This document shows positions 1-64,000 of a DNA stretch of 64,000 nt, piece after piece (within the stretch, counting starts at the first letter, position 1; each line of letters opens with the position of its first letter). A model generated the notes under the pieces. That model had not been told where the DNA came from. It did not search any database and worked only from the letters and a program-made list of their open reading frames with translations. Position numbers and translations under genes: made by a program. The stretch covers positions 63,984 through 127,983 of the forward strand of contig LCRO01000003.1 in assembly GCA_001004665.1 (NCBI GenBank). Reading direction: 5' to 3'. Origin of the DNA: Candidatus Adlerbacteria bacterium GW2011_GWA1_54_10. GTDB lineage: Bacteria; Patescibacteriota; Minisyncoccia; Phycocordibacterales; SBAW01.

Positions 1-385
1 CCATCTACCAAACCAACCACATATTCTGGACTAAGATTTTTCATTGAGTGGGTCCTTTTTCTTTCGAATACTATGACCCAGCTGACTTCTGACGCTGCGT
101 CAGATTCATTATACCCCGATTTTCGGGGTAACAGCGTCAGATCTCCACAGGTTACGAGCACTTCTGTTCCAAACATCCACTGCGGGATTTTCTTAGTTCT
201 TCCCTACCCTCACCGCCCACTGGTAGGTCGAACGCCCTTTAGTTTGCAGAGGCTGCTTTTTGCGTCCGGGCCCTCCGGCACTACCCTCACGGATATATGC
301 TTGCCCTTTTGCTACGCCTCGACGACGAAATCGAGGGTACGGATTTTAACCGCATAGAAGTGCGCGCTGCTGTGCGCGTTTATTG
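1..385 (-). other. Non-canonical segment at 3' end of 16S: probable insertion/intron (3' exon would lie beyond window start)
   Basis: Sequence after the 1390-region block lacks the near-invariant GCCCGTCACACC decoding-centre and GGATCACCTCCTT anti-SD blocks; contains an inverted repeat ctgacgctg...cagcgtcag. Confidence 0.4.
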
Positions 386-1647
386 TGAGTACAAGACTTG
401 AGAACGTATTCACCGCGGTATAGCTGACCCGCGATTACTAGCGATTCCGGCTTCATGAGGGCGAGTTGCAGCCCTCAATCCGAGACATGCTGATCTGGCG
501 TCATCCCCACCTTCCTCCCCCGTGAGGGGGCAGTCTCGCCTGACATTTAAAACAGGCAACAGGGGTTGCGTTCGTTACCCCACTGAAGGGAACAGTTCAA
601 ACCACGAACTGACGACGACCATGCATCACCTGCCAAGCCGCCTTTCGGGGACTCTGGTTTCCCAAAGTTTTCGTCTTGGTTTCAAACCCTGGTGAGGTTC
701 TTCGTTTGTCATCGAATTGAGCCGCATGATCCACCGCTTGTGCAAGTCCCCGTCTATTCCTTTGAGTTTTAATCTTGCGATCGTACTACCCAGGCGCACG
801 ACTTAACGCGTTAGCTTCGCCTCGCAGAGGGTCGATACTCCGCAAAGCCAGTCGTGATCGTTTAGGGCTACGAATACCGGGGTATCTAATCCCGTTCTCT
901 CCCGTAGCTTTCGTGTTTCAGCGTCAGGAGCGCGCCAGCAAAGTGCCTTCGCATTTGGTGTTCCCCATGATATCAACGGATTTCACCCCTACACCATGAG
1001 TTCCCTTTGCCTCTCGCGTCCTCTTAAAGCCGTGCCGTTTCCGCCGCATTCCACGGGTTGAGCCCGCGGGCTTTTACGAACGGACTAACATGGCCGCCTA
1101 CACACCCTTTACGCCCAGTGATTCCGGATAATGCTCGGGGCCTCTGTATTACCGCTCCTGCTGGCACAGAGTTAGGAGCCCCTTATTCATGCGCTAACGT
1201 CAATTACTTCCTCACGCATAAAAGCTGTTTACGTCCCGAAGGACTTCGTCCAGCACGCGGCGTCGCATGGTCAGGCTTTCGCCCATTGCCAAATATTCTC
1301 GACTGCAGCCACCCGTAGGTGTATGGGCCGTGTCTCAGTCCCATCGGTGGGGGTCAGCCTCTCAGCTCCCCTAGGCGTCGTAGCCACGGTAGGCCGTTAC
1401 CCTACCGTCTAGCTGATGCCCCGCAGGCCGCTCAAAGAGCGCGTTGCCGCTTTACCCTTCGACTTGCGTCTCAGGGACTATCGGGAATTACCCAACCTTT
1501 CGGCTGGCTATGCCCGACTCTTCGGTGCGTACCTGCGTATTACTACCTCGTCTGCCGGTTTACTTCGGTCTTGCGACTTCAGCATCCCATGACTTGCATG
1601 CCTTATCCACGCCGCTAGCATTCATCCTGAGCTAGGATCAAACTCTG
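1..1647 (-). rRNA. rrs: 16S rRNA; 5' end AGAGTTTGATCC... at ~1647; canonical alignment traceable down to ~385 (E. coli ~1390), 3' terminal domain not recognisable in 1-385
   Basis: Reverse complement of conserved 16S blocks: ggatcaaactct (1636-1647), ttaccgc..ctgctggcac (~1150-1170, 515 region), ggggtatctaatcc (~875, 806 region), acgtattcaccgcgg..cgattactagcgattcc (~395-440, 1350-1390 region). Confidence 0.85.
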
Positions 1648-2105
1648 AATAATTGCGAAGCAATTATTCACCCTGAGGTTACTCGAAGGGTGAATACACC
1701 TCGCAACCTAACTCGATATGACCCCTCGATACCGCCTTGCGGCGGTCCTCGGGGTGCTCAATTTTGTTACCGCTTACGCGGACAAAATTGGCAACGGAAC
1801 AAGAGAAAGATGCACCAGCCTATGGCTGGCGAAACAACTAGTCTCTTGTTTAACTTACTTACTTTAGATCGGTGTGATCTAGAACTTTTTCCTCTCCCGC
1901 TGCTCGGGATCGGAAATTTTTATTCGCTGTTGTCAAAAAACAAACCGCCGTCGGCGGTGCTCTCAAGACCTTGAGATTTCACCGTTAAGCAGTCATGGGT
2001 TCCAGTATAGCCCCTCTGAAGCGGATGTCAATGAAAAAATAAGGGCCGCTTGCGGTTACAAGCGGCCCAAGTCCAGGGAGGAAACGCCCAGGGTGGGCAC
2101 CTTCA

Positions 2106-2684
2106 CTATACCCCCACTTTCCGGAGCGCAACCTCGACCTGTTGATAAAGGTCCTCCCGCGTGCCGTCGTTCCGGAGCACCGAGTCAGCCATGGCGATAA
2201 CGGCCTTGAGATTCTGTTTGGAGGGATTGGTATTTTCCCATTCTCGTTGCTCATCAGCTTGAAATTTTTCAAACGATATTTTGTCTGTTTCCGACATACG
2301 CTTGGCAATTCTTTCGTATCGTTTTTGGACATCCGCATCAACCGCCCACAAAAGCGCTTGATGTGATTTCAAATATCCAGCCTCTCCGATTGAACGGATT
2401 GATTCTATAACGGTGCCGCTACCGTCTTCGAGCGCTCGACCAAGCAACTGCTCAGTAATATATCCGGAACCATGCATGGCGCGCAGATCGTTGGCGACTT
2501 CGGTCATTGTATCGCGACTTGACTCAAGACCCCGCCTCGCAATTTCTTCGTTCAAAAAATCGCGCACAGAAAAATGCCTGAACCCCTTGGTGTTGACCAG
2601 GTATTCGACTACCGTTCCTTTTCCAGCGCCCAGAGTTCCTGTAATTCCGATAATCATTTCTTTCGATTGGAAAACCGCTCCCAC
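2106..2684 (-). CDS. P-loop nucleotide kinase, adenylate-kinase-like (GITGTLGAGKGT Walker A)
   Basis: 192-aa ORF; Walker A GAGKGT followed by H-x-S-x-R/D segment as in NMP kinases. Confidence 0.5.
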   Translation of the reverse strand: MGAVFQSKEMIIGITGTLGAGKGTVVEYLVNTKGFRHFSVRDFLNEEIARRGLESSRDTMTEVANDLRAMHGSGYITEQLLGRALEDGSGTVIESIRSIGEAGYLKSHQALLWAVDADVQKRYERIAKRMSETDKISFEKFQADEQREWENTNPSKQNLKAVIAMADSVLRNDGTREDLYQQVEVALRKVGV

Positions 2685-3556
2685 ACGACGAGGAGCGGCG
2701 AGGCGAGGAAAATGGAAGAATAGGTGCCGGCAATCATGCCGACGATCAAAGTAAGAGCGAAGTTCCTCGTAGATTCCGGTCCCAAAAAATAAAGAGCGAG
2801 CAAAACGATTATCACGGTTACCGAAGTGTTGATGGAGCGCGTGACGGTCTGCGTAATGCTCCGGCCCACTACCGACTCAAATTCCTCGCGCCGGTGCGCC
2901 TCTTCGTTCTTGCGCAAATTCTCGCGAATGCGGTCGAAGACGACAATGGTGTCGTTAATGGATATGCCGAGTATGGTAAGCAATGCGACGATAAAAAGGG
3001 CGTCTACTTCGGCGCCTGCAGTGCCGCCTAGGAACGCGAAAAGTCCGACAGGTATCAAGATGTCGTGCAATAGAGTAAGTATGGCGACGATGCCGTACTT
3101 CCACGAAGCTACTGGCTTTGAGACATGGCGAAAGGCGAATGCGATAAAGGCGATTATCAGTACGACGACAAGCGTTATTGCTATCCATGCTTTACGCATG
3201 AGCTCCGCGCCGAGCGACGGGCCTATAGAGGAAAACTGCACCTCTTCCATTTCGCCCAAATTGCGCAGCGGCTGTAGCAGCATCTGTCGCTCCTCCTCCG
3301 CAAGATTGCGCTGGCGCAAAATGAAGCCGCTCTCGCCCGTCGGTTGGACCCGCACTTCGCCGAGCCGGAGGACATCCACGCGCTCGCGCACCGCTTCTAC
3401 CGGCGGCCGGCCAGCTGGGTAGCGTACTTCGAGCAGAGAGCCGCCAGCAAGGTCGATACCGGGCTTAAGCCCCCATACACCCAAAGCCGCGATCGCCGCG
3501 ATGCTTAATGCGGCCGGCAATATAAAAAAGTATTTCAGATTTTTTGTGATATGCAT
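2654..3556 (-). CDS. secF: Protein translocase subunit SecF
   Basis: Six-TM SecD/SecF family sequence; start trimmed to MHITKNLKYFF (ORF track start at 3802 runs over secD). Confidence 0.8.
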   Translation of the reverse strand: MHITKNLKYFFILPAALSIAAIAALGVWGLKPGIDLAGGSLLEVRYPAGRPPVEAVRERVDVLRLGEVRVQPTGESGFILRQRNLAEEERQMLLQPLRNLGEMEEVQFSSIGPSLGAELMRKAWIAITLVVVLIIAFIAFAFRHVSKPVASWKYGIVAILTLLHDILIPVGLFAFLGGTAGAEVDALFIVALLTILGISINDTIVVFDRIRENLRKNEEAHRREEFESVVGRSITQTVTRSINTSVTVIIVLLALYFLGPESTRNFALTLIVGMIAGTYSSIFLASPLLVVWERFSNRKK

Positions 3557-3573
3557 AAAACTAGTGGTTTGGG

Positions 3574-4853
3574 TCAGCGACTGGTAAAACCGGATTTCAG
3601 TAAAAATCGTCCGAACGGCTTCTCCGCATTTATGCCGAGTGCGAGAAGAAAAGTTCGCGAGATAGTTATCGCCGACAGCATGGAAACAAGGACACCTATA
3701 CCGAAAACGAGTGCAAATCCCTTGATAAGGGACGTCCCGAACCAAAACAGTATTACAGCGGCAATGATGTGCGCAAAGTTGCTGTCGCGGATAGCGAGCC
3801 ATGCTCGCGCAAATCCCTCGCGAATGGCAGATTCCGCCTTTTTGCCGGCCGCAAGTTCTTCTTTAATGCGCTCGGCAATGAGGATGTTTGCGTCAACCGC
3901 AAGCCCCACAGAAAGTATGAAGGCGGCTATGCCCGCGGCAGTCAGCACCACCGGAATAAGCTTGAAGAGCGCGAGCATAAGCACGACGTATATTACGAGT
4001 GCGAATACAGCTACAAGCCCCGGCAGACGGTACCAAAGGATCATAAAGACCGACAATACGGCAAAGCCGGCAAGTCCGGCAAAGAGGCCGGCGCGCAGCG
4101 CGGTCTCTCCCAATATCGCGCCTATTGTCTGCGTGCTCTGCAATTCTATGGGCACGGGCAGGGCCCCCAGGTTGAGTCCGCGCACGAGCTCGCGCGCGGA
4201 CTCCGCAGTGAAATTGCCGGAGATTACTGCACTACCGCCGTCTATGCGCTCTCTGACGACGGGGGCGGATATTCCCCGCCCGTCAAGGAATATGGCGATG
4301 TATCCTCGCGCGACGAGTATTTGACTAAGGAACTCGCGGATCTTGAGGGGTCAAAAGAGAAACTGGAGGAAATGATGGACGAACTTGAGGGGTCTCCATG
4401 CTCGTCGGAAACATTTTTTTCGAATTCCTTTTTGACCAGCTTAAACTCAAGTAGGGGCGTCCGGCCTATCATCGCTGTCGCCTCCTCGATGTCGGTAACG
4501 CCCGGCAGCTCGACAACGAGCCGGTGCTCGCCCTGTCCAAGCGCCCCGCCCTGCTCCGTCTCTACAACCGGCTCGCCCACTCCGAAGGCGTTCACGCGCC
4601 GCTCGATGACCTCGCGGAGCGTCCCTAGTGAATCCGCGATGTCTTCCGATTTTAGCTTGCTCGTATCCGCGCGATAGACAAGATGAGTGCCTCCGGAGAG
4701 ATCAAGCCCCAATTTAAAATCAAACCGCCCGCCGCCGCCTGTTGTGACCCATACAAAAAAGCCAATGACGGCCGATGCTATAAGGATCAAAATGGCGCTG
4801 TACCGCAACCAAAACATGATAGGCAGGATAACAGAGATTGAATTTTTTGCCAA
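3574..4853 (-). CDS. secD: Protein translocase subunit SecD, interrupted by one frameshift (N-part 4433-4853, C-part 3574-4185+)
   Basis: N-terminal ORF has TM1 + LGLDLSGG motif then an out-of-frame Ser/Pro-rich tail; C-terminal ORF has SecD TM bundle. Frame change coincides with an A7/T7 homopolymer at 4418-4424. Confidence 0.75.
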
Positions 4854-4919
4854 TTACCGTTTTAACAAGAGGCTTACACCTTAACTTACACGACCGTTAC
4901 AACTAAGGTGTAAATTGAT

Positions 4920-5651
4920 TTATTTTTGAGATTTTTTTACCAAAGTCAGTAAGTTTTTGAAAATCATTGCAACCGCGATGGGGCCCACGCCGCCGGGGAC
5001 GGGTGTAAAGACGGATGCGATTTTTGCGCACTGCGGATCCGCGTCGCCCATGAGCCGTCCTCCCTGCTCGGAGGTACCCGCATCTATGAGCACGACCCCC
5101 TCCTTGAGCATCTCGGGCTTGATAAGCCCGGGCTCGCCGGCGCCACAAACCACAATGTCCGCATCCTTAAGCTCTTCGAGTGAGCCGCGGGTTTGCGTAA
5201 CCATATGGACCTCCGCTCCCAAATCGCGCAGAAGCTGTGCCGCGGGCGCACCGACCAATTTCCCAGCGCCGATAACAACCGATAATTTATGCGCGGCCGC
5301 GACTCCGGCGCGCGTGAATATTTCCGAGATAGCCTCCGCTACGGGCGCCCGCACGAGCGGGCGCGGCGAGAGCGCGTCTACATCCTTATCCGGTGGAATC
5401 TCCGCGAGCAATCTTTCGGCGTTCGTTATCGGCAGTTGGACTATAATACCGTCACAGGTATTTGCGAGCTCCTGCAGCTCACCTTTCAAAATTTCGACTC
5501 CGAGCCTCTGCGCTACGCGCGATTTTATTTTTATGAATGACTCCGTCGCCGCGTCGGCGCTCCCTATGACAAGCCCCAGTTTGCGCCCGCGCAAACTTTC
5601 TCCCAAACCGACAATGACTTCCTCTGCTATTTTTTTTCCGTCGATAATCAC
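4920..5651 (-). CDS. folD: Methylenetetrahydrofolate dehydrogenase/cyclohydrolase FolD (short form)
   Basis: 243 aa; IVQLPIT..., GAGEPGLI, VPGGVGPIAVAM motifs typical of FolD. Confidence 0.8.
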   Translation of the reverse strand: MIIDGKKIAEEVIVGLGESLRGRKLGLVIGSADAATESFIKIKSRVAQRLGVEILKGELQELANTCDGIIVQLPITNAERLLAEIPPDKDVDALSPRPLVRAPVAEAISEIFTRAGVAAAHKLSVVIGAGKLVGAPAAQLLRDLGAEVHMVTQTRGSLEELKDADIVVCGAGEPGLIKPEMLKEGVVLIDAGTSEQGGRLMGDADPQCAKIASVFTPVPGGVGPIAVAMIFKNLLTLVKKSQK

Positions 5652-5673
5652 GGTATCAATATATTAAACCGTC

Positions 5674-7017
5674 CTACGCTCCCGCGTGCATTATGAGCTT
5701 TTTAACGGTCTTGAGCACTATCGTGGCATCAAGAAGAAGCGAGCGGTGTTTGAGGTAATAAAGGTCGAAGGAAAATTTTTCGCGCGTAGCTTCGACCTGT
5801 GCCTCGTGATGCGGATGCCTGTCGTGATAAAGCTGGGCCCAGCCCGAGAGCCCCGGCTTAACCAAATGGCGGAAATTATAGTATGGGATCTGCCGGGCGT
5901 ATTCCTCGACCAGTGGAGGAAATTCTGGCCGTGGACCGATGAGCGATATGTCGCCGCGGACAACATTCCAGAGTTGCGGCAATTCGTCCAACCTCGATAT
6001 CCGAAGGAATCTCCCCACCCTTGTCACCTGTAGTTTGGAACTCGCCCCAGGCCCGTACATTCCCCTGTCGTTGCCCGTCATGCTGCGAAATTTGTACAAA
6101 TTGAAAATGGCTCCGCCCTCGCCAGCGCGTGGCATGGAAATAAGAACTTCTCCTCCATCTTCTATTTTTATCGTAAGCGCGATGAATGGATAAAAGACAA
6201 GCGAGAATAGCGCCGCTGGGAGGGCTATAACGATGTCCATCAGCCGCTTGACCGGGTCGTACAGAGTGTGCGCATAGCGACTGACATTGCGGGCTATCCA
6301 TCGGTCGTCTATCTGCGAGAGGAGTATACGGCCGAATACTTCCTCGTAAAGTCCCGCCGCATCAAAGAAACTCACCCCCGCAGTGAGCAAGTTAAAAAGG
6401 CCGGGAAAGGCCCGCGCCACGGAAGGATGATTGAAGTCGGCAATGACGACGCTTATACCATTCTCCGCTATGGCACTGCGCACGCGCTCCGGCACCGCCT
6501 CTTGCGGCTTAAGGACGGCAACTACGCGCGTAGGAGAGCGGTGCGCGGTGTTGAGCGCGCGGGAAAGATCGACAAATCGCGGGCTCTCGCCTATAAGCAA
6601 GGCACGCTCCGGCTCTCCTTGCCCAAGGCGCGGAAAGAGTGCCGCGCGCCACAGCAGTACCAAAAGGAACGAGACTATGAGGTAAATAACGAGAAGCGTT
6701 TTCGGCGCTATGCCGAAGGCAGGAACAAAAAAGAAGAACAACGCCGCAAGGACCAAATTTATTATCTGTGCGACAAGTAGTGTCGCGGAGAGCGCGCGGC
6801 GCGCGAGGATGACCGACCGCTCGTAGAGTCCGGCAATAAAGAAGACCGATATCCACGCGGCGAACAGGAATGCGAACGGGACGAGGTGCGCGAAGAAAAG
6901 CACGCTTGGAGGCGGCATGAGCTCGCGCAAAGCAAGCGAAAACCAGAGAGCAAGCACAAAAAAAATCAAGTCCCCCGCAAAAAGGATAAGCGTGCGGGGA
7001 CGGAATACGGTTGTCAT
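5674..7017 (-). CDS. Polyprenyl-phosphate sugar phosphotransferase (WbaP/bacterial sugar transferase family)
   Basis: 447 aa, N-terminal TM helices, C-terminal PF02397-like block ...FNLYKFRSM...LDELPQLWNVVRGDISLIGPRP... Confidence 0.8.
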   Translation of the reverse strand: MTTVFRPRTLILFAGDLIFFVLALWFSLALRELMPPPSVLFFAHLVPFAFLFAAWISVFFIAGLYERSVILARRALSATLLVAQIINLVLAALFFFFVPAFGIAPKTLLVIYLIVSFLLVLLWRAALFPRLGQGEPERALLIGESPRFVDLSRALNTAHRSPTRVVAVLKPQEAVPERVRSAIAENGISVVIADFNHPSVARAFPGLFNLLTAGVSFFDAAGLYEEVFGRILLSQIDDRWIARNVSRYAHTLYDPVKRLMDIVIALPAALFSLVFYPFIALTIKIEDGGEVLISMPRAGEGGAIFNLYKFRSMTGNDRGMYGPGASSKLQVTRVGRFLRISRLDELPQLWNVVRGDISLIGPRPEFPPLVEEYARQIPYYNFRHLVKPGLSGWAQLYHDRHPHHEAQVEATREKFSFDLYYLKHRSLLLDATIVLKTVKKLIMHAGA

Positions 7018-7041
7018 AGTTTTGGCATATACTACAACAAA

Positions 7042-7978
7042 ATGAGCAAAAAGAAAGTTTTGTACGTAATAACGAAAGGCAATTGGGGCGGCGCACAGCG
7101 CTATGTCTTTGACCTTGCTACAGGTCTGCCAAAAGACGAATTCGAGGTCGCAGTTGCGCTCGGAGAGCCTGCCTTGTCAGCAGGCAAACCGGGTCTGCTG
7201 GCGGATAAGTTAAAATCGGCAAGTGTCATGATATATTATATCAGTTCGCTTGGGCGTGATGTTTCGTTCGGAAAAGATACGACAAGTTTTTTTGAGCTAT
7301 ACCGGTTGTTTAAAAAAGAAAAGCCCGACATAGCGCATTTGAATTCGAGTAAAGCTGGCGGCGTGGGCGCGCTACTGGCCGTTTTGGGAGCAGAGAAATT
7401 TCTTAATGCGCGGCGCGATATGGTTCTTCTCCTGGCTTACGGCGCTCCTCTCGCATACGGTTATCGTCATCTCTGACTACGATCTGCGCGTCGCGCGGCG
7501 GATGCCCTTCGTGAGCAGGAAAACAGTGCGTATATACAATGGTATCGGCCTGGAGACACTTGGTACGGGAAAAATGATCAGAAGCGCGTTTCCGCCGGGA
7601 GCGGTGATAACCGGAACTATAGGCGAGTTAAATAAAAACAAAAACCAACAAGTGCTTATCGAGCAGGCAAAAAACAACTCCAGCATGTTCGTCGCCATAG
7701 TCGGCGAGGGCGAGGAGCGCGGGCATCTTGAAGAAAAAATAAAAAAATATAATTTGAACGATCGGGTGCCTGCAAGCGAGGCACTGCGGGGCTTCGACGT
7801 CTTTGCCCTGCCATCGCTTAAAGAAGGCCTGCCGTACGTATTGTTGGAAGCGAAGCTCGCGGGACTTCCCATATTGGCGAACCACGTCGGTGGTGTCGGG
7901 GAAATATTGGACAACAAAAATCCAGGCGAATTCTCGCTCAAACAAATGCTCCTAAAAACGCTCGCGCTATATCGTTAA
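7042..7978 (+). CDS. GT4-family glycosyltransferase, split by a frameshift near 7400-7480
   Basis: ORF 6886-7476 holds the GT4 N-domain (start trimmed to MSKKKVLYVITKG); ORF 7406-7978 holds the GT1 C-domain (EGLPYVLLEAKLAGLPIL). Confidence 0.65.
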
Positions 7979-9088
7979 TTCCCTGTCCAGTGCGTCGCGA
8001 TGCGCCGCGCGCGCGTAAGAGTTCATTCCAGAGAGAATGCCCAGAGAAAGAAACTCCGCGAGCAGGTGCGAACCGCCGTAGCTCATAAATGGAATAGTAG
8101 TGCCGGTCACGGGCAAAAGACCGAGATTGATGCCCACATGCAGGGCAAAGTGCGCCCCAAAGTAGCACAGCACTCCCACGGCAAAAAGCGTCTCGAAATT
8201 GGACGCTCCGCGCATGGCGCTGTGCAATATCCGCCAAAACAGCACGCCGTACAAAGCAAACAGGAGCACTGTACCGGCAAACCCCCATTCCTCGGCGAAA
8301 GCCGCGAAAATAAAATCCGTCTGATACTCGGGAAGAAAACGCAGTTTACTCTGCGTGCCATACCCTACGCCCTTGCCAACGAGCTCTCCGGAGCCGACCG
8401 CCACCGTAGACTGATAGGCGTTATAGCCCGCGCCGTGGATGTCCGCAAGCGGATTCAAAAAAGTTAGGACGCGCTGTTTTTGATAATCCTCGAAACCGAA
8501 CACCCAAAGCCCTGCAAGCACACTAATGCCGACGGCTATAGTAATGAACAAATGCTTCCTCGAAATCCCGGAAAAGAGCACCATCAAGAGCCAAATGGCG
8601 GCAATGATTATGGCGGAACCGAAGTCAGGCTGGAGCGCTATTAAAACGAACACTATAGCCGCGTATGCACCGGAAACGAGTATGTGTCGGAAATTGGCTA
8701 TCTCTATGTGGCGACGGGAGAAATATTTAGCGAGAGCGATAATCATGATTATTTTTGCGAACTCGGCCGGCTGTACGGCGAGAGCTCCGAGATCGAACCA
8801 GCTACGCGCGCCTTGGAGCGCCGTTCCGAGCAAAAAAAGCCCCGCAAGCGGGACTATGAGCGCGAGATATGCCCCCGCGGCTACGGCGCCGCGGCGCAAA
8901 AAGCGCCAATCTAACGCCGCGGCGCCGAAGAACACAATCACGCTGACAAGGATCCAGAGAGCCTGGCGGAAGAAAAAAGGATCTTGCGCGGTGAAAGAAC
9001 CCATCGTAAGGAGGCCGAATAGTGCAAGCGCAAGAGCGGAGGAAAAAGCCATCCAGTCTATCCGGATTCTTTTTATTATCTGACTCAT
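7967..9088 (-). CDS. SEDS-family peptidoglycan polymerase (FtsW/RodA/SpoVE)
   Basis: 373 aa polytopic membrane protein with conserved FtsW/RodA blocks (PAEFAKI..., TDFIFA..EEWGF, PFMSYGGS). Confidence 0.85.
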   Translation of the reverse strand: MSQIIKRIRIDWMAFSSALALALFGLLTMGSFTAQDPFFFRQALWILVSVIVFFGAAALDWRFLRRGAVAAGAYLALIVPLAGLFLLGTALQGARSWFDLGALAVQPAEFAKIIMIIALAKYFSRRHIEIANFRHILVSGAYAAIVFVLIALQPDFGSAIIIAAIWLLMVLFSGISRKHLFITIAVGISVLAGLWVFGFEDYQKQRVLTFLNPLADIHGAGYNAYQSTVAVGSGELVGKGVGYGTQSKLRFLPEYQTDFIFAAFAEEWGFAGTVLLFALYGVLFWRILHSAMRGASNFETLFAVGVLCYFGAHFALHVGINLGLLPVTGTTIPFMSYGGSHLLAEFLSLGILSGMNSYARAAHRDALDRELTI

Positions 9089-9858
9089 TTAGCTATAGGA
9101 AGAGCAATGACTTCGGCCCTGATTGCTCCCCTGACGCCGTCCGGCCATGTAAAGAAGATGGATTCCTGGGACTTTCGGTCTACGGAGAGAGCAGTGCGCG
9201 ACGCGGCCAGGGCGACTCCTTGCGCGTCAAAAAGTACGGCTCCGACCTCCGCCTCCGCGCCATAAGGCGAATCGTTTACAAGCGTCGCGTTGAGGAGCGT
9301 GCCATCGCCTTCCTTCAGCAAGACACCGGTAGTCCTGAGCGCGGGGAAATCGCCTTCTCGCGCGTGCAGCCAGTACGGCTCTCTTGTGAAGGACAGCATC
9401 GCCCGCGCCACGGTGCGGTTGCCCACGTCGATATTCGGCTCGATAATCGGAATTGTCTGCACCGGCGGCAAAAGGATGGTGCCGGTGCGCTCGGCTACAA
9501 GAAGATTGTTCCCATCAAAAAGCTGAAATGCGTAATGCACGTCGGGAGCATAGGCGCCCGCATTCTGGTTTTGCACGTAAGCGGCGGCTGTATAGGCGCC
9601 CTCGCCCCCGCTCATAGCGCGTACCCAAAGCACGACCGGCGCGCGCGCCTCCGCCTGGCACAGGAGCGCGCAGTCGCCGCCGCAGTCGACGCCCGACTCT
9701 CGACCGTTCTGCGCTCCGTCGCGGCAAGTGGGCACCGCGGTAAAGAAAGTTCTATAGATCCCGAACATTACGGCAAACCCAAAAACTGCCGCCACCGCCG
9801 CGTAAAGCAATTTCCTCCTGCCTCCCCAAGATAGAGCCATGGAGATATTGTATATCAA
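9085..9858 (-). CDS. Hypothetical membrane-anchored Cys-rich extracytoplasmic protein
   Basis: 257 aa; N-terminal TM helix; 4-bp overlap with downstream SEDS gene suggests co-transcription. Confidence 0.45.
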   Translation of the reverse strand: MIYNISMALSWGGRRKLLYAAVAAVFGFAVMFGIYRTFFTAVPTCRDGAQNGRESGVDCGGDCALLCQAEARAPVVLWVRAMSGGEGAYTAAAYVQNQNAGAYAPDVHYAFQLFDGNNLLVAERTGTILLPPVQTIPIIEPNIDVGNRTVARAMLSFTREPYWLHAREGDFPALRTTGVLLKEGDGTLLNATLVNDSPYGAEAEVGAVLFDAQGVALAASRTALSVDRKSQESIFFTWPDGVRGAIRAEVIALPIAK

Positions 9859-9909
9859 AGCAAAAAGAAAAACCGCAGCGCCGGTTGCTTAAAAAATTTA
9901 GATCCTCTG

Positions 9910-10020
9910 TTCTGGCGGCTACCTACTCTCGCTGTCTGTAACAACAACTACCATCGGCGCTAGCGGGCTTAACTTCCGTGTTCGGAATGAGAACGGGTGT
10001 GACCCCGCCGCCAAGCCACC
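9910..10020 (-). rRNA. rrf: 5S rRNA
   Basis: Reverse complement aligns with bacterial 5S: ...CCGAACACGGAAGTTAAGCCCGCTAGCGCCGATGGTAGT...AGCGAGAGTAGG... Confidence 0.85.
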
Positions 10021-10264
10021 AAAACAGAAGGTCCAAACTAACCCTTCGACAAAGCCTCAGGGGTAATTTTATAAAACAAAATCAACAACAGATTATTGCG
10101 ACTCTCAATCCATTTCCCCTCCATAAATTGCGAAGGGTTGCCCAAAAGGGGCCGGAACATCGATCGATTAGTATTCCTCGGCTCAATGCCTTGCGGCACG
10201 TACACCTAGAACCTATCAACGTGGTCATCTCCCACGGATCTTAATGATTCCTCATCTTGAAGTT

Positions 10265-10299
<35 letters not shown>

Positions 10300-10442
10300 T
10301 CCCGACATAGCTACCCAGCGGTCCCCTTGGCAGGAGAGCTGGTAGACCAGCGGTCAGTTCCTTCCGGTCCTCTCGTACTAGGAAGAACTCTTCTCAAGAA
10401 TCGACGCCTGCAGTAGATAGGAGACCAACCTGTCTCACGCAT

Positions 10443-11160
10443 CTATCGACTCGAAACGAATCAAGTCTTCCCACATTACTGTGGGGATTGGACTATACCT
10501 TCATCCCTAAATTAGGGAGACCGACGTGTAGTCTCTACGGGGTCAGCACTCGCTTAAGGCGCTTCTTTGAGTAATTTAACTCACCGAAACGATCTATCAT
10601 TTTCATCAACTTTTTGAACTCTCGTTCAGACTTTATAGTCTGTCGATACTCGAGAATCTCAAGCATTAGCTTTATTTGCTCCCGTTTTAGAACCGAATGT
10701 GGTTCTACAGCAATTAAAAATTCTTTAATTGCATCGGTCTTGCCAATAATGTATTCGATAACTCCGTCACTGCGCTCCCGGATATACCCGGACCCCACAA
10801 GACCACATAATTTTTCGAATAGCTTTTTAGCCTTTTGCGATTGAAAAAATACCACATACGGCGCAACCTGAAATCCATACTTATAGGTAGAATTAGGTTT
10901 GAGCCGCACATAAATACTTCCGTCGCCGTCTAAAAAGCCGGCAAGATATGCTTTGGTTGTTGACGAAAGCGGTTGCATGACTTCCCTCGGTATTATCCTA
11001 CCATACGACAGGTTAGGATTCCACCGATATAGTCGGTTTCTCACTGTGGATTACTCCTCAGTGCCGCCGTGAACATTCTTAACAGTGTGGTTCCAAACGT
11101 CACCACGTTTCCTCGCGGGTTCAGACAGTTCAAATTCCAAATTTCTTTAGGACCTGAACG
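10443..11160 (-). mobile_element. Group I-type intron in 23S rRNA domain V (E. coli ~2570-2595 region) carrying a homing endonuclease ORF
   Basis: 5' exon ends ...GCTGGGTTCAGAC (rc 11161-11173); 3' exon resumes ATGCGTGAGACAGGTTGGTCTCCTATC (rc 10416-10442). Intervening ~718 nt has no 23S homology and contains the LAGLIDADG ORF. Confidence 0.7.
10535..11044 (-). CDS. LAGLIDADG homing endonuclease (single-motif, I-CreI-like)
   Basis: [20 protein letters not shown]... motif; ~150-169 aa; likely start at MQPLSS (10978). Lies inside the 23S intron. Confidence 0.85.
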
Positions 11161-13312
11161 GTCTGAACCCAGCTCGCGTATCTTTTTAAATGGCGAACAG
11201 CCATACCCTTGGGAGCTTCTCCACCCCCGGGATAAGATGAGCCGACATCGAGGTGCTCTAATGCGGATGGTCGGTTCACTATGTCCTGCTTTCGCACCTG
11301 CTCGGCATTTACGCCTTGCAGTCAAGCTCCCTTTTGCCATTACGCTATCGGCACGGTTTCCATTCGCGCCTAGGGAACCTTAATGAACTCCTCCGTTACT
11401 TTTTAGGAGGATAGCGCCCCACTAAAACTGCCCACCAGATAATGTCTCGAACGCGTTTTGCGCGTCCGGTTAGTACATACAATTTTACAGAGTGGTATTT
11501 CACTGACGAGTCCGCGGCGCCCGAAAGCACCGCCTCAACCTCTCCCACCTATGCTACGCAACAAAGCCGCATGCACAATATCAAGCTACAGTAAAGCTTC
11601 TGGGGTCTTTTCGTCTAACTGCAGGTAACCGGCATCTTCACCGGTATTGTATTTTCACCGAGCGGTACTCCGAGACAGTTCCCCAGTCGTTACACTATTC
11701 GTGCGCGTCTGAACTTACCAGACAAGGAATTTCGCTTTTCGCTTCCTGTGGGCGAAGGACCATGTCTTCTTCCGTTCTGGAAGCACGGCGTATGGTCTCT
11801 TATGTGAGCCGCGTGTTTTTTAGGACCTTCTACATATTCCTATGTAGAGAAGTAGCTTTTTGTGTAACTTTTTCGCTATTTACCCGATTCTGTAATAGTC
11901 CTAGTCCTTCCCTGCTCGATTGCTCAAGCAGAGAACCTTAGGACGATTATAGTTATCGCCGACATTCACCAGGGCTTATATAGCTCGGCCCTCCAATCTT
12001 GCGATCAAAGGACGGGCCATATTTGACCTTCTGGCATTGGTCAAGTGTCACCTCCTATACATCCCCTTACGGGTTCGCAGGAAGCTGTGTTTTTGGTAAA
12101 CAGTCGCCAGGGATACTTTCGCTGCGGCCGCGCTCGCGCGCGGCAGGCCTTATTCCGAAGGTACGGCCGATTTTTTGCCGAGTTCCTTGGAGTACTCTCA
12201 CTCGTTCGCCTTGCTCTACTCGAGCTGCACACCTGTGTCGGTTTGCGGTACGGTCGTACGACCCATATAGTTTAGAAGTTTTTCTTGGAAGCCTCTTCGC
12301 AGTGGTCCTCTCAGGCGAACCTGAAAGTGCCCCGATGCTTCGACAGCGCAAAGCGGATTTTCCTGCCTTGCAAGTCTTCGGCTACGGACGCCAATCCAAT
12401 AAGGCGCCACTGTTTATGTGCTCCGTCCCTCCATCACTGAGTCGCCGGTGTGGGAATATTAACCCACTGTCCATTACCTGCGGCTTTCGCCATCGGCTTA
12501 GGACCGACTAACCCTACTCTGATCACCGTTGAGTAGGAAACCTTGTGCTTTCGGCGTGCGGGGATCTCACCCGCATTGCGGTTACTTGTGCCTGCATTCT
12601 CACTTCGCAACGCTCCACTGCGGCTCACGCCTTCAGCTTCATCGCGGATGCGAACGCTCTCTTACCACTCGTCCTTTGATTGCTCTCAGGACGAATCCTC
12701 AGTTTCGGTACTACGTTTTAGCCCCGATTATCTTCGGCGCGAGATCTCTCGATGAGTGAGCTGTTACGCTTTCTTTCAATGATGGCTGCTTCTAAGCCAA
12801 CATCCTCATTGTCTTCGAGACTTCACCTCCTTGTGATGCACTTAACGTAGATTTTGGGACCTTAACTTGAGATCTAGGACTCTTCTCCTTTTGTACGGTG
12901 GAGCTTAGCCCCCACGTACTAACTGCCGCATAACGCAAACGGTATTCGGAGTTTGATAGGATGAGCGAGCTTTCGCCCTGTCTCATCCTTCCAGTGCTCT
13001 ACCCCCGTCTGCCAATCAATGCGACGCCAGCCCAAAAGCTGTTTCAGAGAGAACCAGCTATTACAAGGTTCGATTAGCTTTTCACTCCAACCCACAAGTC
13101 ATCCGAGAGTTTTGAACGGCTCAACGGTTCGGGCCTCCGCGCTATTCACGCTCGCTTTCGCTACACCTCCGCCCTAGCGGGCTTAAGTCTATGCGGCATA
13201 CGGTAACTCGCAGGCTCATTCTTCAATAGGCACGCCGTCGAGGCTTCGATTACTCTCGGCCTCTTCGACTCTTTGTAGACATATGGTTTCAGATCTATTT
13301 CACTCCCCTTCC

Positions 13313-13358
<46 letters not shown>

Positions 13359-14061
13359 TTTGAAAGTATGTAGCCTTACCGGTTAGTTCCGGCAAATTCA
13401 CTCAAGCCATTCGTGTCTTGAGCTACTCAAGGACATTGCAGAAGTTGCTGCAGTTTCGCCTACGGGGCCTTCACCCTCTTGGGCCGCGCTTCCCAGCGCG
13501 TTCGGCTACCGCAGCAATTTGTAACTTCTTGGCCATTCGATTTCTCTCAGGCCTATCAATGCCTTATAACCCTGAAAATTTCCCGAACCCCTCGAACTAC
13601 CAAGGAGTTTGGGAAACTTTGCAGTTTGGGCTCACATTCGCGTTCGCTCGCCGCTACTGACGAAATACCTATTGGTCTCTTTTCCTCTCGGTACTGAGAT
13701 GTTTCACTTCCCGAGGTCTGCTCCCCGCATTACTGCGGGGTACTGGAGATTTCGCTCCAGTGAGTTTCCTCATTCGGACATCTCCGGATCGAAGGTTGCT
13801 TGGCACCTCCCCGGAGCGTATCGCCGCCACGCCGCGTCCTTCATCGCCTTTCAAAGCCAAGGCATCCACCATACGCCCTTATTAGTTCCAACCTCTTTTG
13901 GGAGATTGAGAACCGCAATAATCTGTTGTTTATAAGCAGAAATGCTGCGCATTTCTGCCAATACATTTGTTACCTACCCACCTCCATAGCGCACAAAAAG
14001 ACCCACACGAAGTGCGCCGCGTGGTGGAATTTAGTTGTTAAGGTACAAGATACGCGAGAAC

Positions 14062-14087
14062 AAAAAAGCCGCTTCTCTCGAAGCGGC
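14062..14087 (-). terminator. Intrinsic terminator-like hairpin (gccgcttc-tctc-gaagcggc) with U-run on minus strand
   Basis: 8-bp perfect stem, T6 run on minus strand; lies between membrane-protein gene and 23S upstream region. Confidence 0.5.
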
Positions 14088-14214
14088 GCACGAAAACCCG
14101 CGGGGGCTACCGTTTCCGCTTCGGCGTTTTTTTGATGGTCGACATATCTATGTCTCGCATTATATACGCTACGGTCTGGAAGTCAAATGAATGTGCGAGT
14201 CCAATCGAGAACAC

Positions 14215-14254
14215 AAAAACCCTCCCCGTGCCGACCGGCACAGGGAGGGCTTTT
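14215..14254. terminator. Bidirectional intrinsic terminator (14-bp GC-rich stem flanked by A5 and T4)
   Basis: aaaaaccctccccgtgccg-acc-ggcacagggagggctttt, immediately 3' of the 14279-14965 gene. Confidence 0.65.
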
Positions 14255-14278
14255 GTGTAAGACCTGTGGACAGACCGG

Positions 14279-14965
14279 CTATTCCTTTCCTTTGATGTCG
14301 GAGCGAACGCGATCGATAAAACGCCCGGCCGCATCCTGGCCGCCGAGCCCGAAGGCAAGCCCGAAGGCTATGGACAGCGCGACCACAACGCCGGTAAATA
14401 TCGTCTGAACGAATGGCGTTACACCAAGCGTGTCGAGTGCCGCAAGAATGGCAAAGACCCAAATGGCCCAGCGCGCCATCGTGCCGGCAAATCCGGCCGA
14501 GCGCACGCCGGCCGCGCGCGCCGCGCCCGCGACAACTCCCTGCGCCACCTCTGCCACGACCGCCGCCACAACCACTATAAGCGCCGCGATAATTACGCGC
14601 GCGAGGAACGGAAGAAGCCCGAGCTGGATAAATAGCGTCACCTGCGTGAGGCTGAGCGCCTGCAGAGAAGCAAGCAGGAAGACGATTATCACAAACCACT
14701 TCACCAGCGCGCCAAGAAAGGCACCCGAGTTGAGCGAGTAGCCAGCGCGGTTAACAATTTCCTCCACGCCAGCGCTGCGCAGTGCGGCATCCACTCGGAT
14801 GGCCTTGACGGCCTCCATTACGACACGCCCGAGCAGAGAGGCTACGAACCAGCCTATTACGAATATTATTACCGCGAGAAGCAGGTTCGGGATGAAGTTG
14901 ACGACTCCCCACAGCAAGTTGTTGAAGGACTGCTGAAGGACCGTCGCCCAATTCTGCACTATCAT
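14279..14965 (-). CDS. Membrane protein with repeated hydrophobic helices (MscS-associated TM-helix-repeat type)
   Basis: 228 aa, several TM segments; repeated A/V/L-rich helices. Confidence 0.4.
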   Translation of the reverse strand: MIVQNWATVLQQSFNNLLWGVVNFIPNLLLAVIIFVIGWFVASLLGRVVMEAVKAIRVDAALRSAGVEEIVNRAGYSLNSGAFLGALVKWFVIIVFLLASLQALSLTQVTLFIQLGLLPFLARVIIAALIVVVAAVVAEVAQGVVAGAARAAGVRSAGFAGTMARWAIWVFAILAALDTLGVTPFVQTIFTGVVVALSIAFGLAFGLGGQDAAGRFIDRVRSDIKGKE

Positions 14966-15065
14966 ATGTAAATTCCAATAATTACTAAACTATTAAATAT
15001 CGACTCCCTAATTGTGGGGTTAAATCCACATATTTTCCACAACAATATCCACACCTATGTCCCGA

Positions 15066-15647
15066 CTATTTCAGGCCAATATTCAGGCGGTCGAAGACGA
15101 TCTTGTGCTGGTAATCAAGGATATCGCGCACCAGCTTGTCGTTCATGTTCAGCCGGTAAAAAAAGTCATCGCTGGAGAGGAGCGAGTAGCGCAATTCCTT
15201 GCCCAGTTCGGACTCCAGATTCTTGATGCGCGAGCGCAGCTTTTTTTCCTTGACGCGGTCGCCTACGATAAGAACATCGAGCGCGCTCTCCCACTCGCCG
15301 ACAAAAATGCCGGCGATGATAACGAGCTTGATGCCGCCCGCTTTGCGCACTCGCTCGTAGATGTCCGCGCCGCGCTCGGGAGCGTTCAGCAGCAGGCTCT
15401 GCAGAGCGGCCAAATATCCAAAATCGGAGTTCAGCAGATAGCGCGCGCCGCGGCTCCTTGAACGCGCGCGCTTTATAAGCCGCACGCTGGCGAAAAGATT
15501 TATCTCCTTGCGCGCGGTGCGCTCCGGCACCCGAGCTCTCTCCGCCGCCTCGGGCACCGTAAACTGTCTGCCGGGGTTGAACAAAAACAGGCGCAAAAGC
15601 TTGAGCCGCGCCATGCTCCCGAATAGCTTCTGCAGGGGATCGGTCAT
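15066..15647 (-). CDS. Hypothetical protein, possible N-terminal winged-helix DNA-binding domain
   Basis: 193 aa; N-terminal basic helix-turn-helix-like segment (FTVPEAAERARVPERTARKEINLF). Confidence 0.3.
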   Translation of the reverse strand: MTDPLQKLFGSMARLKLLRLFLFNPGRQFTVPEAAERARVPERTARKEINLFASVRLIKRARSRSRGARYLLNSDFGYLAALQSLLLNAPERGADIYERVRKAGGIKLVIIAGIFVGEWESALDVLIVGDRVKEKKLRSRIKNLESELGKELRYSLLSSDDFFYRLNMNDKLVRDILDYQHKIVFDRLNIGLK

Positions 15648-15765
15648 ATAAACAAGCGCATTCTAACCACAAACCGCCGTATGATGCAATCACAAAGAAA
15701 GCCCCGCTTTTTGCGGGGCCTCCTTACCAACAGTTATCTCTTAAACAGCCGGACTTTGCCAAAAG

Positions 15766-16134
15766 TTACTTAAGCTCCACCTTGCCGCCCGCGGCCTCTA
15801 CGGCCGCTTTAAGCTTGTCGGCGTCCTCTTTCTTCATCCCTTCCTTAAGCACGGACGGGACGGCATCAACCAAATCCTTAGCCTCCTTTAGCCCAAGCCC
15901 AAGTGCGTCCTTGACGGCCTTGATGACCGCGACTTTCTGCGCGCCGGCCTCCATCAAATGCACATTAAAGGCCGACTTTTCCTCCTTCGCTTCGGCACCA
16001 GCGGCCGGCGCGGCCGGCGCGACAGCGGCGGCGGAAACTCCGAACTTCTCTTCAAGAGCCTTCACCAGCTCATGCAACTCTATGACCGAGAGAGACTCCA
16101 CCTTTTCTATAATTTCATTGAGTTTTTCTGCCAT
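15766..16134 (-). CDS. rplL: 50S ribosomal protein L7/L12
   Basis: 122 aa; Ala-rich hinge and conserved C-terminal domain ...[24 protein letters not shown]... Confidence 0.95.
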
Positions 16135-16136
16135 GT

Positions 16137-16649
16137 TTATCTTTTTTTCGCCACCTCATTTAATACGACGGCGAGTTTTTGTATAGGACCGTTAATTGTA
16201 TATACGAACTGCGCCCGCAAGACATCTAGGCCCGGTATCGCGGCAATGGAGATTATGCCATCCTTGCCGACATATTTGCCTTGGAAGACACCGCCGGCGA
16301 AAGCAAGACCGCCGCTGAACTTTTTGACGAATGCCGCAAGCTCGCGCGCGGGAGCAAGCTCGTCGTCCTTGCCTGCCGAAGCTCCGGCGAAAGCCGGGCC
16401 GTATGCAAGAGCTATCTCTCCTTCAAGCGCGGGCGGCTCGCCCTGAAACTTTCCTTCAAGGCCGCGCTTCAGCAAAGATTTTTTGGCCACCGTGTATCCG
16501 ATGCCCTGCGCGCGCAGTGCCCTGCGCATCTCGGACTGCTGCGCGACAGTAAGCCCTTTAAAGTTCGCGAACACGAGCGTTTTTGCCTTGCTCGCGATGT
16601 CGCGCACTTTTTCCACTATTTCGCTTTTTTTCTGCTTTGTTATTGCCAT
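16137..16649 (-). CDS. rplJ: 50S ribosomal protein L10
   Basis: 170 aa; L10 N-domain ([11 protein letters not shown]...[23 protein letters not shown]). Confidence 0.9.
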
Positions 16650-16932
16650 ACGAACAAAAAGAAAAAGCCCATAAGGCCCGTAAGTCGACCAACTGCGCAG
16701 GAGTTCCGATGTATTAACCCCTTCTCCGCCGTCTGGCGGATCAGGGTTCCTGCGGTCTTCGCGGCCTGTACGGGAAATCTACCTTGGCGCGGCGACGTTG
16801 TCAATCGGACCCTGAAAAAGCTGCGAGCCTGCAATGTACATAACGCCGAAGGCAAGCGCGATGATCGCGACAAAGCCCATGAAAAATCTGAAAAATGTTT
16901 TGGTAAAATAACGCTCCATCATGAAAATGATA

Positions 16933-19071
16933 TCACAGCCTCCGAAGTTCATCCCACCATACCGCGTCGCCCAGGTCGGTCCTGGATACGTTGGCGTCAA
17001 GACGTATGGTGTCGATGGGAATTCCGTTTTGGATATTGTCGTTGACTTTGGTGCTAAACCACGAACAGGAAACCGGATCCGTCCGGTCCGTGAGCAGGCA
17101 AAACTCTTTAAGGCCGGCCGGTCCTTCCCTCCAGAATATCGCGTACTGGTGCCACGCGTCGTCATCGGGTATGTCGTCCAATATATGCACATACTCTCCG
17201 TTCTCAGAAGGTCCATAGCTGATGAACATGTCGGGTATCGCCGTTCTAAAACCGATGTGTCTGCGGCCGCGTATGGTAAAACCGCCCTCGAGTACCGGCG
17301 TGCCGGTCTTCGCGATTACATTAAATCCGGTTTGCGCTTTTATACAGGCATTCGAGTAACAATTTTCGGAAGTCGTTGCATATCGCGTGTTTATCTCGCT
17401 CCAGCCAAGCGAATTAAAGTTGTCGAAAGAGTCTTCGAACGGAGCGTCATGGAATTCGGTTGTCAGAGCGGGCGTAGATGTCGCTTGTGATGATGGGTCA
17501 GTCGAAGTTGCGGTCGAGGTAGCGGCGGCATCTGTTTGCGAAGTGCTTGTTGCGGTTGCCGTCTCCTGCGTGCTTGTCGCAACTTCCGGCGTACTGGTGG
17601 CGGTATCAGGAGTGCTTGTAGCCTCCTCCTCGGCAGCCACCGCGGCCTGCTCCTCCTGCGCCGGAGGAGGCGGCACGTGCAATGCGCCGCCGGTGCTGGG
17701 CGAGGATTGCGGAGGAGGTGGGGGCTCCGGCGGAGGCGGGGTCATCTCGGGAAAGGGCGTCGGATTCGGTATTGGCTCGATTGAAGTTTCTTCAACTTCC
17801 GGTGTCGCGGACGCGGGCGACTCTTCAAGAGGCGTCTGCGGCGCTTCGGACTCCTCGCCCGCGACAATGCCGGGTTCTTCGATTTTTTGAGGCGCCGTGT
17901 CTCGCGCGATTTGCGGCGGGACAGTAACAGGCGTAGGTTCCGGTTCGAGCGCGGGAGCAGTTGCGACCGAGGCGCCAAGAAGCTCGTCATATTCTTCCTG
18001 ATTCAGGCTCGAGCCGTAGAGCTTCTTAACAACCTTAAAGCTCTTGCTCGCCGTTTCTTTAAAATCCAGTTCCGCCTGGCTGACGTTCTTCGCCTTCAGT
18101 TTTCCGGCCTGCCTTTCTTTTTCCGCTTCTTTGAAAAACAGATCGATTACCCCAACCCCGCTTTCGATCGCGCGTTTTGATAACACGCGCCAGTAATCAG
18201 ATGCCACAGAGTCATTTTCATCATCAAATTTTATTTCAATTTCTTTAATAAATTCTCCGGCTTTTTTATTAATTCGTACTTCTGCACGAGCAACTTTGTG
18301 TCCGAATCTGGAATATACAAATCCATTTTTTATATCCAAACTATCCAATATAGGAGAAGAGTAATTTTTAAACAGAGTATCTTTACTCAAAAAATTTTTG
18401 TTCGTAAACTCCGCGGTAAAATCAAACGCTTCGGAAAGACCAATAAAGTTTGGGGTTTGTAGATTGTTTGGAACGGCGACTTGGCTAAATTGACCCGTAA
18501 AATTCTCGTAGGGGTCCGCGTCACCGTAGCCATTGTGGTTAAGATGCGGATCGTTGCGCACATGCGCCGGCACCGTCGCGTCCTGCAGTAAATGCAAAAT
18601 ATGCCCCAGCGTTTCTGCGGCGCGCGCTTTGTCGCCATAAACATATTCATATACGGCCCTGTCCCACGAGTAGTCGGTGGGCGAGCTAAACCATTTGTCA
18701 TTATAGCCAACATGCGTGCCAAAGCAGATAATGGTGCCCCAGCAGTTGTAATTCCCCTGCGCCTCGGTATCCCGCGCCCACTGCTTTGACGACTCGAATT
18801 CTCCTCTCCAAACAGTCAATCCACGATTATTTACCGGGTCGTAGAAGTGGTTTGTCGGGCGTGAGCCAAAATCCTCTCCCGAGCTCCCGCGAACAATTTC
18901 CCTATCGAACATCGAGACAAAAGTTCCGCTGTGCAATTGCCCGTATGCCTCAACGGTCGCCCGCGCAAGCGCCTCGTGCGTATTTGTCTCGTATGCCCAT
19001 GCAAAAAACGGGGACATAATCCCCGCTAACAAAATCAAACTTTTCAAAATCAAAGCTCGAGTATTTTCCAT
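16933..19071 (-). CDS. Secreted zinc-dependent phospholipase C-like (S1-P1 nuclease-fold) protein with Pro/Thr/Ser/Glu-rich linker and C-terminal lectin-like domain
   Basis: Signal-peptide-like N-terminus; HFYDP and LGHILHLLQDATVPAH motifs match Zn-PLC (PF00882-like) signatures; ~160-aa low-complexity linker (PPPEPPPPPQSS, TST repeats). Confidence 0.6.
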   Translation of the reverse strand: MENTRALILKSLILLAGIMSPFFAWAYETNTHEALARATVEAYGQLHSGTFVSMFDREIVRGSSGEDFGSRPTNHFYDPVNNRGLTVWRGEFESSKQWARDTEAQGNYNCWGTIICFGTHVGYNDKWFSSPTDYSWDRAVYEYVYGDKARAAETLGHILHLLQDATVPAHVRNDPHLNHNGYGDADPYENFTGQFSQVAVPNNLQTPNFIGLSEAFDFTAEFTNKNFLSKDTLFKNYSSPILDSLDIKNGFVYSRFGHKVARAEVRINKKAGEFIKEIEIKFDDENDSVASDYWRVLSKRAIESGVGVIDLFFKEAEKERQAGKLKAKNVSQAELDFKETASKSFKVVKKLYGSSLNQEEYDELLGASVATAPALEPEPTPVTVPPQIARDTAPQKIEEPGIVAGEESEAPQTPLEESPASATPEVEETSIEPIPNPTPFPEMTPPPPEPPPPPQSSPSTGGALHVPPPPAQEEQAAVAAEEEATSTPDTATSTPEVATSTQETATATSTSQTDAAATSTATSTDPSSQATSTPALTTEFHDAPFEDSFDNFNSLGWSEINTRYATTSENCYSNACIKAQTGFNVIAKTGTPVLEGGFTIRGRRHIGFRTAIPDMFISYGPSENGEYVHILDDIPDDDAWHQYAIFWREGPAGLKEFCLLTDRTDPVSCSWFSTKVNDNIQNGIPIDTIRLDANVSRTDLGDAVWWDELRRL

Positions 19072-19580
19072 TTGTTAGTAAATGGATTTTTGGTCAGGCG
19101 AACTCCAAAGGCTGTATTTTCGTTTTGAGGAAAAACTTCTATTTCATAAATACCGGACGAACCAACTCCAGATGGAGGAACTAATCTCCCATTATGATAG
19201 GCATTAATAAAGAACTGATTTGAACCTAATTTTAATTCTTTTAAATTTTCCTCTTGCTTCTCCACCACAAAATACTTCGACGCCAAAACAAAATCCTCCT
19301 TCTCCAACGCCTCTACAAACAATCGCAAAGTTTCCTCCGGCGTAGCGCCGCCGTAGGCGTCGGCGCGGTAGGCAGCTTCAAGGTTCCCGGACTCGGCTTC
19401 CATCCTCTGCCATTCCTCCCGCGCAAGAATATTTTGCATGCGCACCACGGCTTGGTCGCCAACCCACTCGAGATAATTTCTCGTAAAAATGGTCCCTATG
19501 ATAAGGACAAGAACCCCGATCCAAAACTCCCACCGCTTGAATATCAGCTTCCTCTCCCCTTCCGGCAATGAGTCATTCAT
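19050..19580 (-). CDS. Hypothetical membrane-anchored protein
   Basis: 176 aa; one N-terminal TM helix; no recognisable motifs. Confidence 0.4.
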   Translation of the reverse strand: MNDSLPEGERKLIFKRWEFWIGVLVLIIGTIFTRNYLEWVGDQAVVRMQNILAREEWQRMEAESGNLEAAYRADAYGGATPEETLRLFVEALEKEDFVLASKYFVVEKQEENLKELKLGSNQFFINAYHNGRLVPPSGVGSSGIYEIEVFPQNENTAFGVRLTKNPFTNKWKILEL

Positions 19581-19620
19581 CTACAAATTTTACCATCATA
19601 GACTTATCCACAGTTTTTCT

Positions 19621-19643
19621 TGCGAAGGTCAGACCTTCGCAAA
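19621..19643. repeat. 23-nt perfect palindrome (copy 1, overlaps transposase stop codon)
   Basis: ttgcgaaggtcagaccttcgcaa; 11-bp perfect arms. Confidence 0.9.
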
Positions 19644-20312
19644 CCGTTCTCCTGTATAAGATTTTAACAATTCTTCAAGATCATTTTGAGTCCTAAGGAA
19701 ATCTGGGGCTTGGTCAGAAGAAAGGACTGCGCCTTCCGGTCGATTACCCGAGATGTAGTCATAGAAACTTGAGTAGCGGTAAGAATGCAGGAAATTTCTC
19801 GCCGTATTTCCATCCGTTATACCTATTTTTTCCCAATCTGGAAAAACCAACGAAAGAGGATTGAGATGTACATAAGCAAATATGTAACGGAAATAGGGCT
19901 CGTCGTCTACATGTCTACTTTTAAATGCTCCTTGTGCAATAATACCGCTGTGTTTGTGGAGAATATTGAAATACATCGAGTAGCCGGTGAAAACCTTTCG
20001 GGTAAATTTTGATATCCCACACTCTTTTTTCTCGCGTAAAACTAGATGGAAGTGATTAGGCATTAAACAATATGCGAATATATCCACAAGTGATTTGTCT
20101 GGTTTTTCCTCTTTGAAAATAACCGCGGAATCAAAGCCTTCGTACTTTCTTAATGTCTCACGGACATCTACTCTACAATCGCTGTTTGATAAGTGGAGAA
20201 GCAAAAGAAAACGCTTATAATCCGAATCGGTTGTGAAAATGGATTGTTTATGGGCACCTCTATTATAGAGATGATACATTTCTCCAACTGCAAAGGGAGC
20301 ATCTTTTCTCAT
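19629..20312 (-). CDS. HUH Y1 transposase (IS200-like / REP-associated tyrosine transposase-like)
   Basis: 227 aa; HUH motif CLMPNHFHLV and downstream Tyr-containing helix (RYIFAYVHLNP) typical of Transposase_17 (PF01797-like) proteins. Confidence 0.7.
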   Translation of the reverse strand: MRKDAPFAVGEMYHLYNRGAHKQSIFTTDSDYKRFLLLLHLSNSDCRVDVRETLRKYEGFDSAVIFKEEKPDKSLVDIFAYCLMPNHFHLVLREKKECGISKFTRKVFTGYSMYFNILHKHSGIIAQGAFKSRHVDDEPYFRYIFAYVHLNPLSLVFPDWEKIGITDGNTARNFLHSYRYSSFYDYISGNRPEGAVLSSDQAPDFLRTQNDLEELLKSYTGERFAKV

Positions 20313-20315
20313 AAG

Positions 20316-20338
20316 TTGCGAAGGTCTGACCTTCGCAA
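20316..20338. repeat. 23-nt perfect palindrome (copy 2, 4 nt upstream of transposase start codon)
   Basis: ttgcgaaggtctgaccttcgcaa. Confidence 0.9.
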
Positions 20339-20370
20339 CTCCATCGTAACATTGAAGATGAACGAATCAT

Positions 20371-20393
20371 ATGCGAAGGTCTGACCTTCGCAA
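20371..20393. repeat. 23-nt palindrome (copy 3)
   Basis: atgcgaaggtctgaccttcgcaa. Confidence 0.9.
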
Positions 20394-20442
20394 GAACTGT
20401 GGATAACTTTCGATTCGCGATGTTTAGTCTTGCGATTGCCCT

Positions 20443-21004
20443 CTAGCGGGAGTTGAGGAGGTCGATCTGCTTTTGGATTTGGCCGGCGAGATCGGGGTTG
20501 CCAGCGGAAGTGGCGGCTAGTTTTGCCTTGCCGTACCACTCTACGGCCTGCGTCTTATCGCCCTTTTCCACATAGTAACCCGCGAGCGCGGTCATAAGGT
20601 CGATGCGGCCGTTGTCCGAAACTTTTTCTATACCCTCCTTCAGCACATCCGCCGCCAAAGTGCCGTCCTGCTTGTAGGAATATTTGTAGAGCTCGTGGAG
20701 TCCGGAGTAGTTCAGTGCGAATCCCGGATTCGCTTCTATCGCCTTGCGGTAATAGTTTTCCGATTGCGCATACTGCTTGAGATCGAGATGATAGGTACTG
20801 CCAAGGTTGTAATACGCCACCGGATGGCACGTTTTGCGTGAGTATCTGGCGCGCCTCTTGCGGAAAATCCGCAGGGAAATTCAGCTCCCTGTCGAGCGAC
20901 GGAGCCTTGGCCGGCCCGACGCGGAGCAACCCGCCAAACCACAAGCCCGCGGAGAATAAAACTATAACAGCGACACCGATACCAACCTTAAGTTGCGTAC
21001 TCAT
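20443..21004 (-). CDS. Membrane-anchored TPR-repeat protein, split by a frameshift near 20830-20850
   Basis: ORF 20555-21004 gives TM anchor + linker, then runs out of frame; ORF 20443-20820 (other frame) gives TPR-like repeats (AYYNLGSTYHLDLKQYAQSENYYRKAIEANP...). Confidence 0.5.
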
Positions 21005-21031
21005 GCCGAACAGTATATCGGAAGCGCCGAT

Positions 21032-22141
21032 TTATTGCATCCCGTTTACTATTGTGCGGGTCTTGGGGCCGAAGTAGCCGGCCGCCGGAGAGATATTATT
21101 AGTCTTTTGGAATTTGACGAGCGCGGCGCGAGTCAAGCCGCCGAATCTGCTTGTCTCGTTGCCGGACGAACCAGGGCCGCTCGCCGCCACCTCGTAGCCG
21201 TGAGTATTCAGGAACACCTGCAGGGCCTTGACGTCGTCGCCTGTCATTCCGATTTCCAGATCGCGAGTGAACGCTCCAAATACTACCGTCGCGCTGGGAG
21301 TGGTGGACGGTGCCGCGCTCGCGGCAGGGACCAAAACGTCGCCGTTAAGCGCCGCGCGCGTCTTGGGGCCAACGTAGCCGGTCTGCGATATGCCCATGCT
21401 CTTTTGATACGCCCGAACCGCCACGCGCGTGAGTCCGCCGAAATATCCCTTGGCAATGCCGGACGGTATCGTCAGAAATCCTTTATTCTCAAGAAATGTT
21501 TGCAGAGCCACAACGGCATCATTTTCCGCTCCGATTCCGAAATCCTCCGAAAACGCTATCCCCGCGGTTGCCGGTGCAGAAGTTTGCGTCGAAGTTTGCG
21601 TGCCTGTTTGCGTCGTCGCCGAGGTGGAAGGGGTTGTCTGCGTAGTGCTGGTGGTCGTGGTCGTAGTGCTTGTCGTAGTTTGCGTGGTTGCAATCGGACC
21701 GCCCCCGCCGCCGCCTCCACCGCCGCTGCTGCTACTGCTGCTGCCTCCGCCGCTTGGACCGGCGCTCGGACACGCGGTGGTATTTGGAGTTACGGTAACG
21801 GTTGTTGTGCCATCTACAGAAGAAATCGATGTGAGCGAGGTCCCTCCGCTCTCGCATGTCGTAGCGGCCGAGTAGCCGGAAGTGGTTGCCGTAGAAACGC
21901 CGGTCAGATATCCGTTTGCGCTCCGCGCATCAAACGAGGATGACGGCGCGACCGCGACGTTGAAACTGTTTGTATCAACTAGAAGAGACTCGACGGAAGA
22001 TGAGGCGACGGACGTGAACGAAACGCTGTTCGACGATATCGTAACGTCCGCGCCTATTGTCACGTCGTTATACGTCGCGAGCGCAACCGCCGGCAGAAGA
22101 AGCGCAATGGCTCCCAAGAGTATTCCCAGTATTTTTTTCAT
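21032..22141 (-). CDS. Secreted protein: signal peptide, Ser/Thr/Gly-rich region, two C-terminal peptidoglycan-binding (PG_binding_1-like) repeats
   Basis: MKKILGILLGAIALLLPAVALA signal; poly-Gly/Thr tract; two copies of DVKALQVFLN..GY.....GYFGPKTR.AL..FQ. Confidence 0.7.
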   Translation of the reverse strand: MKKILGILLGAIALLLPAVALATYNDVTIGADVTISSNSVSFTSVASSSVESLLVDTNSFNVAVAPSSSFDARSANGYLTGVSTATTSGYSAATTCESGGTSLTSISSVDGTTTVTVTPNTTACPSAGPSGGGSSSSSSGGGGGGGGGPIATTQTTTSTTTTTTSTTQTTPSTSATTQTGTQTSTQTSAPATAGIAFSEDFGIGAENDAVVALQTFLENKGFLTIPSGIAKGYFGGLTRVAVRAYQKSMGISQTGYVGPKTRAALNGDVLVPAASAAPSTTPSATVVFGAFTRDLEIGMTGDDVKALQVFLNTHGYEVAASGPGSSGNETSRFGGLTRAALVKFQKTNNISPAAGYFGPKTRTIVNGMQ

Positions 22142-22181
22142 ACGGTTGCCATAGTGAGCTTATAAATTAAGGACAAGCTCA

Positions 22182-22904
22182 CTATTTGCAGTCCCCAGCT
22201 TCTATGCGGAGAGTTGTGCCGTTGACGTATATTCTGGTAACTATTCCGGCGTCATTCTCAAGCTGGATACAGCCGCCCTTGGTATCGTGAGAAGACGTTA
22301 TCCAGAGCGTCGTCGTGCCGGGGCCGTCCACGATTGCCTCGGCGTGCGAGTACTGCGGCGTCGTCGAACCTACCGTAAGAAGACTCGCGACAGTTGTAGT
22401 GGCAAGCGTAGACGTTGCGGACGAGACCGAAAGTGTGGAGGTAAGTGCAACTGCCCCGTCAAAGTATGCCGCGCCGTCAACTTCCATAGCGCCCTCGACA
22501 CCGAGTTCGTCGGCGCCAACCGCGCCGATGTTGCCGAAGGTCGTGCCAGTGCCGACGCGCACCTGCGTAAAGTAGCCGGTTGCGGTAATTGAATCTGTAA
22601 CCTCATCGCCCAAAGTCGAGTTGCCGTTAACGGTAAGAGCCCCCTCCGTGGCAATAGCGCCGGTTGCGGCTGTTGTCGTTGCAAAGCCGTTGACCATGAA
22701 GTTGCCTGTCATAGAGGCGATGGTCGAAGAAGCGGTTGTTAGCGACGAGTGGCCTGAAACCGTGAGTGTGCCTGCGGTGTCTATATTAGCGTTAATGGTG
22801 GTTGCGGCGCCTACGATAGTGGCACCAAGAGCGACCGCGCCAAGGACCGAGAGTCCGACCAAAGCGGCGGAACGGGTCTTGCCGCGAATAAACGAGCTTT
22901 TCAT
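22182..22904 (-). CDS. Secreted Thr/Gly/Ala-rich hypothetical protein
   Basis: Start trimmed to MKSSFIRGKTRSAALVGLSVLGAVALGA (signal-like); low-complexity beta-rich body. Confidence 0.5.
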   Translation of the reverse strand: MKSSFIRGKTRSAALVGLSVLGAVALGATIVGAATTINANIDTAGTLTVSGHSSLTTASSTIASMTGNFMVNGFATTTAATGAIATEGALTVNGNSTLGDEVTDSITATGYFTQVRVGTGTTFGNIGAVGADELGVEGAMEVDGAAYFDGAVALTSTLSVSSATSTLATTTVASLLTVGSTTPQYSHAEAIVDGPGTTTLWITSSHDTKGGCIQLENDAGIVTRIYVNGTTLRIEAGDCK

Positions 22905-22992
22905 ATTGACATTAAAATAAAATAATAAGTGCACCAATTGAGCGCACAAAAAACGTCTTTCTATTATAGACCCAAAATAAAGGCATCCTGTG

Positions 22993-23006
22993 GAACTGTG
23001 GATAAC
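22993..23006. repeat. Third copy of the 14-nt gaactgtggataac motif (contains DnaA-box consensus TTATCCACA on minus strand)
   Basis: Identical 14-mer to 20394-20407; located ~89 nt upstream of the 22182-22904 gene start. Confidence 0.8.
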
Positions 23007-23008
23007 GC

Positions 23009-23039
23009 AAAAACCCCTCCGTCTTTCGGAGGGGTTTTT
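23009..23039. terminator. Bidirectional intrinsic terminator (aaaaacccctccg-tcttt-cggaggggttttt)
   Basis: 8-bp GC stem flanked by A5 and T5; 3' of the 23082-26633 gene. Confidence 0.7.
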
Positions 23040-23081
23040 GCTTGTGCGTTAGCCAGGAGTTCCTAGCCAGCTTGTGTTTGG

Positions 23082-26000
23082 TTACTTCGAGAGCGTCTGG
23101 CCCGAGAGACCGGCGGACGGAAGGCCGGATATGCCATAGCCGTTCGTCCAGTCAAGATTGTGAGCCGTGGACGTAGTTGTGGCGTTCGGCGACCAGATGA
23201 AGTCGTCATTCCCGCCGCCGTTGCCGTCCACCGTAGCGGCCTTGGCTGTAAGCGGACCGCCTAGATGCGGATATGCCGCATCGCCGACGAGTTTCGTCGT
23301 AAGCGAGCCACTGAATGTGCCTGTGCCGGCAGTAAGTGCAACATCGAGCACTACCTTGAAGTAGTACGTCGAGCCCGCCGGGACCTGCAGGACCGACGAG
23401 AGAACCGCGCTGTTATCGCCCGCGATTATCTGGCCGTCGGTGCCGTCGAAGACGAGACCGTCGGTGTAGCCCGATACCGCCTGGCTCATCGCCGAGTCGG
23501 TGTAGGCGTAGATGTCGAGGTTCTCTACCGACGTAGTGCCGGTAACTGCGCTGTTGGCGCTGGTAGCCACATTAACGGTGAACTTGTAGAGCCCGATACC
23601 GTTCGGATTGCCAGTGTTGCTTGCAGTGACGCTGAAGCAGTGTACCGCTTGGGCCGTGCCGGTTATGAGCGTGCCAAGGCTAGAACACGCGCCACTGCTG
23701 TACTGAGCGACGGTCGGAACATCGCGGAATATGCGGATGCCCGCGCCGTCGGTGTCAGTGGCCGACCCTTGGTTTATGGTCGTGCCCGACGCCTGGCCGA
23801 TAGAGCGAGTGCCGGTCGTGTCATTGCCGTCGTACTCGACCTCAAGCAGGAGGCCGTTGGTCGTGGTTGCCTGTCCGGTGCCGATGCCCGCAAGATCGCC
23901 TTTGACTGTGATGACCTTGTAGCCGTTGGCCGGAATGGTAACCGTGCCACAACCGGTGCAGGTGCCTATCGTCGAGGTCGCGTAGCGGCTGGTGAAGATC
24001 GCTTCGCCCACCTTTGTTGCGCCGTCCCACAGCGTTACTTTGTTGATGTTGGACGGAGTCGATGTCGAGGCGCCGTTAGCCATCTCGAGGGCCACGCGGT
24101 CGAGTTTCTGGTCCTCGTTGGTGCCGTCGAAACGGATTATGTTGAGCAATGAGTTGCTCACGCCCGCGACAGCTATTGTGTAGGACGGAGCCGATGCGTC
24201 GCGGCTGACCGTGAGCGCGCCGGAACCCGCTATCGTCATCGTGTTGCCTCCGGTCGTGATGGAAGCGGCGATAGAACTGCCGGAGCCAATGCCCGTGCCC
24301 GAGATCGTGTCGCCGTCGGTAACGCCCCATGCGAACGTGTCGGAGGCCGTAGCGCTGCCCGGAATATCACATTTGATGGCGACCGTCTTGGTTGTGCCTT
24401 TTGGCACCACAAGCGCGGTATCGAATGTGAAGGTATGCGCCGCCGTAGAGGACGGGTTGACCGAAGTGTCATTGAGCCGCTGTGAGCCGTCGTAGGCCAC
24501 GCAGTTGCTGACGTCGGTTGTCATACCGTCTGTATAGCGGAACTGCGCGCTGTTGAAGCGCACATCCTCGCCGGACTGACCGGCGTCGAAGATTATGTTC
24601 GCCGCGGTGAAGCCGATTACGCCCGCGACCACGTTTTGCGCGGCCGGAGTGCCGGATACCGATGCCGTCACGCTGCCGGTCTTGACCGTCATCGTGTTCA
24701 TCGAGAAGTTCCCCTGCGTAATGCTGATGGTGTTGCCGGTGATGGCCCCCGTGCGGCCCGACCAGCCGGACGGCGTCGTCGAGGCGCTTACCGTTTGGTT
24801 GTTGGAGACCGTCGAAGGGAGCTTGCCCTTGAGCGAGAATACGTGCCTGCCGGTTGGGAAGGTCACCGAGTCGCTGAAGGTCGCGACTTGGAGTCCGCCC
24901 GAAGCAGAAGCGTCAACCGGGCCCGCAACTATTTTGCCGTTCTCATCGACGATGCTGATGCTCGTCAAGAGCTCGGAAGCGTTGCTGTCGGCGTTCGTTC
25001 CATAAGAGATGTTGAATATCATCTGCGTCATGGTAACGCCCTCGCCCTTGAAGTCTGTCACGAAACCGCCAAGAGGCTGGTTAGCGACCTGCACGGCGAT
25101 GTTCTGCGCCGGAACTTCAGCCGCTTTGCCGATGAGGTTCACCGTCGCGGCGTTGATGGTCGTTACATAGCCAGAAGTCCACGGGGTCGAGGTCGAGTGC
25201 GACATGCCGATGCCGAATCCATAGGTCTGTCCCACGAAGTAGATGTCGGTAGACTTGTCGATGTCGAAGTCGACTGTGCGGCTTGCGGAGTTCGCGCCGA
25301 CGATGTCGCCGCGGACGTGTATGTCTATCGTATTGCCCTTGGGGATCGAGATTCCGCCTGGGAATACGCTCGTGTAGTACTTGCCGGAGCTGTCAACGGT
25401 GGTCGGGTAGACCGTGCCGTCTATGAGCGTCTGAACGTTGGCCAAGTCGGAAGGACCGACCGTGCCTACCTGGCGCCACCTTAGGCTGTGGAGCTTGAGG
25501 TCCTCCGCCGAGCCTGCGGTGAAGCGCTGGCCGGTAAAGCGGACCGCCGTATCGCCGAGGTTTTTGGTCTGGGCCGCCGCCGGGTCGAAGGCGCTCGTGG
25601 TGGTCGAGATCGTGCCTATCGAGAGCGTTTCGTTGACGGTGTGGCTGGCTCCTGTGATTGGGAGAGAGCCGGATACCGCCGCCGAGGTGTTTACTGCCAC
25701 GACCGCGAGGCTTGCGACCTCGCCCGCGTGGCTGTTGGTGTCGGCTCGGTTGCCCGCGACCGTGAAGGTTTTGGACGTGCCCCTCGGGATAACAACCGTG
25801 TCGCCGATAGTGGCTTGATGGTTGCTGTTGAGAGTGCGCGCGATGCCGACTTGCGCCCCTGTCGAGGCGTCAAGCAATACAACACCGGCGAAAATCGCAT
25901 CATTTGCAGCGCCTTGGCGTTCCACCGTGATGCTGTTTATCGTCACGTCGCCGTCATTGCCCGCGGTGAGCGTGAAGTTGGTGAACGGAATGCGGTTCGC

Positions 26001-26633
26001 GTTGTCGGGAGCAAGGCCGTTCATAGGCTGGATTGCCGCCGAGACGGAAACGCCCGTGCCCGGAGTCGGAGTCGGTGTCGGTGTGGGGCTAGGGGTCGTG
26101 CCGCAGACCGCCGCGATAGCCGCGCGAGTGATAGGGCCAACGTAGCCTGCTACAGGCGCAACGTTATTTGCCGCCTGGAACTTCATGGCCGCCGCCTTCG
26201 TAATGGGCCCGAAGTAGATGCTTTCATTTCCAGGGGAACCAGCACCAGTAACGGCGAGCTGGGTCGAAGCACTTCCGTTAAGGAAGACCTGCAAGGCCTT
26301 CACATCGGCACCGCTCGAACCTTGCTGGAGGTCCCGAGAGAGCGCGGGGCATGCGCCGGCAGAGCCGCCGGTGCCCGGAGTCGCCTGGCCTTGGAGAGCC
26401 GCGGTGACGTTAGCTATCGTTGCCGAGTCCGCACCAAACGATGCGAGCAGGGAAACGATCGACTGGATCTGCGCCTGTGTGAGCGCCGCCGCTTGCGCGG
26501 GAGCGATAGCGACCGCGCCCATAAGCGCGAGCGCGACCGCGACGCCGGTCGCGAGCGCAACCAGTCTGGTCGAACTGTTGGTAATAGTCATAACCAATAA
26601 ATAAGTCGAACAAATTAACTTACTGGTAAACAA
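23082..26633 (-). CDS. Giant (~1170 aa) secreted/surface protein: signal/TM, PG_binding_1-like domain, Pro-Thr linker, long array of beta-rich repeat domains
   Basis: N-terminal hydrophobic segment; DVKALQVFLNGS...YFGPITKAAAMKFQ PG-binding motif; TPSPTPTPTPTPG linker; repetitive Thr/Ser/Gly-rich Ig-like segments. Likely start M at ~26591. Confidence 0.65.
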   Translation of the reverse strand: MFTSKLICSTYLLVMTITNSSTRLVALATGVAVALALMGAVAIAPAQAAALTQAQIQSIVSLLASFGADSATIANVTAALQGQATPGTGGSAGACPALSRDLQQGSSGADVKALQVFLNGSASTQLAVTGAGSPGNESIYFGPITKAAAMKFQAANNVAPVAGYVGPITRAAIAAVCGTTPSPTPTPTPTPGTGVSVSAAIQPMNGLAPDNANRIPFTNFTLTAGNDGDVTINSITVERQGAANDAIFAGVVLLDASTGAQVGIARTLNSNHQATIGDTVVIPRGTSKTFTVAGNRADTNSHAGEVASLAVVAVNTSAAVSGSLPITGASHTVNETLSIGTISTTTSAFDPAAAQTKNLGDTAVRFTGQRFTAGSAEDLKLHSLRWRQVGTVGPSDLANVQTLIDGTVYPTTVDSSGKYYTSVFPGGISIPKGNTIDIHVRGDIVGANSASRTVDFDIDKSTDIYFVGQTYGFGIGMSHSTSTPWTSGYVTTINAATVNLIGKAAEVPAQNIAVQVANQPLGGFVTDFKGEGVTMTQMIFNISYGTNADSNASELLTSISIVDENGKIVAGPVDASASGGLQVATFSDSVTFPTGRHVFSLKGKLPSTVSNNQTVSASTTPSGWSGRTGAITGNTISITQGNFSMNTMTVKTGSVTASVSGTPAAQNVVAGVIGFTAANIIFDAGQSGEDVRFNSAQFRYTDGMTTDVSNCVAYDGSQRLNDTSVNPSSTAAHTFTFDTALVVPKGTTKTVAIKCDIPGSATASDTFAWGVTDGDTISGTGIGSGSSIAASITTGGNTMTIAGSGALTVSRDASAPSYTIAVAGVSNSLLNIIRFDGTNEDQKLDRVALEMANGASTSTPSNINKVTLWDGATKVGEAIFTSRYATSTIGTCTGCGTVTIPANGYKVITVKGDLAGIGTGQATTTNGLLLEVEYDGNDTTGTRSIGQASGTTINQGSATDTDGAGIRIFRDVPTVAQYSSGACSSLGTLITGTAQAVHCFSVTASNTGNPNGIGLYKFTVNVATSANSAVTGTTSVENLDIYAYTDSAMSQAVSGYTDGLVFDGTDGQIIAGDNSAVLSSVLQVPAGSTYYFKVVLDVALTAGTGTFSGSLTTKLVGDAAYPHLGGPLTAKAATVDGNGGGNDDFIWSPNATTTSTAHNLDWTNGYGISGLPSAGLSGQTLSK

Positions 26634-27070
26634 TTGTTAATCGCACTTCGCACGGTACGGGAACGTAGAACATGTTCTACCTCAAACCAAGTACTAGCCC
26701 ACTATGGGATTAGCCATTGGTAAGTTTGGTAGCCAAGTAGATGACGGACATACAGCCATTGTCTTTCCATGAAGGGACAAGGAGTTTCAGGGTATGAAAT
26801 TTTCAATGACCAATCAAAACAGACTCTGCGACCGTGCAGGGGCTAGGGGTTATTATAAGCCCCGAAAGATGCCCGCAAAAAAGTCCTGTGGACAACCCTC
26901 CTTCGCCAAAGGCTACGGACGGGCAAGCAAAATAGCCCTATAAATTAGGGGCTCCTTTTGTTAGTTCCACATGAAATGAAGATATACCAAGAGGGGCGAT
27001 GGGTCAATTTGACAAAATATTTAAAAATGCTGAAGTATCATGCCGGCACCGGGCGTTGCCATTTTTGAGC

Positions 27071-27748
27071 CTATGCCGGCTCGTAATGGCTCCAACGGCG
27101 CTCCCCCACTCTTTTTACAAGACCCTGCTCTATAAGTATCCCAAGCTCGCGCTGGATCGTTTTTTCACTGCAGTCTTTTACAATTGACATGATGTCTTTA
27201 ATTGATGGACTTTTTTGTTTTTTTATAAAATCCAGTATTAAGGACATTCTGTCCTTTTGTCCTTTATATTGTCCTTTATGTCCTTTATGAAAAGGCTCGT
27301 CCTTTATAGTATCCGAGAGGGCCGGCAGTCGCTCGGGCTCCCCTGGCAGGGAGATGGCAAACTCCTCGGTTCCGAACGGCGAGGGATGGCTTCCCTCGAC
27401 CAGCTTCTCCGCCAATTGTTCATACTCGCGGCACAACACAGTGGCATTTTCCTGTGACAATGCTTCGTTTGTCGCCGCCAGTCGCGTGCCCGCAAGCAGA
27501 GCAAAAACGTCCGCGAGGGCCGCTTCGGCATCAAGCTCGCCCGCCGCAAGGCGCGCAACGGTACCGGGCAATTGCGCCGCAATATGGGCCAAATCCTCAA
27601 GGACATTGCCGGGGGACGTTCGCGCCAGAAGCATAAATACATGCGCGATGCGCTCTGATTTTAGGAAGCAAAAATACCAGTCGTGCCGTCCTTTAAAAAG
27701 GATTGATTTTAAGGCAAATTCATGAAATTTTTTATGTTTGTCCGGCAT
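27071..27748 (-). CDS. Hypothetical regulator with C-terminal winged-HTH and internal HKG/QYKG tandem repeat
   Basis: C-terminal SIKDIMSIVKDCSEKTIQRELGILIEQGLVKRVGERRW resembles DeoR/HTH_11-type wHTH; HKGHKGQYKGQKD encoded by tandem gtcctttat repeats. Confidence 0.45.
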   Translation of the reverse strand: MPDKHKKFHEFALKSILFKGRHDWYFCFLKSERIAHVFMLLARTSPGNVLEDLAHIAAQLPGTVARLAAGELDAEAALADVFALLAGTRLAATNEALSQENATVLCREYEQLAEKLVEGSHPSPFGTEEFAISLPGEPERLPALSDTIKDEPFHKGHKGQYKGQKDRMSLILDFIKKQKSPSIKDIMSIVKDCSEKTIQRELGILIEQGLVKRVGERRWSHYEPA

Positions 27749-27794
27749 GGATGTCTTTTATCTGTCCTTTAGAATGTCTTTTATATAAAAGACA

Positions 27795-27821
27795 CTTCAA
27801 GGACATTTTGTGTCCTTGAAG
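27795..27821. promoter_or_regulatory. Perfect 11-5-11 inverted repeat cttcaaggaca-ttttg-tgtccttgaag in the divergent promoter region (candidate operator)
   Basis: Lies 54-80 nt upstream of the ftsK start (27875) and 47-73 nt upstream of the 27071-27748 gene start (27748). Confidence 0.5.
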
Positions 27822-27874
27822 TATATACCTATAGGGAAAAGCTGCAAATATTTTTTGCGTGGTATTATTTTTTA

Positions 27875-30064
27875 ATGGCGCGGAAAAACAGGAAGGACAT
27901 CGCGGCGCTAAATCCGTTAAAAAATATTCCCGAACACACAAAGAAGGCGATCGCAGTTGTGATACTCGTCGTGCTGGGGCTTTTTCTTACTCTTGCGTCC
28001 TTCGATGCGGCGGGCATCGCAGGAAGCGACGCGTACACCCTCTTCGCCTCCCTGCTCGGGGTTGGATACTTCCTTTTGCCGGTCCTGTTTTTTGTTCTTG
28101 CCGCTGCGACGCTTAAAGAAGAGAGGCCGGGATTCTCATTTTTAAAATTATTCGCGAGCGCACTCTTTCTGATTGCCGGGCTTGGATTCGTCGAAGCCGT
28201 GAGCAAAAACGGCGGACTCGTCGGCAGGGCCATAGCAGGGCCCGCGATTTTGTACTTTGATATTTATGCGGCGCTGATAGTGCTCGGCGGACTGCTTATA
28301 GTCGCAATCCTGCTCCTTCTTGAAAGTCGGATCACTCTTGAGCCGCTTGCGAGCTTGTGGAATTTTTTGCGAAAAACGTGGAATGTTTTAACGCACCGGG
28401 AGCAGCCCGCGGCCGGACTTGCGCCGGATGATCAATTGCCTGAAGCGGAGATTGAAGTGACCGAGGATGAGGAAATAATAATAGCGGAGCCGCGGGAGAC
28501 GCCGACCCCGAGGCAGAAATCCGCATTCAGCCTCAAGTCCCTGCTAGACACTTACGTCCCGCCGCCCTTATCGCTGCTCGAGAGGGACCGCGGAAGGCCC
28601 GGCGTCGGCGACATTAAGTCCAATGCCAACATAATAAAGCGCACTCTGCAGAACTTCGGCATTCAGATAGAGCTTGATGAAATTTCGATAGGCCCAAGCG
28701 TCACGCGCTACGCCATCAAGCCCGCCGAGGGCGTGCGCCTGCAGAAAATAGTCTCGCTCCAAAACAATCTGGAGCTCGCTCTGGCCGCGCATCCTGTGCG
28801 CATAGAGGCTCCCATACCCGGCAAGTCGCTGGTCGGCATCGAGGTACCTAATTCCGCCAAAGTTACCGTCGGACTCGGCACACTGCTCGAGTCGCCGCAA
28901 TTCGCGCAGTCGCAAAAGCCGCTTCTTGTCGCGCTCGGGCGCGACATCGCGGGAGGGTCGCACTTCGGCAATCTCGCGCGTATGCCGCACCTTCTTATCG
29001 CGGGCGCCACCGGGTCGGGAAAATCCGTGGCGATACACGGGATAATAAACTCGCTGCTTTACCGCTGCGGCCCCGCGCAATTGCGCATTATCATGATAGA
29101 CCCCAAGCGCGTGGAGCTTACGCTTTATCGCTCTCTTCCCCACCTCCTTACTCCCGTAATAACCGACGCCAAGCGCGCCATCATGGCCCTGCGCTGGGCG
29201 GGAAGGGAGATGGAGAGGCGCTATGTAATCTTAGAGGAGACGCGCGTACGCGATGTCGAGTCGTACCACCAAAATATTCTCGCGCCCGCGGTCGCCAAAG
29301 CAAAGGCCGGTAAAGCGGCGAGCGAAGAAGAAATACCGGAGGCCATGCCCTATATCATCATCGCGATCGACGAACTTGCTGATATCATGCAGACTTACCC
29401 GCGAGAACTCGAGGGGGCTGTGGTGCGACTGGCGCAAATGAGCCGCGCGGTCGGGATACACCTGCTTCTCTCGACCCAGCGCCCTTCGGTCAACGTCATC
29501 ACGGGACTCATCAAAGCGAACATTCCGGCGCGCATCGCGCTCCAGGTCGCATCGCAGTTCGACTCGCGCACGATACTCGACCAGGGTGGCGCGGAGAATC
29601 TACTTGGCAGCGGTGACATGCTCTATCTGGGAGCCGAGATGCAGAAACCCGTGCGCTTGCAGAACGCGTTCATCTCGGAAAAAGAAGTGAAGTCGGTCGT
29701 TGATTTTATAGCGAAGAATAACGAGGCCGAGGTGCCCGTAGAAATAGGCGCGCCTGGACAAAGCGGCGAGGCTAGGGCGCCTGCCCTCCACAGTCTCGAC
29801 GAAGGAGGCTTCGAAGAAGAAATAGACGACGAGTTGTACGAGGCCGCGCGCGCGGCCGTCGTGGAGGCCGGCAAGGCCAGCACATCTTATCTCCAGCGCA
29901 AACTTCGCATAGGCTACGCGCGCGCGGCGCGGATCGTAGACCTCCTCGAGGAGCGCGGGATTGTCGGTCCCGGCGAGGGGGCGAAGCCGAGAGAAATATT
30001 GGAGAGATCAACAGGCGCGACCGATACGGAAACCGCGAAGCAAGAGTTCCTCGCGGAGGAGTAG
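27875..30064 (+). CDS. ftsK: DNA translocase FtsK/SpoIIIE
   Basis: 729 aa; N-terminal TM helices, Walker A GATGSGKS, Walker B IIAIDELAD, C-terminal gamma domain (wHTH). Confidence 0.9.
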   Translation: MARKNRKDIAALNPLKNIPEHTKKAIAVVILVVLGLFLTLASFDAAGIAGSDAYTLFASLLGVGYFLLPVLFFVLAAATLKEERPGFSFLKLFASALFLIAGLGFVEAVSKNGGLVGRAIAGPAILYFDIYAALIVLGGLLIVAILLLLESRITLEPLASLWNFLRKTWNVLTHREQPAAGLAPDDQLPEAEIEVTEDEEIIIAEPRETPTPRQKSAFSLKSLLDTYVPPPLSLLERDRGRPGVGDIKSNANIIKRTLQNFGIQIELDEISIGPSVTRYAIKPAEGVRLQKIVSLQNNLELALAAHPVRIEAPIPGKSLVGIEVPNSAKVTVGLGTLLESPQFAQSQKPLLVALGRDIAGGSHFGNLARMPHLLIAGATGSGKSVAIHGIINSLLYRCGPAQLRIIMIDPKRVELTLYRSLPHLLTPVITDAKRAIMALRWAGREMERRYVILEETRVRDVESYHQNILAPAVAKAKAGKAASEEEIPEAMPYIIIAIDELADIMQTYPRELEGAVVRLAQMSRAVGIHLLLSTQRPSVNVITGLIKANIPARIALQVASQFDSRTILDQGGAENLLGSGDMLYLGAEMQKPVRLQNAFISEKEVKSVVDFIAKNNEAEVPVEIGAPGQSGEARAPALHSLDEGGFEEEIDDELYEAARAAVVEAGKASTSYLQRKLRIGYARAARIVDLLEERGIVGPGEGAKPREILERSTGATDTETAKQEFLAEE

Positions 30065-30071
30065 GGGTTGC

Positions 30072-30443
30072 ATGAAAAAAATAATCATTTTAGTTATTGT
30101 CCTAGTCGTACTATCGTACAGTCTGTTTGAAGCGCGAAAATTGATCGCGGGCCCGCGCATAACGATAGAATCTCCATCAAACGGCACAGCCACTTCGACC
30201 GACCTGGTGCTGGTAAAAGGAGTGGCGGAGAATATAGACTTTTTGACTATAAACGATTCGCCAGCCTATACCGACGAGGAGGGCCGATTTACGTACCGCT
30301 ATTCCCCGCCAGCGGGGTATACTGTGATAGTGGTCGCCGCGGCGGACCGCTTTGGCCGCCGCGCTTCGAGATCGGTCGTCATTACCGTCGTTAACTATTG
30401 CCCGGTCAAAGACCTGACTTTGGCCAAGCAAAAAAATGTTTAA
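30072..30443 (+). CDS. Small membrane-anchored hypothetical protein (Ig-like extracytoplasmic domain)
   Basis: Start trimmed to [16 protein letters not shown] (TM); overlaps recA start by 8 nt. Confidence 0.45.
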
Positions 30444-31515
30444 AGCAAAAGAGAAGAAGCCCGCAAAAACCATGGCGGCCGCAAAAGACAGCACGGCAAT
30501 AGACGCGGCCATACGCGAGATAAAAACGAAATTCGGCGACGAGGCCATAATGAAGTTGGGCGATGCGCCGAAAGTCGGCGTCGACGCCATTCCCTCCGGC
30601 TCCGTGGGCCTTGACTGGGCGCTTGGTATCGGCGGCTATCCGCGCGGGCGCATCATCGAGATATTCGGTCCCGAGTCATCCGGCAAGACAACTCTCTCGC
30701 TCCACGCCATTGCCGAGGCACAAAAGAAAGGCGGCGTATGCGCTTTTATAGACGCGGAACACGCGCTCGACCCCATGTACGCCGGGAAAATAGGGGTAAA
30801 GCTCGATGAGCTTTTGGTAAGCCAGCCGGACACCGGCGAGCAGGCGCTCGAGATTGTGGAGTCGCTCGTGCGCTCGGGCAAGGTGGACATTATCGTCGTG
30901 GACTCCGTCGCGGCACTGACCCCCAAGGACGAGATAGAGGGCGACATGGGGCAGAGCCATGTCGGCAAGCAGGCGCGCCTAATGTCCCAGGCTCTGCGCA
31001 AGCTGACAGCCATTGTGGCCAAGTCAAAAACGGTCGTCGTATTCATTAACCAGATCCGCATGCAGATAGGCGTGATGTTCGGCAATCCGGAGACAACGCC
31101 GGGCGGAAAGGCTTTGAAGTTTTATACCAGCGTCCGACTCGACATCCGCCGCATCGCGCAGATAAAGAAGGGCGAGGAAGTCGTTGGAGGCAGACACCGC
31201 GTCAAGGTGGTCAAGAACAAGGTGGCGGCCCCATTCCGCAGCGTGGAATTCGACCTTATGTACAACGAGGGCGTCTCGCGCGAGGGCGAGCTTATAGCAC
31301 TCGGCGAAAAACTCGGTGTCATCCAAAAAAGCGGTACGAGCTATTTACTCGGCGAGGAAAAACTTGGCCGCGGCTACGACGCGACCCGCACATTTTTGCG
31401 CGAAAACAAAAAAACGGCGAACGAAATTTTGAAGGAGATCCGCCACGCTCTCGCGGCGAACGCCTCAAGCAAAGGCGCGGCGGGAGGGAGCAGTCCAGAT
31501 GATGTCGAGGAGTAG
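30436..31515 (+). CDS. recA: Recombinase RecA
   Basis: 359 aa; GPESSGKTT Walker A, conserved L1/L2 loop regions. Confidence 0.95.
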
Positions 31516-31782
31516 CGATGCCCCGGCCACAACAAGTGCGAGCAGTGTAACCTGCACAAGCGTGTCCGTGTTAAGCACGGCCGAAAAGACGAACCGGAGA
31601 GAGTTGCGCAACCCCGCCGCCTCCAAATTTTCGAATACCCGCGCCACCCACACCAGCCGCCCCAGCCCCCAGAACGAGAGCATGCATATATAGAGTTTAA
31701 GTGCAAACGGGCTAACAAGCCGGCGCGCGGCGTAGATAACCGCGACCGACGCCATAACCTGCCGTTCTATCTTGCTCGCCAT
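31465..31782 (-). CDS. Small membrane protein, candidate anti-sigma factor (by position downstream of ECF sigma gene)
   Basis: 105 aa, 2-3 TM helices; start 2 nt after sigma gene stop; no zf-HC2 motif seen. Confidence 0.35.
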
Positions 31783-31783
31783 A

Positions 31784-32401
31784 CTATATATTAGTGGTTA
31801 CCTGCTGATAAATTTTCCTGAATTCTTTTTTCGCGCGGTGCACTCGGGTTTTTATAGCGCCCACTGACAATCCCTCCTCGCACGCTATCTCTTCCTGCGA
31901 TTTTCCTTCCATAAAAAACGCGTTGAGCACACGGGCGAACGGCGACGGCATCCGCGACAGCACCGACGCCGCCATGTCCTCCAGCTCTTTCTTCTCGAAC
32001 TGCCGGAGGTTGCGGTCCGGAATGAGCGCCCATATCTCCTCGTCCAGCTCCGCCGTATGGGCTCTCTCGCGCTTTATCTTGGCGTAATGCGTCAGCGCGG
32101 TATTGATGAGAATGCGGTACCCCCACGAAGAGAAGCTCGCCCCATCCTGCTTTTTGAACTTACCCGCATTGAGGTAAATTTTGGTAAAGGCCTCCTGGAC
32201 GACGTCCTCCGCGGCATCGCGCCGCCGCACGATGGAGAGAGCTTTCCGCAAAAATGGCCCCTCATATTTGCGGACAATCTGCGCAAAAAGCGACGGATGC
32301 GAAACGGAAAGTGCCAAAATCTCTTCGTCCGACTCGCTCTTGCGAGAAGGGTCGGAACGTACTTCCTCATCCGTAAGATATTCCATGGCCACAGGATACA
32401 C
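31784..32401 (-). CDS. RNA polymerase sigma-70 family, ECF subfamily
   Basis: 205 aa; region 2 (DVVQEAFTKIY) and region 4 HTH (EGLSVGAIKTRVHRAKKEFRK). Confidence 0.85.
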   Translation of the reverse strand: MYPVAMEYLTDEEVRSDPSRKSESDEEILALSVSHPSLFAQIVRKYEGPFLRKALSIVRRRDAAEDVVQEAFTKIYLNAGKFKKQDGASFSSWGYRILINTALTHYAKIKRERAHTAELDEEIWALIPDRNLRQFEKKELEDMAASVLSRMPSPFARVLNAFFMEGKSQEEIACEEGLSVGAIKTRVHRAKKEFRKIYQQVTTNI

Positions 32402-32450
32402 CGTCAGACCCGGCCTTTACAACTGCCGGAGAAAACCGGAGGTTTCCGGA

Positions 32451-32906
32451 TTATTTCTCTTCAATATTCACCTCAACCGAAATTCCGTTTATGGTGAGTC
32501 CATCGAATACAGGCGCATTATCCGATTTTGAATCGGCAAACGACACGGAAAACGTTCTTCCAATTTCGCCGGAGTTATTGCAGCCCGACTTAGGCAAAAA
32601 TACTAGTCGTACTTGAACGCGCGCCGGTTCGGAGCCTACGGTGCGAAGGCCTGCGCTTAGGTCATTGCATGCCGGAGTGTTCACGACTCCGGAATACTTA
32701 TGTACTCCATTTGAAACCGAGTGTTCGATGAAAATAGGCGTCTGCTGGAGTTTCAGCATCGGATCTTCCGTTTCTGTCCCGGGCTGCGGCCGCAAGAAAG
32801 AGAAGTATGGCCCTGGAAAACCGATTAACGCAGAAGCCGCTCCCCATGCGACGTATACGGCAAGAGCGATAAAAATACCTGCGGCTATTTTTCCGGCTCT
32901 GCTCAT
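32451..32906 (-). CDS. Hypothetical membrane-anchored extracytoplasmic protein (first gene of the ECF sigma operon)
   Basis: Start trimmed to MSRAGKIAAGIFIALAVYVAWG (TM). ORF track start 33113 overlaps divergent gene. Confidence 0.4.
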   Translation of the reverse strand: MSRAGKIAAGIFIALAVYVAWGAASALIGFPGPYFSFLRPQPGTETEDPMLKLQQTPIFIEHSVSNGVHKYSGVVNTPACNDLSAGLRTVGSEPARVQVRLVFLPKSGCNNSGEIGRTFSVSFADSKSDNAPVFDGLTINGISVEVNIEEK

Positions 32907-33009
32907 TGCGGTAAGTGTACACCTTTCTAAAATGCGGGACACATCCCTATCAACAATGCTTGCGCCGCCGCCCGATTCCGAGTGTATACTTAAAACCGCA
33001 GACAGTTTT

Positions 33010-35100
33010 ATGAACTTATCTCCAGAGAGCTTGCGAACACTTTCGGGCTTGTGTGCCTCTGCCGCGGTGCTTGTGGGAATTACCGTACTTATAAGCGGAG
33101 ACCGGCCATTCACGATGGTACCGCCGGTTATGCCTCCCGCTATGCAGAATTCGGCAAATGCTTTCGCACCCGCGCAGTTGGTAGCTTCTCAAACCCAAAC
33201 CGCCGGCTGGTTTTCTGATTTTTTTGGCGGTAATAATCTTACCGTCTATGTCTGGCCTTCGGCGACATCGCCGGTTGTGCAAGGGCAGAACACGACCCTT
33301 ACATGGCAAGCCCTTAATGCCGATTACTGCACCTACTACGGGGCTCCGCCGGGGGGAACGTACTACACGCCGAACTATACGCCAATATCAGTAAGCGTCG
33401 GGCCTATCGACCAGGACGTTACTCTACTCGTATACTGCGTCAATACCGGGCCATGGAATACCGGCTATGGATCCGGCAGTGCGAGTGTGCATATCGTGTG
33501 CCCCGATGGATATACCTCCTCATATGAAACGATACCGACAGACGATTGGGGAGGCGGGGAGTGGGGTCCGTCTCAAATATTGACCTGTACGCCCCCCGCA
33601 GAACCTTCACTGCAATTATGGCCGGACAACAGCAATCTCCCGTACAACGGCTCGACGGGCGTCCACTGGCGCACACAGAATGCCGGCAATTGCCACGTCG
33701 CCGGTCCGGGAACGGATTGGGGTGGCGCGAACGGCGACCAGTCTACGCCGGCGCTCGCGCAGTACACGACCTATACCCTTTCGTGCGACAACGGTTCGCA
33801 ATCTATAGGTATCAATGTCGCGCCGCCACCGGGCGCGCCGAACGCGACTATTGGCGCGGATTCGACGAATATTTACGTTGGCCAGTCTGTCGGTATCCAT
33901 GCGGACTTTGCGGCAGGTTCCGGAGATTCGATGAACGGAAGCGCCATAAACCAGCCCGCAAATATCAGTGTTACCAATACCAATCCCGATTCGCATAAGG
34001 ATTACACTTTCACACCGGCCTCGCCCGGCGCATATGTCTTTACCGCGTGGGTGCTGACTCCTCTATACGCCTGGAACTCGTACGCTTCAATTGTGGTCAA
34101 TGTGAGCGAAGTGCCGTCATGCGGTAACGGCCTCGATATAAATGTATATCCAAGCTGTTCCTGCCCAAGCGGGCAAGTGCAGAATGGGAGCTTCTGCGAG
34201 CCGCCGCCATCCTGCCAGAACGGCCTCGATATCAACTCCTACCCAAGCTGTACATGTCCTAGCGGGCAATATCAAAACGGGAATTCCTGCTCAGCGATAA
34301 CGGCGCCGACCGCGATAATTTCCTCCGACTCGCCGACCATCCACGTCGGTGAGTCGACGACTATACATGCGAATTTTCAGATAGGACAAGGCGACTCGTT
34401 CACCGGCACGAATATAGACCAGCCGGAGGGACACGGTGTCGGCACAGGCGGAACGGCAACACAGCAGACATATACATTCGCACCAACCGCTGGCGGAGAC
34501 TATACTTTTTACGCGCGCGCAGCGACGGCGAATTACGGATGGCAGAGCTACGCAAACGCGACAGTGCATGTCATAAGCGTGCCGCCCGTCTGCACCGGCA
34601 ACTATTGCGATATCATTGTCGACCCGGTTGAGCCAGTTCTACCGGGTACGCCTGTCACCGTGCAGTGGACATGCAACCCGTTATCTTATTCTTCGTCTGA
34701 AGGGGGCGGCTTCTCGACTGGGGGCGCTCTGCAAGGCTCGACATTCGCAAATCCAATCGCCAACACAACCTATGTACTTAACTGCGTTGCCCCGGGCGGC
34801 TCGCGCACTCTGGCAAGCGCCGTCGTTACAGTGTTGCAACCCAACTTAAATATCTCCGCGGACCCGCCGCGAGTTCAGAGCGGCAATTCGAGCACTATTA
34901 CGTGGTCCGCAACGAACGTAAACGCAAATTCCTGCGCTGTAACGTCAAACCCGGCCGGCTTCTCCCGCAGTGGCTTGTCGGACAGCGGCATCGCGAGTAT
35001 AACTTCACAAACTGTTTTTACACTGCGTTGTATGGTGCCGGCGGGCCCGGTCAGTAAGACGACAACCGTAACTCTGGTCCCGTCGTACGAGGAAATATAG
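33010..35100 (+). CDS. Large secreted/surface protein with repeated Ig-like modules and tandem Cys-rich (CxCPSGQxQNGxxC) motifs
   Basis: Start trimmed to MNLSPESLRTLSGLCASAAVLVGITVLI (TM/signal). Repeated ...IHADF..G.GDS..G..I.QP... modules; two tandem 6-Cys repeats at aa ~495-560. Confidence 0.55.
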   Translation: MNLSPESLRTLSGLCASAAVLVGITVLISGDRPFTMVPPVMPPAMQNSANAFAPAQLVASQTQTAGWFSDFFGGNNLTVYVWPSATSPVVQGQNTTLTWQALNADYCTYYGAPPGGTYYTPNYTPISVSVGPIDQDVTLLVYCVNTGPWNTGYGSGSASVHIVCPDGYTSSYETIPTDDWGGGEWGPSQILTCTPPAEPSLQLWPDNSNLPYNGSTGVHWRTQNAGNCHVAGPGTDWGGANGDQSTPALAQYTTYTLSCDNGSQSIGINVAPPPGAPNATIGADSTNIYVGQSVGIHADFAAGSGDSMNGSAINQPANISVTNTNPDSHKDYTFTPASPGAYVFTAWVLTPLYAWNSYASIVVNVSEVPSCGNGLDINVYPSCSCPSGQVQNGSFCEPPPSCQNGLDINSYPSCTCPSGQYQNGNSCSAITAPTAIISSDSPTIHVGESTTIHANFQIGQGDSFTGTNIDQPEGHGVGTGGTATQQTYTFAPTAGGDYTFYARAATANYGWQSYANATVHVISVPPVCTGNYCDIIVDPVEPVLPGTPVTVQWTCNPLSYSSSEGGGFSTGGALQGSTFANPIANTTYVLNCVAPGGSRTLASAVVTVLQPNLNISADPPRVQSGNSSTITWSATNVNANSCAVTSNPAGFSRSGLSDSGIASITSQTVFTLRCMVPAGPVSKTTTVTLVPSYEEI

Positions 35101-35178
35101 ACATCTTCGTTTTGTGAAGGTAAACTGCCTTTGCGCCCCGGCACCGGGCCAAATTTTTTACCATTGCCAAGCGAAGAT

Positions 35179-35748
35179 ATGCTCGAGTACAACGAAATAC
35201 TTCCCAAAAAAATAATTCTGCAAAGCGGCGAGCCGTACGAAGTGCTCGACGCGCACGTGTTCCGCAAACAACAGCGCAAGCCCGTCAATCAAACTAAGCT
35301 ACGTCACCTTATAACCGGCAAGGTCACCGAGCAGGCTTTTCATGTGTCAGATAAAGTCGAGGAGGCGGATCTTTCGACCAAGTCGGTTAAATTCCTATAC
35401 GCCAATCGGGGCGAGTTTTGGTTCTGCGCGCCGGATAAACCCGCAGACCGCTTTTCACTGCCGGAAGAAATCGCGGGATCGGCTGGAAAGTTTTTGAAGG
35501 CGGGCTCAACCGTAGACGCGCTCGTGTTCGACGAGCGCGTTATCTCCCTGCGCGTGCCCATAAAGGTCGAACTGCTCGTCAAAGATGCGCCGCCCGCGGT
35601 TAAAGGCGATACGCGTCAAGGCGGCAGCAAACAAATTATTCTGGAGACAGGCGCAACGGTCCAAGCCCCGCTCTTTATAAACGAAGGCGATCTTGTTCGC
35701 GTCAACACGCAAACCGGCGAGTACGTCGAGAGGGTGGATAAAAAGTAA
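35179..35748 (+). CDS. efp: Elongation factor P
   Basis: 189 aa from MLEYNEILPKK; KPGKGQAF-like region replaced by KPVNQTKLRHL; three OB-domain architecture. Confidence 0.85.
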   Translation: MLEYNEILPKKIILQSGEPYEVLDAHVFRKQQRKPVNQTKLRHLITGKVTEQAFHVSDKVEEADLSTKSVKFLYANRGEFWFCAPDKPADRFSLPEEIAGSAGKFLKAGSTVDALVFDERVISLRVPIKVELLVKDAPPAVKGDTRQGGSKQIILETGATVQAPLFINEGDLVRVNTQTGEYVERVDKK

Positions 35749-35802
35749 GGCGGAGTAAAACAAGCCGAGACGAGCATTGCGAGACTTGGTTTTACGAAGT
35801 CT

Positions 35803-36024
35803 TTACCGAACAATGTACGGCAACAGTGCCATGAAGCGGGCGCGCTTTACGGCCTGCGCGAGGGCGCGCTGGTTCAAAGCCGTGAGTCCCGTGCGGCGGC
35901 GCGGCATTATCTTGCCGTGCGGGTTTAAAAACTTTTTCAGCGTCTCAACGTCTTTGTAATCTATTCTCTGAAACTGGGCCACGTATTCTTTCATGTTTGG
36001 TATCTGGAATTTGTTATTTGACAC
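35803..36024 (-). CDS. rpsR: 30S ribosomal protein S18
   Basis: 73 aa; [21 protein letters not shown] conserved. Confidence 0.9.
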
Positions 36025-36034
36025 TTTCTTTCGC

Positions 36035-36466
36035 CTAGAAAGGTATATCGTCAGGATTAATATCTTCTTCCGGATACTCGATTGTCTCCTCTTTCGGCGC
36101 TTTCTGCGGAGCCTCTTCCACCGTGCGCGGGCCGGACCCTCCTGGGCGCGGGCCGAACTGCACTCGCTCGGCTATTATCTCGGTTTTGTACTGCTTGCCC
36201 TTTTCCCCCTCCCATGTGCGTGTCTGGAGGCGGCCCTCCACGTAGGCGGAGCTGCCTTTTTTAAGGTATTGGGCGCAGGTTTCCGCCTGCCGGCCGAAGA
36301 CGACTATATTGTGAAATTCCGTCTGCTCCGCCTTGGTGCCGTCGGCCTTTTTATAGACGCGATTGGTCGCAAGCCCGAAAGAGCAGACCTGCCCGCCGCT
36401 CGGGAGAGCGCGCGCTTCCGGATCGCGAGTCAGGTTCCCAAACACCATTGCCTTATTGAGATACAT
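36035..36466 (-). CDS. ssb: Single-stranded DNA-binding protein
   Basis: 143 aa; OB fold ([14 protein letters not shown]...), acidic C-terminal tail DDIPF. Confidence 0.9.
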
Positions 36467-36567
36467 GGTAATTAAAGTATCAAATTACAAATAACAAATG
36501 TCAAACAAGTTATTAAGCGGCAAAGTCATAAGTATTTTATCGATATTTGATGGCTGATACTTGTTAC

Positions 36568-37134
36568 TTACTCAGTAAGAGCTTCCAAACTCTTATCAAG
36601 TTCCTCCTCGGACACTTCTCCGCCCTTCTCCGCCTCGCGCTTGGGAGCCTCGATGGTCTGCCCTTCCAGCCTATCGGAGGCGAAGACAGCGCGGCGCGGT
36701 GCCTGCGCGACATCGGTGCGCTCTGTTTTAACGATTATGAAGCGGAAAATTTCTTTCATGCTACCGAGCTTCTCTTTGAGCGAAGCCGCGCTCTCGCGCT
36801 CCATGGCGAATTTTATCCAGCCGAAATAACTTTCGGAAAACTTCTCGCGCTTGCCTTGGCCGGAGCGCTCCACCGTGTACGCCAACCGCATTTTCCGAGG
36901 AGAACCCTCGGAAATAAATTCCGCATCGCCGATCGCCGCGCGAACTTTTTCCACCACCACCGCAGTGGCGTTGTCGTCTCCGACCTGTGGCACTATATGA
37001 AACCCGACCTCGTACACGGGTCGTTTTTCTGCATTGTCCTCCACATCCTTGACGACGGGTGACAATTCCGCTTGGGTAAGTCCCTCCTCGGGACGCGGCT
37101 CTTCTGCCATGCACGGCACTTTATCATGGTGCAC
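36568..37134 (-). CDS. rpsF: 30S ribosomal protein S6 with N- and acidic C-terminal extensions
   Basis: S6 core RPVYEVGFHIVPQ...; classic rpsF-ssb-rpsR order; start uncertain. Confidence 0.75.
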   Translation of the reverse strand: MHHDKVPCMAEEPRPEEGLTQAELSPVVKDVEDNAEKRPVYEVGFHIVPQVGDDNATAVVVEKVRAAIGDAEFISEGSPRKMRLAYTVERSGQGKREKFSESYFGWIKFAMERESAASLKEKLGSMKEIFRFIIVKTERTDVAQAPRRAVFASDRLEGQTIEAPKREAEKGGEVSEEELDKSLEALTE

Positions 37135-37137
37135 TTC

Positions 37138-37881
37138 TTACTGCAACCCGAAGACCTCTTGGGTATTTTCAACGATTCTGGAGGACATTTCTTTCAGAGG
37201 TATTCCTCTTGTTTCGGCGATTTTTTTGACTACCTCCTCAACATATATGGGTTCGTTGCGCACTCCGCGGTGCGGCACCGGCGCGGCGAAAGGAGCGTCG
37301 GTTTCGGCAAGGATTTTATCCATCGGTGTCACGCGGATACTTTCGTCGTACATGTCGGTAAAAGTAATAGGCCCGGGAAAGGAAATGTGACATCCTAATT
37401 CCAGATATTTTTGCGCCAATTCCGCAGTGCCGGTAAAAAAATGCATCACCACCGGCACGCTTATTCTAGTTTTTTGCAAAATACTAGAACAATCCTCGTG
37501 CGCGTTCCTACAGTGTACAATCAGTGGCTTACGCAATTTTTCTGCGAGTTTGATCTGCGCTTCAAATTTTGAATTTTGATCTTTGTCTTTTGATCTAAAG
37601 TAGTCCAACCCGCATTCCCCTATCGCGACCACTTTTGGGTCCTGTGCGAGCTCCTCATATTTTGATACGTCATAACTTTCTTCGTCATTAGGGTGCAGAC
37701 CGACCGAAGCCCAAATAAAATCATGCCGCCGCGCAAGCTCGAGGCCCGTCTTGCTCGTCTCATAGTTTGTTCCTACGACTATAGCGCCCATATCAAGATC
37801 CCGCATCCGCGTGAGCACCTTCTCCCTGTCCGCATCGTATTGCTGGAACTGCAAATGGCAATGCGCGTCAAAAAATTTCAT
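37138..37881 (-). CDS. tatD: TatD-family metal-dependent DNase/hydrolase
   Basis: 247 aa; FDAHCHL, ...AIGECGLDY..., HCR..., ETDAP motifs. Confidence 0.85.
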   Translation of the reverse strand: MKFFDAHCHLQFQQYDADREKVLTRMRDLDMGAIVVGTNYETSKTGLELARRHDFIWASVGLHPNDEESYDVSKYEELAQDPKVVAIGECGLDYFRSKDKDQNSKFEAQIKLAEKLRKPLIVHCRNAHEDCSSILQKTRISVPVVMHFFTGTAELAQKYLELGCHISFPGPITFTDMYDESIRVTPMDKILAETDAPFAAPVPHRGVRNEPIYVEEVVKKIAETRGIPLKEMSSRIVENTQEVFGLQ

Positions 37882-39326
37882 TATTCTTTGCGCGGGAAAA
37901 GGTTTTCGGGTTTTTTGTTGGCGATAATCGCTTCTGTTATCTTTTTGCTTGTATCAGGCATAAATGGTTCTAGTAAGACCGCAATTTCCGCAAGTTGCTC
38001 AAGAAGATATTTTAATTGTTTTTTACCAGCAATTCTATTAGTTTTTACAACTTCAAAAGTTCTCTGCTCTTGAATTAGCCCATCTAAATATTTCATCCTG
38101 AACCACAAATGAACCATAGCTTGACTAAATTCGAAAGTAGTAACGAACTTTTGAATTTCGTTTAAATCTTTCAAATCTGGAATCTTCGGCGTGGTAGTAA
38201 GATACCGACTCGACATCTGCAAAATACGAGCGACCAAGTTGCCGAGGCCGTTTGCGAGGTCGGAGTTATACGCCTCTTTAAATCGCTCCATGGTGAAGTC
38301 GCTGTCCTCGAATGGACTGACGTGGCGCGCCAAAAAATAACGCAAGGCGTCCGTTCCGTATTCCTCGATAATAACAACCGGGTCGATAACATTCCCGAGC
38401 GATTTGCTCATCTTTTGCCCGCCGCTTGTAATAAAACCGTGTATAAGAATCTGTTTTGTCGGCGGAAGACCTGCAGACATAAGCATTGCCTGCCACATGG
38501 CGGCCTGTTGGCGTAAATTATCCTTGCCGGCCATTTGTAATGCATTCGGATTTTCCACTGTACCCCAAAACTGCTCAAATTTCGGCCTGTCTTCCGGCCA
38601 GCCCAATGTAGATACGTAATTTATCAATGCATCGAACCAGACGAACATGATGTGGTCTTCGTCCCCCGGTACCGGGATGCCCCACGGCATCTTTTCTTTA
38701 AGCCTCGAGATGCTGAAGTCCTCCAATCCAGCCCCTACAAATTTTTTGATTTCGTTAAAACGAAAATCTGGAATAACAAAGTCAGGCCGGTTGGCATATA
38801 ATTCGAGTAACGGTTTTTGATACTTCGAAAATTTAAAAAAATAATTTTCTTCTTCGCGAAATTCTATTTCCAAATTCGGGTGTATGGGACATCGGCTATC
38901 TATCAATTCTGAATCGGTCTTTTCAAGCTCGCAGCCGATACAGTATTTCGTTTTATATATTTTTTTCTCAATATCGCCAGCCTCCGCGCAACGCTTCCAA
39001 AATTCTTGCGCGGCTACTCTATGGTGCGGGTCCGTCGTGCGAATGAAATACAGGTCGGGATAAAGACCGAGAAGTTGCTTCAGCCGTCGGAACTTAGCTG
39101 CATATTCATTAACATAGATTTGTGGGTCTTTGTCTTCATCCAGCGCCTTTCGATATATTTTTACTCCGTGCTCGTCCGTGCCGGTATTGAAAAAAACATC
39201 GTCGCCCATGAGCCTCCTGTACCGGGCGACAATGTCTGCCTGCACGATCTCGAGCGCAAAACCGATGTGCGGATCGGCGTTTACGTAAGGAAGCGTAGTC
39301 GTCAGGTAGAAATTTTTTCCGGCCAT
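37881..39326 (-). CDS. metG: Methionyl-tRNA synthetase (short form, no C-terminal tRNA-binding domain)
   Basis: 481 aa; HIGH-like ADPHIGF, KMSKS (QKMSKSLGNVI). Confidence 0.9.
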   Translation of the reverse strand: MAGKNFYLTTTLPYVNADPHIGFALEIVQADIVARYRRLMGDDVFFNTGTDEHGVKIYRKALDEDKDPQIYVNEYAAKFRRLKQLLGLYPDLYFIRTTDPHHRVAAQEFWKRCAEAGDIEKKIYKTKYCIGCELEKTDSELIDSRCPIHPNLEIEFREEENYFFKFSKYQKPLLELYANRPDFVIPDFRFNEIKKFVGAGLEDFSISRLKEKMPWGIPVPGDEDHIMFVWFDALINYVSTLGWPEDRPKFEQFWGTVENPNALQMAGKDNLRQQAAMWQAMLMSAGLPPTKQILIHGFITSGGQKMSKSLGNVIDPVVIIEEYGTDALRYFLARHVSPFEDSDFTMERFKEAYNSDLANGLGNLVARILQMSSRYLTTTPKIPDLKDLNEIQKFVTTFEFSQAMVHLWFRMKYLDGLIQEQRTFEVVKTNRIAGKKQLKYLLEQLAEIAVLLEPFMPDTSKKITEAIIANKKPENLFPRKE

Positions 39327-39336
39327 TGTGTAAACC

Positions 39337-40413
39337 CTACTTCGCCTCCCCCTCCGGAGTCAAACCCTTTTTTGCAAGCGCTCGCGTTTTTTCCTTGTCT
39401 ATGTCGGCCACAAACTCCTGCACTGCGGCGGCAATGGGCACGGAAAGCAAAATGCCGAGAAATCCGGCGAGTTTGGCTCCCACGATAAGCGCTAGGATGA
39501 CAAGCAGGGGAGGAACGCCAACGACCTTTTTGACGACTACCGGATAAATAAGGTGCGCTTCGAACTGCTGTACGATGACATAAAGCCCTCCGACAAGCAG
39601 AAGCGCCGTGAATCCGCCATCGGCGAAGGCGATCGCAAGCGCCGGTATCGCCGCGAGGAACTGCCCGAATACCGGAATCAACTCAAACACCGCAGCCAGC
39701 ACAGCAAGCAGGAGGGCGTTCGGTATACCGAGTATCATGAGCCCCATGTAAAGTAGTATGCCGACAATTATTCCGAGTATCAGCTGTCCCTGCATCCATT
39801 TCCCTATCTTTCCCTGCGAGCGTTTCCAGAGATTGAGCACATAGGCCTGATGCGCCGTCGGCGTAACCACGCGCAAAAAATCGTCTACACCCGTCTCTTG
39901 CACGGAAAAGTAAAAGGAAAAAACTACGATGAGTACAAACGAGGTGAGTCCGCCGAAGAACGCCGAGAGCGTCGTGAAGACGCCGCCAGTCGTCTCGGCT
40001 AGGGTCGCGGAAACATTGCGCAGGAGCTCGGCGGAAGAAATGTTCTGCCCGATATTGCCCCACGGCAAAAGCCCGCCGGTCACATCGGTGATGTTGAGCG
40101 ACTGTATGGTTTCGGGGAGCTTCGCCACAAAATTGGCGGCATCGTCTAAGACCGGCGGCACAAAGAATATAAGCGTGCCGAAGAAGACTGAGGCCACGAA
40201 CGCGTATATGACTATCACCGAAAGTACCCTGTGCAAGCCCCTCCGCATAAAAAACCGGACCGCAGGCTCCATTGCCGAGGCTATGACAACCGCCGTGATG
40301 ACAATAAGCACCACGTCCATAAGGTACCAAAGTATCGCGGCAAGTAGAATAAAAAGCAGAGCGGTAAAGATGCTCCCGCCCGTTATGTGGACGTTAATAT
40401 CCCGCGAGACCAT
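39337..40413 (-). CDS. AI-2E family transporter (PerM/YhhT-like)
   Basis: 358 aa, 8 TM helices; PF01594-like conserved core. Confidence 0.7.
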   Translation of the reverse strand: MVSRDINVHITGGSIFTALLFILLAAILWYLMDVVLIVITAVVIASAMEPAVRFFMRRGLHRVLSVIVIYAFVASVFFGTLIFFVPPVLDDAANFVAKLPETIQSLNITDVTGGLLPWGNIGQNISSAELLRNVSATLAETTGGVFTTLSAFFGGLTSFVLIVVFSFYFSVQETGVDDFLRVVTPTAHQAYVLNLWKRSQGKIGKWMQGQLILGIIVGILLYMGLMILGIPNALLLAVLAAVFELIPVFGQFLAAIPALAIAFADGGFTALLLVGGLYVIVQQFEAHLIYPVVVKKVVGVPPLLVILALIVGAKLAGFLGILLSVPIAAAVQEFVADIDKEKTRALAKKGLTPEGEAK

Positions 40414-41650
40414 GCTGCAATATTAGCACAAGCTCCTCCGCTTCCACTCTTTTTTGTCCGCCGGAGTCCCTGTCGCGGACGGTGACGGTATTGTTTTCCA
40501 AAGTCTCGAAATCGACGGTGATGCACCACGGAGTGCCTATCTCGTCCTGCCTGCGATACCTCTTGCCTATATTGCCGTTATCGTCCCACATTGTATTTGG
40601 GATTTGCGATTTGAGATTTGAATATATTTCACGGGCCTTAGTGACCAACTCCGGTTTGTTTTTAAGCAGAGGAAACACCGCGGCCTTTACTGGGGCGATT
40701 GAGGGATTAAACTTCAGCAGAATCCGTTTTTCTCCCTTGCCCTCCGAAGCCTCGGCGGAGGAGCGGCCGAGATCATCCTCCGCATATGCGCTCAAAAGCA
40801 CCGCGAGCACGGTGCGGTCAACACCAAAGGAGGGCTCAATCACATGTGGTACAATTTTTTCGCCGGTTTCCTGATCGACATAGCGCAATTCCACTCCGGA
40901 ACCGCGCTCGTGCGCCGAAAGATCAAAGCTGGTTCGATACGCAAGTCCGCAAAGCTCCTTCGTGCCGAAGGGGAAGTCAAACTCAAAATCGATCGTCCGC
41001 TTGGAGTAATGCGCACGTTCCGCGTCGGGGACATCGAGTTCGTGAACCTTGTCCATATCTATCCCAACAGCCGCAAGGTATCCCGGCACTTTCTTTCTCC
41101 ACTCTTCAAAATACCGCTCCCATTCGCTCGGACGTACAAAATACTCCACCTCCATCTGCTCAAGTTCGCGCACGCGGAAAATGAAATCGCGCGGCGCGAT
41201 CTCGTTGCGGAACACCTTCCCTATCTGCGCAATGCCGAAAGGAAGCACAGGGTGGAAAGAATCTACGACGTTCTTGAAATTTACGAAGATGCCTCCGGCG
41301 GTTTCCGGCCGAAGATACGCCGTCATGGCCTCTTCGCCCGCGCCTACGGAAGTTTTGAACATGGTGTTGAACATCTTGTCGCCAAGCGGATCCGCAAAGC
41401 TCGAAATGTGTCCACTCGACTCCCACGCCTTTGGGTTCATGATGACGGCCGTGTCTATACCGTACATATCATCGCGAGAGTCGACAAAAGTGTGCCACCA
41501 GAGCTGTTTTATGTTGTTTTTGAGCGCCAGCCCGTAGTGCGCGTAATCCCACATGCCGGCTAGACCGCCGTATATCTCGGAGCCTTGATAAACGAAGCCG
41601 CGCCGCTTGCAAAGCGACACTACTTTTTCCATAAGATCGTCTCGCGCCAT
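40394..41650 (-). CDS. glyQS: Glycyl-tRNA synthetase, alpha2 (eukaryote/archaeal-like dimeric) type
   Basis: 418 aa; class II motifs (FRNEIAPR, GVDRTVLAVL), anticodon-binding C-terminal domain. Confidence 0.9.
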   Translation of the reverse strand: MARDDLMEKVVSLCKRRGFVYQGSEIYGGLAGMWDYAHYGLALKNNIKQLWWHTFVDSRDDMYGIDTAVIMNPKAWESSGHISSFADPLGDKMFNTMFKTSVGAGEEAMTAYLRPETAGGIFVNFKNVVDSFHPVLPFGIAQIGKVFRNEIAPRDFIFRVRELEQMEVEYFVRPSEWERYFEEWRKKVPGYLAAVGIDMDKVHELDVPDAERAHYSKRTIDFEFDFPFGTKELCGLAYRTSFDLSAHERGSGVELRYVDQETGEKIVPHVIEPSFGVDRTVLAVLLSAYAEDDLGRSSAEASEGKGEKRILLKFNPSIAPVKAAVFPLLKNKPELVTKAREIYSNLKSQIPNTMWDDNGNIGKRYRRQDEIGTPWCITVDFETLENNTVTVRDRDSGGQKRVEAEELVLILQHGLAGY

Positions 41651-41675
41651 TTGTGCGACTATAGCATTTTGCCGG

Positions 41676-43397
41676 TTATTTTGGGAGCACGGCGGCGCCT
41701 GTCGTGGGAGCTTCCGCGGTCGCAGATACTTGCACTTGCGCGAAGCGGTCGGTGCCTGTCAGCGCCGCGGCGCCCGTTATTTGCGGTGCCTGTCCGACCT
41801 GCGACTGCGACGGCGACATGGAAATTTGGAACGAGACTTCCCGCGCCGCGGATGTATATCCGACACCGGCCTTAACATCGCCCACGCTCCAGCGTACCGT
41901 CCGACTGCTCTGGTCGTAGGTAATGCCCTCCCCGCCGGAAATGAACTGCACATACGGCGGCAGGACGGCCGAGACCGCTGTTCCTCCTACGGTATTCGAG
42001 GAATTTTTTATGGACCATACGATGTTGTAGGTCGTCGCGCTCTCGGCGCGCGGTGGCGCGACGCCGCCCGATACGGAAGCCCGCACCAAGAGAGACACCG
42101 CGGATGCGAGCACGACCTGCGACTGCGCCGCGCCCGTTATCTCCTGCGGCTCGCCGCCGCTGGGCGCGCGCGAAGCGCGCACGGAGAGGGAAAGATCTAT
42201 TGTCGGATTGCTGTATAGAGTGCCGGAGGTTCCGGGAGGGAGAGTGGCGAAGGAAAACTGGAGACTTCCACCACCGCCAGGCTCGGCGCGCGCGAGCGAC
42301 GGGTCCTGCGTCTTGGTCCAGATAATGGAGTTGTCAACGGATTGGAAGAATCCTGCCGTGGATTCGATGGAGCCGCGCTCGAGCATCGGACCCTTTAGCG
42401 CAAGGGAAACTTCGATGTCCTGCACCGCCTCCGCGGAGTTGTTGCGCCAGGAGACGAAGCCCTGTAATTTTCTCCCCGCCTGCGCCGCTATTGTCTTGCC
42501 GCTTTGGCCATCCACGGAGATGCTCCCCGCGACCATCGGCCGCGCGACCGAGAGCGTAACGGGCATGGATAGAAAAGGTACGCGGACCCTGGAGCTGGTC
42601 TCGTCGCTCTCCTGCCCCGCTAAAAAACGGAATACTTTATTGTCGCCGTCCTGACCCTCCAGGATGCCTCGCAGGATAATGGTCTCCGAAGCGCCGGGCT
42701 CTAGCGTACCGAGCCGCCAAAGCCCTCCCGCTCCCGCGCGCGGCGACGAGTTCTGTAATGAAAACCCGGCGGGATATTGAACTTCTATAGCGACACTCTC
42801 CGTCGGAGACTGCGCATTACTGCGGACCTCCATCTCTATCGCGAACGGCGCTCCTGAAACGACCTCGCTCGGTGCATCAATGGCGACGGAAACCGGCGAT
42901 GAGCCGATGGTGAACGAGGCTTCCGACTCTTTGGTAAATATGGCGGTCGAGCCCTTGACGCTGTACTCGAGGGTCGCGCGCACTTTTTGTACGCTCCCTT
43001 CCTGCCCGTAGAACACGGCGCTTGCGGTGCGCTTTAATTGCCGTCCAGGTTCTATAGTGCCAAGTGACTGCCTCTCGCGCGGATACTCTTTGGTCGGGTC
43101 CTTCGGGTCCCTCGTTCCGGCCGGATATTCGATGACAAGGTCGACAAGCCGGAGCTCCGAGGCGTTGCGGTTTTGGACAATGAACTGCAACTGCGCTTCC
43201 GAACCGCCGTCAATGAGCGAAGGTGCGACTATCTGTAGGTCGATGTTGCGCGAGGAAATAAAGTTAGCGCCGCCGAAGAAGAAATACGCGGCGGCGCCGA
43301 GAGCTACGATAAAAAAGCCCGCGGAGGCGATGAAAAATTTTTTGGCAAGCGAAAAAGACGCTTTTTTATCTGCAAAAGGGCCGGATCGATTCCTCAT
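41676..43397 (-). CDS. Hypothetical membrane-anchored protein with repeated beta-rich extracytoplasmic domains
   Basis: 573 aa; N-terminal TM helix; repeated ~100-aa S/T/G-rich modules. Confidence 0.45.
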   Translation of the reverse strand: MRNRSGPFADKKASFSLAKKFFIASAGFFIVALGAAAYFFFGGANFISSRNIDLQIVAPSLIDGGSEAQLQFIVQNRNASELRLVDLVIEYPAGTRDPKDPTKEYPRERQSLGTIEPGRQLKRTASAVFYGQEGSVQKVRATLEYSVKGSTAIFTKESEASFTIGSSPVSVAIDAPSEVVSGAPFAIEMEVRSNAQSPTESVAIEVQYPAGFSLQNSSPRAGAGGLWRLGTLEPGASETIILRGILEGQDGDNKVFRFLAGQESDETSSRVRVPFLSMPVTLSVARPMVAGSISVDGQSGKTIAAQAGRKLQGFVSWRNNSAEAVQDIEVSLALKGPMLERGSIESTAGFFQSVDNSIIWTKTQDPSLARAEPGGGGSLQFSFATLPPGTSGTLYSNPTIDLSLSVRASRAPSGGEPQEITGAAQSQVVLASAVSLLVRASVSGGVAPPRAESATTYNIVWSIKNSSNTVGGTAVSAVLPPYVQFISGGEGITYDQSSRTVRWSVGDVKAGVGYTSAAREVSFQISMSPSQSQVGQAPQITGAAALTGTDRFAQVQVSATAEAPTTGAAVLPK

Positions 43398-43482
43398 CTG
43401 CGCTTGCGGTGTTTGCCCGTCCGAATCTTCCCATAGAGCCCGTGCCCCGCTCTCGCCCGGTTCTCGAGTACAGCTTGTCTTT

Positions 43483-43506
43483 AAGCTCCTCCACGGAGCT
43501 TTTTTC
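43483..43506 (+). terminator. Plus-strand intrinsic terminator-like hairpin (aagctcc-tccac-ggagctt + T5) between two minus-strand genes
   Basis: 7-bp stem followed by ttttt on the plus strand only. Confidence 0.4.
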
Positions 43507-43530
43507 TTGTCCCACGGAGAAATTATAGCA

Positions 43531-44088
43531 TTACAGCCCCGTCATTTGCAGGGACTCGTTGATGGTGCGCACCAGGAGCGAGCGGGACTCAATCGCTTTG
43601 GCGGAGAGCTCGATGGAAAAGCCTCCTTCTATAAAAGGCGCGAGCGCCTGCGTATGGGGCAGATAGCCCAGAGCAAATAGTATGCGCAATACCAAAACGC
43701 ACTCGATCGCCTCGGCATGGGGCTCTTTCGTCGCTGCGAGGGCGCGCAGGCCTTCGGAAACCTCGTCGAATAACTGCGGGTTTTTTTCTTCCCCGTGCAC
43801 GAGGCGCAATAAAAGTTGTGCAATCCGGCCCGACTGCGCCGAGAGTCCGAGCGGTCGGATGCCATGCGCCTCCGTGACGCGCCACTCGTGCCTTCCGCGT
43901 ATCAGGCAAAATCGCGCAGAAGTCAGAGGCTCGAGCCCATAGCGCAGTTTTGATGCTTCCGCGCGCGCGGCGCGCGCACTCGCTACCACAAGCCCGAACT
44001 CGCGTGTCAATATCGCAACGCGCAAGTTCGCCTCTCCTACGCCGCGCTTGCGCAGGACAATTCCGTCAGTTGCCGTTTTTTCGTACAT
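43531..44088 (-). CDS. recO: DNA repair protein RecO (short)
   Basis: 185 aa; N-terminal OB-fold region (TDGIVLRKRGVGEANLRVAILTREFG), overlaps ileS 3' end by 23 nt. Confidence 0.65.
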   Translation of the reverse strand: MYEKTATDGIVLRKRGVGEANLRVAILTREFGLVVASARAARAEASKLRYGLEPLTSARFCLIRGRHEWRVTEAHGIRPLGLSAQSGRIAQLLLRLVHGEEKNPQLFDEVSEGLRALAATKEPHAEAIECVLVLRILFALGYLPHTQALAPFIEGGFSIELSAKAIESRSLLVRTINESLQMTGL

Positions 44089-47000
44089 ACTTCAAATCTT
44101 TGAGGCCGGTAAGTAGCATGATTTTATCTCGGTACTTATTCGCCACTACCATCTCTTCTTCGGTAACTGCAAGCGTGCATTCTGGCTTGTCGGCGATTTT
44201 ATATCCTTTTTCCTTGCGCCACTCCTGCACGCGGCGGACAAGCTCGCGCACGACGCCCTCCTCGCGCAACTGCGGCGTGATGAACGTATCGAGCACCGCC
44301 TCCCCATCGACTCGAGCGACTTCTTTCACGTTAAGCTCGTCGGCAAGAATCGCCCGCAGTTGCGGATTTTCCGGCAACACAGGAGCGGTAAATTTCGCGA
44401 GCGGCTGCCTGACCTTGATGCCCGCCCTCTCACGCAGCTGAAGACCCTCCGACGCCGCTTTGTGTATCTGCTCCATTTCCCTCAAAATATTCTCGTCGAT
44501 CTGCAGGGGTTCCGGCCAATCAGAAAGATGCACGCTTTCCGGATCGTTCTTGCTCTTTACGCTCCGATATAAATCCTCGGCGAAGAACGGCATAACGGGA
44601 GCCATAACGTGCGCCGCAGTATAGAGGACAAAGCGCAATGTAGAGACGGCCCGCGCATCGCCATTTTTGAACCGCTCGCGCGAGCGGCGCACGTACCACG
44701 CCGAAAGGTCGTCAATGAATTTTCCGAGTGGCCGCACCGCCGCATCCAATTCGTACTTTTCGAATCCTTCGGTCGCATCGCGCACCAGCTCGCCTAGGCG
44801 CGAGAGAATCCATTTGTCGAGTATATGCAAAGGAGAAACTTCCTGAAGAAAATGCTCTGGTTGAGGCGAAGCCGACCCGAGGACATTTTCGGAAGGAAGC
44901 TTCTCCGAAGCATACAACTTGTAAAAACTTCGGACATTGTCGATGCGCATGAGCAATTTCTTCGACACCTCGTCCACACCGCGCTCGTTAAAACGCAAGT
45001 CCTCCGCGCGCACGACGCCGGAGGAAAGAAGATAGTATCGCAGGGCGTCCGCGCCGTACTTGGCCACGACCTCCATGGGGTCGGGATAATTTTTGAGCCG
45101 CTTACTCATCTTTTGGCCGTCCGAGGCAAGCACGAGGCCATTGACTATCACTTTTTTATACGGACTCCGTCCGAAGAGCGCGACGCCGAGCACTATCAGT
45201 GAGTAAAACCACCCGCGCGTCTGGTCGAGCCCCTCGGCGATAAAGTCCGCCGGATAGCCCTTAGCCCCAAAGCGAAGAAAGCGTTCCGGGTCAAAATTCT
45301 TTTTCTCGAACGGGTAGTGATTGCTCGCGAAAGGCATCGAGCCCGACTCAAACCAGCAGTCAAACACCTCCGGCACGCGCTGCCACTGACCGTGTATGCC
45401 GTTGCCCATCGGCACCTCGTCTATGTACGGACGGTGCAGGTCGAGCTCATAGTTTTGATTATGAGGAAAGGGGACAAATGGAATTTCCTGCAACTCGGCG
45501 GTCTTAAGCATAACTTCTTCATCAAAATCAAAACTGCCGGACAACTTTCGGGCCGCGACTTTCTGAAGGATCCAGATCGGCAAGCCGTGTGAAATAATAA
45601 GAATGTTTTTGTTCGTGTAGCGCCGCTCCGCCTCAAACAAAAACTCACCCATACGCCTGCGCACTGCCAAAATATCGGATTCATTGAGCTCGTGCAGGCG
45701 CTTGTCAATCATCACCGCAGAATCCGGAAGCCCCAGCTCCTTTTGCACTACCGCCGCCGTCTCGCGCGTGCGCAAAAACGGAGAGACGATAATAAGATCG
45801 ACATTCTCGTGCTTGAGTTCCGAAGCAGCCCGCACAGATTCTGCTTTCCCAGTTTCGGTCAAATGATTTTCCGGGTCGCCGCGCGGGTCGGGTACGTTGT
45901 TCGCATTGTTCACTGCCTCCCCGTGCCGCATCACAAAGTAGCGGTTGCCGGAGCGGCGGACCATAGAAAGCAGTTCCTCTATCGAGCCGATGATCTTTAT
46001 CTCTTTAGTTTTGGAGTGTCGCCATACGGGAAGCGGCGCGCCCCAATAGCGGCTGCGCGATATAGCCCAGTCCGGCGCGCTCTCTATTCCCTTGTGGAAG
46101 CGACCCTTGCCGACATTCTCCGGCACCCATGCGATTTTCGCGTTCTCCTTGAGTAGCTTGTTTTTTAAAGCCGACACTTTTACGAACCACGAGCTGGCCG
46201 CAGAGTTGAGTAGCGGCGTGTCGCATCGCCAGCAGTGCGGGTAGGAGTGCGTTGTTTTTTCTTTCTTGAAGAGCAATCCTTTTTGTTCGAGGAGCGCCGC
46301 GACCTTCTCGTCCGTTTCGCGCGGACTCCCCTTCGGCTTTACGGGCAGGCCCGCAAGATCTTTTACCGCAAGCACGAATTTTCCCTCCTCGGTTATATGC
46401 CTTATAAGCGGAACCTTCTCCCTTTGCCCGAGTGCAAGGTCATCCGCGCCGAATGCCGGAGCGATGTGCACGATGCCCGTACCCTCGCCGAGCGACACAA
46501 AGTCGGCGCCATACACGCGCCATATTTTATTATTTTTGGAGAATTCGCCTGCGAAATAGTCGAACGGCGGCAAATATTTTTTGCCGATAAGCTCTTTACC
46601 TTTATATTCCGCAACAACTGATTTTTCCGGAGCAAGTTCTCTTGCAACAATAATGAACTCGTTTCCAGTTTTTACTTTCACATATATAGCGCTCGGATTG
46701 ACTGCCACAGCGGCATTGCCCGGAAGCGTCCATGCGGTCGTGGTCCAGATCAACAAAGAGGTACTGGGATCGTCCGCCAATTGGAATTTTACCGTAACGG
46801 CCAAATCCTCGATATCTTTGTATCCCTGCGCGACCTCGAAGTTGGACAGCGTCGTGCCGCAACGCGGACAATAGTGCATCGCCTTGAAGCCCTCGTAAAT
46901 TAATCCGCGGCCGTGAAGATATTTGAATGCCCACCATACCGACTCGGTGTAGGAGGTGTCCATTGTCTTGTAGGAGTTCTCCATGTCGGCAAAGCGGCCC

Positions 47001-47392
47001 ACGCGCGGAATGGCCCCGCGCCACTCCATTTCGTCCTTCATGATATGGGCACGCGCCGCCTCGTTGAACGAGGCCAGGCCGTACTCCTCAATGTCGCGCT
47101 TCTGCCTGAACCCGAGCTCTTTTTCCACCAAATTCTCGACCGGAAGCCCGTGGCAGTCCCATCCCCACCGCCTTTGTACGCGCCAGCCGCGCATCGTGCG
47201 ATAGCGCGGAATGGCGTCTTTTATGGTCGATGCCAAAATGTGCCCGTAGTGCGGGGATCCACTGGCGAAGGGCGGCCCGTCATAGAACACATACTCGCCG
47301 CGCGGCGACTTTTTATCCAGCGACTTCTCGAAAATCTTTTCCTTGTTCCAAAATTCGAGTATTTCCTCCTCCCGCTTCGGCAGATCCGACAT
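44066..47392 (-). CDS. ileS: Isoleucyl-tRNA synthetase with an embedded histidine-phosphatase-like domain
   Basis: 1108 aa; PHYGH (HIGH), CP1 editing domain, KMSKR. Residues ~483-640 carry RHGE...SHG histidine-phosphatase motifs. Confidence 0.9.
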   Translation of the reverse strand: MSDLPKREEEILEFWNKEKIFEKSLDKKSPRGEYVFYDGPPFASGSPHYGHILASTIKDAIPRYRTMRGWRVQRRWGWDCHGLPVENLVEKELGFRQKRDIEEYGLASFNEAARAHIMKDEMEWRGAIPRVGRFADMENSYKTMDTSYTESVWWAFKYLHGRGLIYEGFKAMHYCPRCGTTLSNFEVAQGYKDIEDLAVTVKFQLADDPSTSLLIWTTTAWTLPGNAAVAVNPSAIYVKVKTGNEFIIVARELAPEKSVVAEYKGKELIGKKYLPPFDYFAGEFSKNNKIWRVYGADFVSLGEGTGIVHIAPAFGADDLALGQREKVPLIRHITEEGKFVLAVKDLAGLPVKPKGSPRETDEKVAALLEQKGLLFKKEKTTHSYPHCWRCDTPLLNSAASSWFVKVSALKNKLLKENAKIAWVPENVGKGRFHKGIESAPDWAISRSRYWGAPLPVWRHSKTKEIKIIGSIEELLSMVRRSGNRYFVMRHGEAVNNANNVPDPRGDPENHLTETGKAESVRAASELKHENVDLIIVSPFLRTRETAAVVQKELGLPDSAVMIDKRLHELNESDILAVRRRMGEFLFEAERRYTNKNILIISHGLPIWILQKVAARKLSGSFDFDEEVMLKTAELQEIPFVPFPHNQNYELDLHRPYIDEVPMGNGIHGQWQRVPEVFDCWFESGSMPFASNHYPFEKKNFDPERFLRFGAKGYPADFIAEGLDQTRGWFYSLIVLGVALFGRSPYKKVIVNGLVLASDGQKMSKRLKNYPDPMEVVAKYGADALRYYLLSSGVVRAEDLRFNERGVDEVSKKLLMRIDNVRSFYKLYASEKLPSENVLGSASPQPEHFLQEVSPLHILDKWILSRLGELVRDATEGFEKYELDAAVRPLGKFIDDLSAWYVRRSRERFKNGDARAVSTLRFVLYTAAHVMAPVMPFFAEDLYRSVKSKNDPESVHLSDWPEPLQIDENILREMEQIHKAASEGLQLRERAGIKVRQPLAKFTAPVLPENPQLRAILADELNVKEVARVDGEAVLDTFITPQLREEGVVRELVRRVQEWRKEKGYKIADKPECTLAVTEEEMVVANKYRDKIMLLTGLKDLKYVRKNGN

Positions 47393-47416
47393 TACTAAAA
47401 TATAGCACTTAGCACC

Positions 47417-48994
47417 TTACATTTCTTCCGGCACGGGGATGCCGAGGGCATCGAGCCCCTCGTGTAAGGCGCGCTCGGCGGCTGTCGCAAGGAACACGCC
47501 CATTTGCGGATTCTCGCCGCCGATGACGCGCTCGCGCGCGTACCAACTATTAAAAACCCCCGCCAACTCCGTTAAATAAGTAGTAAGGTAATGCGGCTCC
47601 ATCTCGCGCGCCGCGCGCGCGAGCGCGTCGGGGTAGTGCACTAAAAGGCGCTCGAGTGGGCCGATAGGGGTCGGTTGGACTTGACCTAGCGGCCTGGAGC
47701 GCCATCTATCTTCGGCCTCCGTCCCGAAAGCAGCAATTCCGTGCTTAGCCGCTTCACGCAAAAGCGAGGCGGCGCGGACGCGCGCGTACTGCAGGTAGGG
47801 ACCCGAGTCGCCCTCGAGCGAGAGCGATTTTTCCGGATCAAAAATAATGTCCCTCCCACTGCCCTGTCGCAGAACTGCATATTTTATAGCGCCAACGGCT
47901 ACGTCCATTCTTCCGCGCGCGCGCTCCTTAAGCTCTTCGAGCAACGACTCACCCGTTATTACGTTGCCTTTGCGCGAGGACATCTTACCTTCCGCAAACC
48001 TCATCATCCCGTGCGAAACATGTCTGAATTGGCCCTTCCATTCCGGATGCACGCGCTCGAGCGCCTCGAGCACGACGCGGAAGTACGCATCCTGCTCGTT
48101 TGCCGTAACTGTTATAGACTGATCGAATTTCGCCTTTTCTTTTTTCATCTCCGCCAGCCCCAGATCCTTCGCTTCATACGTCGGGAGTCCCCATTTGGTC
48201 ACGAACACGCGCGTGTGCTCGCCGCGAAATACAACGGCTCCTTCGCTCTCCTCAAAAATCTCCGGATGTCTTTTAACAATCTCCAACCCGCGCCGACCCG
48301 TCTCGCTCTCGAAAAAGTAGTAATCAAATTTCGTTCCGAGTTTTTTATAAATCTCCTCAAAATGCTCGAGTGACTCCTTGCGCCCCGCGTCATACAGCGC
48401 ACTTATCTGCGGATCGCCTACCTCCGCAGGCGGGCTTATTTTGTAAATTTTTTTGTTAAGCTCGTCTATTTCGTCTTTATGTACTTCGTATTCCCGTGCA
48501 CCGTAGGCATAAGCCTCGCCCCAACCAAGATCCGGCTTTTGCAGTTTGCCCCAAATGGCTTTGGCCACATGGGGACCCACGTCGCCCTGATAGTTGGCGC
48601 GTATCACCCGAGCCCCGGACCTTTCGAGCAGTCGCGCTATTGCCTCGCCTATCGCATTACTCATCAAGTGCCCGATGTGAAACTCCTTGAAGGGATTGGG
48701 GTCGGTATACTCGACCATTATTTTTTTGCCGGTATGGAACGGCTCGATTTGCGTATCCTGGATTTTCTTTAAAATAGCCTCGCGCGAAAGAAAAAAGTTG
48801 ATGAACTTTCCTGCGGCTTCTATCCGCTCGACACCTTCTACCTTGAGTTTGTCCGCAAGCTTTCGAGCATCAGTTTTGGCAATCAGTGCGGCATTGGTCG
48901 AATAATCACCATGCGCCATCCGCGCGGGCCTCTCGACGGAAAACGGCATCTCAATTCCTGCCGCTTTAACAGCCTCCTCTATCCTTTTCCTCAT
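47417..48994 (-). CDS. argS: Arginyl-tRNA synthetase
   Basis: Start trimmed to MRKRIEEAVKAAG (526 aa); HIGH-like EFHIGH, MSSRKG (KMSKS-like), DALR anticodon-binding domain. Confidence 0.85.
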   Translation of the reverse strand: MRKRIEEAVKAAGIEMPFSVERPARMAHGDYSTNAALIAKTDARKLADKLKVEGVERIEAAGKFINFFLSREAILKKIQDTQIEPFHTGKKIMVEYTDPNPFKEFHIGHLMSNAIGEAIARLLERSGARVIRANYQGDVGPHVAKAIWGKLQKPDLGWGEAYAYGAREYEVHKDEIDELNKKIYKISPPAEVGDPQISALYDAGRKESLEHFEEIYKKLGTKFDYYFFESETGRRGLEIVKRHPEIFEESEGAVVFRGEHTRVFVTKWGLPTYEAKDLGLAEMKKEKAKFDQSITVTANEQDAYFRVVLEALERVHPEWKGQFRHVSHGMMRFAEGKMSSRKGNVITGESLLEELKERARGRMDVAVGAIKYAVLRQGSGRDIIFDPEKSLSLEGDSGPYLQYARVRAASLLREAAKHGIAAFGTEAEDRWRSRPLGQVQPTPIGPLERLLVHYPDALARAAREMEPHYLTTYLTELAGVFNSWYARERVIGGENPQMGVFLATAAERALHEGLDALGIPVPEEM

Positions 48995-49011
48995 TCCCAA
49001 AAGAGTAGCAT

Positions 49012-50088
49012 TTACAGTACTGTTTGAGAAAGCTCGGGCGCCACGTTTTCGACAACGGTAAAACCGGCGCGGCCGATGAGAGCGCCCTGCGCCGTCTCTA
49101 CATTGCAGCGCCACCGGCCGGGCTCGAGATTCGATTTGACCGAAAAACCGCGATATCCTTCCGCGCGGCCACCCGATATAGGGAAAGAGACCAGCGAGCG
49201 AGTATCCCATTTTGACCCCGTCATGTATTCCCAACGATGATAGATGGGGGTCATGAGGTCCGCTGGAGCGAACACGGACGAATAGCAAAAAGCGCTTTTC
49301 CCCTCCGCGAGAGTGTAAAAACCGCTCGTAGAGCGCCAAAATTCGGACCAGCGCGGCGCCTCATAAAGCGCCACATAGGCGCCGTCGGCGCGCCGCAGGA
49401 GCGAGTGATATATTCCGCTCTCCCTCAAAGACAGCGGGACCGGCGGAATGATATTGAGAAAATACAGCAGATTGAAGACGACAAAAACGGTCCCGACCAC
49501 GTACGCCGCCGAGGCGGAGCGCGTACTATTGCGGCGGAAAACGAAAAAGTGCATCAGCGCCAAAAATAATCCTATTATAGCCAGGCTCGCGAGTCCGGAG
49601 AGCAAAAAAGTTCCGATGCCTACGGTGTGCGTAAAGAATGTCGGAACCGCTATGATGCAATAGCTAAGGAGCAGGAAATAAAACACGGCGACATTGAAGC
49701 GTAGCTGCGCGTAACGCGTCTTGAGGAACTCGTTGCCGACGAGCATCGCCGCGAGCGCACCAAGGAAAAGCGCGCTCCCGGCGAGTGTGCCCGAGCGGCC
49801 GTAGAGCACAAGCAAATTCGACGCCAAACCGCCGAAGAACACCTGTAGTGCAAAAAGCAGGAAGAGCGGCTCCGCGGAGTGCTGCGCCTCCAGCCGCCGC
49901 ATTTCGCGGCGGTTAAGGATAATTATAAGAAACCCGGCGGCAAGGAGATAAAAAAGAAGGAGCAGGTTATTGGGGATCGAGTCGGGCCTGTCGGCGATGA
50001 CGATGTCGAGCAAAAAGCCGACGAGCAAGCCGGCCGCCGAAATATGCCGCTCGTATCTCCCCCACAGCGCTACCCACACATTGACCAT
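49012..50088 (-). CDS. Polytopic membrane protein with C-terminal soluble domain, unknown function
   Basis: 358 aa; 7-8 TM helices. Confidence 0.4.
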   Translation of the reverse strand: MVNVWVALWGRYERHISAAGLLVGFLLDIVIADRPDSIPNNLLLLFYLLAAGFLIIILNRREMRRLEAQHSAEPLFLLFALQVFFGGLASNLLVLYGRSGTLAGSALFLGALAAMLVGNEFLKTRYAQLRFNVAVFYFLLLSYCIIAVPTFFTHTVGIGTFLLSGLASLAIIGLFLALMHFFVFRRNSTRSASAAYVVGTVFVVFNLLYFLNIIPPVPLSLRESGIYHSLLRRADGAYVALYEAPRWSEFWRSTSGFYTLAEGKSAFCYSSVFAPADLMTPIYHRWEYMTGSKWDTRSLVSFPISGGRAEGYRGFSVKSNLEPGRWRCNVETAQGALIGRAGFTVVENVAPELSQTVL

Positions 50089-50142
50089 GCATGCATTGTA
50101 ACTAAAAAGAGTGAGGCCGCGCTACGCGCGGGCCGTTTACTT

Positions 50143-51405
50143 CTAAACAAACGAGTCGGGGATGGGGAATCGCGCACAGAGGTCTCTTATTTCCTGCCGC
50201 ACTGCCGCGAGCTTGTTCTGGTCGGCGCGATTCCGGAGCGCCTCGAGCATAAGCTCCGCGACCCTTCCCGATTCCTTCTCCATAAATCCGCGCGTCGTGA
50301 TGGCCGGCGTGCCAAAGCGAATACCCGAAGGGTCCATGGGTTTGCGCGTGTCGTCAGCTATCGCATTTTTGTTAAGCGTAATCCCGACCGAATCCAAAAT
50401 CTCCTCCGCTTCCCTGCCGGTAATGCCGAGGCTCCCGTAAACGTCGGCAAGTATCAGGTGATTGGAAGTGCCGCCGCCGAGCATGCGCACACCCGCATTC
50501 CGGAACACCTCTTCCATTGCCTTTGCATTCTTTAGGATCTGCAGGGCGTAAATTTCAAAAGACGGATGCAGAGCTTCGCCGAAGGAAACCGCCTTGGCGG
50601 CGATGACGTGCATGAGCGGCCCGCCCTGAAATCCGGGGAAAACGGCCTTGTCTATCTTTTTTGCCAACTCTTCGCTCTCTCGCGCAAGTATCATTCCTCC
50701 ACGCGGACCGCGCAGGGTCTTGTGAGTGGTTGTTGTCATGACGTCGAATCCAGAGTCGAACGGGTTCTTTGACGCCTTGCCCGCGATTAGTCCCGCGATG
50801 TGCGCTATATCTATCACGCTGTACGCACCCACTTCTTTTGCAATGGAGACGAACTTATCATAATCAAGCTCGCGACTGTATGCGGAGAATCCCGCCAGCA
50901 CGATCTTCGGCCTGTGCTCTTTGGCGACCGCGAGCATCTCATCGTAATCTATCTCGCCCGTATCGGGGTCCTTCATCTTATATCGCACGAAGTTGAAGAA
51001 TTTCGTGATGTATGTGACCGGATGCCCGTGAGTCAAGTGCCCTCCATGCGAGAGATCCATCCCGAGCACCGTATCGCCGGGCTCAAGGAGCGCGAAGTAC
51101 AGCGCGATGTTGGCGTTCGCCCCGCTGTGCGGTTGAACATTGGCAAAACGCGCGCCAAAAAGCCTTTTGGCGCGCTCGATCGCAAGAGATTCCGCCTCGT
51201 CGGTATAGGCCTGTCCCCCGTAATAGCGTCTACCGGGATAGCCCTCGGAATATTTGTTGGTCAAAATCGAGCTCTGCGCCTCGCGCACGGCTTTGCTTAC
51301 GTAATTCTCGGATGGTATCAATTCAAGCCCTTCCGCCTGTCGCCGCTCCTCGCCCGCGAGCGCAGCGAGCACCTCCTTGTCCTGTTTCCCGATAAAATCG
51401 TACAT
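50143..51405 (-). CDS. glyA: Serine hydroxymethyltransferase
   Basis: 420 aa; PLP-Lys motif TTTTHKTLRGPRGG. Confidence 0.95.
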   Translation of the reverse strand: MYDFIGKQDKEVLAALAGEERRQAEGLELIPSENYVSKAVREAQSSILTNKYSEGYPGRRYYGGQAYTDEAESLAIERAKRLFGARFANVQPHSGANANIALYFALLEPGDTVLGMDLSHGGHLTHGHPVTYITKFFNFVRYKMKDPDTGEIDYDEMLAVAKEHRPKIVLAGFSAYSRELDYDKFVSIAKEVGAYSVIDIAHIAGLIAGKASKNPFDSGFDVMTTTTHKTLRGPRGGMILARESEELAKKIDKAVFPGFQGGPLMHVIAAKAVSFGEALHPSFEIYALQILKNAKAMEEVFRNAGVRMLGGGTSNHLILADVYGSLGITGREAEEILDSVGITLNKNAIADDTRKPMDPSGIRFGTPAITTRGFMEKESGRVAELMLEALRNRADQNKLAAVRQEIRDLCARFPIPDSFV

Positions 51406-51574
51406 TGTTTATTATTATACTCCGGTCGTACCACACCAGACAGTCCATTGCCACCGCCCCATGGGTCTTGTACATAGGCGGTAGTAGGCCTTTGTCTATG
51501 CGCTTGATGGATACTTGCATCCCGTAATTCTACCCTAGAGGGACAAATTGGACACCCCGCAAGGAACCCGTATT

Positions 51575-52477
51575 ATGACAGAAACGATGAAACCATATAA
51601 AGAACGAACACCCGACTATCAGTACCACGATCTCCTGAAATACATCATGGAGAAAGGTCGCGACATGATGCCTATCCATGGCATCGGCGCACGCTCTATA
51701 GTAGGACACCAGATCCGCTACAAGTTGGAGAATGGCTTTCCGCTCATCACCGAGCGCGACTTGGCCAGGACCATGCCCGGTGCATTGGGGGAGCATGTCG
51801 GTTTTCTCAACGGAGCTCGCACGCTCGATGAACTCAAAAAATACGGCATGCCCGCAATTTTTTGGGACCGTTGGGTGACTAAGGAAAAATGCGCGGACTT
51901 TGGTCTGCCCGAGGGAGATCTAGGTCCAGGCTCGTATGGTGCGGCGTGGGGGTCTTTCCCCACTGCCGAAGGCCAGCCTTTCAACCAGATCGCGCATGTG
52001 GTGCGGCAGATCAAAGAGCGTCCGTTTTTGCGTACGCACTTTGTTTCGCCGTGGATCCCGCAGTATGCGATCCAGCACGAGGGATTAATCCGCAAAGTGG
52101 TCGTGGCTCCCTGCCACGGATGGATGCATATCTTCACCTATCCGGACACCAAGGAGGTGGTCATACATCACTTCCAGCGTTCTGCCGACGTACCAATCGG
52201 TGTGGTTTCGAACATCGTGCAGTATGCAGCCTTTGGTATGATGCTCGCACAGGTTATAGGCTACACCATGAAGGAGTTGGTGCATACATTTTCCGACGCG
52301 CATATTTACCACAACCAATTCGACTCGGTTAAGGAGCTGCTATCGCGCGAGCCGAGAGCCTTCCCCACCGTGACGCTTGATCCCTCGATAACCGACATAT
52401 TCGCGTTCCGGCCGCAACACTTCACTTTAGGCGACTACGAGCCGCACCCGAAGATGGCCATACCAACGGCTATCTAA
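51575..52477 (+). CDS. thyA: Thymidylate synthase ThyA
   Basis: Active-site APCHGWMHIF Cys motif, DAHIYHNQ; start could be 51548. Confidence 0.85.
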   Translation: MTETMKPYKERTPDYQYHDLLKYIMEKGRDMMPIHGIGARSIVGHQIRYKLENGFPLITERDLARTMPGALGEHVGFLNGARTLDELKKYGMPAIFWDRWVTKEKCADFGLPEGDLGPGSYGAAWGSFPTAEGQPFNQIAHVVRQIKERPFLRTHFVSPWIPQYAIQHEGLIRKVVVAPCHGWMHIFTYPDTKEVVIHHFQRSADVPIGVVSNIVQYAAFGMMLAQVIGYTMKELVHTFSDAHIYHNQFDSVKELLSREPRAFPTVTLDPSITDIFAFRPQHFTLGDYEPHPKMAIPTAI

Positions 52478-52478
52478 C

Positions 52479-52943
52479 ATGGCGCATATGGTAAATCTCT
52501 CTCACGCACGCACCCCATTCCAGCGGAATGTAATGAAACGCATTCAGCGGGATGGGGTGTGTCCTTTTTGCATAAGATATTTTTTGAAATATCATACTAA
52601 GCCAATCATAAAAAATGGAAAGTACTGGGTTATTACCGAAAATTTTCAACCCTATGCCGGCTCAAGATTGCATTTACTTGCCGTTTCAAAAAAACATGTT
52701 CAACGCCTTGAGGAACTGCCTTCTGCCGCACAAAACGAACTTTTTGCTCTTTTTTTTAGTGAATCAAAAAAGAAAAAGATCAAAGGAGGTGCTTTTTTTA
52801 TGCGTTTCGGCGATACCGATTATACAGGCGGCACGGTTGAGCATTTACATGCACAACTCGTCTCTGGTTCAAAACGAGCTAAAAACAAAGAACCGATTAT
52901 TACGTATCTGGGTTACGGAACTATGCGTCGGCGACGAAAATAA
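52479..52943 (+). CDS. HIT-superfamily-like protein (HxHxQ, GalT/Ap4A-phosphorylase branch)
   Basis: 154 aa; CPFC near N-terminus and EHLHAQLV near C-terminus. Confidence 0.4.
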   Translation: MAHMVNLSHARTPFQRNVMKRIQRDGVCPFCIRYFLKYHTKPIIKNGKYWVITENFQPYAGSRLHLLAVSKKHVQRLEELPSAAQNELFALFFSESKKKKIKGGAFFMRFGDTDYTGGTVEHLHAQLVSGSKRAKNKEPIITYLGYGTMRRRRK

Positions 52944-53769
52944 TCTCGACGTCGGCACTTTTTAATACGCCTTCGGAATCGAGATTCGAATATCCTTCCT
53001 TGTAAAAAACTTTTCTGATACCCGCGCGCGCGATAAGAAACGCGCAATTCATGCAGGGGAAGGTGCTAGTGTAAAGTAACGCGCCTGCCGTAGAAACACC
53101 TTCGCGCGCCGCCTGTGCAACAACTCCCGCCTCGGAATGCATTGCGATATATACGTCGGGCCGCTGTCCCCAATCGTAATTACTTCGAGGAGTGCCGAAA
53201 ATATCGAGTGCGTGGTCCGACGGAAAATGTTGCGTGTGAGCCGAAAGAAATATTTTGCCGTCTTTAACCAATACTGCACCAATCTGGCGCCACCAATCAG
53301 GACTTTTTTGACTTTCAACTACTGCCTTCCGCATGAATTCGCGGTCAAGCTCTTCTGTGGAAGTTACCCTGTCGGGCGAGACATCTTTTTGTACGTCGGG
53401 TCTGCGCCCGTCCCAACGCAAAAAAATATTTTCAAAAACAATGTCTTTACCAGTCAAATACTTCTCCGCAAAGTCGCGTGACACGTCCTCGTCCGGAAGT
53501 ATGACGGTCTCAAATTGAGGGGCGATTTCTGCGTCAGAAATTTCAAGCACCGTCGCAGTGAAGCCAAGCGAGGCGAGCGCCTGCACAATTTCTATAGGCG
53601 CAAGCGCGCGAAGATCGCGGTTAAGGCGCGGAAAAGCGTCAATAAAGCTTTTACCGAGCACAAAAATAGGTACCCTGGGGTGTTTATTGAAAAAAGCAAG
53701 ATAGCCGGCATGGAGCGCCGGCACGTAGGCAACCAGCGCCTTATTTACTGCGGAATTTGTCGAGGGCAT
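52921..53769 (-). CDS. dCMP/CMP deaminase-domain protein with ~150-aa N-terminal extension
   Basis: C-terminal HSEAG...PCMNCA zinc-binding deaminase motifs. Confidence 0.7.
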   Translation of the reverse strand: MPSTNSAVNKALVAYVPALHAGYLAFFNKHPRVPIFVLGKSFIDAFPRLNRDLRALAPIEIVQALASLGFTATVLEISDAEIAPQFETVILPDEDVSRDFAEKYLTGKDIVFENIFLRWDGRRPDVQKDVSPDRVTSTEELDREFMRKAVVESQKSPDWWRQIGAVLVKDGKIFLSAHTQHFPSDHALDIFGTPRSNYDWGQRPDVYIAMHSEAGVVAQAAREGVSTAGALLYTSTFPCMNCAFLIARAGIRKVFYKEGYSNLDSEGVLKSADVEIIFVADA

Positions 53770-54355
53770 TTTTTACGAGCTGCGGCACACCCTGTATGAT
53801 CTCCTTAGCCAACTGGTCTGCGCCGCTTATAGTCAAAAGGCGCACTCGTGCCGTGGTCGAGGTGACGGCTTGCGGCGGAAGCAATACTATTTTTTCACAA
53901 TACGGGCGGTACGGGGCCGCCTCTTTTTTGCCAAAATCTTTAGTCGATTCGGAAATTATAAGTACATGTGGACGCACGGTTTGTATGAGCGTCCCCATCC
54001 CGTGTTTTACTTCTCGCAAGGCGAGGATGCTTACCGAGCGCAAGTGCGCTAGCATCTGCAGACGCTCCGACTGCGGAACCACCGGGCGATTAGGGCCCTT
54101 GCGCATTCGAGTAAGCTCATCAGAGTCGACGCCAACTATCAAAATATCGCCATAGGATAGCGCACTCTCAAGATACCGCGCGTGGCCTTCGTGGAGCATG
54201 TCCCAAACGCCCTGAGTGAGCACGATGCGATAGCCTATGCGCTTAAGGTCACCGACCACACGTTTGAGCTCTTTGAGGTCGGGGATAAAACGATCCTGGA
54301 GATTGGAACCCTGGGCAAGAATGTTTTTGACGGCCACCTTTCTCCCCTTTTTCAT
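53741..54355 (-). CDS. Cytidylyltransferase-like nucleotidyltransferase (TagD/HldE-domain-II family)
   Basis: 204 aa; HxGH motif (WDMLHEGH), ...GDILIVGVDSDE..., RPVVPQSERL. Confidence 0.65.
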   Translation of the reverse strand: MKKGRKVAVKNILAQGSNLQDRFIPDLKELKRVVGDLKRIGYRIVLTQGVWDMLHEGHARYLESALSYGDILIVGVDSDELTRMRKGPNRPVVPQSERLQMLAHLRSVSILALREVKHGMGTLIQTVRPHVLIISESTKDFGKKEAAPYRPYCEKIVLLPPQAVTSTTARVRLLTISGADQLAKEIIQGVPQLVKNALDKFRSK

Positions 54356-54369
54356 GCTGGTATGAAATC

Positions 54370-54897
54370 ATGCATACTAACCATATGCAACCCCGTATAA
54401 GCGTCGTGGCCGCTCTCGGCAAGGACCGCGCCATCGGCAAGCAAAATCAACTGTTGTGGAATATCCCCGACGACCTCAAGCGCTTCAAGCATCTTACCTC
54501 GGGGCACCCCGTCATCATGGGTCGGCGAACGTACGAGTCAATTTTCGCGCTCCTCGGCAAGCCGCTTCCCGGCCGCACCAGTATCGTGCTGTGTTACCCG
54601 GACGAAGCCGGCGATATGAAATTCCGGTTCGAAAACGTGTTCCTGGTGCATTCTATAGAAAAAGCTCTCGCAAAAGCACGTTCTCTCGACGGCGAAGAAG
54701 TGTTTGTTGGCGGCGGAGCAATGCTATACGAGCAGATGCTCCCATATGCCGACCGCCTGTATTTGACGCTTATAGAAGACGAAAAGGATGGAGATGTATT
54801 TTTTCCGCCGTATGAAGACATATTCACAAAAACGGTGGCCGATGAACCGCACGAATTCAACGGCCTAAAATACCGTTTTGTTACGTTGGAGAAATAG
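54370..54897 (+). CDS. folA: Dihydrofolate reductase
   Basis: ISVVAALGKDRAIGK, LLW..P.D...F...T.G.PVIMGRRT; start may be 54385. Confidence 0.85.
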   Translation: MHTNHMQPRISVVAALGKDRAIGKQNQLLWNIPDDLKRFKHLTSGHPVIMGRRTYESIFALLGKPLPGRTSIVLCYPDEAGDMKFRFENVFLVHSIEKALAKARSLDGEEVFVGGGAMLYEQMLPYADRLYLTLIEDEKDGDVFFPPYEDIFTKTVADEPHEFNGLKYRFVTLEK

Positions 54898-55320
54898 TTA
54901 CTTAATATCCACGCCCATTGAGCGGGCGGAGCCCGCGACTATTTTTACAGCCTCTTCCATATTGTCGGTATTCAAATCTGGTATTTTCTTTTCTGCGATT
55001 TCCTTCACTTGCGCCTTGGTAAGCACGCCTATTTTAGAGAGGTTCGGCTTGCCGCTGCCCTTTTCCTTGCCGAGCGCCTTCAAAATAAGCGAGGACACGG
55101 GTGGAGTCTTAAGCATAAAATCATACGAGCGGTCCTCGTAAACCGATATGACCGCCGGAACGAGGTCCCCGCGCATGTCCTTGGACGCGTCATTGAATTT
55201 CTTCAGGAACTCGCCGATGTTGATGCCAGCCGGGCCAAGCACCTGCCCCATTGCGGGAGTCATCGTAGCCGCGCCGCCCTGCGCGATAATTTTTATCTTT
55301 TTGACTACTTTTTTTACCAT
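54898..55320 (-). CDS. rplK: 50S ribosomal protein L11
   Basis: 140 aa; PPVGPALG-like GQVLGPAGINIGEF. Confidence 0.95.
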   Translation of the reverse strand: MVKKVVKKIKIIAQGGAATMTPAMGQVLGPAGINIGEFLKKFNDASKDMRGDLVPAVISVYEDRSYDFMLKTPPVSSLILKALGKEKGSGKPNLSKIGVLTKAQVKEIAEKKIPDLNTDNMEEAVKIVAGSARSMGVDIK

Positions 55321-55417
55321 GTAATGTTATGGAGCAGAAACTTCTTGAGAAAATGTCTGGTTGAGTCCGAAGGACGACCCGAGGACTTTTCGAAGTAAGT
55401 TTCCGCGGAATGTTACC

Positions 55418-55969
55418 TTAAATTCTCTTGACCTGCAAGAAGTCCAGCTCTACGGGAGTCTCGCGACCGAACATGGGAACCAGGACTTTGACCTTTCCGC
55501 GGGCCTCGTCTACCTCGCCGACTTTGCCGTCGAGCTCCTTGAACGGGCCGTCGACAATAACGACCGCATCTCCCGGCGAAAGGTCTATGGCATGCTTGAC
55601 GGTGCCCTCGACGGCCTGCATGCGCCCGAGCAGGGTATCCACTTCCTCTTTTTTAAGAGGCACGGGATTAACTCCCGACCCCACGAATCCGGTCACTCGC
55701 GGCGTGTTGCGCACAACGTACCACGACTGATCGTCCACTATCATGTCCACGAGCACATAGCCGGGATATACCTTTTCCTCCTCCTCGACTCGCCTGCCGC
55801 CTTTTATCTTTATGGTCTTTTCCGTCGGGACTACGACCTGAAAGATCTTATCGGAGAGGCCCAGCGACTCGATGCGCTGGCGCAAATTGCGCGCCACGGC
55901 GTTCTCGTATCCGGCATAGGTGTGTATCGCATACCATGCCCTGCCCACTGATGTGTCTTGTTTTGCCAT
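55418..55969 (-). CDS. nusG: Transcription termination/antitermination factor NusG
   Basis: 183 aa; NGN domain (WYAIHTYAGYEN) + KOW (GDAVVIVDGPFKELDGKV). Confidence 0.9.
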   Translation of the reverse strand: MAKQDTSVGRAWYAIHTYAGYENAVARNLRQRIESLGLSDKIFQVVVPTEKTIKIKGGRRVEEEEKVYPGYVLVDMIVDDQSWYVVRNTPRVTGFVGSGVNPVPLKKEEVDTLLGRMQAVEGTVKHAIDLSPGDAVVIVDGPFKELDGKVGEVDEARGKVKVLVPMFGRETPVELDFLQVKRI

Positions 55970-55970
55970 G

Positions 55971-56141
55971 TTAGATAATTCTCTGCACTATCGCAGTAAA
56001 CAAGTAATCAAGAAGCCCTAAATAGAATGCGGTGATGAGCGATATGCCTATGACGACTACCGTGTAGGCTACCACCTGCCGGCGCGTAGGCCACGACACG
56101 TGCTTCATCTCAACTCGTACCTCTTTTAGATAATTAAACAT
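55971..56141 (-). CDS. secE: Preprotein translocase subunit SecE (56 aa)
   Basis: Hand-translated: MFNYLKEVRVEMKHVSWPTRRQVVAYTVVVIGISLITAFYLGLLDYLFTAIVQRII; single TM helix; stop 2 nt before nusG start. Confidence 0.7.
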   Translation of the reverse strand: MFNYLKEVRVEMKHVSWPTRRQVVAYTVVVIGISLITAFYLGLLDYLFTAIVQRII

Positions 56142-56151
56142 ATTTCTTAAG

Positions 56152-56172
56152 AAAAAAGGCCTGCGCGGCCTT
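56152..56172 (-). terminator. Intrinsic terminator (aaggcc-tgcgc-ggcctt + T6 on minus strand)
   Basis: Immediately 3' of the SIMPL-domain gene. Confidence 0.55.
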
Positions 56173-56211
56173 AATTCCTGGTATATTACAGCACCGGGTT
56201 TTTTTGGTCAA

Positions 56212-57012
56212 CTACTTTATCTCGTACGTGATAGAGACGTTGCTTGTTATCTTGTTCTCCCCTACGGAGATATCGGGCGCGGGCGTCACGGACGATTCCG
56301 CGCCGCCGCGGCCGTAAGCATCTTGCAATTTATATACAGGCTGACTGCCGCTCTCGCTGAAGGAGACCACTCGCACCAGCCGAACTCCGAGCTGTTTTGA
56401 CAGGACCTCGGCCTGCGCTTTGGCGTCGGCTATCGCTTTTTCCCGCGCCTGCGTTTGCCCCGCGTGCGGGTCGTCAAATGTAAACTGCAGACCCGACACT
56501 TCCGTGGCGCCCCGCGAGCCTGCGCCAGTCAAAAGGTCGCCAGCTTTCGCGGTGTCGCGAATTTTTACCGTAGTGCTTTGGCGCACTTCGTAGCCCTTGA
56601 GAACTTGCCTGCCGCCGGGGCACGGGTACGAGAGGCATTGAACTTGGCTGTACTCGTATTGCGGATACACCGAGTAATTGCTCGTTTGGATGTCCTTCTC
56701 TGCGATGCCCGAGTCCCTCAAATATTTAACTATCGCGTTTGATTTTTCTGCCGCGTCCTCCTGTGCCGCGGCAACGGTAAGTTTTAGGGCGACGACCGAA
56801 TAGGTAAATGTGGCGATGTCGGGCGTGGCAAATGTTTCTCCGTACCCTGTAACGTCTATGGTGTTCGCCGGCGGAAGCCCCGCGCCTATGTAGCGCAGTC
56901 CCTGGAGCTCCGCCAAGGCCTTAAGACCGACGAACACCGCCAATAAAACGACGGTAACCACAACGCCCCTGCGAAACCAATCGCCCCACACGCCCTCGAA
57001 AAGTTTGTCCAT
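56212..57012 (-). CDS. SIMPL-domain (DUF541, 26 kDa periplasmic immunogenic protein family) protein
   Basis: 266 aa; N-terminal TM helix; conserved SIMPL-like core. Confidence 0.65.
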   Translation of the reverse strand: MDKLFEGVWGDWFRRGVVVTVVLLAVFVGLKALAELQGLRYIGAGLPPANTIDVTGYGETFATPDIATFTYSVVALKLTVAAAQEDAAEKSNAIVKYLRDSGIAEKDIQTSNYSVYPQYEYSQVQCLSYPCPGGRQVLKGYEVRQSTTVKIRDTAKAGDLLTGAGSRGATEVSGLQFTFDDPHAGQTQAREKAIADAKAQAEVLSKQLGVRLVRVVSFSESGSQPVYKLQDAYGRGGAESSVTPAPDISVGENKITSNVSITYEIK

Positions 57013-57041
57013 ATAAAAAAATTATTAACTTCTTAACTTGG

Positions 57042-57716
57042 CTAATGACGGGCCTTGAGCGAACTTATTACCAACTCGAACTGCGCTTGCGGCATGGCGC
57101 CTGAAACCGGCACTTGCTCCCCATAGCCGTAAACGACGGTAAAGGGCGTGCCCGAGGCTCCATTTGCGTAGGCCTCTTGCGTGTCGGCGTCCACTCTGGA
57201 AGCGTATTTTTCTGACGCCGTACAGGTGTCGTATTGTGCAATGTCAGCGCCAAGCGCGTGTGCATATTCTTTGTACTTAGCTGTGCTCATCACGCTTTGG
57301 TCCGCAAAGACGCGCTCGGAAAATTCAAAAAATCCGTCATTCCCCAACTGCTCGGCTATACACTCGCCCGCGAGCGCCGCCCCGCGCGCCTCCGCATGAA
57401 TGCTCTGAAGTGGGAGGTGGCGATAGATCCATGCGACACTCCCGCCTGACTTGTCTACAAGCGTCTTAAGCGTCGGGTGCACGCGCGCGCAGTATGGGCA
57501 TTCAAAATCGGAATATTCTATAAGAGTTACGGCGGCGCTTGGAGAGCCGTAGAGGTGGTCGTCGGCGCGCGGCGCTCGCACGTTTGCGGTTGCTGACTGT
57601 CGGTCATTGGCTGCTTCCTGCGGCGGATTGTATTTTGTATAAAGGACCGCGCCTGCAATGATTATACCGGCAGTAACGATGGCCACGGAGGGACTGATGT
57701 TGAGTTTTTCGGACAT
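57042..57716 (-). CDS. DsbA-like thioredoxin-fold thiol:disulfide oxidoreductase
   Basis: 224 aa; N-terminal TM helix; CPYC active site. Confidence 0.8.
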   Translation of the reverse strand: MSEKLNISPSVAIVTAGIIIAGAVLYTKYNPPQEAANDRQSATANVRAPRADDHLYGSPSAAVTLIEYSDFECPYCARVHPTLKTLVDKSGGSVAWIYRHLPLQSIHAEARGAALAGECIAEQLGNDGFFEFSERVFADQSVMSTAKYKEYAHALGADIAQYDTCTASEKYASRVDADTQEAYANGASGTPFTVVYGYGEQVPVSGAMPQAQFELVISSLKARH

Positions 57717-57742
57717 ATATCAATCATTATAACGCCCTATCT

Positions 57743-58171
57743 TTACTGCTTCTTCTGCAGGCGCTCAACATCCTGCATTAATTTTTTAAGGCCGTCGTGT
57801 ATCTGCTCGAGAGTTTGTTTTTGCTGCTGTTTGCGTATCTCATCCTCTTTCTCCTCCTCGCTCATCTCCTCTACGTCCTCTTGGAGCTCGTCAATATCTT
57901 CCTGTATCTCGTCTATGTCCTGCTCGACTTCCTCTATCGCGTGGCCTTGGGCGTTCACGGTCATTTGGATAAATATGGCGAGATAAATCGCCTCGAGCGA
58001 CACCGCAGTCGTCAATACGAGCAGCATTCTGTCGAAGGGGAGTAGGCGCGCATACACCGCGCCGAAGCTCGCGATGAACACTATCGTGTGGACGATTATG
58101 GACGCGGGCGAGCCCACCGCGCGCGTCACCGCGAGCGCCGAGCGCTCCAACCGCTGTTTGGTTTCCTTCAT
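57743..58171 (-). CDS. Small membrane protein with acidic coiled-coil C-terminus
   Basis: Start trimmed to MKETKQRL (ORF track start overlaps tRNA-His); 2 TM helices then EEVEQDIDEIQEDIDELQEDVEEM. Confidence 0.4.
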   Translation of the reverse strand: MKETKQRLERSALAVTRAVGSPASIIVHTIVFIASFGAVYARLLPFDRMLLVLTTAVSLEAIYLAIFIQMTVNAQGHAIEEVEQDIDEIQEDIDELQEDVEEMSEEEKEDEIRKQQQKQTLEQIHDGLKKLMQDVERLQKKQ

Positions 58172-58172
58172 G

Positions 58173-58245
58173 GGCGATCGCCGGGAATCGAACCCGGATT
58201 GAGAGCTCCACAAGCTCCAGTGTTGACCGTTACACCACGATCGCC
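58173..58245 (-). tRNA. tRNA-His (anticodon GTG), genome-encoded G-1
   Basis: rc: G|GCGATCG..GGAGC-TTGTGGA-GCTCT..CCGGG-TTCGATT-CCCGG-CGATCGC-C; G-1 pairs with discriminator C73. Confidence 0.8.
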
Positions 58246-58267
58246 ATACAAATATTCTACTACCAAG

Positions 58268-58351
58268 TGCCCAGGGGGAGATTCGAACTCCCATGCCCTT
58301 GCGGGCGCTACCACCTCAAGGTAGTACGTCTACCAATTTCGCCACCTGGGC
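58268..58351 (-). tRNA. tRNA-Leu (anticodon GAG), long variable arm
   Basis: rc: GCCCAGG-TG-GCGAAATTGGTAGACGT-A-CTACC-TTGAGGT-GGTAG-(15-nt arm)-GGGAG-TTCGAAT-CTCCC-CCTGGGC-A. Confidence 0.8.
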
Positions 58352-58363
58352 ATTGAAACGAAA

Positions 58364-58834
58364 TTATTCTACCGCAATCTCTACTTTTTGTGGAGCCTCG
58401 GGCTCCGAAGATTTTTCTTCCGCAGTTTCCGCACTGCCGATCTGCATCTGCCGGCGCATGGCGTGCTTAATCTCGCTCGCGGCTTTGCGGCGGATAAAGT
58501 AAAGTTTGGCGCGCCGCACCCGCGCGCGGCGCAATATTTCTATGGAATCTACTATCGGCGAATAGAGAGGAAATATTTTCTCAACCCCCACCCCGCTCGC
58601 GACCCGCCGCACGGTAAAAGTCGCTCCGGCTTCCGTGCCGTGTTTGACCGCAAGCACCATACCTTCGAAAGCCTGTCTGCGCACGTTGCGGGTAGTGACC
58701 TCTTTTTTGTTGGCCGCCTTGCCTATCTTCAGCTCCTCTATCTTTTGCCATACGCGCACGGTGTTTCCTGCGCGAATGCCGAGCTTCCTGCGCGCATCCA
58801 TATCAACAGGCGAAATTTTGACTGCGGATTTCAT
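58364..58834 (-). CDS. rplS: 50S ribosomal protein L19 with C-terminal extension
   Basis: Start trimmed to MKSAVKISPV; RRQAFEGMVLAVKHG...FTVRRVASGVGVEKIFPLYSPIVDSIEI.RRARVRRAKLYFIR. Confidence 0.85.
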   Translation of the reverse strand: MKSAVKISPVDMDARRKLGIRAGNTVRVWQKIEELKIGKAANKKEVTTRNVRRQAFEGMVLAVKHGTEAGATFTVRRVASGVGVEKIFPLYSPIVDSIEILRRARVRRAKLYFIRRKAASEIKHAMRRQMQIGSAETAEEKSSEPEAPQKVEIAVE

Positions 58835-58901
58835 GCCGGCGCAGTTTAACACAATCGATAAAGCGAAGCAAAAGTTCTTTGTGGAGGAGTTGGGGTCGTG
58901 T

Positions 58902-59570
58902 TTATCTCTCCGGAGCAAAGAACTTTTGCGAAGCGCTTAAAAAATCCTGCGGGAGCTGGGCTTCGAAATACATCCCCTTGCCGTTTGGGTGTTTGAGGCG
59001 CAGCGAGAGCGCGTGGAGGGCGAGCCGATTAAACCCGAGGAGCATCGGTCGGCCCGGCGCGTAAAGTTTGTCGCACAAAATAGGGTGCTGAATCGCGGCA
59101 AAATGCACGCGTATTTGGTGCGTCCGGCCGGTCTTTGGGAAAATCTCCACATACGCCGCGCCCTCCGTGTTTTTAATAAGCCTATACATAGTAACCGCAT
59201 CGCGGACAGTGCCGTACGGCGTACGCGCGCTACGCGGCCCGAGGCCGCCGCGCGCAGACCCTATGGGCTTGTCTATTATGCCGCGCTCGTCTTTAAGATT
59301 GCCGTATACAAAGGCGCGATAAACTTTCTGCACTTCCCTGTTCTTGAATTGTTTTTTTAAAAACTCGAATGCATTTTGCGTGCGCGCGACCGCCAAGACG
59401 CCGCTCGTCTCCCTGTCGATGCGGTGCACGATATGGAATTCCGGATATTTTTTGCGCAACCAATCAGTCAGGGTTTCGCGCTCGGCGTGCCTGTCCTCGA
59501 TCACCTGCAACCCAGAGGGCTTGTCGACGACGATTAATTCGCTATCCTCGTATAAGATTTTCGGTTCCAT
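58902..59570 (-). CDS. RluA-family pseudouridine synthase (no S4 domain)
   Basis: 222 aa; HRIDRETSGVLAVAR catalytic Asp motif, TGRTHQIRVH. Confidence 0.85.
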   Translation of the reverse strand: MEPKILYEDSELIVVDKPSGLQVIEDRHAERETLTDWLRKKYPEFHIVHRIDRETSGVLAVARTQNAFEFLKKQFKNREVQKVYRAFVYGNLKDERGIIDKPIGSARGGLGPRSARTPYGTVRDAVTMYRLIKNTEGAAYVEIFPKTGRTHQIRVHFAAIQHPILCDKLYAPGRPMLLGFNRLALHALSLRLKHPNGKGMYFEAQLPQDFLSASQKFFAPER

Positions 59571-59594
59571 GTTTACATTGAGCTCTTCGAAGTG

Positions 59595-59667
59595 TGCACC
59601 CTCCAGGATTCGGACCTGGGACCTTCGCAGTGTAAATGCGCTGCTCTACCAACTGAGCTAAGGGTGC
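59595..59667 (-). tRNA. tRNA-Val (anticodon TAC); T-loop reads TCCGAAT (C at position 55)
   Basis: rc: GCACCCT-TA-GCTCAGTTGGTAGAGC-A-GCGCA-TTTACAC-TGCGA-AGGTC-CCAGG-TCCGAAT-CCTGG-AGGGTGC-A. Confidence 0.7.
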
Positions 59668-59670
59668 ATG

Positions 59671-59742
59671 CGCCCTCGGGAGGATTCGAACCTCCAAGAT
59701 CGGGATAGAAGCCCGACAGTTTGTCCATTAGCTTACGAGGGC
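59671..59742 (-). tRNA. tRNA-Arg (anticodon TCT)
   Basis: rc: GCCCTCG-TA-AGCTAATGGACAAACT-G-TCGGG-CTTCTAT-CCCGA-TCTT-GGAGG-TTCGAAT-CCTCC-CGAGGGC-G. Confidence 0.7.
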
Positions 59743-59765
59743 AATTGCGCACTACGATACCATAT

Positions 59766-60089
59766 TTATTTCACTCTTGCGCCGGGCGAGGCGCCCGGCG
59801 CTTCGAGCAAGGCAAAAGGCTCCTCTCCCCCGCCGACAGCCAAAATCATCCCTTGGCTCTCGAGGGAGCGTATGACCCGCGGTTCAAGATTGTAGGCGAA
59901 CGCGACTTTTTTTCCGACCAATACCCCCGGTTCCGGAAAGTATTCCGAGATGCCGGAGATTATCTGCCGCCGCTCGACTCCAAAATTGACCTCAAGCCGT
60001 AAAAGCTTGTCGGTGTCGGGAACCTTCTCGGCGGAAAGTATCTCGCCTATGCGTATCTCCAATTTTTTAAATTCGTCTATCGTAATCAT
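59766..60089 (-). CDS. Stand-alone tRNA-binding domain protein (CsaA/Trbp111/MetRS-C-terminal-like, OB fold)
   Basis: 107 aa; ...KIRIGEILSAEKVPDTDKLLRLEVNFG...VGKKVAFAYNLEPR.I. Confidence 0.75.
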   Translation of the reverse strand: MITIDEFKKLEIRIGEILSAEKVPDTDKLLRLEVNFGVERRQIISGISEYFPEPGVLVGKKVAFAYNLEPRVIRSLESQGMILAVGGGEEPFALLEAPGASPGARVK

Positions 60090-60100
60090 TTACCTACAAC

Positions 60101-60514
60101 CTACTCCCCATTCCCTTGCCTATCAAGATAACCTTGTAAAATTAAAGCGGCGGCGGCGGCATCAAGTTTTTCTTGCGAGGGGCTCTCTTTGCGCGATCCG
60201 TCGGGCGCGTACTGACGCGCGGCTTGAGCGCTGGTAAAAAACTCCCGCTCATATTCGATTGGCAAATGCGAGAGCTCCTCCAAATCTTTTTTAAACCGCT
60301 CGATGTCCTCCATCACCGCATTCGGCTCGTTCTTGAAGTTGCGCGACTCGCCAATTATTATTTTTTCTGCGCCGTTTTTCTTAACAAGCTCCGCAATTTC
60401 CGAGAGCGCCGAGCGTCCGGACTCGACAGCCGCAAGCGGAAAAGCCACGCGGCCACCCTCGTCGGAAACCGCAATCCCTATCCTCTTCGTGCCGTAATCA
60501 ATGCCTAGATATTT
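60101..60514 (-). CDS. ruvX: Putative pre-16S rRNA nuclease / Holliday-junction-resolvase-like YqgF (RuvX)
   Basis: MKYLGIDYGTKRIGIAVSD...IIIGESRN; RNase H-like fold. Confidence 0.8.
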   Translation of the reverse strand, partial: KYLGIDYGTKRIGIAVSDEGGRVAFPLAAVESGRSALSEIAELVKKNGAEKIIIGESRNFKNEPNAVMEDIERFKKDLEELSHLPIEYEREFFTSAQAARQYAPDGSRKESPSQEKLDAAAAALILQGYLDRQGNGE

Positions 60515-60784
60515 CATGGTAAGGCTGGCCACTCGGGATTCAAACTCTGTGAGCCGATCCCTATAAGGGTATTCTAGCGCGTCCGAGAGCGCTTTGCCGA
60601 AGCCTTCGGGTCTGGGCTACTTTTTCCGAAATCCGACAAATCCGACACACACACATCGCTACGCCGGATGGTTTTTACTTTGATGCGTGTACCGACATTG
60701 CTGAGAGGGGGCGATTGACCCCTCTGACTCACGAATTCGTGGAGAAGGAACTGCAAGAAAAATACCTTTCTTTGTTAAAGGATT

Positions 60785-62086
60785 TTATACGGCAGTAACG
60801 GATGGTTTAATTTCCGTACCGTTCGCGGCGGTCTTTCTATCTCTCCTAAGATTTTGGTACAAGGATAAGAGCTGGCTAGAAATATGGGAGCTCTTAAATT
60901 GACTCGCGCTCGCCTTAGCTGCCTCTGCCATGACAAGGCGTTTCTGATCATCCGCCAGAAGCTCTCGCGCTCGGGCGCAGGCCTCTTCCATAGTCGAAAC
61001 GATATAGCCGTTTTCTCCGTTCTTAATAACTTCCGGCACGACGCCGACCGAGTATGCAATTGGCACCAATCCCTGCGACATACCCTCCACTAGACTAAGA
61101 GAAAACCCTTCGTAGCGGGAAGAAACAAAGAGTAGACTGCCGTAGAGTGGTGCTAAGGCTCCCGGGATAAGGTCTTTGCGTAGGTTGGTATACATGTAGT
61201 GCTTGGGGAACGCTATGTGCAGCCACTCTTTGAGCTTGCGGTTGGTAGTCATGCAGACCGTAGTCTTTGGCGTATTTGGAAAAGCGCGGTAGAAGTTTAC
61301 GAGACGCGAGAACCCTTTGAGTTTGAGGGTAAATACATCGCCTCCGAGCCTGCCAAGAAAGACCAAGTGAGGCGGCTGAGTTACCGTAGGGCGTTGCGGC
61401 TCAAACCAGTAGTCCTCAATGGCATTGTGTATGACCGTTATGCGCTCCTCTGGTATCTGCATTTCCATAAGCTCGTTTTTTACCTTTTTCGAGGTAACGA
61501 TACATGCAGCTGCGCGAGTGGCCGCGACCGCTTCGATATCGGCGACATCTTCCATGGGACGGAAAGTCTTAAGGTCGAGTTCAGGGATGATATCTAGCTT
61601 TGCCAATTCCTTGAACACACCTTGCTCTTCCTTGGGAAGACGGCGTGTTGCCGGTACGGCGTCAAGGTAGCCGCGAATGGTAGAACCAAAATGGCACACC
61701 ACCGGCACATTGAATGAAAGGAACGGGAGCGGTGTGTAGGTGGTGCCTTGGATGATATGATTTTTAAGAATTTCCTCCTTGTGTTCGAGGAGCGAATGAA
61801 AAAAGAGTATGTTGGCGATACCTTTTAGGTGGACCGGGGTATCAGTCAACTGGTGACGAGGGAAGAAGTTACGTACCCGCGCACCGCGCTCGGCAAGGGC
61901 GTTGCTCATAAGCTCGTTGATGTGGTGCGCTCCAGTCGCGATTTTCTTATCGTTATGAATGAAGGCGACTTTCAAGCCGTTCCCTTTGGGAATAGGGGCA
62001 GTCCGCTTAGGCCCGTTCCAATACCGCAAAAAAGAACGGGTAGCCGTATACGCCTTGCGGGTAAAATACTGGGTTGTGTTTTCCAT
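60785..62086 (-). CDS. GT4-family glycosyltransferase
   Basis: 433 aa; C-terminal EGFSLSLVEGMSQGLVPIA...NGENGYIV motif. Confidence 0.7.
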   Translation of the reverse strand: MENTTQYFTRKAYTATRSFLRYWNGPKRTAPIPKGNGLKVAFIHNDKKIATGAHHINELMSNALAERGARVRNFFPRHQLTDTPVHLKGIANILFFHSLLEHKEEILKNHIIQGTTYTPLPFLSFNVPVVCHFGSTIRGYLDAVPATRRLPKEEQGVFKELAKLDIIPELDLKTFRPMEDVADIEAVAATRAAACIVTSKKVKNELMEMQIPEERITVIHNAIEDYWFEPQRPTVTQPPHLVFLGRLGGDVFTLKLKGFSRLVNFYRAFPNTPKTTVCMTTNRKLKEWLHIAFPKHYMYTNLRKDLIPGALAPLYGSLLFVSSRYEGFSLSLVEGMSQGLVPIAYSVGVVPEVIKNGENGYIVSTMEEACARARELLADDQKRLVMAEAAKASASQFKSSHISSQLLSLYQNLRRDRKTAANGTEIKPSVTAV

Positions 62087-62091
62087 AGAGA

Positions 62092-64000
62092 TTACGAAGC
62101 ATATGCTTCGACCGGTCGCTCAGCCGTACGGCTGAGCTTTTTACGATACAGGTATTTCCGCGCCTCTTCCACCACCACTATTGACGCCGCGACCGAAATA
62201 ATCATCAGCCATTCAGAGAGGGAGAGCGGCACGGTGCGCAGGATTCCTTGCAGGAAGGGCGTATACACTGCGAGTATCTGAAGAAATATCACGAGCGTCG
62301 TAGCACCGAGCAGGAATTTGTTGGAGAAGAAATCCATCTGAAATATTGATTTGCTGTCGGAGCGGCAGTTCCATGCGTTGAACCATTGGAATACCGCGAG
62401 CGTCGTGAGCGAAACAGTCCATGCTTTCGCCAAGTCAGCTTCAAAGTATCCTTGGAAGAGAAATAGGGTGCCCAACGCCATCGGGAGCGCCATAAGCACC
62501 ATGCGCCGCGCCATGAGCCCGTCAACAATATATTTATTGGGCTTCTTGAACGCGCTGGAGAGAAGTCCCTCCTCTTTCGGTTCCATAGCGAGCGCAACGT
62601 CAAGAAACCCGTCGGTAACAAAGTTGAGCCAAATAATCTGTGCTGCGAGGACGGGCAGGGGGTATCCGAGCAACAATGCGCCGGTTATCACGAATACTTC
62701 TCCGAGACTTGTGGAGAACAGATATAAAATAACTTTCTTTATGGTCTTGTAAATACTCCGGCCCTCCTCCACTGCATAAACAATGCTACCGAAGTTGTCA
62801 TCAAGAAGGATGATGTCGGCCGCCTCTTTAGCAACCTCCGTACCTATTTTGCCCATAGCAACGCCGAGGTCGGCAGCCACCAGCGGCGGTGCGTCGTTGA
62901 CCCCGTCGCCGGTCATGGCGATTATTTCGCCACGTTTCTTGTAGGCGTTGACGATACGGAGCTTGTGCTCCGGCGTTACCCGCGCAAAGACCGATACTCC
63001 CTCGAGTTTTGCCGCAAGCTCCGCGTCGGACATCTCGTCAATTTCTGTCCCCGTGTACACCTTGTCGCCCTCCTTCCAGATACCCGCGTCTTTGGCTGTC
63101 GCGCGAGCGGTCAGCTTATGATCGCCGGTAATCATGACGACCTTTATTCCTGCCGCGGTAGCCCGCTCCATGGCTTCGGCCACCTCGGGCCGCAGGGCAT
63201 CCTGCATGCCAAAAAAACTTACGAACGTAAGGCCGCGCACCGCATCCGGAGTAAGTGCGGACGGCACTTGTTCGCGCACCGCTCCGGCCACTACGCGCAA
63301 TCCGCGCCCGGACATCTGCGTAAGGACTGCCTCGAGCTCCTCCTTGTCCTGCTTTCGCATTGGCTTGTTCTCGCCGTCGCGGCGGATTTGCGTACAGAGC
63401 GCGAGTACGGCTTCGGGAGCGCCTTCGACCGTGAGAAAATTCTTACTTTCTACTTTGTAGACCGTGGCATGATATTTGAGCTTGTAGTCAAACGGTAACT
63501 CCGCCACAAACGGCGACTCGCGCAAGAGGTCGTCTTTCATAAAACCTACTTTCTCACCAAACACGCGTATAGCGGCTTCGGTAGGGTCGCCCGACACGCG
63601 CCAGCGGCCCTCGGCCTCCGAGTAGGTTACTCGTGCATTGGCGCAGAACGCCGCCATTTTGCCCGTAAAGAGAAGTTCAGGATGGTTGGGGGCATCGACC
63701 ACCTTACCGTTAAGTTCAACAGATCCTTTCGGTTCGTACCCCACGCCGCCGATTTTAAATGTCTTGCTGTCGGTATATACCTCGCGGATCACCAACTCAT
63801 TTTTAGTAATGGTGCCGGTCTTGTCTACCGCGATGACTCGGGCCTGCCCCAAGGCTTCCACCGCCTGCAGCTTCTTTATAAGCGCGTTGCGCTTGGACAT
63901 GCGCCACACGCCGGTCGCCAAGACCAGCGTGATGACGATGGGCAGACCCTCGGGGATGATAGACACCGCGAGCGATACAACGGTCGTAAAAATAGTGACT
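62092..64000 (-). CDS. P-type cation-transporting ATPase (P2/Ca-Mg type), C-terminal ~630 aa; N-terminus beyond window end
   Basis: PEGLP (TM4), DKTGTITKN phosphorylation site, MTGDGVNDAPPL hinge, C-terminal TM helices. Confidence 0.85.
   Translation of the reverse strand, partial: VTIFTTVVSLAVSIIPEGLPIVITLVLATGVWRMSKRNALIKKLQAVEALGQARVIAVDKTGTITKNELVIREVYTDSKTFKIGGVGYEPKGSVELNGKVVDAPNHPELLFTGKMAAFCANARVTYSEAEGRWRVSGDPTEAAIRVFGEKVGFMKDDLLRESPFVAELPFDYKLKYHATVYKVESKNFLTVEGAPEAVLALCTQIRRDGENKPMRKQDKEELEAVLTQMSGRGLRVVAGAVREQVPSALTPDAVRGLTFVSFFGMQDALRPEVAEAMERATAAGIKVVMITGDHKLTARATAKDAGIWKEGDKVYTGTEIDEMSDAELAAKLEGVSVFARVTPEHKLRIVNAYKKRGEIIAMTGDGVNDAPPLVAADLGVAMGKIGTEVAKEAADIILLDDNFGSIVYAVEEGRSIYKTIKKVILYLFSTSLGEVFVITGALLLGYPLPVLAAQIIWLNFVTDGFLDVALAMEPKEEGLLSSAFKKPNKYIVDGLMARRMVLMALPMALGTLFLFQGYFEADLAKAWTVSLTTLAVFQWFNAWNCRSDSKSIFQMDFFSNKFLLGATTLVIFLQILAVYTPFLQGILRTVPLSLSEWLMIISVAASIVVVEEARKYLYRKKLSRTAERPVEAYAS

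Follow-up and report, generated by a model that had tools for sequence, protein, structure and literature searches.

A probable group II-type intron with a LAGLIDADG endonuclease gene at C1399/C1400 of the 16S rRNA gene of Candidatus Adlerbacteria

The 16S rRNA gene and the insertion in its 3' region

The stretch of DNA that was analysed (the window, 64,000 nt) carries on its minus strand a bacterial 16S rRNA gene that runs from position 1653 downward and scores 1068 bits with the Rfam SSU model RF00177. The gene is interrupted close to the window start by an insertion that continues beyond it. The features recognised in this region, all on the minus strand, are as follows.

385..1653, minus strand: 5' exon of the 16S rRNA, E. 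coli positions 1 to C1399 (Rfam RF00177), with a 96-nt gap at 483/484
385..389, minus strand: IBS1, CUCAC, the last five exon bases, complementary to the GUGAG of EBS1
1..384, minus strand: 5' part of the intron, the first 384 of 843 nt, recognised by identity to sister contig L001 (see below); the remainder lies beyond the window start
378..384, minus strand: 5'-terminal leader AAUAAAC, near-invariant as AAUAAAA or AAUAAAC in 54 homologues
375..377, minus strand: GCG, remnant of positions 3-5 of GUGYG, invariant, abutting helix I(i)
146..374, minus strand: Domain I with I(i), I(ii) and the branches IA, IB, IC and ID (RNAalifold consensus)
209..213, minus strand: EBS1, GUGAG, on the 3' side of the ID terminal loop, in the invariant block GGUGAG
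84..145, minus strand: Domain II, whose basal helix is the inverted repeat noted previously; covered by the match to Rfam RF01998
80..83, minus strand: J2/3 linker AGCU, within the invariant block AGAAGUCAGCU, which matches the RF01998 consensus UCAGCAGA
50..79, minus strand: Domain III, GGGUC AUAGUA UUC GAAA GAA AAAG GACCC, with covariation in the outer stem
42..48, minus strand: 5' strand of the putative D4 basal stem, CUCAAUG, including the start codon; 7 bp with CAUUGAG at L001 13139-13145
1..44, minus strand: start of the intron ORF, MKNLSPEYVVGLVD.., with 14 codons plus 2 nt that extend into the LAGLIDADG motif

The alignment to the SSU model has a high posterior probability from window 1653 to about 386, where it ends in ...GAAUACGUUCUCAAGUCUUGUACUCA. 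A closer scan of window 1-760 aligned confidently through ...GGUGAAUACGUUCUCAAGUCUUGUACUCA, again to about 386. Past this point the model jumps 106 positions and puts window 338-385 on h45 and the 3' tail, at a posterior probability of 0.4-0.5 only; this placement is forced and is no true match. The decoding-centre block CCGCCCGTCACACC is absent from window 1-385 when up to two mismatches are allowed, and its sole match in the window at that tolerance, at 40073, is at chance level. An earlier, sequence-only reading of the window had claimed that the canonical 16S sequence stops and is followed by 385 nt without h44 and h45, and had proposed alignment to an SSU covariance model as a check; the claim is borne out. 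The boundary, put by that reading at about 395-440, can be placed more sharply. The 5' exon ends at window 385, reading ...CUUGUACUCAC, and the intron starts at 384. The last exon base is the one that we take to be C1399, from the register of the 1392-1406 universal primer. The exon sequence near 1396 is regarded as genuine, because the U at 1396 is compensated by an A at 921 (GGAAUAGACGG in the 16S of the window; the E. coli reference for this region is GGAAUUGACGG). A permuted or fragmented 16S gene was considered and rejected: GGCTACACACGTGCTACAATGG has no match in the window at up to three mismatches, and the decoding-centre block has the chance match only.

Six public contigs were found by exact protein match to the neighbouring kinase-like gene (window 2106-2657). 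One of these, L001, is LCRP01000001.1 (GCA_001004725.1) of Candidatus Adlerbacteria bacterium GW2011_GWA2_54_12. Window 1-483 is 100% identical to L001 12271-12753, and coordinates are converted by window position = 12754 minus L001 position. Five near-identical contigs (L001-L004 and L006) extend beyond the window start. Most of D4, all of D5 and D6, and the 3' exon were read from these sister contigs, which are 100% identical over the 483-nt overlap at the window start. The full insertion occupies L001 12370-13212 (843 nt), and the 3' exon begins without a gap at L001 13213 (CGCCCGUCA...). It opens with CGCCCGUCAAGUC.., goes on with a shortened h44, AAGUCGUAACAAGG and h45, and aligns to positions of about 1390-1533 of the SSU model (71 bits, E 2.6e-20). 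L002, L003, L004 and L006 carry this 3' exon too; in all five contigs an insertion of 843 nt passes directly into CGCCCGTCA, h44, h45 and the 16S 3' end. An insertion near position 1395-1400 with its 3' exon beyond the window start had been postulated from the window; that exon is now seen in the near-identical contigs (L001 13213 onward), and its presence where an upstream sequence without 3' exon might have been met favours an insertion.

The predicted ligated junction is a 36-mer, ...AAUACGUUCUCAAGUCUUGUACUCAC joined directly to CGCCCGUCAA..., and was found exactly in at least 120 intronless metagenome contigs. The spliced 16S rRNA is 1494 nt long and is colinear with intron-less 16S genes, e.g., that of L095 (88.4% identity over 1490 nt). 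An intron-bearing relative, L020, is about as distant from it (89.9%), so that carriers and non-carriers are interleaved among similarly distant relatives. Such interleaving would fit a mobile element, as expected.

The 16S gene of the window lacks 96 nt at 483/484, corresponding to L001 12175-12270 and to E. coli positions of about 1207-1302. This gap lies in the part that had been taken as canonical and was missed by the sequence-only reading. The missing segment includes the conserved GCUACAAUGG strand and h41. It occurs in each of the five sister contigs spanning this position (L001-L004, L006) and in intron-less relatives, and the deletion junction of the window was not found in the metagenome contigs searched. 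Otherwise the window differs from its sisters by block changes and only 3 point mismatches. The gene for a GT4 glycosyltransferase carries an 18-nt and a 47-nt deletion, the latter shifting the frame, and a replaced segment splits SecD into two ORFs; the sisters are free of these defects. The 23S gene of the window shows an 84-nt loss adjoining a 124-nt stretch that is absent from L001 and common to the window, L002 and L004. Since the 96-nt gap stands alongside frame-breaking defects in SecD and the glycosyltransferase that the sisters lack, it is read as an assembly artefact: it is probably a local error in the source of the window or, conceivably, a real defective variant.

At the 3' end of the gene, a second insertion between h45 and CCUCC at L001 13482, where the 3' tail reads GGAACAAUUCAAAG, was considered and rejected, as nearly all readable tails of the family also lack CCUCC. 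Of the homologous loci with a readable 16S 3' end, L024 alone keeps the canonical GGAUCACCUCCUU tail; nearly all the rest end in GGAWNWWUUCAA, with no CCUCC directly after h45, which points to a lineage without an anti-SD sequence. The distal CCCUCC of L001 is part of a hairpin that immediately precedes the stem for precursor processing.

Intron family, fold and endonuclease gene

A scan of one genome per species gave 63 homologous loci. Both exon anchors were paired in 58 of the 63, and all 58 carry an ORF-bearing insertion at the same 16S site; these paired loci are all Patescibacteria, mostly of the Parcubacteria type. Six loci are not anchor-paired. In four of them (L038, L055, L060 and L065) the 5' exon is seen to pass into the intron at C1399/C1400, and L038, L055 and L060 show the 3' junction as well. 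The other two, L046 and L068, begin inside the ORF, with only the 3' junction visible. The RNA alignments comprise 54 sequences 5' of the ORF and 50 sequences 3' of it.

The structure of D1-D3 was derived from an RNAalifold consensus and a curated structure. It consists of 86 pairs; across 54 homologues 93.6% of the cells are paired and 70 of the 86 pairs show compensatory changes. The covariation score of 0.547 compares with 0.118 or less in slid controls, and none of 500 shuffles reached the observed values. The helices of Domain I (helices 1-11) are 76-100% paired, with compensatory changes in most pairs; I(i), formed by 374-370 with 150-146, is paired in 100% of the cells, and 4 of its 5 pairs covary. 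The basal helix of Domain II (helix 12) is 99.2% paired across the 54 homologues. It is the inverted repeat that had been noticed in the window, and a genuine one, with ctgacgctg at window 140-132 and cagcgtcag at 97-89 of the minus strand. In Domain III the outer stem (helix 13) is paired in 92.6% of the cells and shows covariation in 4 of its 5 pairs; CAUAGUA and GAAGG agree with the consensus of RF01998. This Rfam model (group-II-D1D4-1) matches D2, J2/3 and D3 of the Adlerbacteria intron with 26.5 bits, the gathering score being 35; the score is low because the tips of D2 and D3 are short. Seven of 20 orthologous introns reach the gathering score, with 35.4-49.1 bits.

The 5' boundary of the intron does not follow the consensus GUGYG and reads AAUAA-A(A/C)-GCG, with only G3-Y4-G5 kept, 5 nt inside the intron. 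The leader of the Adlerbacteria copy is made up of a 5-nt extension, AAUAA, and of AC where the canonical G1U2 would stand. The 3' boundary is AU in most copies, with an invariant U, and fits the 3' AY rule. This last U would be compatible with gamma-gamma' pairing to J2/3. The EBS1 loop is closed by a covarying 6-bp stem (helix 11). EBS1 and IBS1 are complementary over 5 bp, and their predicted pairing stops precisely at the C1399 junction that had been inferred independently from rRNA homology. Both elements are invariant or G.U-compatible in the 54 homologues (the GUGGG of L024 pairs via G.U), and the invariance leaves no covariation to score. More generally, the bases of the EBS1-IBS1, EBS3 and gamma-gamma' contacts are invariant and so beyond the reach of covariation.

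Downstream of the stop codon follows D5, a 35-nt hairpin with the invariant base CUCGC/GUGGG; the canonical D5 measures about 34 nt. Its C-G-C triad is invariant, and so is the G.U wobble that holds the G; class IIC introns have the triad in this CGC form. Above the triad there are five pairs, four of them freely covarying, then a bulge of 2 nt on the 3' strand, an upper helix of 4 bp and, as the loop, GAAAN with five bases, in contrast to the GNRA tetraloop of the canonical D5. D6 is a 3+5-bp hairpin after D5, followed by three bases, mostly AAU, the final U being invariant. Over the 50 homologues 97.2% of the cells of D5 and D6 are paired (34-48% in slid controls) and 14 of 22 pairs are compensatory. 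The 3' strand of D6 is fully paired and carries no bulged branch A, for which the canonical place is 7-8 nt from the 3' splice site; the sole conserved bulge is an AA on the 5' strand. The D5/D6 model RF00029 gave no match at E <= 10 in the full intron and none at E <= 0.01 in 20 homologues. As for D4, the CAUUGAG strand of its basal stem contains the UGA stop codon, and in the Adlerbacteria copy the stem would thus enclose both AUG and UGA. Its family-wide support is modest, with a mean duplex dG of -9.9 kcal/mol, a mean z of -1.5 and z < -2 in 15 of 54 loci.

The ORF starts at window 44-42 on the minus strand (MKNLSPEYVVGLVDG..) and runs off the window. The full ORF, at L001 12710-13144, encodes 144 aa and lies between D3 and D5, in the position of D4. 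Its product is a single-motif protein that matches Pfam LAGLIDADG_1 with 53.9 bits, and it is annotated in GenBank as LAGLIDADG homing endonuclease (KKW36341.1). At E <= 1e-5 there are 1347 homologues; the best 120 of these are 144-191 aa long, most of them 144-155. In 20 aligned homologues D14, G15, E16 and G17 of the motif YVVGLVDGEG and a C-terminal M-H are invariant. Endonucleases of the LAGLIDADG_1 type typically have one domain of about 140-170 aa, act as homodimers and possess a LAGLIDADG helix with a catalytic acidic residue at its end. The family profile matches each half of the two-domain structures of I-LtrI, I-OnuI and I-SmaMI (E 2e-33), and it also matches the single-domain rRNA-intron endonucleases 5gkk and 3e54. 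No reverse transcriptase and no further ORF are present in the intron. The endonuclease gene is intact and under purifying selection. For I-ShaI, a different CPR endonuclease, cleavage and dimerisation have been demonstrated (PMC11270868).

Proposed splicing and homing, and rival explanations

Window 1-384 on the minus strand very likely represents the first 384 nt of a group II-type intron of 843 nt, nearest to bacterial class IIC, which interrupts the 16S rRNA gene of Candidatus Adlerbacteria (Parcubacteria/CPR) between C1399 and C1400, comprises domains I-VI with a LAGLIDADG_1 gene in D4, and would undergo splicing and DNA homing. Several observations count against a group II assignment: RF00029 does not match, the RF01998 score is below gathering, the intron does not begin with GUGYG, a bulged A is missing from D6, and D5 is capped by a loop of five bases. 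Judged from its sequence, the intron would be mobile and probably self-splicing.

In the proposed course of splicing the pre-16S transcript would fold, and EBS1 (GUGAG) would dock onto IBS1 (CUCAC) and so pick the 5' splice site. The 5' junction would then be cut, probably by water. The 5-nt leader, the degenerate GUGYG and the D6 without bulged A speak for a first step that is probably hydrolytic and not one of branching; loss of the canonical D6 does not always preclude branching (PMC13190283). Ligation of the exons would restore ...GUACUCAC-CGCCCGUCA..., the decoding-centre strand C1399-C1400. Such ligation may be inferred from the intronless alleles with the exact junction and from the published absence of CPR rRNA insertions from transcripts. 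For homing, a homodimer of the endonuclease would cut intron-less 16S rDNA between GTACTCAC and CGCCCGTCA, the predicted target duplex being GTCTTGTACTCACCGCCCGTCAAGT. Repair of the double-strand break would copy the intron in at the level of DNA, with no involvement of a reverse transcriptase.

The sequence-only reading had left the nature of the insertion as a group I or group II intron or some other intervening sequence. The group II-like part of that statement stands; the group I part does not. A group I intron with a LAGLIDADG gene would be the arrangement met most often, both for such endonucleases and among CPR rRNA insertions: genes of the LAGLIDADG type are typically found in group I introns, about 35% of CPR 16S insertions are of this group (PMC11270868), and the 23S gene of the window itself holds a group I-like core (RF00028, 36.2 bits) adjoining another LAGLIDADG ORF. 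In the whole 16S intron, however, RF00028 has no match at E <= 10. The last base of the 5' exon is C and that of the intron an invariant U, where U...G would be expected, and the fold backed by covariation is one of domains D1-D6, with a D5 hairpin of triad and bulge and a match to RF01998. A group I intron is hardly credible on these grounds and is the least probable of the explanations weighed here. The same reading had offered a degenerate rRNA pseudogene as an alternative, i.e., a decaying gene whose 3' part is merely degenerate. The 3' major domain of the copy in the window is indeed short of 96 nt, among them h41 and the conserved 1220-1240 strand. The remainder of the 16S nevertheless scores 1068 bits, the supposedly non-canonical part is a conserved structured RNA with an intact ORF that is common to 63 other species, and five near-identical assemblies possess both the 96 nt and an intact 3' exon. 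The block defects in SecD and GT4, too, are missing from the sister assemblies, and the metagenome contigs do not contain the deletion junction. For the 3' domain a pseudogene finds no support, and it has only a faint chance of being correct.

The strand that holds C1399/C1400 is unpaired and conserved in the established structure of the 16S rRNA. This bears on another explanation, in which RNase III or some other nuclease removes the intervening sequence, the exons stay unjoined so that the 16S rRNA is in fragments, and the group II-like fold is a relic. A break at C1399/C1400 would fall in the single-stranded decoding-centre strand, not at the tip of a helix, and would be severe. Excision of this kind is known from bacterial 23S genes and suspected in CPR (PMC11270868), and it would agree with an intron that has neither G1U2 nor a branch A and whose D5 and D6 escape RF00029. 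Against it stand the invariance of the D5 catalytic base, J2/3 and EBS1, and the 70 of 86 D1-D3 pairs that compensatory changes have maintained in 54 lineages, both of which imply selection on the ribozyme; the ends of the intron, moreover, form no long helix with each other in the folds. Unligated excision is accordingly given a small chance, and a spliced group II-type intron is the preferred explanation.

The intron places a selfish ribozyme and its endonuclease in the decoding-centre strand of a 16S gene that is usually single-copy in CPR (PMC11270868). With an intron inside a gene that is usually single-copy, ribosome biogenesis would depend on accurate splicing. There are consequences for annotation as well: 16S callers truncate or force-align such genes, the 1392-1406 primers fail, and contigs often break at this site.

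Comparison with known group II introns and rRNA insertions

Canonical IIC introns, such as O.i.I1 of Oceanobacillus iheyensis, share with the Adlerbacteria intron a small D1, a CGC triad with G.U, and the block ...CAGAAGUCAGC..GUCAUAGUA...GAAGGAC. The resemblance to O.i.I1 itself is taken by us as a lead, the comparison having been made with the RF01998 consensus. Canonical members differ by a GUGYG start, a bulged A in D6, a reverse transcriptase and insertion at terminator hairpins, all four of which the Adlerbacteria intron lacks.

The departures of the Adlerbacteria intron from the canonical form are those known from endonuclease-carrying group II introns of rRNA genes, which splice 1-33 nt upstream of GUGYG and have lost EBS2 and the branch motif (PMC4424553). 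The fungal mitochondrial IIB1 rRNA introns (Li, Costa, Michel 2011; Toor & Zimmerly 2002; both as quoted in PMC4424553) resemble the Adlerbacteria intron in encoding an endonuclease and not a reverse transcriptase, in splicing upstream of GUGYG, and in having neither a bulged branch A nor EBS2. The fungal I-LtrI/I-OnuI/I-SmaMI family is also the best match of the Adlerbacteria endonuclease profile. The fungal introns are organellar, have an AGC triad and usually encode double-motif proteins, mostly of the LAGLIDADG type, whereas the Adlerbacteria intron combines a compact form with a CGC triad and a single-motif protein, and resides in a free bacterial genome.

Closer still is rns-1396 of the 16S rRNA genes of Thiotrichaceae (Salman 2012, Liu 2026), for which PMC13190283 describes a backbone of type IIC, a 5' terminal linker, a single-motif endonuclease located in DIV, and no EBS2. 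Both elements have a compact backbone of the IIC type, a single-motif LAGLIDADG gene in domain IV, a 5' linker and, as predicted for the Adlerbacteria intron, recognition by IBS1 and IBS3 only, and their 16S sites are 3-4 nt apart in E. coli numbering. The host of rns-1396 is gammaproteobacterial, in contrast to the Patescibacteria here, and the two are likened by their descriptions. The locus L038, labelled Gammaproteobacteria, was considered as a link to Thiotrichaceae and rejected; its exons are of the CPR type and it is probably mis-binned. Liu et al. 2026 regard rns-1396 as exclusive to Thiotrichaceae (PMC13190283). A tentative proposal, and on balance a doubtful one, is that the position-1400 introns of Patescibacteria, and not those of Thiotrichaceae, could be the main reservoir of the bacterial 16S group II family with LAGLIDADG endonucleases, and that they could form a distinct IIC-derived subclass (fixed AAUAA, no G1U2, GAAAN loop in D5, AA bulge on the 5' strand of D6) whose splicing of a single-copy, essential 16S rRNA would rely on obligate hydrolysis or on assistance by the endonuclease or a host factor.

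The closest system of all lies within the same clade. That 16S insertions are established for CPR lineages, as the sequence-only reading had stated, is correct according to Tsurumaki 2024 (PMC11270868). In that study the group II-like insertions of CPR occur only at 16S position 1400, the site 16IS9; 39 of the 53 encode LAGLIDADG endonucleases, and none a reverse transcriptase. As cited there, CPR insertions are removed from transcripts and were discovered in groundwater CPR genomes by Brown et al. 2015; those genomes come from the same Rifle groundwater as Adlerbacteria. The genome of Adlerbacteria GW2011_GWA1_54_10 does not appear in the text of the Tsurumaki supplement (PMC11270868).

The Adlerbacteria locus agrees with CPR 16IS9 in clade, in the C1399/C1400 site, in Pfam family, in the single-domain endonuclease of about 144 aa, in having no reverse transcriptase and in the Rfam group II model family. 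No difference was found, and the locus is a member of 16IS9. The element class has already been published, as 16IS9 and as the rns-1396 introns of type IIC-LHE, and the locus is real but ordinary for its lineage. The picture as a whole is likewise in the literature; the locus adds no new phenomenon and serves as a well-resolved example with a structure backed by covariation. What is added here is a domain-level, covariation-tested structure for CPR, together with the observation that the family is very large in Patescibacteria. The 16IS9 paper classed its insertions by Rfam alone, and the domain structure and covariation given here extend that classification with further detail.

Block differences from the sister assemblies

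At 483/484 on the minus strand, the 16S gene of the window has a 96-nt gap in the 3' major domain, equivalent to 12175-12270 of the near-identical sister contig L001 (LCRP01000001.1). The missing stretch corresponds to E. coli positions of about 1207-1302, and takes in the GCUACAAUGG strand and h41. It is present in the five near-identical public contigs as well as in the related 16S genes without the intron, and the deletion junction of the window was searched for in metagenome contigs and not found.

The gap is accompanied by further differences. Window and sister assemblies are separated by several block indels, with only three point mismatches. Apart from the 16S gap, block differences were located as follows, all positions being approximate:

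about 4304-4389, block difference from the sister assemblies
7374, block difference from the sister assemblies
7768, block difference from the sister assemblies
11118-11257, block difference from the sister assemblies

Two ORFs (3574-4185 and 4242-4853) stand in the window in place of one SecD, and a 47-nt deletion causes a frameshift in the GT4 glycosyltransferase gene (7042-7978). At about 11256, 84 nt are missing from the 23S gene; the adjoining 124-nt stretch (about 11118-11241) is absent in L001 and common to two other sister contigs, L002 and L004. The block indels of the window look like assembly error and not biology.

16S gene ends and intron variants

The leader CUUUCUCUUGUUCCG (window 1795-1809, minus strand) and the trailer CGGAACAAGAGAAAG (L001 13518-13532) are exact reverse complements. 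The two strands likely form a stem for precursor processing, with the entire gene and its intron enclosed between them. At the 3' tail of the 16S, beyond the window start (L001 13328-13341), GGAACAAUUCAAAG is found in place of GGAUCACCUCCUU. Among the homologous Parcubacteria-type 16S genes with a readable 3' end (L007-L069), the canonical tail occurs in L024 alone, and CCUCC directly after h45 is missing in almost all of the others.

Two groups of the homologous introns depart from the usual form. Introns L019, L022, L042, L043, L054 and L067 contain about 50 extra nt 3' of the ORF, and carry ...UUUUAGGGGAAC where other introns have the D5 3' strand. In another subfamily (L008, L009, L011-L014 and L016) the usual AUG at the D4 base is replaced by AAA, AAG or AGG; the ORF appears to start there at an AUG within the D3 loop, and would be about 7 residues longer (MQKRTHSK...).

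rRNA gene order, 23S insertion and a suhB/mmgR match

Over 1653-13892 (minus strand) the rRNA genes do not form a linked cluster and their order is unusual; a second rRNA insertion is located near the 3' end of the 23S gene:

13892-10160, minus, 23S, first in order
about 10679-11122, minus, second LAGLIDADG_1 ORF, in the 23S insertion, single-domain, 147 aa, Pfam 45.2 bits
about 10469-10670, minus, group I-like core after this ORF, RF00028 36.2 bits (gathering score 50 not reached), E 3e-7
10023-9910, minus, 5S, after the 23S
from 1653, minus, 16S, last, beyond about 8 kb of protein genes

The protein genes between 5S and 16S encode FtsW, GT4, Bac_transf, FolD, SecD, SecF and a kinase-like protein. 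Directly past the stop of the kinase-like gene lies a match to RF00519 (suhB/mmgR) at 2028-2105 on the minus strand (62.1 bits, above the Rfam gathering score of 41), which ends in a terminator-like hairpin and a U run. Such a match is unexpected in a CPR genome, since the suhB/mmgR family was described from alphaproteobacteria.

Follow-up and report, generated by a model that had tools for sequence, protein, structure and literature searches.

The 23S rRNA gene in the window that we analysed, a stretch of 64,000 nucleotides from Candidatus Adlerbacteria bacterium GW2011_GWA1_54_10, is interrupted by an insert of exactly 718 nt. Judged by its predicted structure and encoded protein, this insert is very probably a mobile group I intron at position L2593, with a gene for a homodimeric LAGLIDADG endonuclease of the I-CreI family lodged in its loop L6. 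The element is already known in kind and is an ordinary, well-documented selfish element of CPR bacteria. Group I introns at L2593 with I-CreI-type enzymes have been known in chloroplasts since the early 1990s. In cyanobacteria the same kind of element has been on record since 2007 (PMC1995217), and its presence in CPR bacteria was documented in 2015 and 2024 (PMC11270868); in view of these accounts (Haugen et al. 2007; Tsurumaki et al. 2024) our finding is the correct identification of a known kind of element.

The insertion site and its surroundings

In the window, an Rfam scan assigned bacterial LSU, 5S and SSU rRNA genes to the minus strand, where the 23S gene and every feature of the intron described below reside. 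The LSU match ended abruptly at 11117, and recognisable 23S sequence returned at 10439. Alignment of the joined flanks with E. coli rrlH (CGAGCUGGGUUCAGACCGU followed by CGUGAGACAGGUUGGUC here, against CGAGCUGGGUUUAGAACGU followed by CGUGAGACAGUUCGGUC in E. coli) showed that the 5′ exon closes with the 14 nt UGGGUUCAGACCGU (11158-11171), whose last base corresponds to U2593, an exon end shared by 67 related loci, and that the first 10 nt of the 3′ exon, CGUGAGACAG (10430-10439), begin at C2594. The junctions lie between 11158 and 11157 on the 5′ side and between 10440 and 10439 on the 3′ side, restoring the universally conserved sequence in which ...GACCGU is followed by CGUGAGACAG. Since no alternative junction does so, the intron, which is delimited by the exon alignment and also supported by Rfam and covariation, occupies 10440-11157. 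The first-pass annotation of this DNA had the length right at about 718 nt but set the boundaries at 10443-11160, displacing both ends by 3 nt, so that three exon nucleotides (CGU) were taken as the 5′ end of the intron and three intron nucleotides (AUG) were assigned to the 3′ exon.

The same annotation described the site as a hot spot in the peptidyl-transferase loop used by introns of the I-CreI and I-CeuI types, and this description holds in part. The rrlH alignment identifies L2593, the site of I-CreI, and the location in domain V stands. The insertion point, however, lies in the helix 93 hairpin adjoining A2602 and not in the central peptidyl-transferase loop itself, and I-CeuI, which belongs to the 1923 region, is not an enzyme of L2593; the enzymes of that rDNA site are I-CreI, I-MsoI and I-CvuI. 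The joined-exon 31-mer occurs uninterrupted in at least 120 metagenome contigs, and both the inferred ligation product and the predicted endonuclease target therefore exist in nature.

Other features of the rRNA genes and their surroundings deserve mention in their own right. A stretch of 83 nt (E. coli 2413-2494, including the A2451 region) is absent from the window's 23S copy and present in four otherwise 99.9-100% identical contigs, and for this reason the gap is most likely an assembly error; were the deletion real, the host 23S gene would be dead. An ORF-less second insert of 198 nt, unrecognised by Rfam, lies at E. coli 1931/1932 (window 11737-11934); the GenBank assembly lacks 100 nt of its sequence. 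The 16S gene, found on the same strand about 8 kb downstream of the 23S-5S genes, is interrupted near E. coli position 1397 by an insert that continues beyond the start of the window and contains the beginning of a further LAGLIDADG ORF. An mmgR/suhB-like element at 2028-2105 scores above the Rfam threshold.

The ribozyme core and its relatives

Relatives of the intron were collected by scanning one genome per species, which gave 143 genomes that code for a related protein. We retained 80 loci, almost all labelled Patescibacteria/CPR, and at 67 of them both exon flanks were recognisable. All 67 introns occupy the same junction, between ...GGGUUCA(G/A)ACCGU and CG(U/C)GAGACAGGU, and 66 end in G, as does the window intron with its terminal G (omega-G) at 10440. 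Together with a predicted fold that covaries and has the P3/P7 pseudoknot topology, and with a U.G pair at the splice site, this terminal G gives the 718-nt insert the structure that defines a group I intron. The fold accounts for the whole of the non-coding part, and we accordingly set aside group II and archaeal bulge-helix-bulge introns.

The terminal U of the 5′ exon is paired, as a U.G wobble, with the internal guide sequence CACGGCGG (11064-11071): P1 consists of exon CCGU paired with intron GCGG, the wobble G being at 11067. The GGCGG of the guide sequence is invariant in an alignment of 45 related introns and served as the anchor for all 67 introns; covariation in P1 is impossible because both of its strands are invariant. 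Relatives with a short loop L1 adopt the canonical U.G P1 as their local minimum-free-energy fold. The CACG of the guide sequence can also pair with CGUG of the 3′ exon, presumably forming P10. P2 is a hairpin with a GUAA tetraloop (11042-11063) and has double changes in eight of its nine pairs. The 5′ strand of P3, ACCGAC (11032-11037), pairs with GUCGGU (10520-10525), with double changes in four of six pairs and 97.8% of cells paired. The P4-P5 domain (10987-11027) comprises P4, UCGGUG/UACCGA, and P5, AUCCUA/UAGGAU, around a conserved loop, (A)ACCUGUC(G/A)UAUG; 95.4% of its cells are paired and four pairs have double changes. P6, formed by GGGAAGUC (10979-10986) and GACCCC (10539-10544), encloses the ORF, and its closing pair is U-A in 28 sequences and C-G in 16.

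The 5′ strand of P7, GAGACU (10530-10535), is invariant in the 45 sequences and agrees with the Rfam consensus; P7 as a whole, G[A]GACU/AGUCC, contains a bulged A followed by a G-C pair, which is the classical guanosine-binding arrangement. The 3′ strand of P3 follows P7 directly. P8 (UCCCUA-AUU-UAGGGA, 10504-10518) is supported by double changes in five of six pairs and by the Rfam alignment, and J8/7, UGAAGGUAU, with the 3′ strand of P7, AGUCC (together 10490-10503), aligns in Rfam to ...UgAAGAUAUAGUC..., UAUAGUCC being invariant among the 45 introns. P9 (CCCACA-GUAA-UGUGGG, 10470-10485) has double changes in five of six pairs and 96.9% of cells paired. An extra P9.1-like hairpin near the 3′ end, GACUUGA-UUCGUU-UCGAGUC (10448-10467), was read from the sequence; it is specific to the window intron and is missing from most relatives.

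The hand-built model was evaluated on the 45 related introns after removal of loop L1 and the ORF, with the cores aligned by plain MAFFT and not fitted to the structure. For P2-P9, 91.1% of cells contained standard pairs, against 33-41% when the 3′ partners were slid by one to three columns, and 28 of 51 pairs (305 cells) showed double changes; none of 500 shuffles reached the observed pairing values on any measure. Compensatory changes fall mostly in P2, P3, P8 and P9, with few in P4, P5 and P6, and P7 is uninformative in this respect because it is invariant. The pairing figures are conservative, since any shift of register in P2 or P8 is scored against the model. The group I catalytic core, which the first-pass annotation had listed as something to check, is thus supported by the P1-P10 model, by covariation and by a partial Rfam match. 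That match, the outcome of the Infernal search the annotation had named as a check, is a mixed one: the Rfam model Intron_gpI (RF00028) aligned P7, the 3′ strand of P3, P8, J8/7, the 3′ strand of P7 and P9 correctly, with E=1.7e-7, but its 36.2 bits do not reach the gathering score of 50. The ORF interrupts the core, and as a result the model puts P3-P6, in its 5′ half, in the wrong place. A single scan of the relative L005, which carries P7.1/P7.2 and has a fuller structure, returned an LSU match and no group I match, and even with a laxer cut-off only 45% of CPR 23S inserts were classed as group I (PMC11270868). For these reasons the score below threshold reflects the sensitivity of the model and not the sequence.

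Two architectures exist among the relatives. In 48 of the 67 introns, two extra hairpins, P7.1 and P7.2, lie between P7 and the 3′ strand of P3; an extension of this type has been described for cyanobacterial L2593 introns and phage Twort (PMC1995217). These hairpins are absent from the window intron and 18 others, in which GAGACU is directly followed by ACACGUCGG. In the window intron the sequence that follows GAGACU is ACACGUCGGU, and the P7.1/P7.2 feature of subgroup IA is lacking. Given their presence in 48 of the 67 relatives, we regard the family as IA-like and the window lineage as a reduced form of it.

Comparison with known systems places the intron closely. The Cr.LSU intron of the Chlamydomonas reinhardtii chloroplast 23S gene, which encodes I-CreI, lies at L2593, the same insertion site as here. 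In contrast to Cr.LSU, the intron described here resides in a bacterial (CPR) host, is smaller at 718 nt and lacks P7.1/P7.2, as far as a comparison of general features shows. The cyanobacterial group I introns at L2593, from Synechococcus sp. C9, S. lividus C1 and Thermosynechococcus elongatus (Haugen et al. 2007, PMC1995217), are likewise found in bacterial 23S genes, measure 744-748 nt and carry a single-motif LAGLIDADG gene; like the window intron, they have short P2 and P5 helices, and their ORF extends into helices of the core. They differ from it in having a P7.1/P7.2 extension of about 65 nt, where the window intron has none, and endonucleases of 159-189 aa as opposed to 147 aa (PMC1995217). 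The CPR class 23IS12 (PMC11270868; first noted by Brown et al. 2015) has the same clade, site, protein family and single-domain architecture. The window intron is a member of this class, and nothing essential differs. Inserts occur in 82% of CPR 23S genes, LAGLIDADG_1 genes are listed at position 2593 (Tsurumaki et al. 2024, PMC11270868), and inserts in CPR rRNA are noted there as removed from transcripts, citing Brown et al. 2015. Together with the names of the organisms in which the relatives occur, this agrees with the annotation's remark that CPR 23S genes harbour such introns.

The homing endonuclease gene

The longest ORF as called mechanically, 10535-11044, begins with GTG and would encode 169 aa. 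We rejected the GTG start at 11044, since homologues of 145-148 aa begin at the position of the ATG at 10978. From the lengths and starts of these homologues, the product is a protein of 147 aa, encoded at 10535-10978 in L6 and terminated by TAG (10537-10535), an assignment also consistent with the Pfam match and the homology to I-CreI. The single LAGLIDADG motif and a length near 150 aa were as the first-pass annotation had stated, and the Pfam search that it suggested identified LAGLIDADG_1 (PF00961) with E=3.2e-11 and 44.5 bits against a cut-off of 23.1. Its assignment to the I-CreI-like family was likewise upheld: among solved structures, I-CreI matched with E=7e-21, and I-MsoI and I-CvuI were also found. 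The protein shares its type with these enzymes, that of a single-motif LAGLIDADG protein of about 150-165 aa.

The alignment with I-CreI covers residues 10-140 and 131 aligned residues with a single one-residue gap. The catalytic residues D20, Q47 and K98 of I-CreI correspond to D19, Q46 and K98, which are invariant in the family, and the DNA-contacting residues K28, N30, Y33, Q38, R68 and R70 to K27, N29, Y32, Q37, R67 and R69. I-CreI R51, which is also counted among the catalytic residues, aligns with A50, which adjoins an invariant K49; other replacements are Q26 by R, Q44 by V and S32 by T. Most residues that contact DNA in I-CreI are therefore conserved in a gene located at L2593, and a corresponding cleavage specificity can be predicted. 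The protein is shorter than I-CreI, lacking its C-terminal tail. With only one LAGLIDADG motif, it would be expected to act as a homodimer, as does I-CreI and as was shown for the single-domain CPR enzyme I-ShaI. I-ShaI is the only CPR enzyme tested biochemically; since it sits at another site (23IS7) and resembles I-CeuI, the CPR enzyme of position 2593 is still uncharacterised.

The family is large and strongly constrained. At least 1331 homologues of 145-148 aa are present in public data, and those with source names are almost all from Patescibacteria/CPR; a sample of 28 contains 43 invariant columns. The identical 147-aa protein is encoded on at least 24 contigs, one of them GenBank LCRR01000003.1 (assembly GCA_001004755.1), and the window intron is 100% identical in independent ENA assemblies. 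The ORF is tightly interwoven with the ribozyme. At a distance of 6 nt from the ATG at 10978, on its upstream side, the 5′ strand of P6 contains a GAGG motif, which probably plays a Shine-Dalgarno-like role; at the other end, the 3′ strand of P6 is made up of the last three codons (the L-T-P-stop end), and P7 begins with the G of the stop codon. This overlap with P6 and P7 accounts for the near-invariant C-terminus of the family, ...NYSKKR.KR.LTP.

These features suggest a conventional life cycle. The intron would be transcribed within pre-23S rRNA, and pairing of GGCGG with exon CCGU would set the U.G wobble at the splice junction. Catalysis of two GTP-initiated transesterifications would then fall to the P3-P9 core and its G-binding P7, the terminal G marking the 3′ splice site, so that ...GACCGU is joined to CGUGAGACAG. 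The 147-aa protein may be translated from its own ATG behind the GAGG motif, from either the precursor or the excised intron, and would dimerise and cut the intron-less allele, CAGACCGTCGTGAGACAGGTTGG. The predicted target differs from the I-CreI site, CAAAACGTCGTGAGACAGTTTGG, at only three positions. By analogy with I-CreI, cleavage would occur across the central GTGA, a few bp 3′ of the insertion point, leaving 4-nt 3′ overhangs, and double-strand-break repair from an intron-containing copy would spread the intron. The intron-containing allele would be immune because the intron splits the target.

The 5′ splice site, alternative readings and implications

The 5′ end of the window intron contains a further structure. 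Its first 28 nt (11130-11157) form the hairpin UCAGGUCCUAAA-GAAA-UUUGGAAUUUGA, which is continuous with a helix between exon and intron: an element in L1, ACUGUCUGAACCCG (11116-11129), is complementary to exon positions -14 to -1. In 17 introns, those of the window and 16 relatives, L1 measures 58-121 nt and contains the motif ACNGUYUGARYCC, which together with the bases 5′ of it pairs with exon -14 to -1 and intron +1 to +9 in a near-continuous helix of about 23-25 bp. Within this helix C at -3 is always mismatched and U at -1 pairs with A. Around 14-15 of the 16 relatives with a long L1 lack P7.1/P7.2, L014 and L026 being named as exceptions. In the alignment of the 17 sequences, 93.5% of cells are paired, against 22-52% in slid controls, and 10 of 22 pairs show double changes. 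Selection of the sequences by the motif inflates pairing on the exon side but not covariation at -6 or at +1 to +9. Exon -6 and its partner covary perfectly, as A-U in 11 sequences and as G-C in five, and the pair at intron +1 is found as A-U, U-A, C-G and G-C. Folded in isolation, the 5′ region of the window intron adopts the helix with -59.4 kcal/mol (z=-6.9). Local folding pairs U(-1) with an A of L1 in 16 of the 17 introns, all exact matches to the motif, and L002, a variant of the motif, has the same exon-intron pairing.

This helix and P1 are mutually exclusive, as they compete for exon positions -4 to -1. P1 has only 4-5 bp, and the local minimum-free-energy fold ties the splice site and the guide sequence into alternative hairpins. 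We also considered whether the long hairpin at the 5′ junction might itself be the catalytic P1, with a U-A pair at the splice site, and rejected this, because GGCGG is invariant and provides the canonical U.G and because relatives with a short L1 offer no other partner. The covarying helix of about 23 bp thus buries the 5′ splice site, and we tentatively suggest, as one possibility among others, that it may serve as a tether for the 5′ exon or as a transient mask of the splice site. As a tether, it would hold the exon during transcription of the 444-nt ORF and of the ribozyme's 3′ half, and it could offset the very short P1 and the loss of peripheral elements. In a limited check of the literature, we found no description of such a helix for L2593 introns.

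The same features bear on whether the intron splices efficiently by itself. Since P7.1/P7.2 are absent, unaided self-splicing could be weak, and a protein helper might have become necessary after their loss, whether a host factor or the LAGLIDADG protein of the intron in the role of a maturase. We consider such a dependence unlikely, although several observations could be read in its favour: most relatives retain the two hairpins, P1 is short, the local fold masks the splice site, and some LAGLIDADG proteins act as maturases. P7.1/P7.2 of the cyanobacterial L2593 introns have also been said to stabilise the G-binding pocket (PMC1995217). All core helices and the G-binding P7 are nevertheless intact and conserved, and the 19 independent introns that share the reduced form show that it is evidently viable. 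Group I introns without P7.1/P7.2 commonly self-splice, and I-CreI itself is not known as a maturase. The duplex over the 5′ junction is relevant in another way, as in principle it could be a substrate for RNase III; the insert might then be an intervening sequence excised without ligation, leaving a fragmented 23S rRNA, or alternatively an expansion segment retained in the mature molecule. Intervening sequences are known in bacterial 23S genes and probably occur in CPR, but the known ones are short and located at other helices (PMC11270868). The duplex here includes exon nucleotides, so that cutting it would destroy the rRNA, and neither version explains a full, covarying group I core with its U.G site, its terminal G and an endonuclease of exactly L2593. 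A 718-nt segment retained in helix 93, next to A2602, would be incompatible with ribosome function. We regard this family of explanations as highly improbable.

It is also conceivable, though we think it improbable, that the element is a decaying relic in which the intron splices while the endonuclease is inactive and the element immobile. The replacement of I-CreI R51 would fit such a state, as would the degenerate and ORF-less versions that occur in CPR (PMC11270868) and the disrupted ORFs at the related loci L029, L032, L045, L053, L060 and L068. The ORF in the window, however, is of full length and retains the catalytic Asp, Gln and Lys as well as the DNA-contact residues, and it belongs to a family under the strong constraint seen in the 43 invariant columns. 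Identical copies in many independent assemblies and the existence of uninterrupted targets also argue against decay, and a mobile group I intron with an I-CreI-type endonuclease remains the best explanation.

For users of these enzymes, the CPR L2593 protein represents a natural homologue of I-CreI whose predicted 22-bp target differs slightly, and the more than 1300 variants that exist in nature could interest those who engineer meganucleases. For genome annotation, the abrupt end of the Rfam LSU match at the intron means that pipelines will truncate the 23S gene. The exon-intron helix raises a small, testable question on the way in which a minimal group I intron keeps hold of its 5′ exon. 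For the organism itself, the consequence is that a functional peptidyl-transferase region would depend on splicing of its 23S transcript.

Ribosomal RNA gene order and an interrupted 16S gene

The rRNA genes of the window (338-13892, minus strand) are unlinked and unusual in their order: along the minus strand, the 23S gene (from 13892 downwards) and the 5S gene (10023-9910) come first, and some 8 kb of protein-coding ORFs separate them from the 16S gene (from 1653). The 16S gene, which starts at 1653 on the minus strand and has its 3′ part at 1-384, is interrupted after ...CUUGUACUCAC, at approximately E. coli position 1397, and 16S regions 1390-1407 and 1492 were not found anywhere in the window. 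An Rfam 16S call spanning "model 1-1533" over 338-1653 was rejected as a local-alignment artefact. The insert that follows the break extends past the window start and holds the 5′ portion of another LAGLIDADG ORF (MKNLSPEYVVGLVDG...); it fits the "16S position 1400" class of insertions in bacteria of the candidate phyla radiation (CPR).

A minus-strand match to Rfam RF00519 (suhB/mmgR) at 2028-2105, with 62.1 bits versus a gathering score of 41, lies immediately after an ORF at 2106-2684 and precedes the 16S gene by approximately 375 nt. Its sequence includes UCCUCCC, and it has both a hairpin and a stem resembling a terminator, with a U run. RF00519 is an alphaproteobacterial small RNA, and such an element was unexpected in a CPR genome.

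A second insertion in the 23S gene

An ORF-less insert of 198 nt (11737-11934, minus strand) interrupts the 23S gene precisely between E. coli positions 1931 and 1932, at a recognised hot spot for introns, site 23IS7 (Tsurumaki 2024, PMC11270868). The last base of its 5′ exon is U, the final base of the insert as placed by simple mapping is not G, and AGCGAAA is present twice at the 3′ junction. A search of this insert against Rfam gave no group I match. One hundred nucleotides of it (11814-11913) are present in ENA contigs and missing from GenBank LCRR01000003.1.

Reliability of public sequences and host labels

Five related loci with this CPR-type intron and endonuclease (L009, L024, L037, L041 and L056) carry TPA metagenome-bin labels of Gammaproteobacteria, Bdellovibrionales or Draconibacterium; these are probably mis-binned short rRNA contigs, and the labels not those of the true hosts.

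Copies of the locus from the same population also differ. The LCRR01000003.1 record (locus L082) lacks about 105 nt within a protein-coding gene (window 9390-9494), together with the portion of 23S exon at 11216-11255. Both gaps look like local assembly deletions in the GenBank record, and the public copies of the locus are thus mutually inconsistent.

The second of these gaps lies between the main group I intron and a region where 83 nt, equivalent to E. coli 2413-2494, are absent from the window's own minus-strand 23S gene. The missing bases, whose place is at window 11255/11256, about 100 nt upstream of the main intron, include the GGGGAUAACAGGCU/A2451 portion of the ring of the peptidyl-transferase centre. 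The 83 nt are found in four public contigs (L082-L085) that are elsewhere 99.9-100% identical to the window. The gap is probably an assembly error; if real, it would render the 23S gene non-functional.

What the first reader, a model, noticed from the sequence alone, without database searches (positions are those of the whole stretch)
16933..19071. Secreted zinc phospholipase-C-like enzyme fused to a long Pro/Thr linker and a lectin-like C-terminal domain
The N-terminal ~230 residues after a signal-like segment contain HFYDP and LGHILHLLQDATVPAH. These match the zinc-ligand signatures of Bacillus-type Zn-dependent PLC / S1-P1 nuclease fold (established family knowledge). A ~160-aa PT/E-rich linker follows (PPPPEPPPPPQSS, TATSTP repeats), then a ~170-aa beta-rich C-terminal domain. 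For an organism with a reduced genome and probable host-attached lifestyle, a secreted membrane-lipid or nucleic-acid hydrolase on a stalk is a candidate host-interaction effector.
Basis: partly seen in the sequence, partly recalled or inferred. Interest (0 to 1): 0.55.

Follow-up and report, generated by a model that had tools for sequence, protein, structure and literature searches.

The report
Secreted zinc phospholipase-C-like enzyme with partner
This gene encodes a secreted, very divergent relative of bacterial zinc phospholipase C that ultra-small (CPR/Patescibacteria) bacteria almost always co-encode with a small membrane-anchored partner protein, making the pair a testable candidate for how these lipid-dependent bacteria process membrane lipids or other phosphodiesters taken from neighbouring cells.

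The parts
19050..19580 (-). Partner gene: a 176-aa protein with an N-terminal TM helix (predicted N-in/C-out) and an extracytoplasmic NTF2-like (DUF4878-like) domain carrying the invariant motif D-x-YGG-x-TPEET
   Evidence: A homologue lies immediately upstream on the same strand in 79 of 82 loci. Alignments A3 and A6. 17 of 26 members touch PF12870 DUF4878, and the profile hits NTF2 proteins in PDB at E=0.004. A TM segment is present in 70 of 74, with net charge +2.4 before it and +0.2 after it.
19050..19071 (-). 22-nt overlap of the partner's stop with the enzyme's start (ATGGAAAATACTCGAGCTTTGA): ...KWKILEL* in one frame and MENTRAL... in the +1 frame. This implies translational coupling.
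   Evidence: Sequence read. Exactly 22 nt of overlap in 63 of 79 loci.
16933..19071 (-). Whole ORF of the secreted zinc PLC-like modular protein (712 aa plus stop)
   Evidence: orthologue P0001 at 71% identity.
18994..19071 (-). Signal peptide, aa 1-26 (MENTRALILKSLILLAGIMSPFFAWA), with predicted signal peptidase I cleavage before Tyr27
   Evidence: Hydropathy. Across 82 homologues, position -1 is A/G/S in 81, position -3 is V/A/S/T/I, and +1 is Tyr in all 82.
18088..18993 (-). Catalytic domain, aa 27-328: mostly helical zinc-PLC fold with family-specific insertions (a Cys110/Cys116 loop and a beta-hairpin at aa 246-281)
18835..18849 (-). HFYDP motif (aa 75-79); His75 aligns with zinc ligand His69 of B. 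cereus PLC
18562..18609 (-). LGHILHLLQDATVPAH motif (aa 155-170). His160, Asp164 and His170 align with PLC ligands His118, Asp122 and His128. His157 is an extra invariant His specific to this family.
17956..18087 (-). Junction element, aa 329-372 (KNVSQAELDFKETASKSFKVVKKLYGSSLNQEEYDELLGASVAT): a conserved helical 'LYGSS' motif between the enzyme and the linker
   Evidence: The loose motif is present in 14 of 37 PLC-like relatives and in 24 of 45 proteins with other N-terminal domains that carry the C-terminal domain. The strict form occurs only in such genes across 628 kb of loci. Helices at aa 332-352 and 358-364 in the model.
17455..17955 (-). Low-complexity Pro/Thr/Ala/Glu/Ser linker (stalk), aa 373-539
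   Evidence: Composition P19 T17 A15 E13 S11 %. No DNA tandem repeat of note.
16936..17454 (-). C-terminal Cys-rich domain, aa 540-712 (signature DxFDxF..GW ... WHQYxxxWRxG ... DLGDxxWxDEL; Cys pairs 571/576 and 658/669). An unannotated mobile module.
   Evidence: 46 representatives at E<=1e-3 among 1.84 billion proteins. Alignment A5. No Pfam or PDB match as a profile. Partner domains elsewhere are LCAT/PGAP1-type hydrolases, M10/M43/M23 peptidases and Ig-like domains.

Best explanation
The locus is a two-gene cassette of a Patescibacteria (Parcubacteria-type) bacterium. The upstream gene makes a single-pass membrane protein whose NTF2-like domain faces outward. Its last 22 nt overlap the start of the enzyme gene, so the two products are made together. 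The enzyme is exported by a Sec signal peptide. Cleavage after A-W-A exposes an invariant Tyr27 as the new N-terminus. By analogy with Trp1 of B. cereus PLC, its amino and carbonyl groups complete a trinuclear zinc site together with His32, Asp67, His75, His160, Asp164, His170 and Glu189, plus probably His176 in place of the missing His142. That site hydrolyses a phosphodiester. The most likely substrate is the glycerol-phosphate bond of phospholipids in a neighbouring or host membrane, giving diacylglycerol and a phospho-head group. The LYGSS junction and the ~165-aa Pro/Thr stalk hold a Cys-rich C-terminal module away from the catalytic domain. That module probably targets or tethers the enzyme to a cell-envelope ligand, as it does for other secreted hydrolases that carry it. 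The partner may anchor the enzyme, restrain it, or receive its hydrophobic product. Shown here: gene structure, fold, ligand conservation, cassette conservation and modularity. Inferred: signal cleavage, zinc binding, substrate, and the roles of the partner and the C-terminal domain.
Against: The window protein does not reach Pfam's PF00882 threshold (13.1 against 26.8 bits; no hit for the full protein). PLC His142 aligns with a non-conserved Ala185, so one zinc site is only inferred. Model coordinates could not be inspected, so ligand geometry is unverified. The choline-binding residues of PLC do not appear conserved: Phe66 aligns with Pro72 and Tyr56 with Phe68, and Glu4 falls in the N-terminal segment that hhalign did not align; the Tyr27-to-His32 spacing of 5 residues (13 in PLC) suggests that segment is shorter. 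The extra invariant Arg71 and Arg172 would equally suit a polyanionic substrate. Most longer family members carry LTD modules, and one carries a staphylococcal nuclease domain, which hints at nucleic acids. There is no biochemical evidence.
Confidence: 0.5

Rival explanations
1. The enzyme has the same fold and metal site, but its substrate is nucleic acid or nucleotides. It would be a secreted zinc nuclease / 3'-nucleotidase scavenging nucleotides, which CPR bacteria also cannot synthesise. The C-terminal modules would bind extracellular DNA or cell debris.
Confidence: 0.22
2. It is a housekeeping envelope enzyme acting on the cell's own phosphodiester-linked polymers or lipids. Examples are teichoic or lipoteichoic acid turnover, or head-group removal from scavenged lipids to make diacylglycerol for glycolipids. 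The membrane-anchored partner would hold it at the producer's surface.
For: The family behaves like a core gene: it is present in at least 340 species genomes and in several lineages it lies next to rplJ-rplL. Tight translational coupling to a membrane-anchored partner suits retention at the producer's own surface. The flanking genes encode peptidoglycan-binding surface proteins.
Against: The very variable, adhesin-like C-terminal regions (LTD, beta-helix, PKD, Ig-like) and the long stalk look more like outward-reaching, target-binding architecture. There is no direct evidence for any self substrate.
Confidence: 0.15
3. The domain is a catalytically dead structural or adhesive protein that merely retains a PLC-like fold.
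For: It scores below the Pfam threshold, and the His142 equivalent is lost.
Against: Sixteen polar or aromatic residues clustered on the ligand positions are invariant in 82-83 sequences from diverse lineages. This is the pattern expected of an active metal site under purifying selection.
Confidence: 0.04

Closest known systems
Bacillus cereus phosphatidylcholine-preferring PLC (PDB 1ah7; Pfam PF00882 Zn_dep_PLPC) and Listeria monocytogenes PlcB (8cqm)
   Different: Identity is only 18-20%, and the protein scores below Pfam's cut-off. The N-terminal ligand residue would be Tyr rather than Trp, and there is no propeptide. The residue-1-to-His spacing is 5 rather than 13. His142 is lost, while His176, His157, Glu66, Arg71 and Arg172 are invariant extras. 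The protein has a beta-hairpin and a Cys-loop insertion, a junction motif, a stalk and a C-terminal module. It also has an obligate upstream NTF2-like partner gene.
Clostridium perfringens alpha-toxin (1ca1) / C. absonum alpha-toxin (1olp)
   Different: From my own knowledge, alpha-toxin's C-terminal domain is a PLAT/C2-like beta-sandwich joined by a short linker. Here the C-terminal domain is an unrelated, unannotated Cys-rich module on a ~165-aa Pro/Thr stalk, and its fold is unknown.
S1/P1 nucleases (1ak0, 5fb9; Pfam PF02265)
   Different: There is no detectable sequence-family relationship beyond a 20-residue motif (hhalign 6.5%), no PF02265 hit, and non-significant Foldseek scores.
NTF2-like / DUF4878 (PF12870) small lipoproteins and membrane proteins (for the partner)
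   Same: Similar size, the 'TPEETL.LF..AL..GD...A.KYF' opening helix pattern, and weak profile matches.
   Different: All matches are sub-threshold. The N-terminal TM anchor and the strict gene coupling to a PLC-like enzyme are, to my knowledge, not described for DUF4878.

Membership tests
Zn-dependent phospholipase C (Pfam PF00882) | Score at or above the Pfam gathering threshold (26.8 bits) | tested here: not met
   The full protein gets no hit at E<=10. The N-terminal 395 aa score 13.1 bits, E 0.091. 16 of 38 relatives touch the model, best 1.4e-7.
Zn-dependent phospholipase C (Pfam PF00882) | Helical PLC fold superposable on B. cereus PLC | tested here: met
Zn-dependent phospholipase C (Pfam PF00882) | Nine zinc-ligand positions (Trp1 N/O, His14, Asp55, His69, His118, Asp122, His128, His142, Glu146) | tested here: inconclusive
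   Seven positions align and are invariant: H32, D67, H75, H160, D164, H170, E189. The Trp1 position is taken by invariant Tyr27, by inference. His142 aligns with non-conserved Ala185. Invariant His176, aligned with Asn134, is a candidate replacement.
Zn-dependent phospholipase C (Pfam PF00882) | Mature N-terminus generated by processing, so that residue 1 ligates zinc | not testable with these tools
   This is only predicted: a hydrophobic signal segment, with position -1 A/G/S in 81 of 82 and position -3 V/A/S/T/I before the invariant Tyr.
Zn-dependent phospholipase C (Pfam PF00882) | Phospholipid phosphodiester hydrolysis | not testable with these tools
   No biochemistry is available. The choline-site residues of PLC (Tyr56, Phe66) are not conserved in the alignment.
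S1-P1 nuclease (Pfam PF02265) | Profile or sequence match to the family | tested here: not met
   There is no PF02265 hit for the protein or for any of 38 relatives. hhalign to the verified P1 sequence gives 6.5% over 20 columns.
S1-P1 nuclease (Pfam PF02265) | Fold similarity at family level | tested here: inconclusive
Concanavalin A-like lectin / LamG (for the C-terminal domain) | Sequence-profile match to a ConA-like or LamG family | tested here: not met
   None of the 31 domain sequences hits any such Pfam family at E<=10. The profile search of PDB gives only marginal, partial GtgE hits at E 0.02-0.04.
Concanavalin A-like lectin / LamG (for the C-terminal domain) | Jelly-roll beta-sandwich fold | tested here: inconclusive
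The motif pattern (DxFD..W ... WHxY..W..G ... DLGD..W.DEL) resembles LamG-like domains only by eye.
NTF2-like / DUF4878 (PF12870) (for the partner protein) | Profile match | tested here: inconclusive
   17 of 26 partner homologues hit PF12870 weakly, best E 6e-4; the window protein itself does not. The profile hits NTF2 proteins in PDB at E 0.004-0.06.

The most novel reading that the evidence does not exclude
The NTF2-like anchor plus zinc PLC-like enzyme cassette is the missing lipid-acquisition device of Parcubacteria. The stalked enzyme would strip head groups from host or neighbour phospholipids at the contact zone. The co-translated NTF2-like cone on the CPR membrane would capture the diacylglycerol (or lysolipid) product and feed it into the epibiont's own membrane.
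Probability: 0.2. Interest if true: 0.85.

Novelty: new variant of a known kind. Interest (0 to 1): 0.55.

Why it matters
Patescibacteria/CPR are a large fraction of bacterial diversity. They cannot make their own lipids or nucleotides, and a recent review states that no lipid uptake or breakdown mechanism has been identified in them (PMC11665869). This work defines an unannotated family that NCBI records label 'hypothetical protein'. It has no NCBIfam model and scores below the Pfam threshold. It is nevertheless found in hundreds of species, has an intact-looking trinuclear-zinc phosphodiesterase site, and is strictly coupled to a surface-exposed NTF2-like partner. That gives experimenters a concrete, conserved two-protein target for testing how these cells process foreign membrane lipids or nucleic acids. 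It also identifies two further uncharacterised elements, a Cys-rich targeting module and the 'LYGSS' junction motif, which are shared by several classes of secreted hydrolases.

Tried and rejected
1. Single-sequence searches. Pfam on the full protein gave nothing. The NCBIfam hits are compositional matches to the linker. The PDB phmmer hits to HIV gp41 (E>=0.04) are chance.
2. Word-indexed homologue searches for the C-terminal domain, first as a single sequence and then as a 31-row profile, returned only a 98-aa fragment identical to the query. The second search was wasted. The exhaustive representative search was the one that worked.
3. AF2 on the C-terminal domain with a 3-row alignment failed (pLDDT 40.6). 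I did not run a fold search on it because the result would be meaningless. I should have built the deeper alignment A5 before spending the job.
4. The GtgE hits for the C-domain profile (E 0.02-0.04, half the domain) were rejected as chance.
5. The afdb50 fold library was unavailable.
6. NCBIfam has no model for the enzyme family.
7. The linker is not a DNA-level tandem repeat.
8. The rplJ/rplL neighbourhood was considered as a functional link and rejected. It is lineage-specific (15 of 82 loci), unlike the partner gene.
9. The S1/P1 nuclease family assignment was tested explicitly and rejected at family level. Nuclease activity remains a functional rival.

Full report
OBSERVATION. The minus strand carries an ATG-to-stop ORF of 712 aa at exactly 16933-19071. 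Translation confirms every quoted feature: HFYDP at aa 75, LGHILHLLQDATVPAH at aa 155, PPPPEPPPPPQSS at aa 445 and TATSTP at aa 490. The N-terminus has a hydrophobic segment ending in A-W-A before Tyr27. Residues 386-545 are 75% Pro/Thr/Ala/Glu/Ser. This is compositional bias, not a DNA tandem repeat. The six cysteines form three close pairs (110/116, 571/576, 658/669), as expected for an exported protein. The overlapping plus-strand ORFs have no support. The gene is real: an orthologue (P0001) is 71% identical, has the same architecture, and sits in the same neighbourhood.

THE N-TERMINAL DOMAIN. The full protein hits no Pfam family even at E<=10, and the N-terminal 395 aa score 13.1 bits on PF00882 against a cut-off of 26.8. 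PF02265 never appears. The relationship is nevertheless clear from deeper evidence.
- A 38-sequence family profile finds B. cereus PLC and Listeria PlcB in PDB at E 0.0015-0.004, with both motif blocks in register.
- 16 of 38 relatives touch PF00882, best 1.4e-7.
- An AlphaFold2 model built on that alignment is confident (pLDDT 87.5, pTM 0.82).
- Foldseek returns only zinc PLCs at probability 1.00, with nucleases at E>2.
- With reference sequences verified against PDB, hhalign gives 93% (E 3.4e-7) to PLC and 6.5% over a 20-residue motif to P1 nuclease.

ACTIVE SITE. The alignments place D67, H75, H160, D164, H170 and E189 on PLC ligands D55, H69, H118, D122, H128 and E146. H32 falls on His14. 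In 83 sequences drawn from reference genomes, all of these are invariant, as are Y27, H176, E66, R71, D78, H157 and R172. Tyr27 directly follows a site that obeys the signal peptidase I rule: position -1 is A/G/S in 81 of 82, and position -3 is V/A/S/T/I. It should therefore become the mature N-terminus, the role Trp1 plays as a zinc ligand in PLC and P1 nuclease. This step is an inference. One ligand is not conserved: PLC His142 aligns with Ala185. The invariant His176 aligns with Asn134 and is a candidate substitute. I could not inspect model coordinates, so the geometry remains untested. PLC's choline-site residues are not conserved either (Phe66~Pro72, Tyr56~Phe68). Together with the extra invariant His, Glu and Arg residues, this means that substrate specificity cannot be carried over from PLC.

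DISTRIBUTION AND CONTEXT. A scan of one genome per species found at least 340 genomes encoding a relative. Of the 80 loci kept, 77 carry titles naming Patescibacteria lineages (Nomura-, Sung-, Kaiser-, Niyogi-, Harrison-, Vogel-, Lloyd-bacteria and others) or no taxon at all. The window shares a six-gene synteny with a complete 688-kb Candidatus Kaiserbacteria genome: small protein, enzyme, rplJ, rplL, a 193-220-aa protein and an MS-channel-like protein. The reduced-genome inference is therefore reasonable. NCBI records call these proteins hypothetical, and NCBIfam has no model for them.

A CONSERVED PARTNER (new). In 79 of 82 loci, a homologue of the 176-aa ORF at 19050-19580 lies immediately upstream on the same strand. 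Two of the three exceptions are cut by contig ends. In 63 of 79 loci its stop overlaps the enzyme's start by exactly 22 nt. The window has the same overlap...AAA TGG AAA ATA CTC GAG CTT TGA against ATG GAA AAT ACT CGA GCT TTG A. The partner has an N-terminal TM helix in 70 of 74 cases. The net charge is +2.4 before the helix and +0.2 after it, which predicts N-in/C-out. Its outward-facing domain carries an invariant D-x-YGG-x-TPEET motif. It matches NTF2-like families weakly: DUF4878 in 17 of 26 members, best 6e-4, and NTF2 proteins in PDB at E 0.004. By contrast, the rplJ/rplL neighbourhood is lineage-specific (15 of 82). So the unit is a translationally coupled pair and not a lone enzyme. 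Whether the partner anchors, inhibits or receives product from the enzyme is unknown.

THE C-TERMINAL HALF. The C-terminal 173 aa form a genuine domain. An exhaustive search of 1.84 billion representatives found 46 proteins at E<=1e-3. A 31-row alignment shows invariant Trp and Cys residues and the signature DxFDxF..GW ... WHQYxxxWRxG ... DLGDxxWxDEL. Neither Pfam nor PDB recognises it, member by member or as a profile. Its AF2 model, built on only three rows, was unusable (pLDDT 40.6). 'Lectin-like' is therefore neither supported nor excluded. The domain's behaviour is informative, however. It sits at either end of proteins whose other domains are LCAT/PGAP1-type alpha/beta-hydrolases, M10/M43/M23 metallopeptidases or Ig-like arrays. 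It therefore behaves as a mobile accessory module of secreted hydrolases. Among 82 PLC-like loci, only the window's closest relative has it. Other family members, often 1,200-1,400 aa long, carry LTD, beta-helix, PKD or Ig-like modules instead, and one (L077) carries a staphylococcal nuclease domain. A helical 'LYGSS' junction element (aa 329-372) separates the enzyme from the linker. It recurs in 14 of 37 PLC-like relatives and in 24 of 45 proteins that carry the C-terminal domain behind other N-terminal domains. In its strict form it occurs in no other gene across 628 kb of CPR loci.

MECHANISM AND RIVALS. I consider it about 85% likely that this is an active, secreted, multi-zinc phosphodiesterase of the PLC lineage that works together with its partner. 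The substrate is open.
- Phospholipid is favoured, at about 0.5 overall for the full statement. The reasons are lineage (PLC, not nuclease), the lipase-type companions of the C-terminal module, an NTF2-like partner of a type that often binds hydrophobic ligands, and the known lipid dependence of CPR bacteria (PMC7242380, PMC8080830, PMC11665869).
- A nuclease or nucleotide-scavenging role (about 0.2) is supported by the LTD and SNase fusions, the P1-like N-terminal spacing and the extra arginines.
- A housekeeping role on the cell's own envelope phosphodiesters (about 0.15) fits the core-gene-like distribution.
- A dead enzyme is unlikely, given the invariant ligand set.

NOVELTY AND VERDICT. 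The fold and chemistry are those of a known enzyme kind. The new elements are a divergent, unannotated, CPR-wide subfamily with a modified ligand set, its obligate NTF2-like partner gene with a conserved 22-nt overlap, and two uncharacterised accessory elements. I classify it as a new variant of a known kind, with interest 0.55. It is ordinary as a fold assignment, but it gives a concrete handle on the unsolved question of how Patescibacteria obtain or process lipids.

Noticed in passing
window 44066-47392 (-): The 1108-aa isoleucyl-tRNA-synthetase-like protein has a histidine-phosphatase (PF00300, E 5.5e-19) stretch at aa 486-570, between the two halves of the class I synthetase domain. This is an unusual insertion.
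   Followed up: no
window 19629-20312 (-): A 227-aa IS200-like Y1 transposase-family ORF (PF01797, 23.6 bits) sits between the TPR gene and the cassette. It is absent from the closest relative L001, where the order is TPR, partner, enzyme. This looks like a lineage-specific insertion.
   Followed up: partly
window 17956-18087 (-); also P0042, P0044, P0047, P0056, P0066 and others: A conserved 'NF.[VI][VL]K.LYGSS[LV]...[DE]..[DE]L.G..G[GS]A[VA]' junction element is shared by PLC-like proteins and by hydrolases with unrelated N-terminal domains, always just before a low-complexity linker. It could be a processing, docking or sorting signal. It has no Pfam match.
   Followed up: partly
L077:3974-8431: This is the only complete locus without the partner gene. 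Its PLC-like protein (1485 aa) carries a staphylococcal nuclease domain, two LTDs and a PQQ-type beta-propeller.
   Followed up: partly
L013:4001-5749: The PLC-like gene of this UBA2100 Patescibacteria MAG has an in-frame stop at codon 290. It may be a pseudogene, an assembly error or recoding; this was not resolved.
   Followed up: no
L003:4001-6997: A 998-aa protein has the Cys-rich module at its N-terminus, followed by LCAT-like and DUF7379 hydrolase domains and an MBG domain. It lies next to PrgI/TraC/TraG-type (type IV secretion-like) genes on a 502-kb contig.
   Followed up: no
window 21032-22141 (-) and 23082-26633 (-): Two neighbouring surface proteins carry PG_binding_1 domains. The 369-aa one has a Gly/Ser/Thr-rich low-complexity linker. 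The 1183-aa one has a counterpart at a similar position in the Kaiserbacteria genome (a 1109-aa PG_binding_1 protein in L002).
   Followed up: no
L020 (CAZHEJ010000029.1): A contig labelled 'uncultured Gammaproteobacteria' carries the same partner-enzyme cassette with the same overlap as the Patescibacteria loci. This is probably a mis-binned or mislabelled CPR contig.
   Followed up: no

Follow-up and report, generated by a model that had tools for sequence, protein, structure and literature searches.

Is the Y1 HUH/tyrosine gene that lies between copies of one palindrome in this CPR/Parcubacteria genome part of an element that jumps, or is it a resident gene living with repeats of its own? 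A sequence-only reading of the window (the whole stretch of 64 kb analysed here) had seen in the locus a compact mobile unit, resembling either a minimal IS200 or a REP-associated tyrosine transposase (RAYT) flanked by REP hairpins. Here I compare the locus with its orthologues and with known systems, and weigh the readings against each other.

The Y1 gene and its palindromes in the window

The locus comprises the following features.

19620–19642 (no strand): 3' palindrome copy of 23 nt, TTGCGAAGGTC-A-GACCTTCGCAA on the plus strand, containing the TGA stop codon
19629–20312, minus strand: Y1 HUH/Tyr gene UY84_C0001G0211, 227 aa, with the HuH motif N86-H87-F-H89 and the Y motif Y147-V-H-L-N-P
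Residues 181–182 of the Y1 protein: 'SS' tail motif
20127–20147, minus strand: codons 56–62 (K-Y-E-G-F-D-S), the site of an internal palindrome in 9 of 11 loci
20314–20340, core 20316–20338 (no strand): 5'-proximal palindrome copy, whose perfect stem reaches 13 bp, 3 nt before the ATG
20366–20393, minus strand: candidate sigma-70-like promoter, TTGCGA-16 nt-TATGAT, overlapping the distal palindrome
20371–20393, perfect core 20372–20392 (no strand): 5'-distal palindrome copy

The minus-strand open reading frame with CLMPNHFHLV and a later catalytic tyrosine, as first read, is present. The Pfam Y1_Tnp search proposed at that time gives a match, at 23.6 bits just over the cut-off of 23, and the same model matches all 33 aligned relatives. 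In an alignment of 40 sequences, H87, H89, Y147 and N151 are invariant. The family, which comprises about 200 clusters at 50% identity, has the consensus PNHFHLV … FQGRFKS … YVHLNP … YSSF and a size range of 222-243 aa. Against NCBIfam NF047646 (REP_Tyr_transpos) the protein scores 32.8 bits and does not reach the equivalog cut-off of 80, and a sequence search of the PDB with the protein found nothing. In the AF2 model (pLDDT 87), the top PDB fold match is 4ER8 (E 1e-4), the complex of E. coli TnpA-REP and a REP hairpin, with the TnpA proteins of IS608, ISDra2 and IS200 ranking behind it (E about 1e-2). Past residue 183 the model has short helices only, and a DnaA_C/HTH tail (Bac_DnaA_C, HTH_23, HTH_28-like) was found in none of 33 family members (Pfam, E<=1). 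The earlier guess of a distinct, longer subfamily is borne out; the motifs fit TnpA_Y1 subclass 2.1, or Bertels Group 1.

The palindrome, TGCGAAGGTC[A/T]GACCTTCGCA, brackets the Y1 gene in three copies. Within the 64-kb window TGCGAAGGTCWGACCTTCGCA is found exactly three times, at 19621, 20317 and 20372, and no further copy with up to three mismatches is present there (0.00 expected from 100 shuffles). Three copies of a perfect 23-nt palindrome had been described; the copies themselves are confirmed, with two corrections of position, as the first copy lies at 19620-19642 (not 19621-19643) and the gap between the proximal copy and the start codon is 3 nt (not 4). The perfect length holds for two of them, whereas the distal copy is a palindrome of only 21-22 nt, because its first base is A and not T. 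The 3' copy codes for the final residues of the Y1 protein (…FAKV*). Read on the gene strand, both 5' copies have A as their centre base and the 3' copy has T, which makes the 3' copy inverted relative to the 5' copies. At the site of the internal palindrome the window keeps only the left arm, ACGAAGG, so that the internal copy has decayed here.

Pairing between the distal and the proximal copy can give a single long hairpin, with a dG in ssDNA of about -27 to -29 kcal/mol (z -7 to -8). Rfam, applied to the whole window and permissively at the locus, shows no known RNA family over the palindromes; its sub-threshold matches are generic long-hairpin miRNA models and occur at the paired 5' copies only.

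Inheritance of the locus and covariation of its palindromes

The genomic context of the exact Y1 protein is one and the same in all 23 contigs read. Among the nine orthologue loci with readable neighbours, eight, at 52-61% identity, have the gene in the same syntenic slot (…big protein–[TPR]–Y1–…–rplJ–rplL), and the divergence of Y1 tracks that of L10/L12 (rho 0.46). One orthologue, L096, is in a different neighbourhood. The Y1 gene is single-copy, vertically inherited and syntenic across species of Parcubacteria, a resident gene and not a jumping insertion sequence.

That the locus is an active IS200/IS605 insertion sequence, moving as ssDNA guided by its terminal hairpins, is therefore very improbable, even though its protein folds as a Y1 HUH enzyme, hairpins stand close to either end of the gene and a ~40-nt composite inverted repeat encloses it. 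The GC content of the gene, 5-13 points beneath that of its surroundings, also speaks for this explanation at first sight; however, the low GC is common to all orthologues, which makes it a property of the Y1 gene and not a mark of recent arrival. Apart from the sole context and the conserved slot, this explanation is opposed by the lack of a second copy or paralogue of the gene within the 64-kb window, by the motif Y---NP in place of Y---Q, by a length of 227 aa in place of about 150, and by the absence of tnpB. The 'minimal IS200' or compact mobile unit has to be given up on these grounds, and I regard the active insertion sequence as largely refuted already.

The comparison of palindromes covers 11 distinct loci, the window and ten orthologues. 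A lineage-specific palindrome is located both in the 5'UTR and at the stop codon in all 11, and an internal palindrome at codons 56-59 in nine. All palindrome copies of a given locus have one sequence in common, and between lineages the arms co-vary around an invariant AGG…CCT core. Of the 11 stem pairs, 8 are compensatory, with changes on both sides; pairing holds for 90.9% of cells (72.3% in shuffles), and covariation scores 0.527 (0.205 in shuffles), with 0.527 reached by none of 500 shuffles. G.U pairs are nearly absent from the stems. In L088 and L011 the copies of a locus carry identical imperfections, and in L085 each of the asymmetric copies is the exact reverse complement of the other. 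In 6 of 10 loci (P 0.02) the 5'-proximal and the 3' copy have complementary centre bases.

In the flanks of all 35 copies there is no conserved tetranucleotide (GTAG/CGTC) at the foot of the hairpin; the only conservation beyond the stem, in those loci that have any, is GTTATCCACAG at a distance of 3-12 nt. Co-divergence of enzyme and hairpin is not simple, as L063 (64% identity, a Y1 homologue known from short unbinned contigs only) and L011 (41%) have the same palindrome as the window, whereas an orthologue of 58% identity has another one.

Copies elsewhere and adjoining DnaA boxes

The extended palindrome of 21-23 nt occurs in at least six contexts other than Y1 on CPR-like contigs; dispersed copies are also present in conspecific or sister MAGs, and many of those found are intragenic. 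GCA_001773535.1, an assembly that matches the window around Y1 at 99.96-100% identity over the 12.7 kb compared, carries the window palindrome as an in-frame inverted doublet inside RNase R, with the link between doublet and Y1 locus in one genome resting on MAG binning. This insertion is missing from 118 of 120 RNase R orthologues. Similar doublets are found in a cysteine desulfurase (IscS-like) and in LigA; the inserts, ~44-50 nt long, are read in frame as part of the protein and lengthen loops of these two proteins by about 9 residues. No insertion-free allele turned up among the close relatives of RNase R and IscS, where the members listed (88-100% identical) keep the doublet peptide. The palindromes are a family tied specifically to the Y1 gene, covarying across orthologues and recurring elsewhere in the same organism (the RNase R doublet). 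Outside the Y1 locus the palindrome is found neither in the other 63 kb of the window nor in ~157 kb of orthologue flanks, which means that dispersal is sparse; the load probably amounts to roughly ten copies per genome, far under classical REP/REPIN populations.

A scan of 185,579 species genomes (the source genome not among them) with a 19-mer gave 27 single matches, mostly in high-GC genomes and with the T…A extension missing, which I take as chance or unrelated hairpins. The two matches in Patescibacteria, L016 and L018, have no adjoining Y1 homologue. A further locus, L076, is a solo module of palindrome and DnaA box between aspS and another gene, and its interpretation as a truncated Y1 locus was rejected.

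Alternatively, the palindromes may be expression elements, either operators bound by a dimeric regulator (possibly Y1 itself as autorepressor) or mRNA hairpins acting as terminator, attenuator or mask of the start, with the doublets spread by other means. I consider this unlikely. One window copy does overlap the -35/-10-like promoter; this candidate, with 9 of 12 positions matching, does not surpass shuffled sequence, and nor do the promoter and terminator scans at the locus in general. The start codon lies right next to the proximal copy in the window and within it in L086, and A and T tracts flank the stem in L086, L090 and L011, as in bidirectional terminators; the window copies, however, have no T-run and are not called terminators. 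The L076 module precedes another gene, with its parts ordered as they are before Y1, and strictly Watson-Crick, perfect palindromes fit a dimer on duplex DNA. This explanation does not account for the copy at codons 56-59 and the stop-spanning copy in nearly all lineages, nor for the in-frame doublets in RNase R, IscS and LigA. Furthermore, the near absence of G.U pairs speaks against a purely RNA-level structure, and invariant catalytic residues would be superfluous for a pure DNA-binding repressor.

Outside the palindromes lie further repeats.

19603–19613, plus strand: outer repeat CTTATCCACAG, with an exact DnaA-box 9-mer at 19604-19612, 7 nt outside the 3' palindrome
20397–20407, minus strand: outer repeat GTTATCCACAG, with an exact DnaA-box 9-mer at 20398-20406, 4 nt outside the distal palindrome and 94 nt upstream of the Y1 ATG
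22993–23006, minus strand: third exact DnaA box, in the 14-mer GAACTGTGGATAAC that is also present at 20394-20407, with no palindrome

The core of the outer repeats is TTATCCACA, the canonical DnaA-box 9-mer, of which exact copies in the 64 kb are located at 19604, 20398 and 22997 only. Joined to the palindromes, the outer repeats make up a composite inverted repeat that is about 37-40 nt long and contains a 2-nt indel. They had been regarded as inverted termini; the repeats are real, but they are DnaA-box 9-mers, over-represented generally in these genomes, and not the ends of an element. The third box sits upstream of the promoter-like TATAAT of a 255-aa gene (22182-22949, minus strand) and is probably outside the Y1 unit.

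These boxes could indicate a replication-linked site, where Y1 and modules of box and hairpin serve the host in processing of ssDNA at forks, in DnaA titration or as an origin-proximal element. Six exact boxes occur in 2.1 kb of Y1 flanks (11 loci) vs. nine in 219 kb of background (P about 5e-10), an enrichment beside the gene of about 70-fold; the window, L085, L090 and L076 share the geometry box-N4-12-palindrome, and another box about 5 kb upstream is conserved in three loci. A core-like syntenic gene in genomes of ~1 Mb also implies some benefit to the host, and a DnaA_C-like HTH is present in some subclass 2.1 proteins (PMC6006769). However, that domain was detected in none of the 33 family members searched here, an exact box stands beside the gene in 4 of 11 loci and is absent from 7, the orientation of the box relative to the palindrome is reversed in L011, and boxes are over-represented about 10-fold throughout the Y1 loci anyway. 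The locus likewise shows neither a clean switch of GC skew nor an AT-rich unwinding element, and its boxes do not form a cluster of three or more; I consider the replication-linked explanation improbable. The flanking boxes are an accessory feature, most simply DnaA sites or regulatory sites of another kind, tying the locus to the state of replication.

An oriC at the locus was rejected separately, as two boxes 795 nt apart and one 2.6 kb off constitute no cluster and coincide with no skew switch. The cumulative skew has only a shallow local minimum near 20 kb and continues to fall after 31 kb, and the genes neighbouring Y1 are all co-oriented.

Known systems, proposed mechanism and meaning

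REPtrons, the subject of work by Nunvar 2010, Ton-Hoang 2012 and Bertels & Rainey 2011, are reportedly RAYT/TnpA-REP genes with inverted REPs flanking them, as in E. coli yafM/TnpA-REP. The window locus resembles them in its single-copy, vertically inherited Y1 HUH enzyme with Y---NP, in the inverted hairpin-repeat copies that bracket the gene, and in the occurrence of the repeat elsewhere as inverted doublets, comparable to REPINs and BIMEs. Intragenic REPs and repeats overlapping gene ends are also documented for REPtron-type systems (PMC3733652). In contrast to REPtrons, the repeats of the window family are perfect palindromes with no bulge and no GTAG/CGTC tag, and they probably number about ten per genome instead of hundreds; many of those found are intragenic and translated, and one stands at a codon position of the Y1 gene itself that is conserved across lineages. 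The host, moreover, belongs to a lineage outside the RAYT surveys compared.

TnpA_Y1 subclass 2.1 (Quentin, Siguier, Chandler & Fichant 2018) is said to be the same as RAYT Group 1 (Bertels 2017) and as the TIRYT/TIRtrons (Di Nocera 2013). The family agrees with it in motif set and in length of ~230 aa, an assignment made by motifs and length; the subclass has the motifs NH[YF]H, FQ, Y[IV]HLNP and an SS tail, with a median of about 238 aa (PMC6006769 Table 1). Terminal inverted repeats flank the gene in both. The TIR consensus of the subclass, GGGGWSAS, is noted as unlike DnaA boxes, whereas the outer repeat here is an exact DnaA box, and instead of GGGGWSAS TIRs the loci have perfect hairpin palindromes with or without TTATCCACA. 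Quentin and co-workers found no REPs adjoining subclass 2.1 genes (PMC6006769), whereas every locus compared here has hairpins. A further point of difference is that no distal DnaA_C/HTH domain was detected in the family. For Group 1 RAYTs the flanking 16-mers occur about 12 times per replicon, and this low intragenomic copy number agrees with the sparse palindromes observed; however, Group 1 is regarded as the most IS-like and most horizontally transferred of the RAYTs, whereas the gene described here is syntenic and core-like.

With IS200/IS605 elements (IS608, ISDra2) the locus shares the HUH/Y1 catalytic fold, and recognition of subterminal hairpins in ssDNA, which is established there, can be presumed here. 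In TnpA_IS200 subclass 1.1 the motif is Y---Q and the protein, of about 150 aa, consists of the core alone (PMC6006769 Table 1); the protein here has Y---NP, is about 80 aa longer and has no tnpB beside it. In contrast to these elements, the locus is neither multicopy nor mobile as a unit, and its hairpins are perfect palindromes in inverted orientation where those of IS200/IS605 are in direct orientation. A further parallel is offered by Rickettsia palindromic elements (RPEs) and by intragenic REPs, short palindromic repeats that stand in frame in housekeeping genes and are translated as extra surface-loop peptides. RPEs, however, are 100-150 bp long and are not known to have a dedicated enzyme, whereas the inserts described here are doublets of ~44-50 nt, made of the palindrome that brackets Y1.

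Taken together, the locus is fairly probably a domesticated, vertically inherited REP-associated Y1 'transposase' (class 2, of the subclass-2.1 / RAYT Group-1 type) that lives with its cognate hairpins in a REPtron-like arrangement. The RAYT-like half of the sequence-only reading is thereby retained, with the hairpins in 5'UTR and stop of all loci, the covariation of their arms, the fold match to 4ER8 and the doublets elsewhere as its support. By analogy with E. coli TnpA-REP and IS608 TnpA, the Y1 enzyme would recognise the palindrome as a hairpin in ssDNA exposed at replication forks, and would cleave and rejoin the DNA beside it via Tyr147 and a metal site at His87/His89. Such cleavage and rejoining may occasionally seed new inverted doublets, REPIN-like, and may homogenise existing copies, while through the copies in and around its own gene the enzyme would stay in genetic linkage with its substrate, and this would account for the concerted change of the copies. 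Binding and cleavage of the hairpins I infer from these relatives; perfect palindromes would suit a dimeric dsDNA-binding regulator equally well.

A more far-reaching version, which I consider unlikely, is a self-referential module of enzyme and substrate, where a near-core, catalytically intact Y1 rewrites or homogenises its own hairpins at the 5'UTR, at codon ~57 and at the stop, and is retained for some function in the host. When the hairpin changes, all copies shift together, and with them the encoded amino acids. The enzyme would also, now and then, place hairpin doublets in frame in essential genes. A coupling to DnaA and replication through the adjacent boxes is possible, and the locus would then be no decaying relic of a transposon.

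RAYT/REP systems, known mainly from Proteobacteria and Cyanobacteria, are the standard example of a domesticated transposase that lives alongside its repeats. The locus described here extends a REPtron-like arrangement to bacteria of the candidate phyla radiation, with genomes of ~1 Mb, and extends the hairpin arrangement to subclass 2.1 / Group 1, which was reported to be without hairpin repeats. As one of the hairpin positions lies inside coding sequence, constraint at the DNA level can be seen to take precedence over the protein sequence. Annotation of CPR proteins is affected by the translated doublets that stand in frame in RNase R, cysteine desulfurase and LigA, and the adjacency of DnaA box and hairpin offers a testable tie of the Y1 enzyme to replication control. 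The family is, finally, a natural covariation set, from which the rules of hairpin recognition could be read and the homogenisation of self-sites tested.

The Y1 gene and its palindromes in the window

In the minus-strand open reading frame with CLMPNHFHLV, which the sequence-only reading identified correctly, the window carries a Y1 gene surrounded by short repeats.

Y1 gene and associated repeats in the window
19629-20312, minus strand: Y1 gene UY84_C0001G0211, 227 aa, contains CLMPNHFHLV
19620-19642: 3' palindrome copy, with the stop codon of the Y1 gene within it
5'-proximal palindrome copy: ends 3 nt before the Y1 ATG
5'-distal palindrome copy: perfect along 21 nt
19603-19613 and 20397-20407: outer repeats flanking the palindromes

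The motif TGCGAAGGTCWGACCTTCGCA occurs exactly three times in the 64 kb (positions 19621, 20317 and 20372), no further copies are found in the window with up to three mismatches allowed (shuffles expect 0.00), and it is the sole repeated family among the 11 strong perfect palindromes of the window. The three copies claimed from the sequence alone are therefore real, though the first had been placed one nucleotide off, the gap between the proximal copy and the ATG had been given as 4 nt, and the distal copy had been called perfect over 23 nt. Read along the gene strand, both 5' copies have A at their centre and the 3' copy has T, which makes the 3' copy inverted with respect to the other two. 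The outer inverted repeats exist as described and form, together with the palindromes, a composite inverted repeat of ~37-40 nt. The two 5' copies can be folded jointly into one long hairpin (dG ~-27 kcal/mol, z -7.4).

Family and inheritance of the Y1 gene

As the sequence-only reading anticipated, the window protein matches Pfam Y1_Tnp, with 23.6 bits barely above the cut-off of 23, as do all 33 aligned relatives; the top NCBIfam match, REP_Tyr_transpos, falls far short of its cut-off (32.8 vs. 80). Alignments of 33 and 40 relatives show no variation at H87, H89, Y147 and N151, and the family (222-243 aa) shares the motifs NHFH, FQ, YVHLNP and, in the tail, YSSF; the window protein has AQ in place of FQ. 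Motif set and length agree with TnpA_Y1 subclass 2.1, which corresponds to Bertels Group 1 and Di Nocera's TIRYT (Quentin et al. 2018, Table 1; PMC6006769), whereas both disagree with IS200 subclass 1.1 (Y---Q, ~150 aa; PMC6006769), in line with the earlier suggestion of a distinct subfamily longer than IS200 TnpA. AlphaFold2, run on the family alignment, gives a confident model (pLDDT 87, pTM 0.87); among solved structures its best match is 4ER8, the E. coli REP-associated tyrosine transposase with a REP hairpin (E 1e-4), followed by the IS608, ISDra2 and IS200 transposases (E ~1e-2). The full-length family comprises ~200 clusters at 50% identity (E<=1e-30), the enclosing Y1 superfamily 13,814 clusters (E<=1e-3).

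The locus had also been read as a possible minimal IS200 or similar mobile unit. However, the exact window protein was read on 23 contigs and has one common context in all of them. A 58%-identical orthologue in another Adlerbacteria species occupies the same slot (PG_binding … Y1 – 176/201 aa – 712/715 aa – L10 – L7/L12), and other Parcubacteria orthologues (52-61% identity) share a larger neighbourhood (recA – ftsK – ~246 aa – ~1150 aa – (TPR) – Y1 – … – rplJ – rplL – MS channel), with one exception located elsewhere (L096). As the 64-kb window moreover holds no Y1 paralogue, I reject a mobile IS unit. Mean pairwise identity is 55% for Y1 and 64% for L10/L12, and the two are correlated (rho 0.46, P 0.014, from non-independent pairs). 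Despite its vertical inheritance the gene is GC-poor relative to its locus; its GC lies 5-13 points below the surroundings in every lineage examined (the window and the orthologous loci L037, L085, L086, L088 and L090; e.g. 0.41 vs. 0.54 in L037), and the low GC thus belongs to the gene itself and does not signal recent arrival.

Hairpins at the gene and elsewhere

I compared the hairpins of 11 distinct Y1 loci (the window, L037, L063, L011, L085, L086, L088, L090, L092, L094 and L096). A lineage-specific palindrome is located in the 5'UTR, often in two copies, and at or across the stop codon in 11/11 loci, and an additional one at codon 56-59 in 9/11, where the model predicts a loop between helices 50-56 and 62-68; in the window this internal copy has decayed, and ACGAAGG is all that survives. 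Each locus has one palindrome sequence, common to its copies, which differs between loci.

Palindromes by locus (dot = centre base)
window, L063, L011: GCGAAGGTC.GACCTTCGC
L037: ATCAAGGAC.GTCCTTGAT
L086: ACCAAGGTC.GACCTTGGT
L090: ATGGAGGTT.AACCTCCAT
L092: TTCAAGGAC.GTCCTTGAA
L094: TCGGAGGAC.GTCCTCCGA
L096: ACCAAGGAC.GTCCTTGGT

Over 35 palindrome copies, 8 of the 11 stem pairs show both-sided changes, 90.9% of cells are paired (72.3% when shuffled), and the covariation score of 0.527 (0.205 when shuffled) is reached by none of 500 shuffles; in slid registers pairing falls to 28-45%. The AGG…CCT core is invariant in these copies, and one-sided (G.U-type) changes are nearly absent, which points to complementarity that would act at the DNA level and not in an RNA-only structure. 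Imperfections recur identically among the copies of a locus (in L088, and as the GGCC variant in L011), and the asymmetric copies in L085 are exact reverse complements of one another; these sequence patterns indicate that copies within a locus probably arise by copying or homogenisation, not by independent selection for pairing. Hairpin type does not simply track protein divergence, as the homologue in L011 (1718-2600 of the 733-kb contig CAWCTC010000001.1; genome GC 37%), at 41% identity, has essentially the window's palindrome, in three copies with the variant GGCC core and one with GGTC, whereas a closer orthologue at 58% uses a different one. In the protein family, both the variable patch Y-x-G-x-[ST]-x and the hypervariable C-termini (…FAKV, …QGQSLIVD, …KDRPL, …KYGG) consist of translated palindromes.

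A metagenome scan for the palindrome gave 43 loci. High-GC contigs contain the bare 19-mer as a single occurrence without extension, and on contigs at 0.45-0.54 GC, like CPR genomes, at least six contexts lacking a Y1 gene show the extended form of 21-23 nt. Three of these are inverted doublets (X-AAGCTT-X', X-AGGCCT-X', X-ACT-X'), each within a long open reading frame and translated in frame.

Palindrome sites without a Y1 gene
L100, 2467-2510 (GCA_001773535.1, MEWY01000007.1): doublet in RNase R (…AKVRPSQACEGLTFA…)
L060, 8177-8220: doublet in cysteine desulfurase (…REGLTFAGLRRSDLR…)
L049, 1805-1845: doublet in a LigA-like ORF (…RRSDLRSAKVRPSQ…)
L076, 125-162 (Adlerbacteria GW2011_GWB1_54_7, contig Ga0076060_102): solo module, palindrome + 9 nt + TGTGGATAAC

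The assigned hosts, those of the RNase R and desulfurase doublets and of the AspRS site (L076), are Adlerbacteria GW2011_GWB1_54_7, GWA1_54_10 and RIFCSPHIGHO2_01_FULL_54_23. RNase R and the desulfurase are assigned to the window's Adlerbacteria species. The doublets are insertions, since the IscS and LigA peptides are ~9 additional loop residues compared to solved homologues, and 118 of 120 Parcubacteria RNase R orthologues are without the insert, which is restricted to the Adlerbacteria protein and a 70%-identical relative with a variant doublet. The sequence-only reading would have lost ground had the genome held no other palindrome copy, but, subject to MAG binning, assembly GCA_001773535.1 has both the RNase R doublet and the Y1 locus complete with its three palindromes, the latter on MEWY01000005.1, which matches window 13629-26178 at 99.96-100% identity. 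Copy number is estimated to be low, ten or so per genome, in agreement with Group 1 RAYTs, whose flanking 16-mers have roughly 12 occurrences (PMC5581495). The L076 module lies between aspS and a downstream gene, has the same order and spacing as upstream of the Y1 gene, and shares 13 identical nt (tgtggataacttt) with the window's right end.

A further copy lies within the 23S rRNA region of related metagenome contigs.

rRNA region of the window
338-1653, minus strand: 16S rRNA gene, full 1533-position model covered in only 1316 nt (short gene)
2028-2105, minus strand: Rfam suhB/mmgR (RF00519) match, 62 bits vs. gathering cut-off 41, just upstream of 16S
9910-10023, minus strand: 5S of the 23S-5S pair
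11117-13892, minus strand: 23S rRNA gene, Rfam 1768 bits

The rRNA genes are unlinked, with 16S ~9.5 kb from the 23S-5S pair and protein-sized ORFs intervening. At 23S ~11716-11947 the window has ~231 nt between flanks that stand 33 nt apart in L085; related metagenome contigs (L061, L072, L073) carry at this site a ~1.56-kb insertion that has a LAGLIDADG-like ORF and looks like a CPR-type rRNA intron. An exact copy of the palindrome, GCGAAGGTCAGACCTTCGC, sits in this insertion, ~55-70 nt before its 3' end. The suhB/mmgR family is an alphaproteobacterial sRNA family unexpected in a CPR genome, and the match could reflect a structured rRNA leader or have arisen by chance.

DnaA boxes and a REPtron-like system

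Exact copies of the 9-mer TTATCCACA, the consensus DnaA box, mostly extended to GTTATCCACAG, lie 3-12 nt outside palindromes: on both gene sides in the window and L085, also in L090 and L011, and adjoining the solo palindrome in L076. The 9-mer fits the box TT[AT]TNCACA quoted in PMC6006769. Summed over the 11 loci, the 2.1 kb beside the Y1 gene contain six exact boxes, compared with nine across 219 kb of these loci (Poisson P ~5e-10). The repeats that had been taken for the inverted termini of an element are these DnaA boxes. Such boxes are missing beside the gene in 7/11 loci, their orientation is flipped in L011, and Parcubacteria loci in general have ~10 times as many copies of the 9-mer as expected (19 vs. 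1.9 in 244 kb, mostly intergenic), which together argue for an accessory site and not a transposon end; beside the Y1 gene the box is probably regulatory. The wider distribution suggests DnaA or another factor acting as a widespread regulator in Parcubacteria.

Positions of some exact DnaA-box 9-mers
L088: 5080
L090: 4962
L092: 5002
window: 22997
L085: 13498
L037: 3909

In three genomes one box has a conserved position ahead of the ~1150-aa protein, ~5 kb upstream of Y1. An origin of replication at the locus is unsupported, as there is neither a box cluster nor a skew switch. Pfam detects no DnaA_C or HTH domain in any of 33 family members.

The RAYT likeness proposed earlier holds, with 4ER8 as best fold match, co-varying palindromes at the gene and dispersed copies in the same assembly, and a REPtron-like system is the best-supported model for the locus. 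In contrast to classical RAYT/REP, the palindromes are perfect and without a GTAG or CGTC tag, they are few in number, many of those found lie within genes and are translated, a conserved hairpin copy lies within the enzyme's own gene, and DnaA boxes adjoin the hairpins. Subclass 2.1 has been reported to be without REP-like hairpins (PMC6006769), which the hairpins at these loci contradict, and no account of such a system in CPR turned up in literature searches. Synteny, conservation, covariation and dispersal are demonstrated here; catalysis on these hairpins is inferred by analogy with the family (4ER8, IS608). In this model the cognate hairpin would be recognised in ssDNA by the class-2 Y1 enzyme, which would cleave the adjacent DNA and rejoin it. 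Substrate copies in and around the enzyme's own gene would stay linked to it, and new REPIN-like doublets would now and then be placed at other sites.
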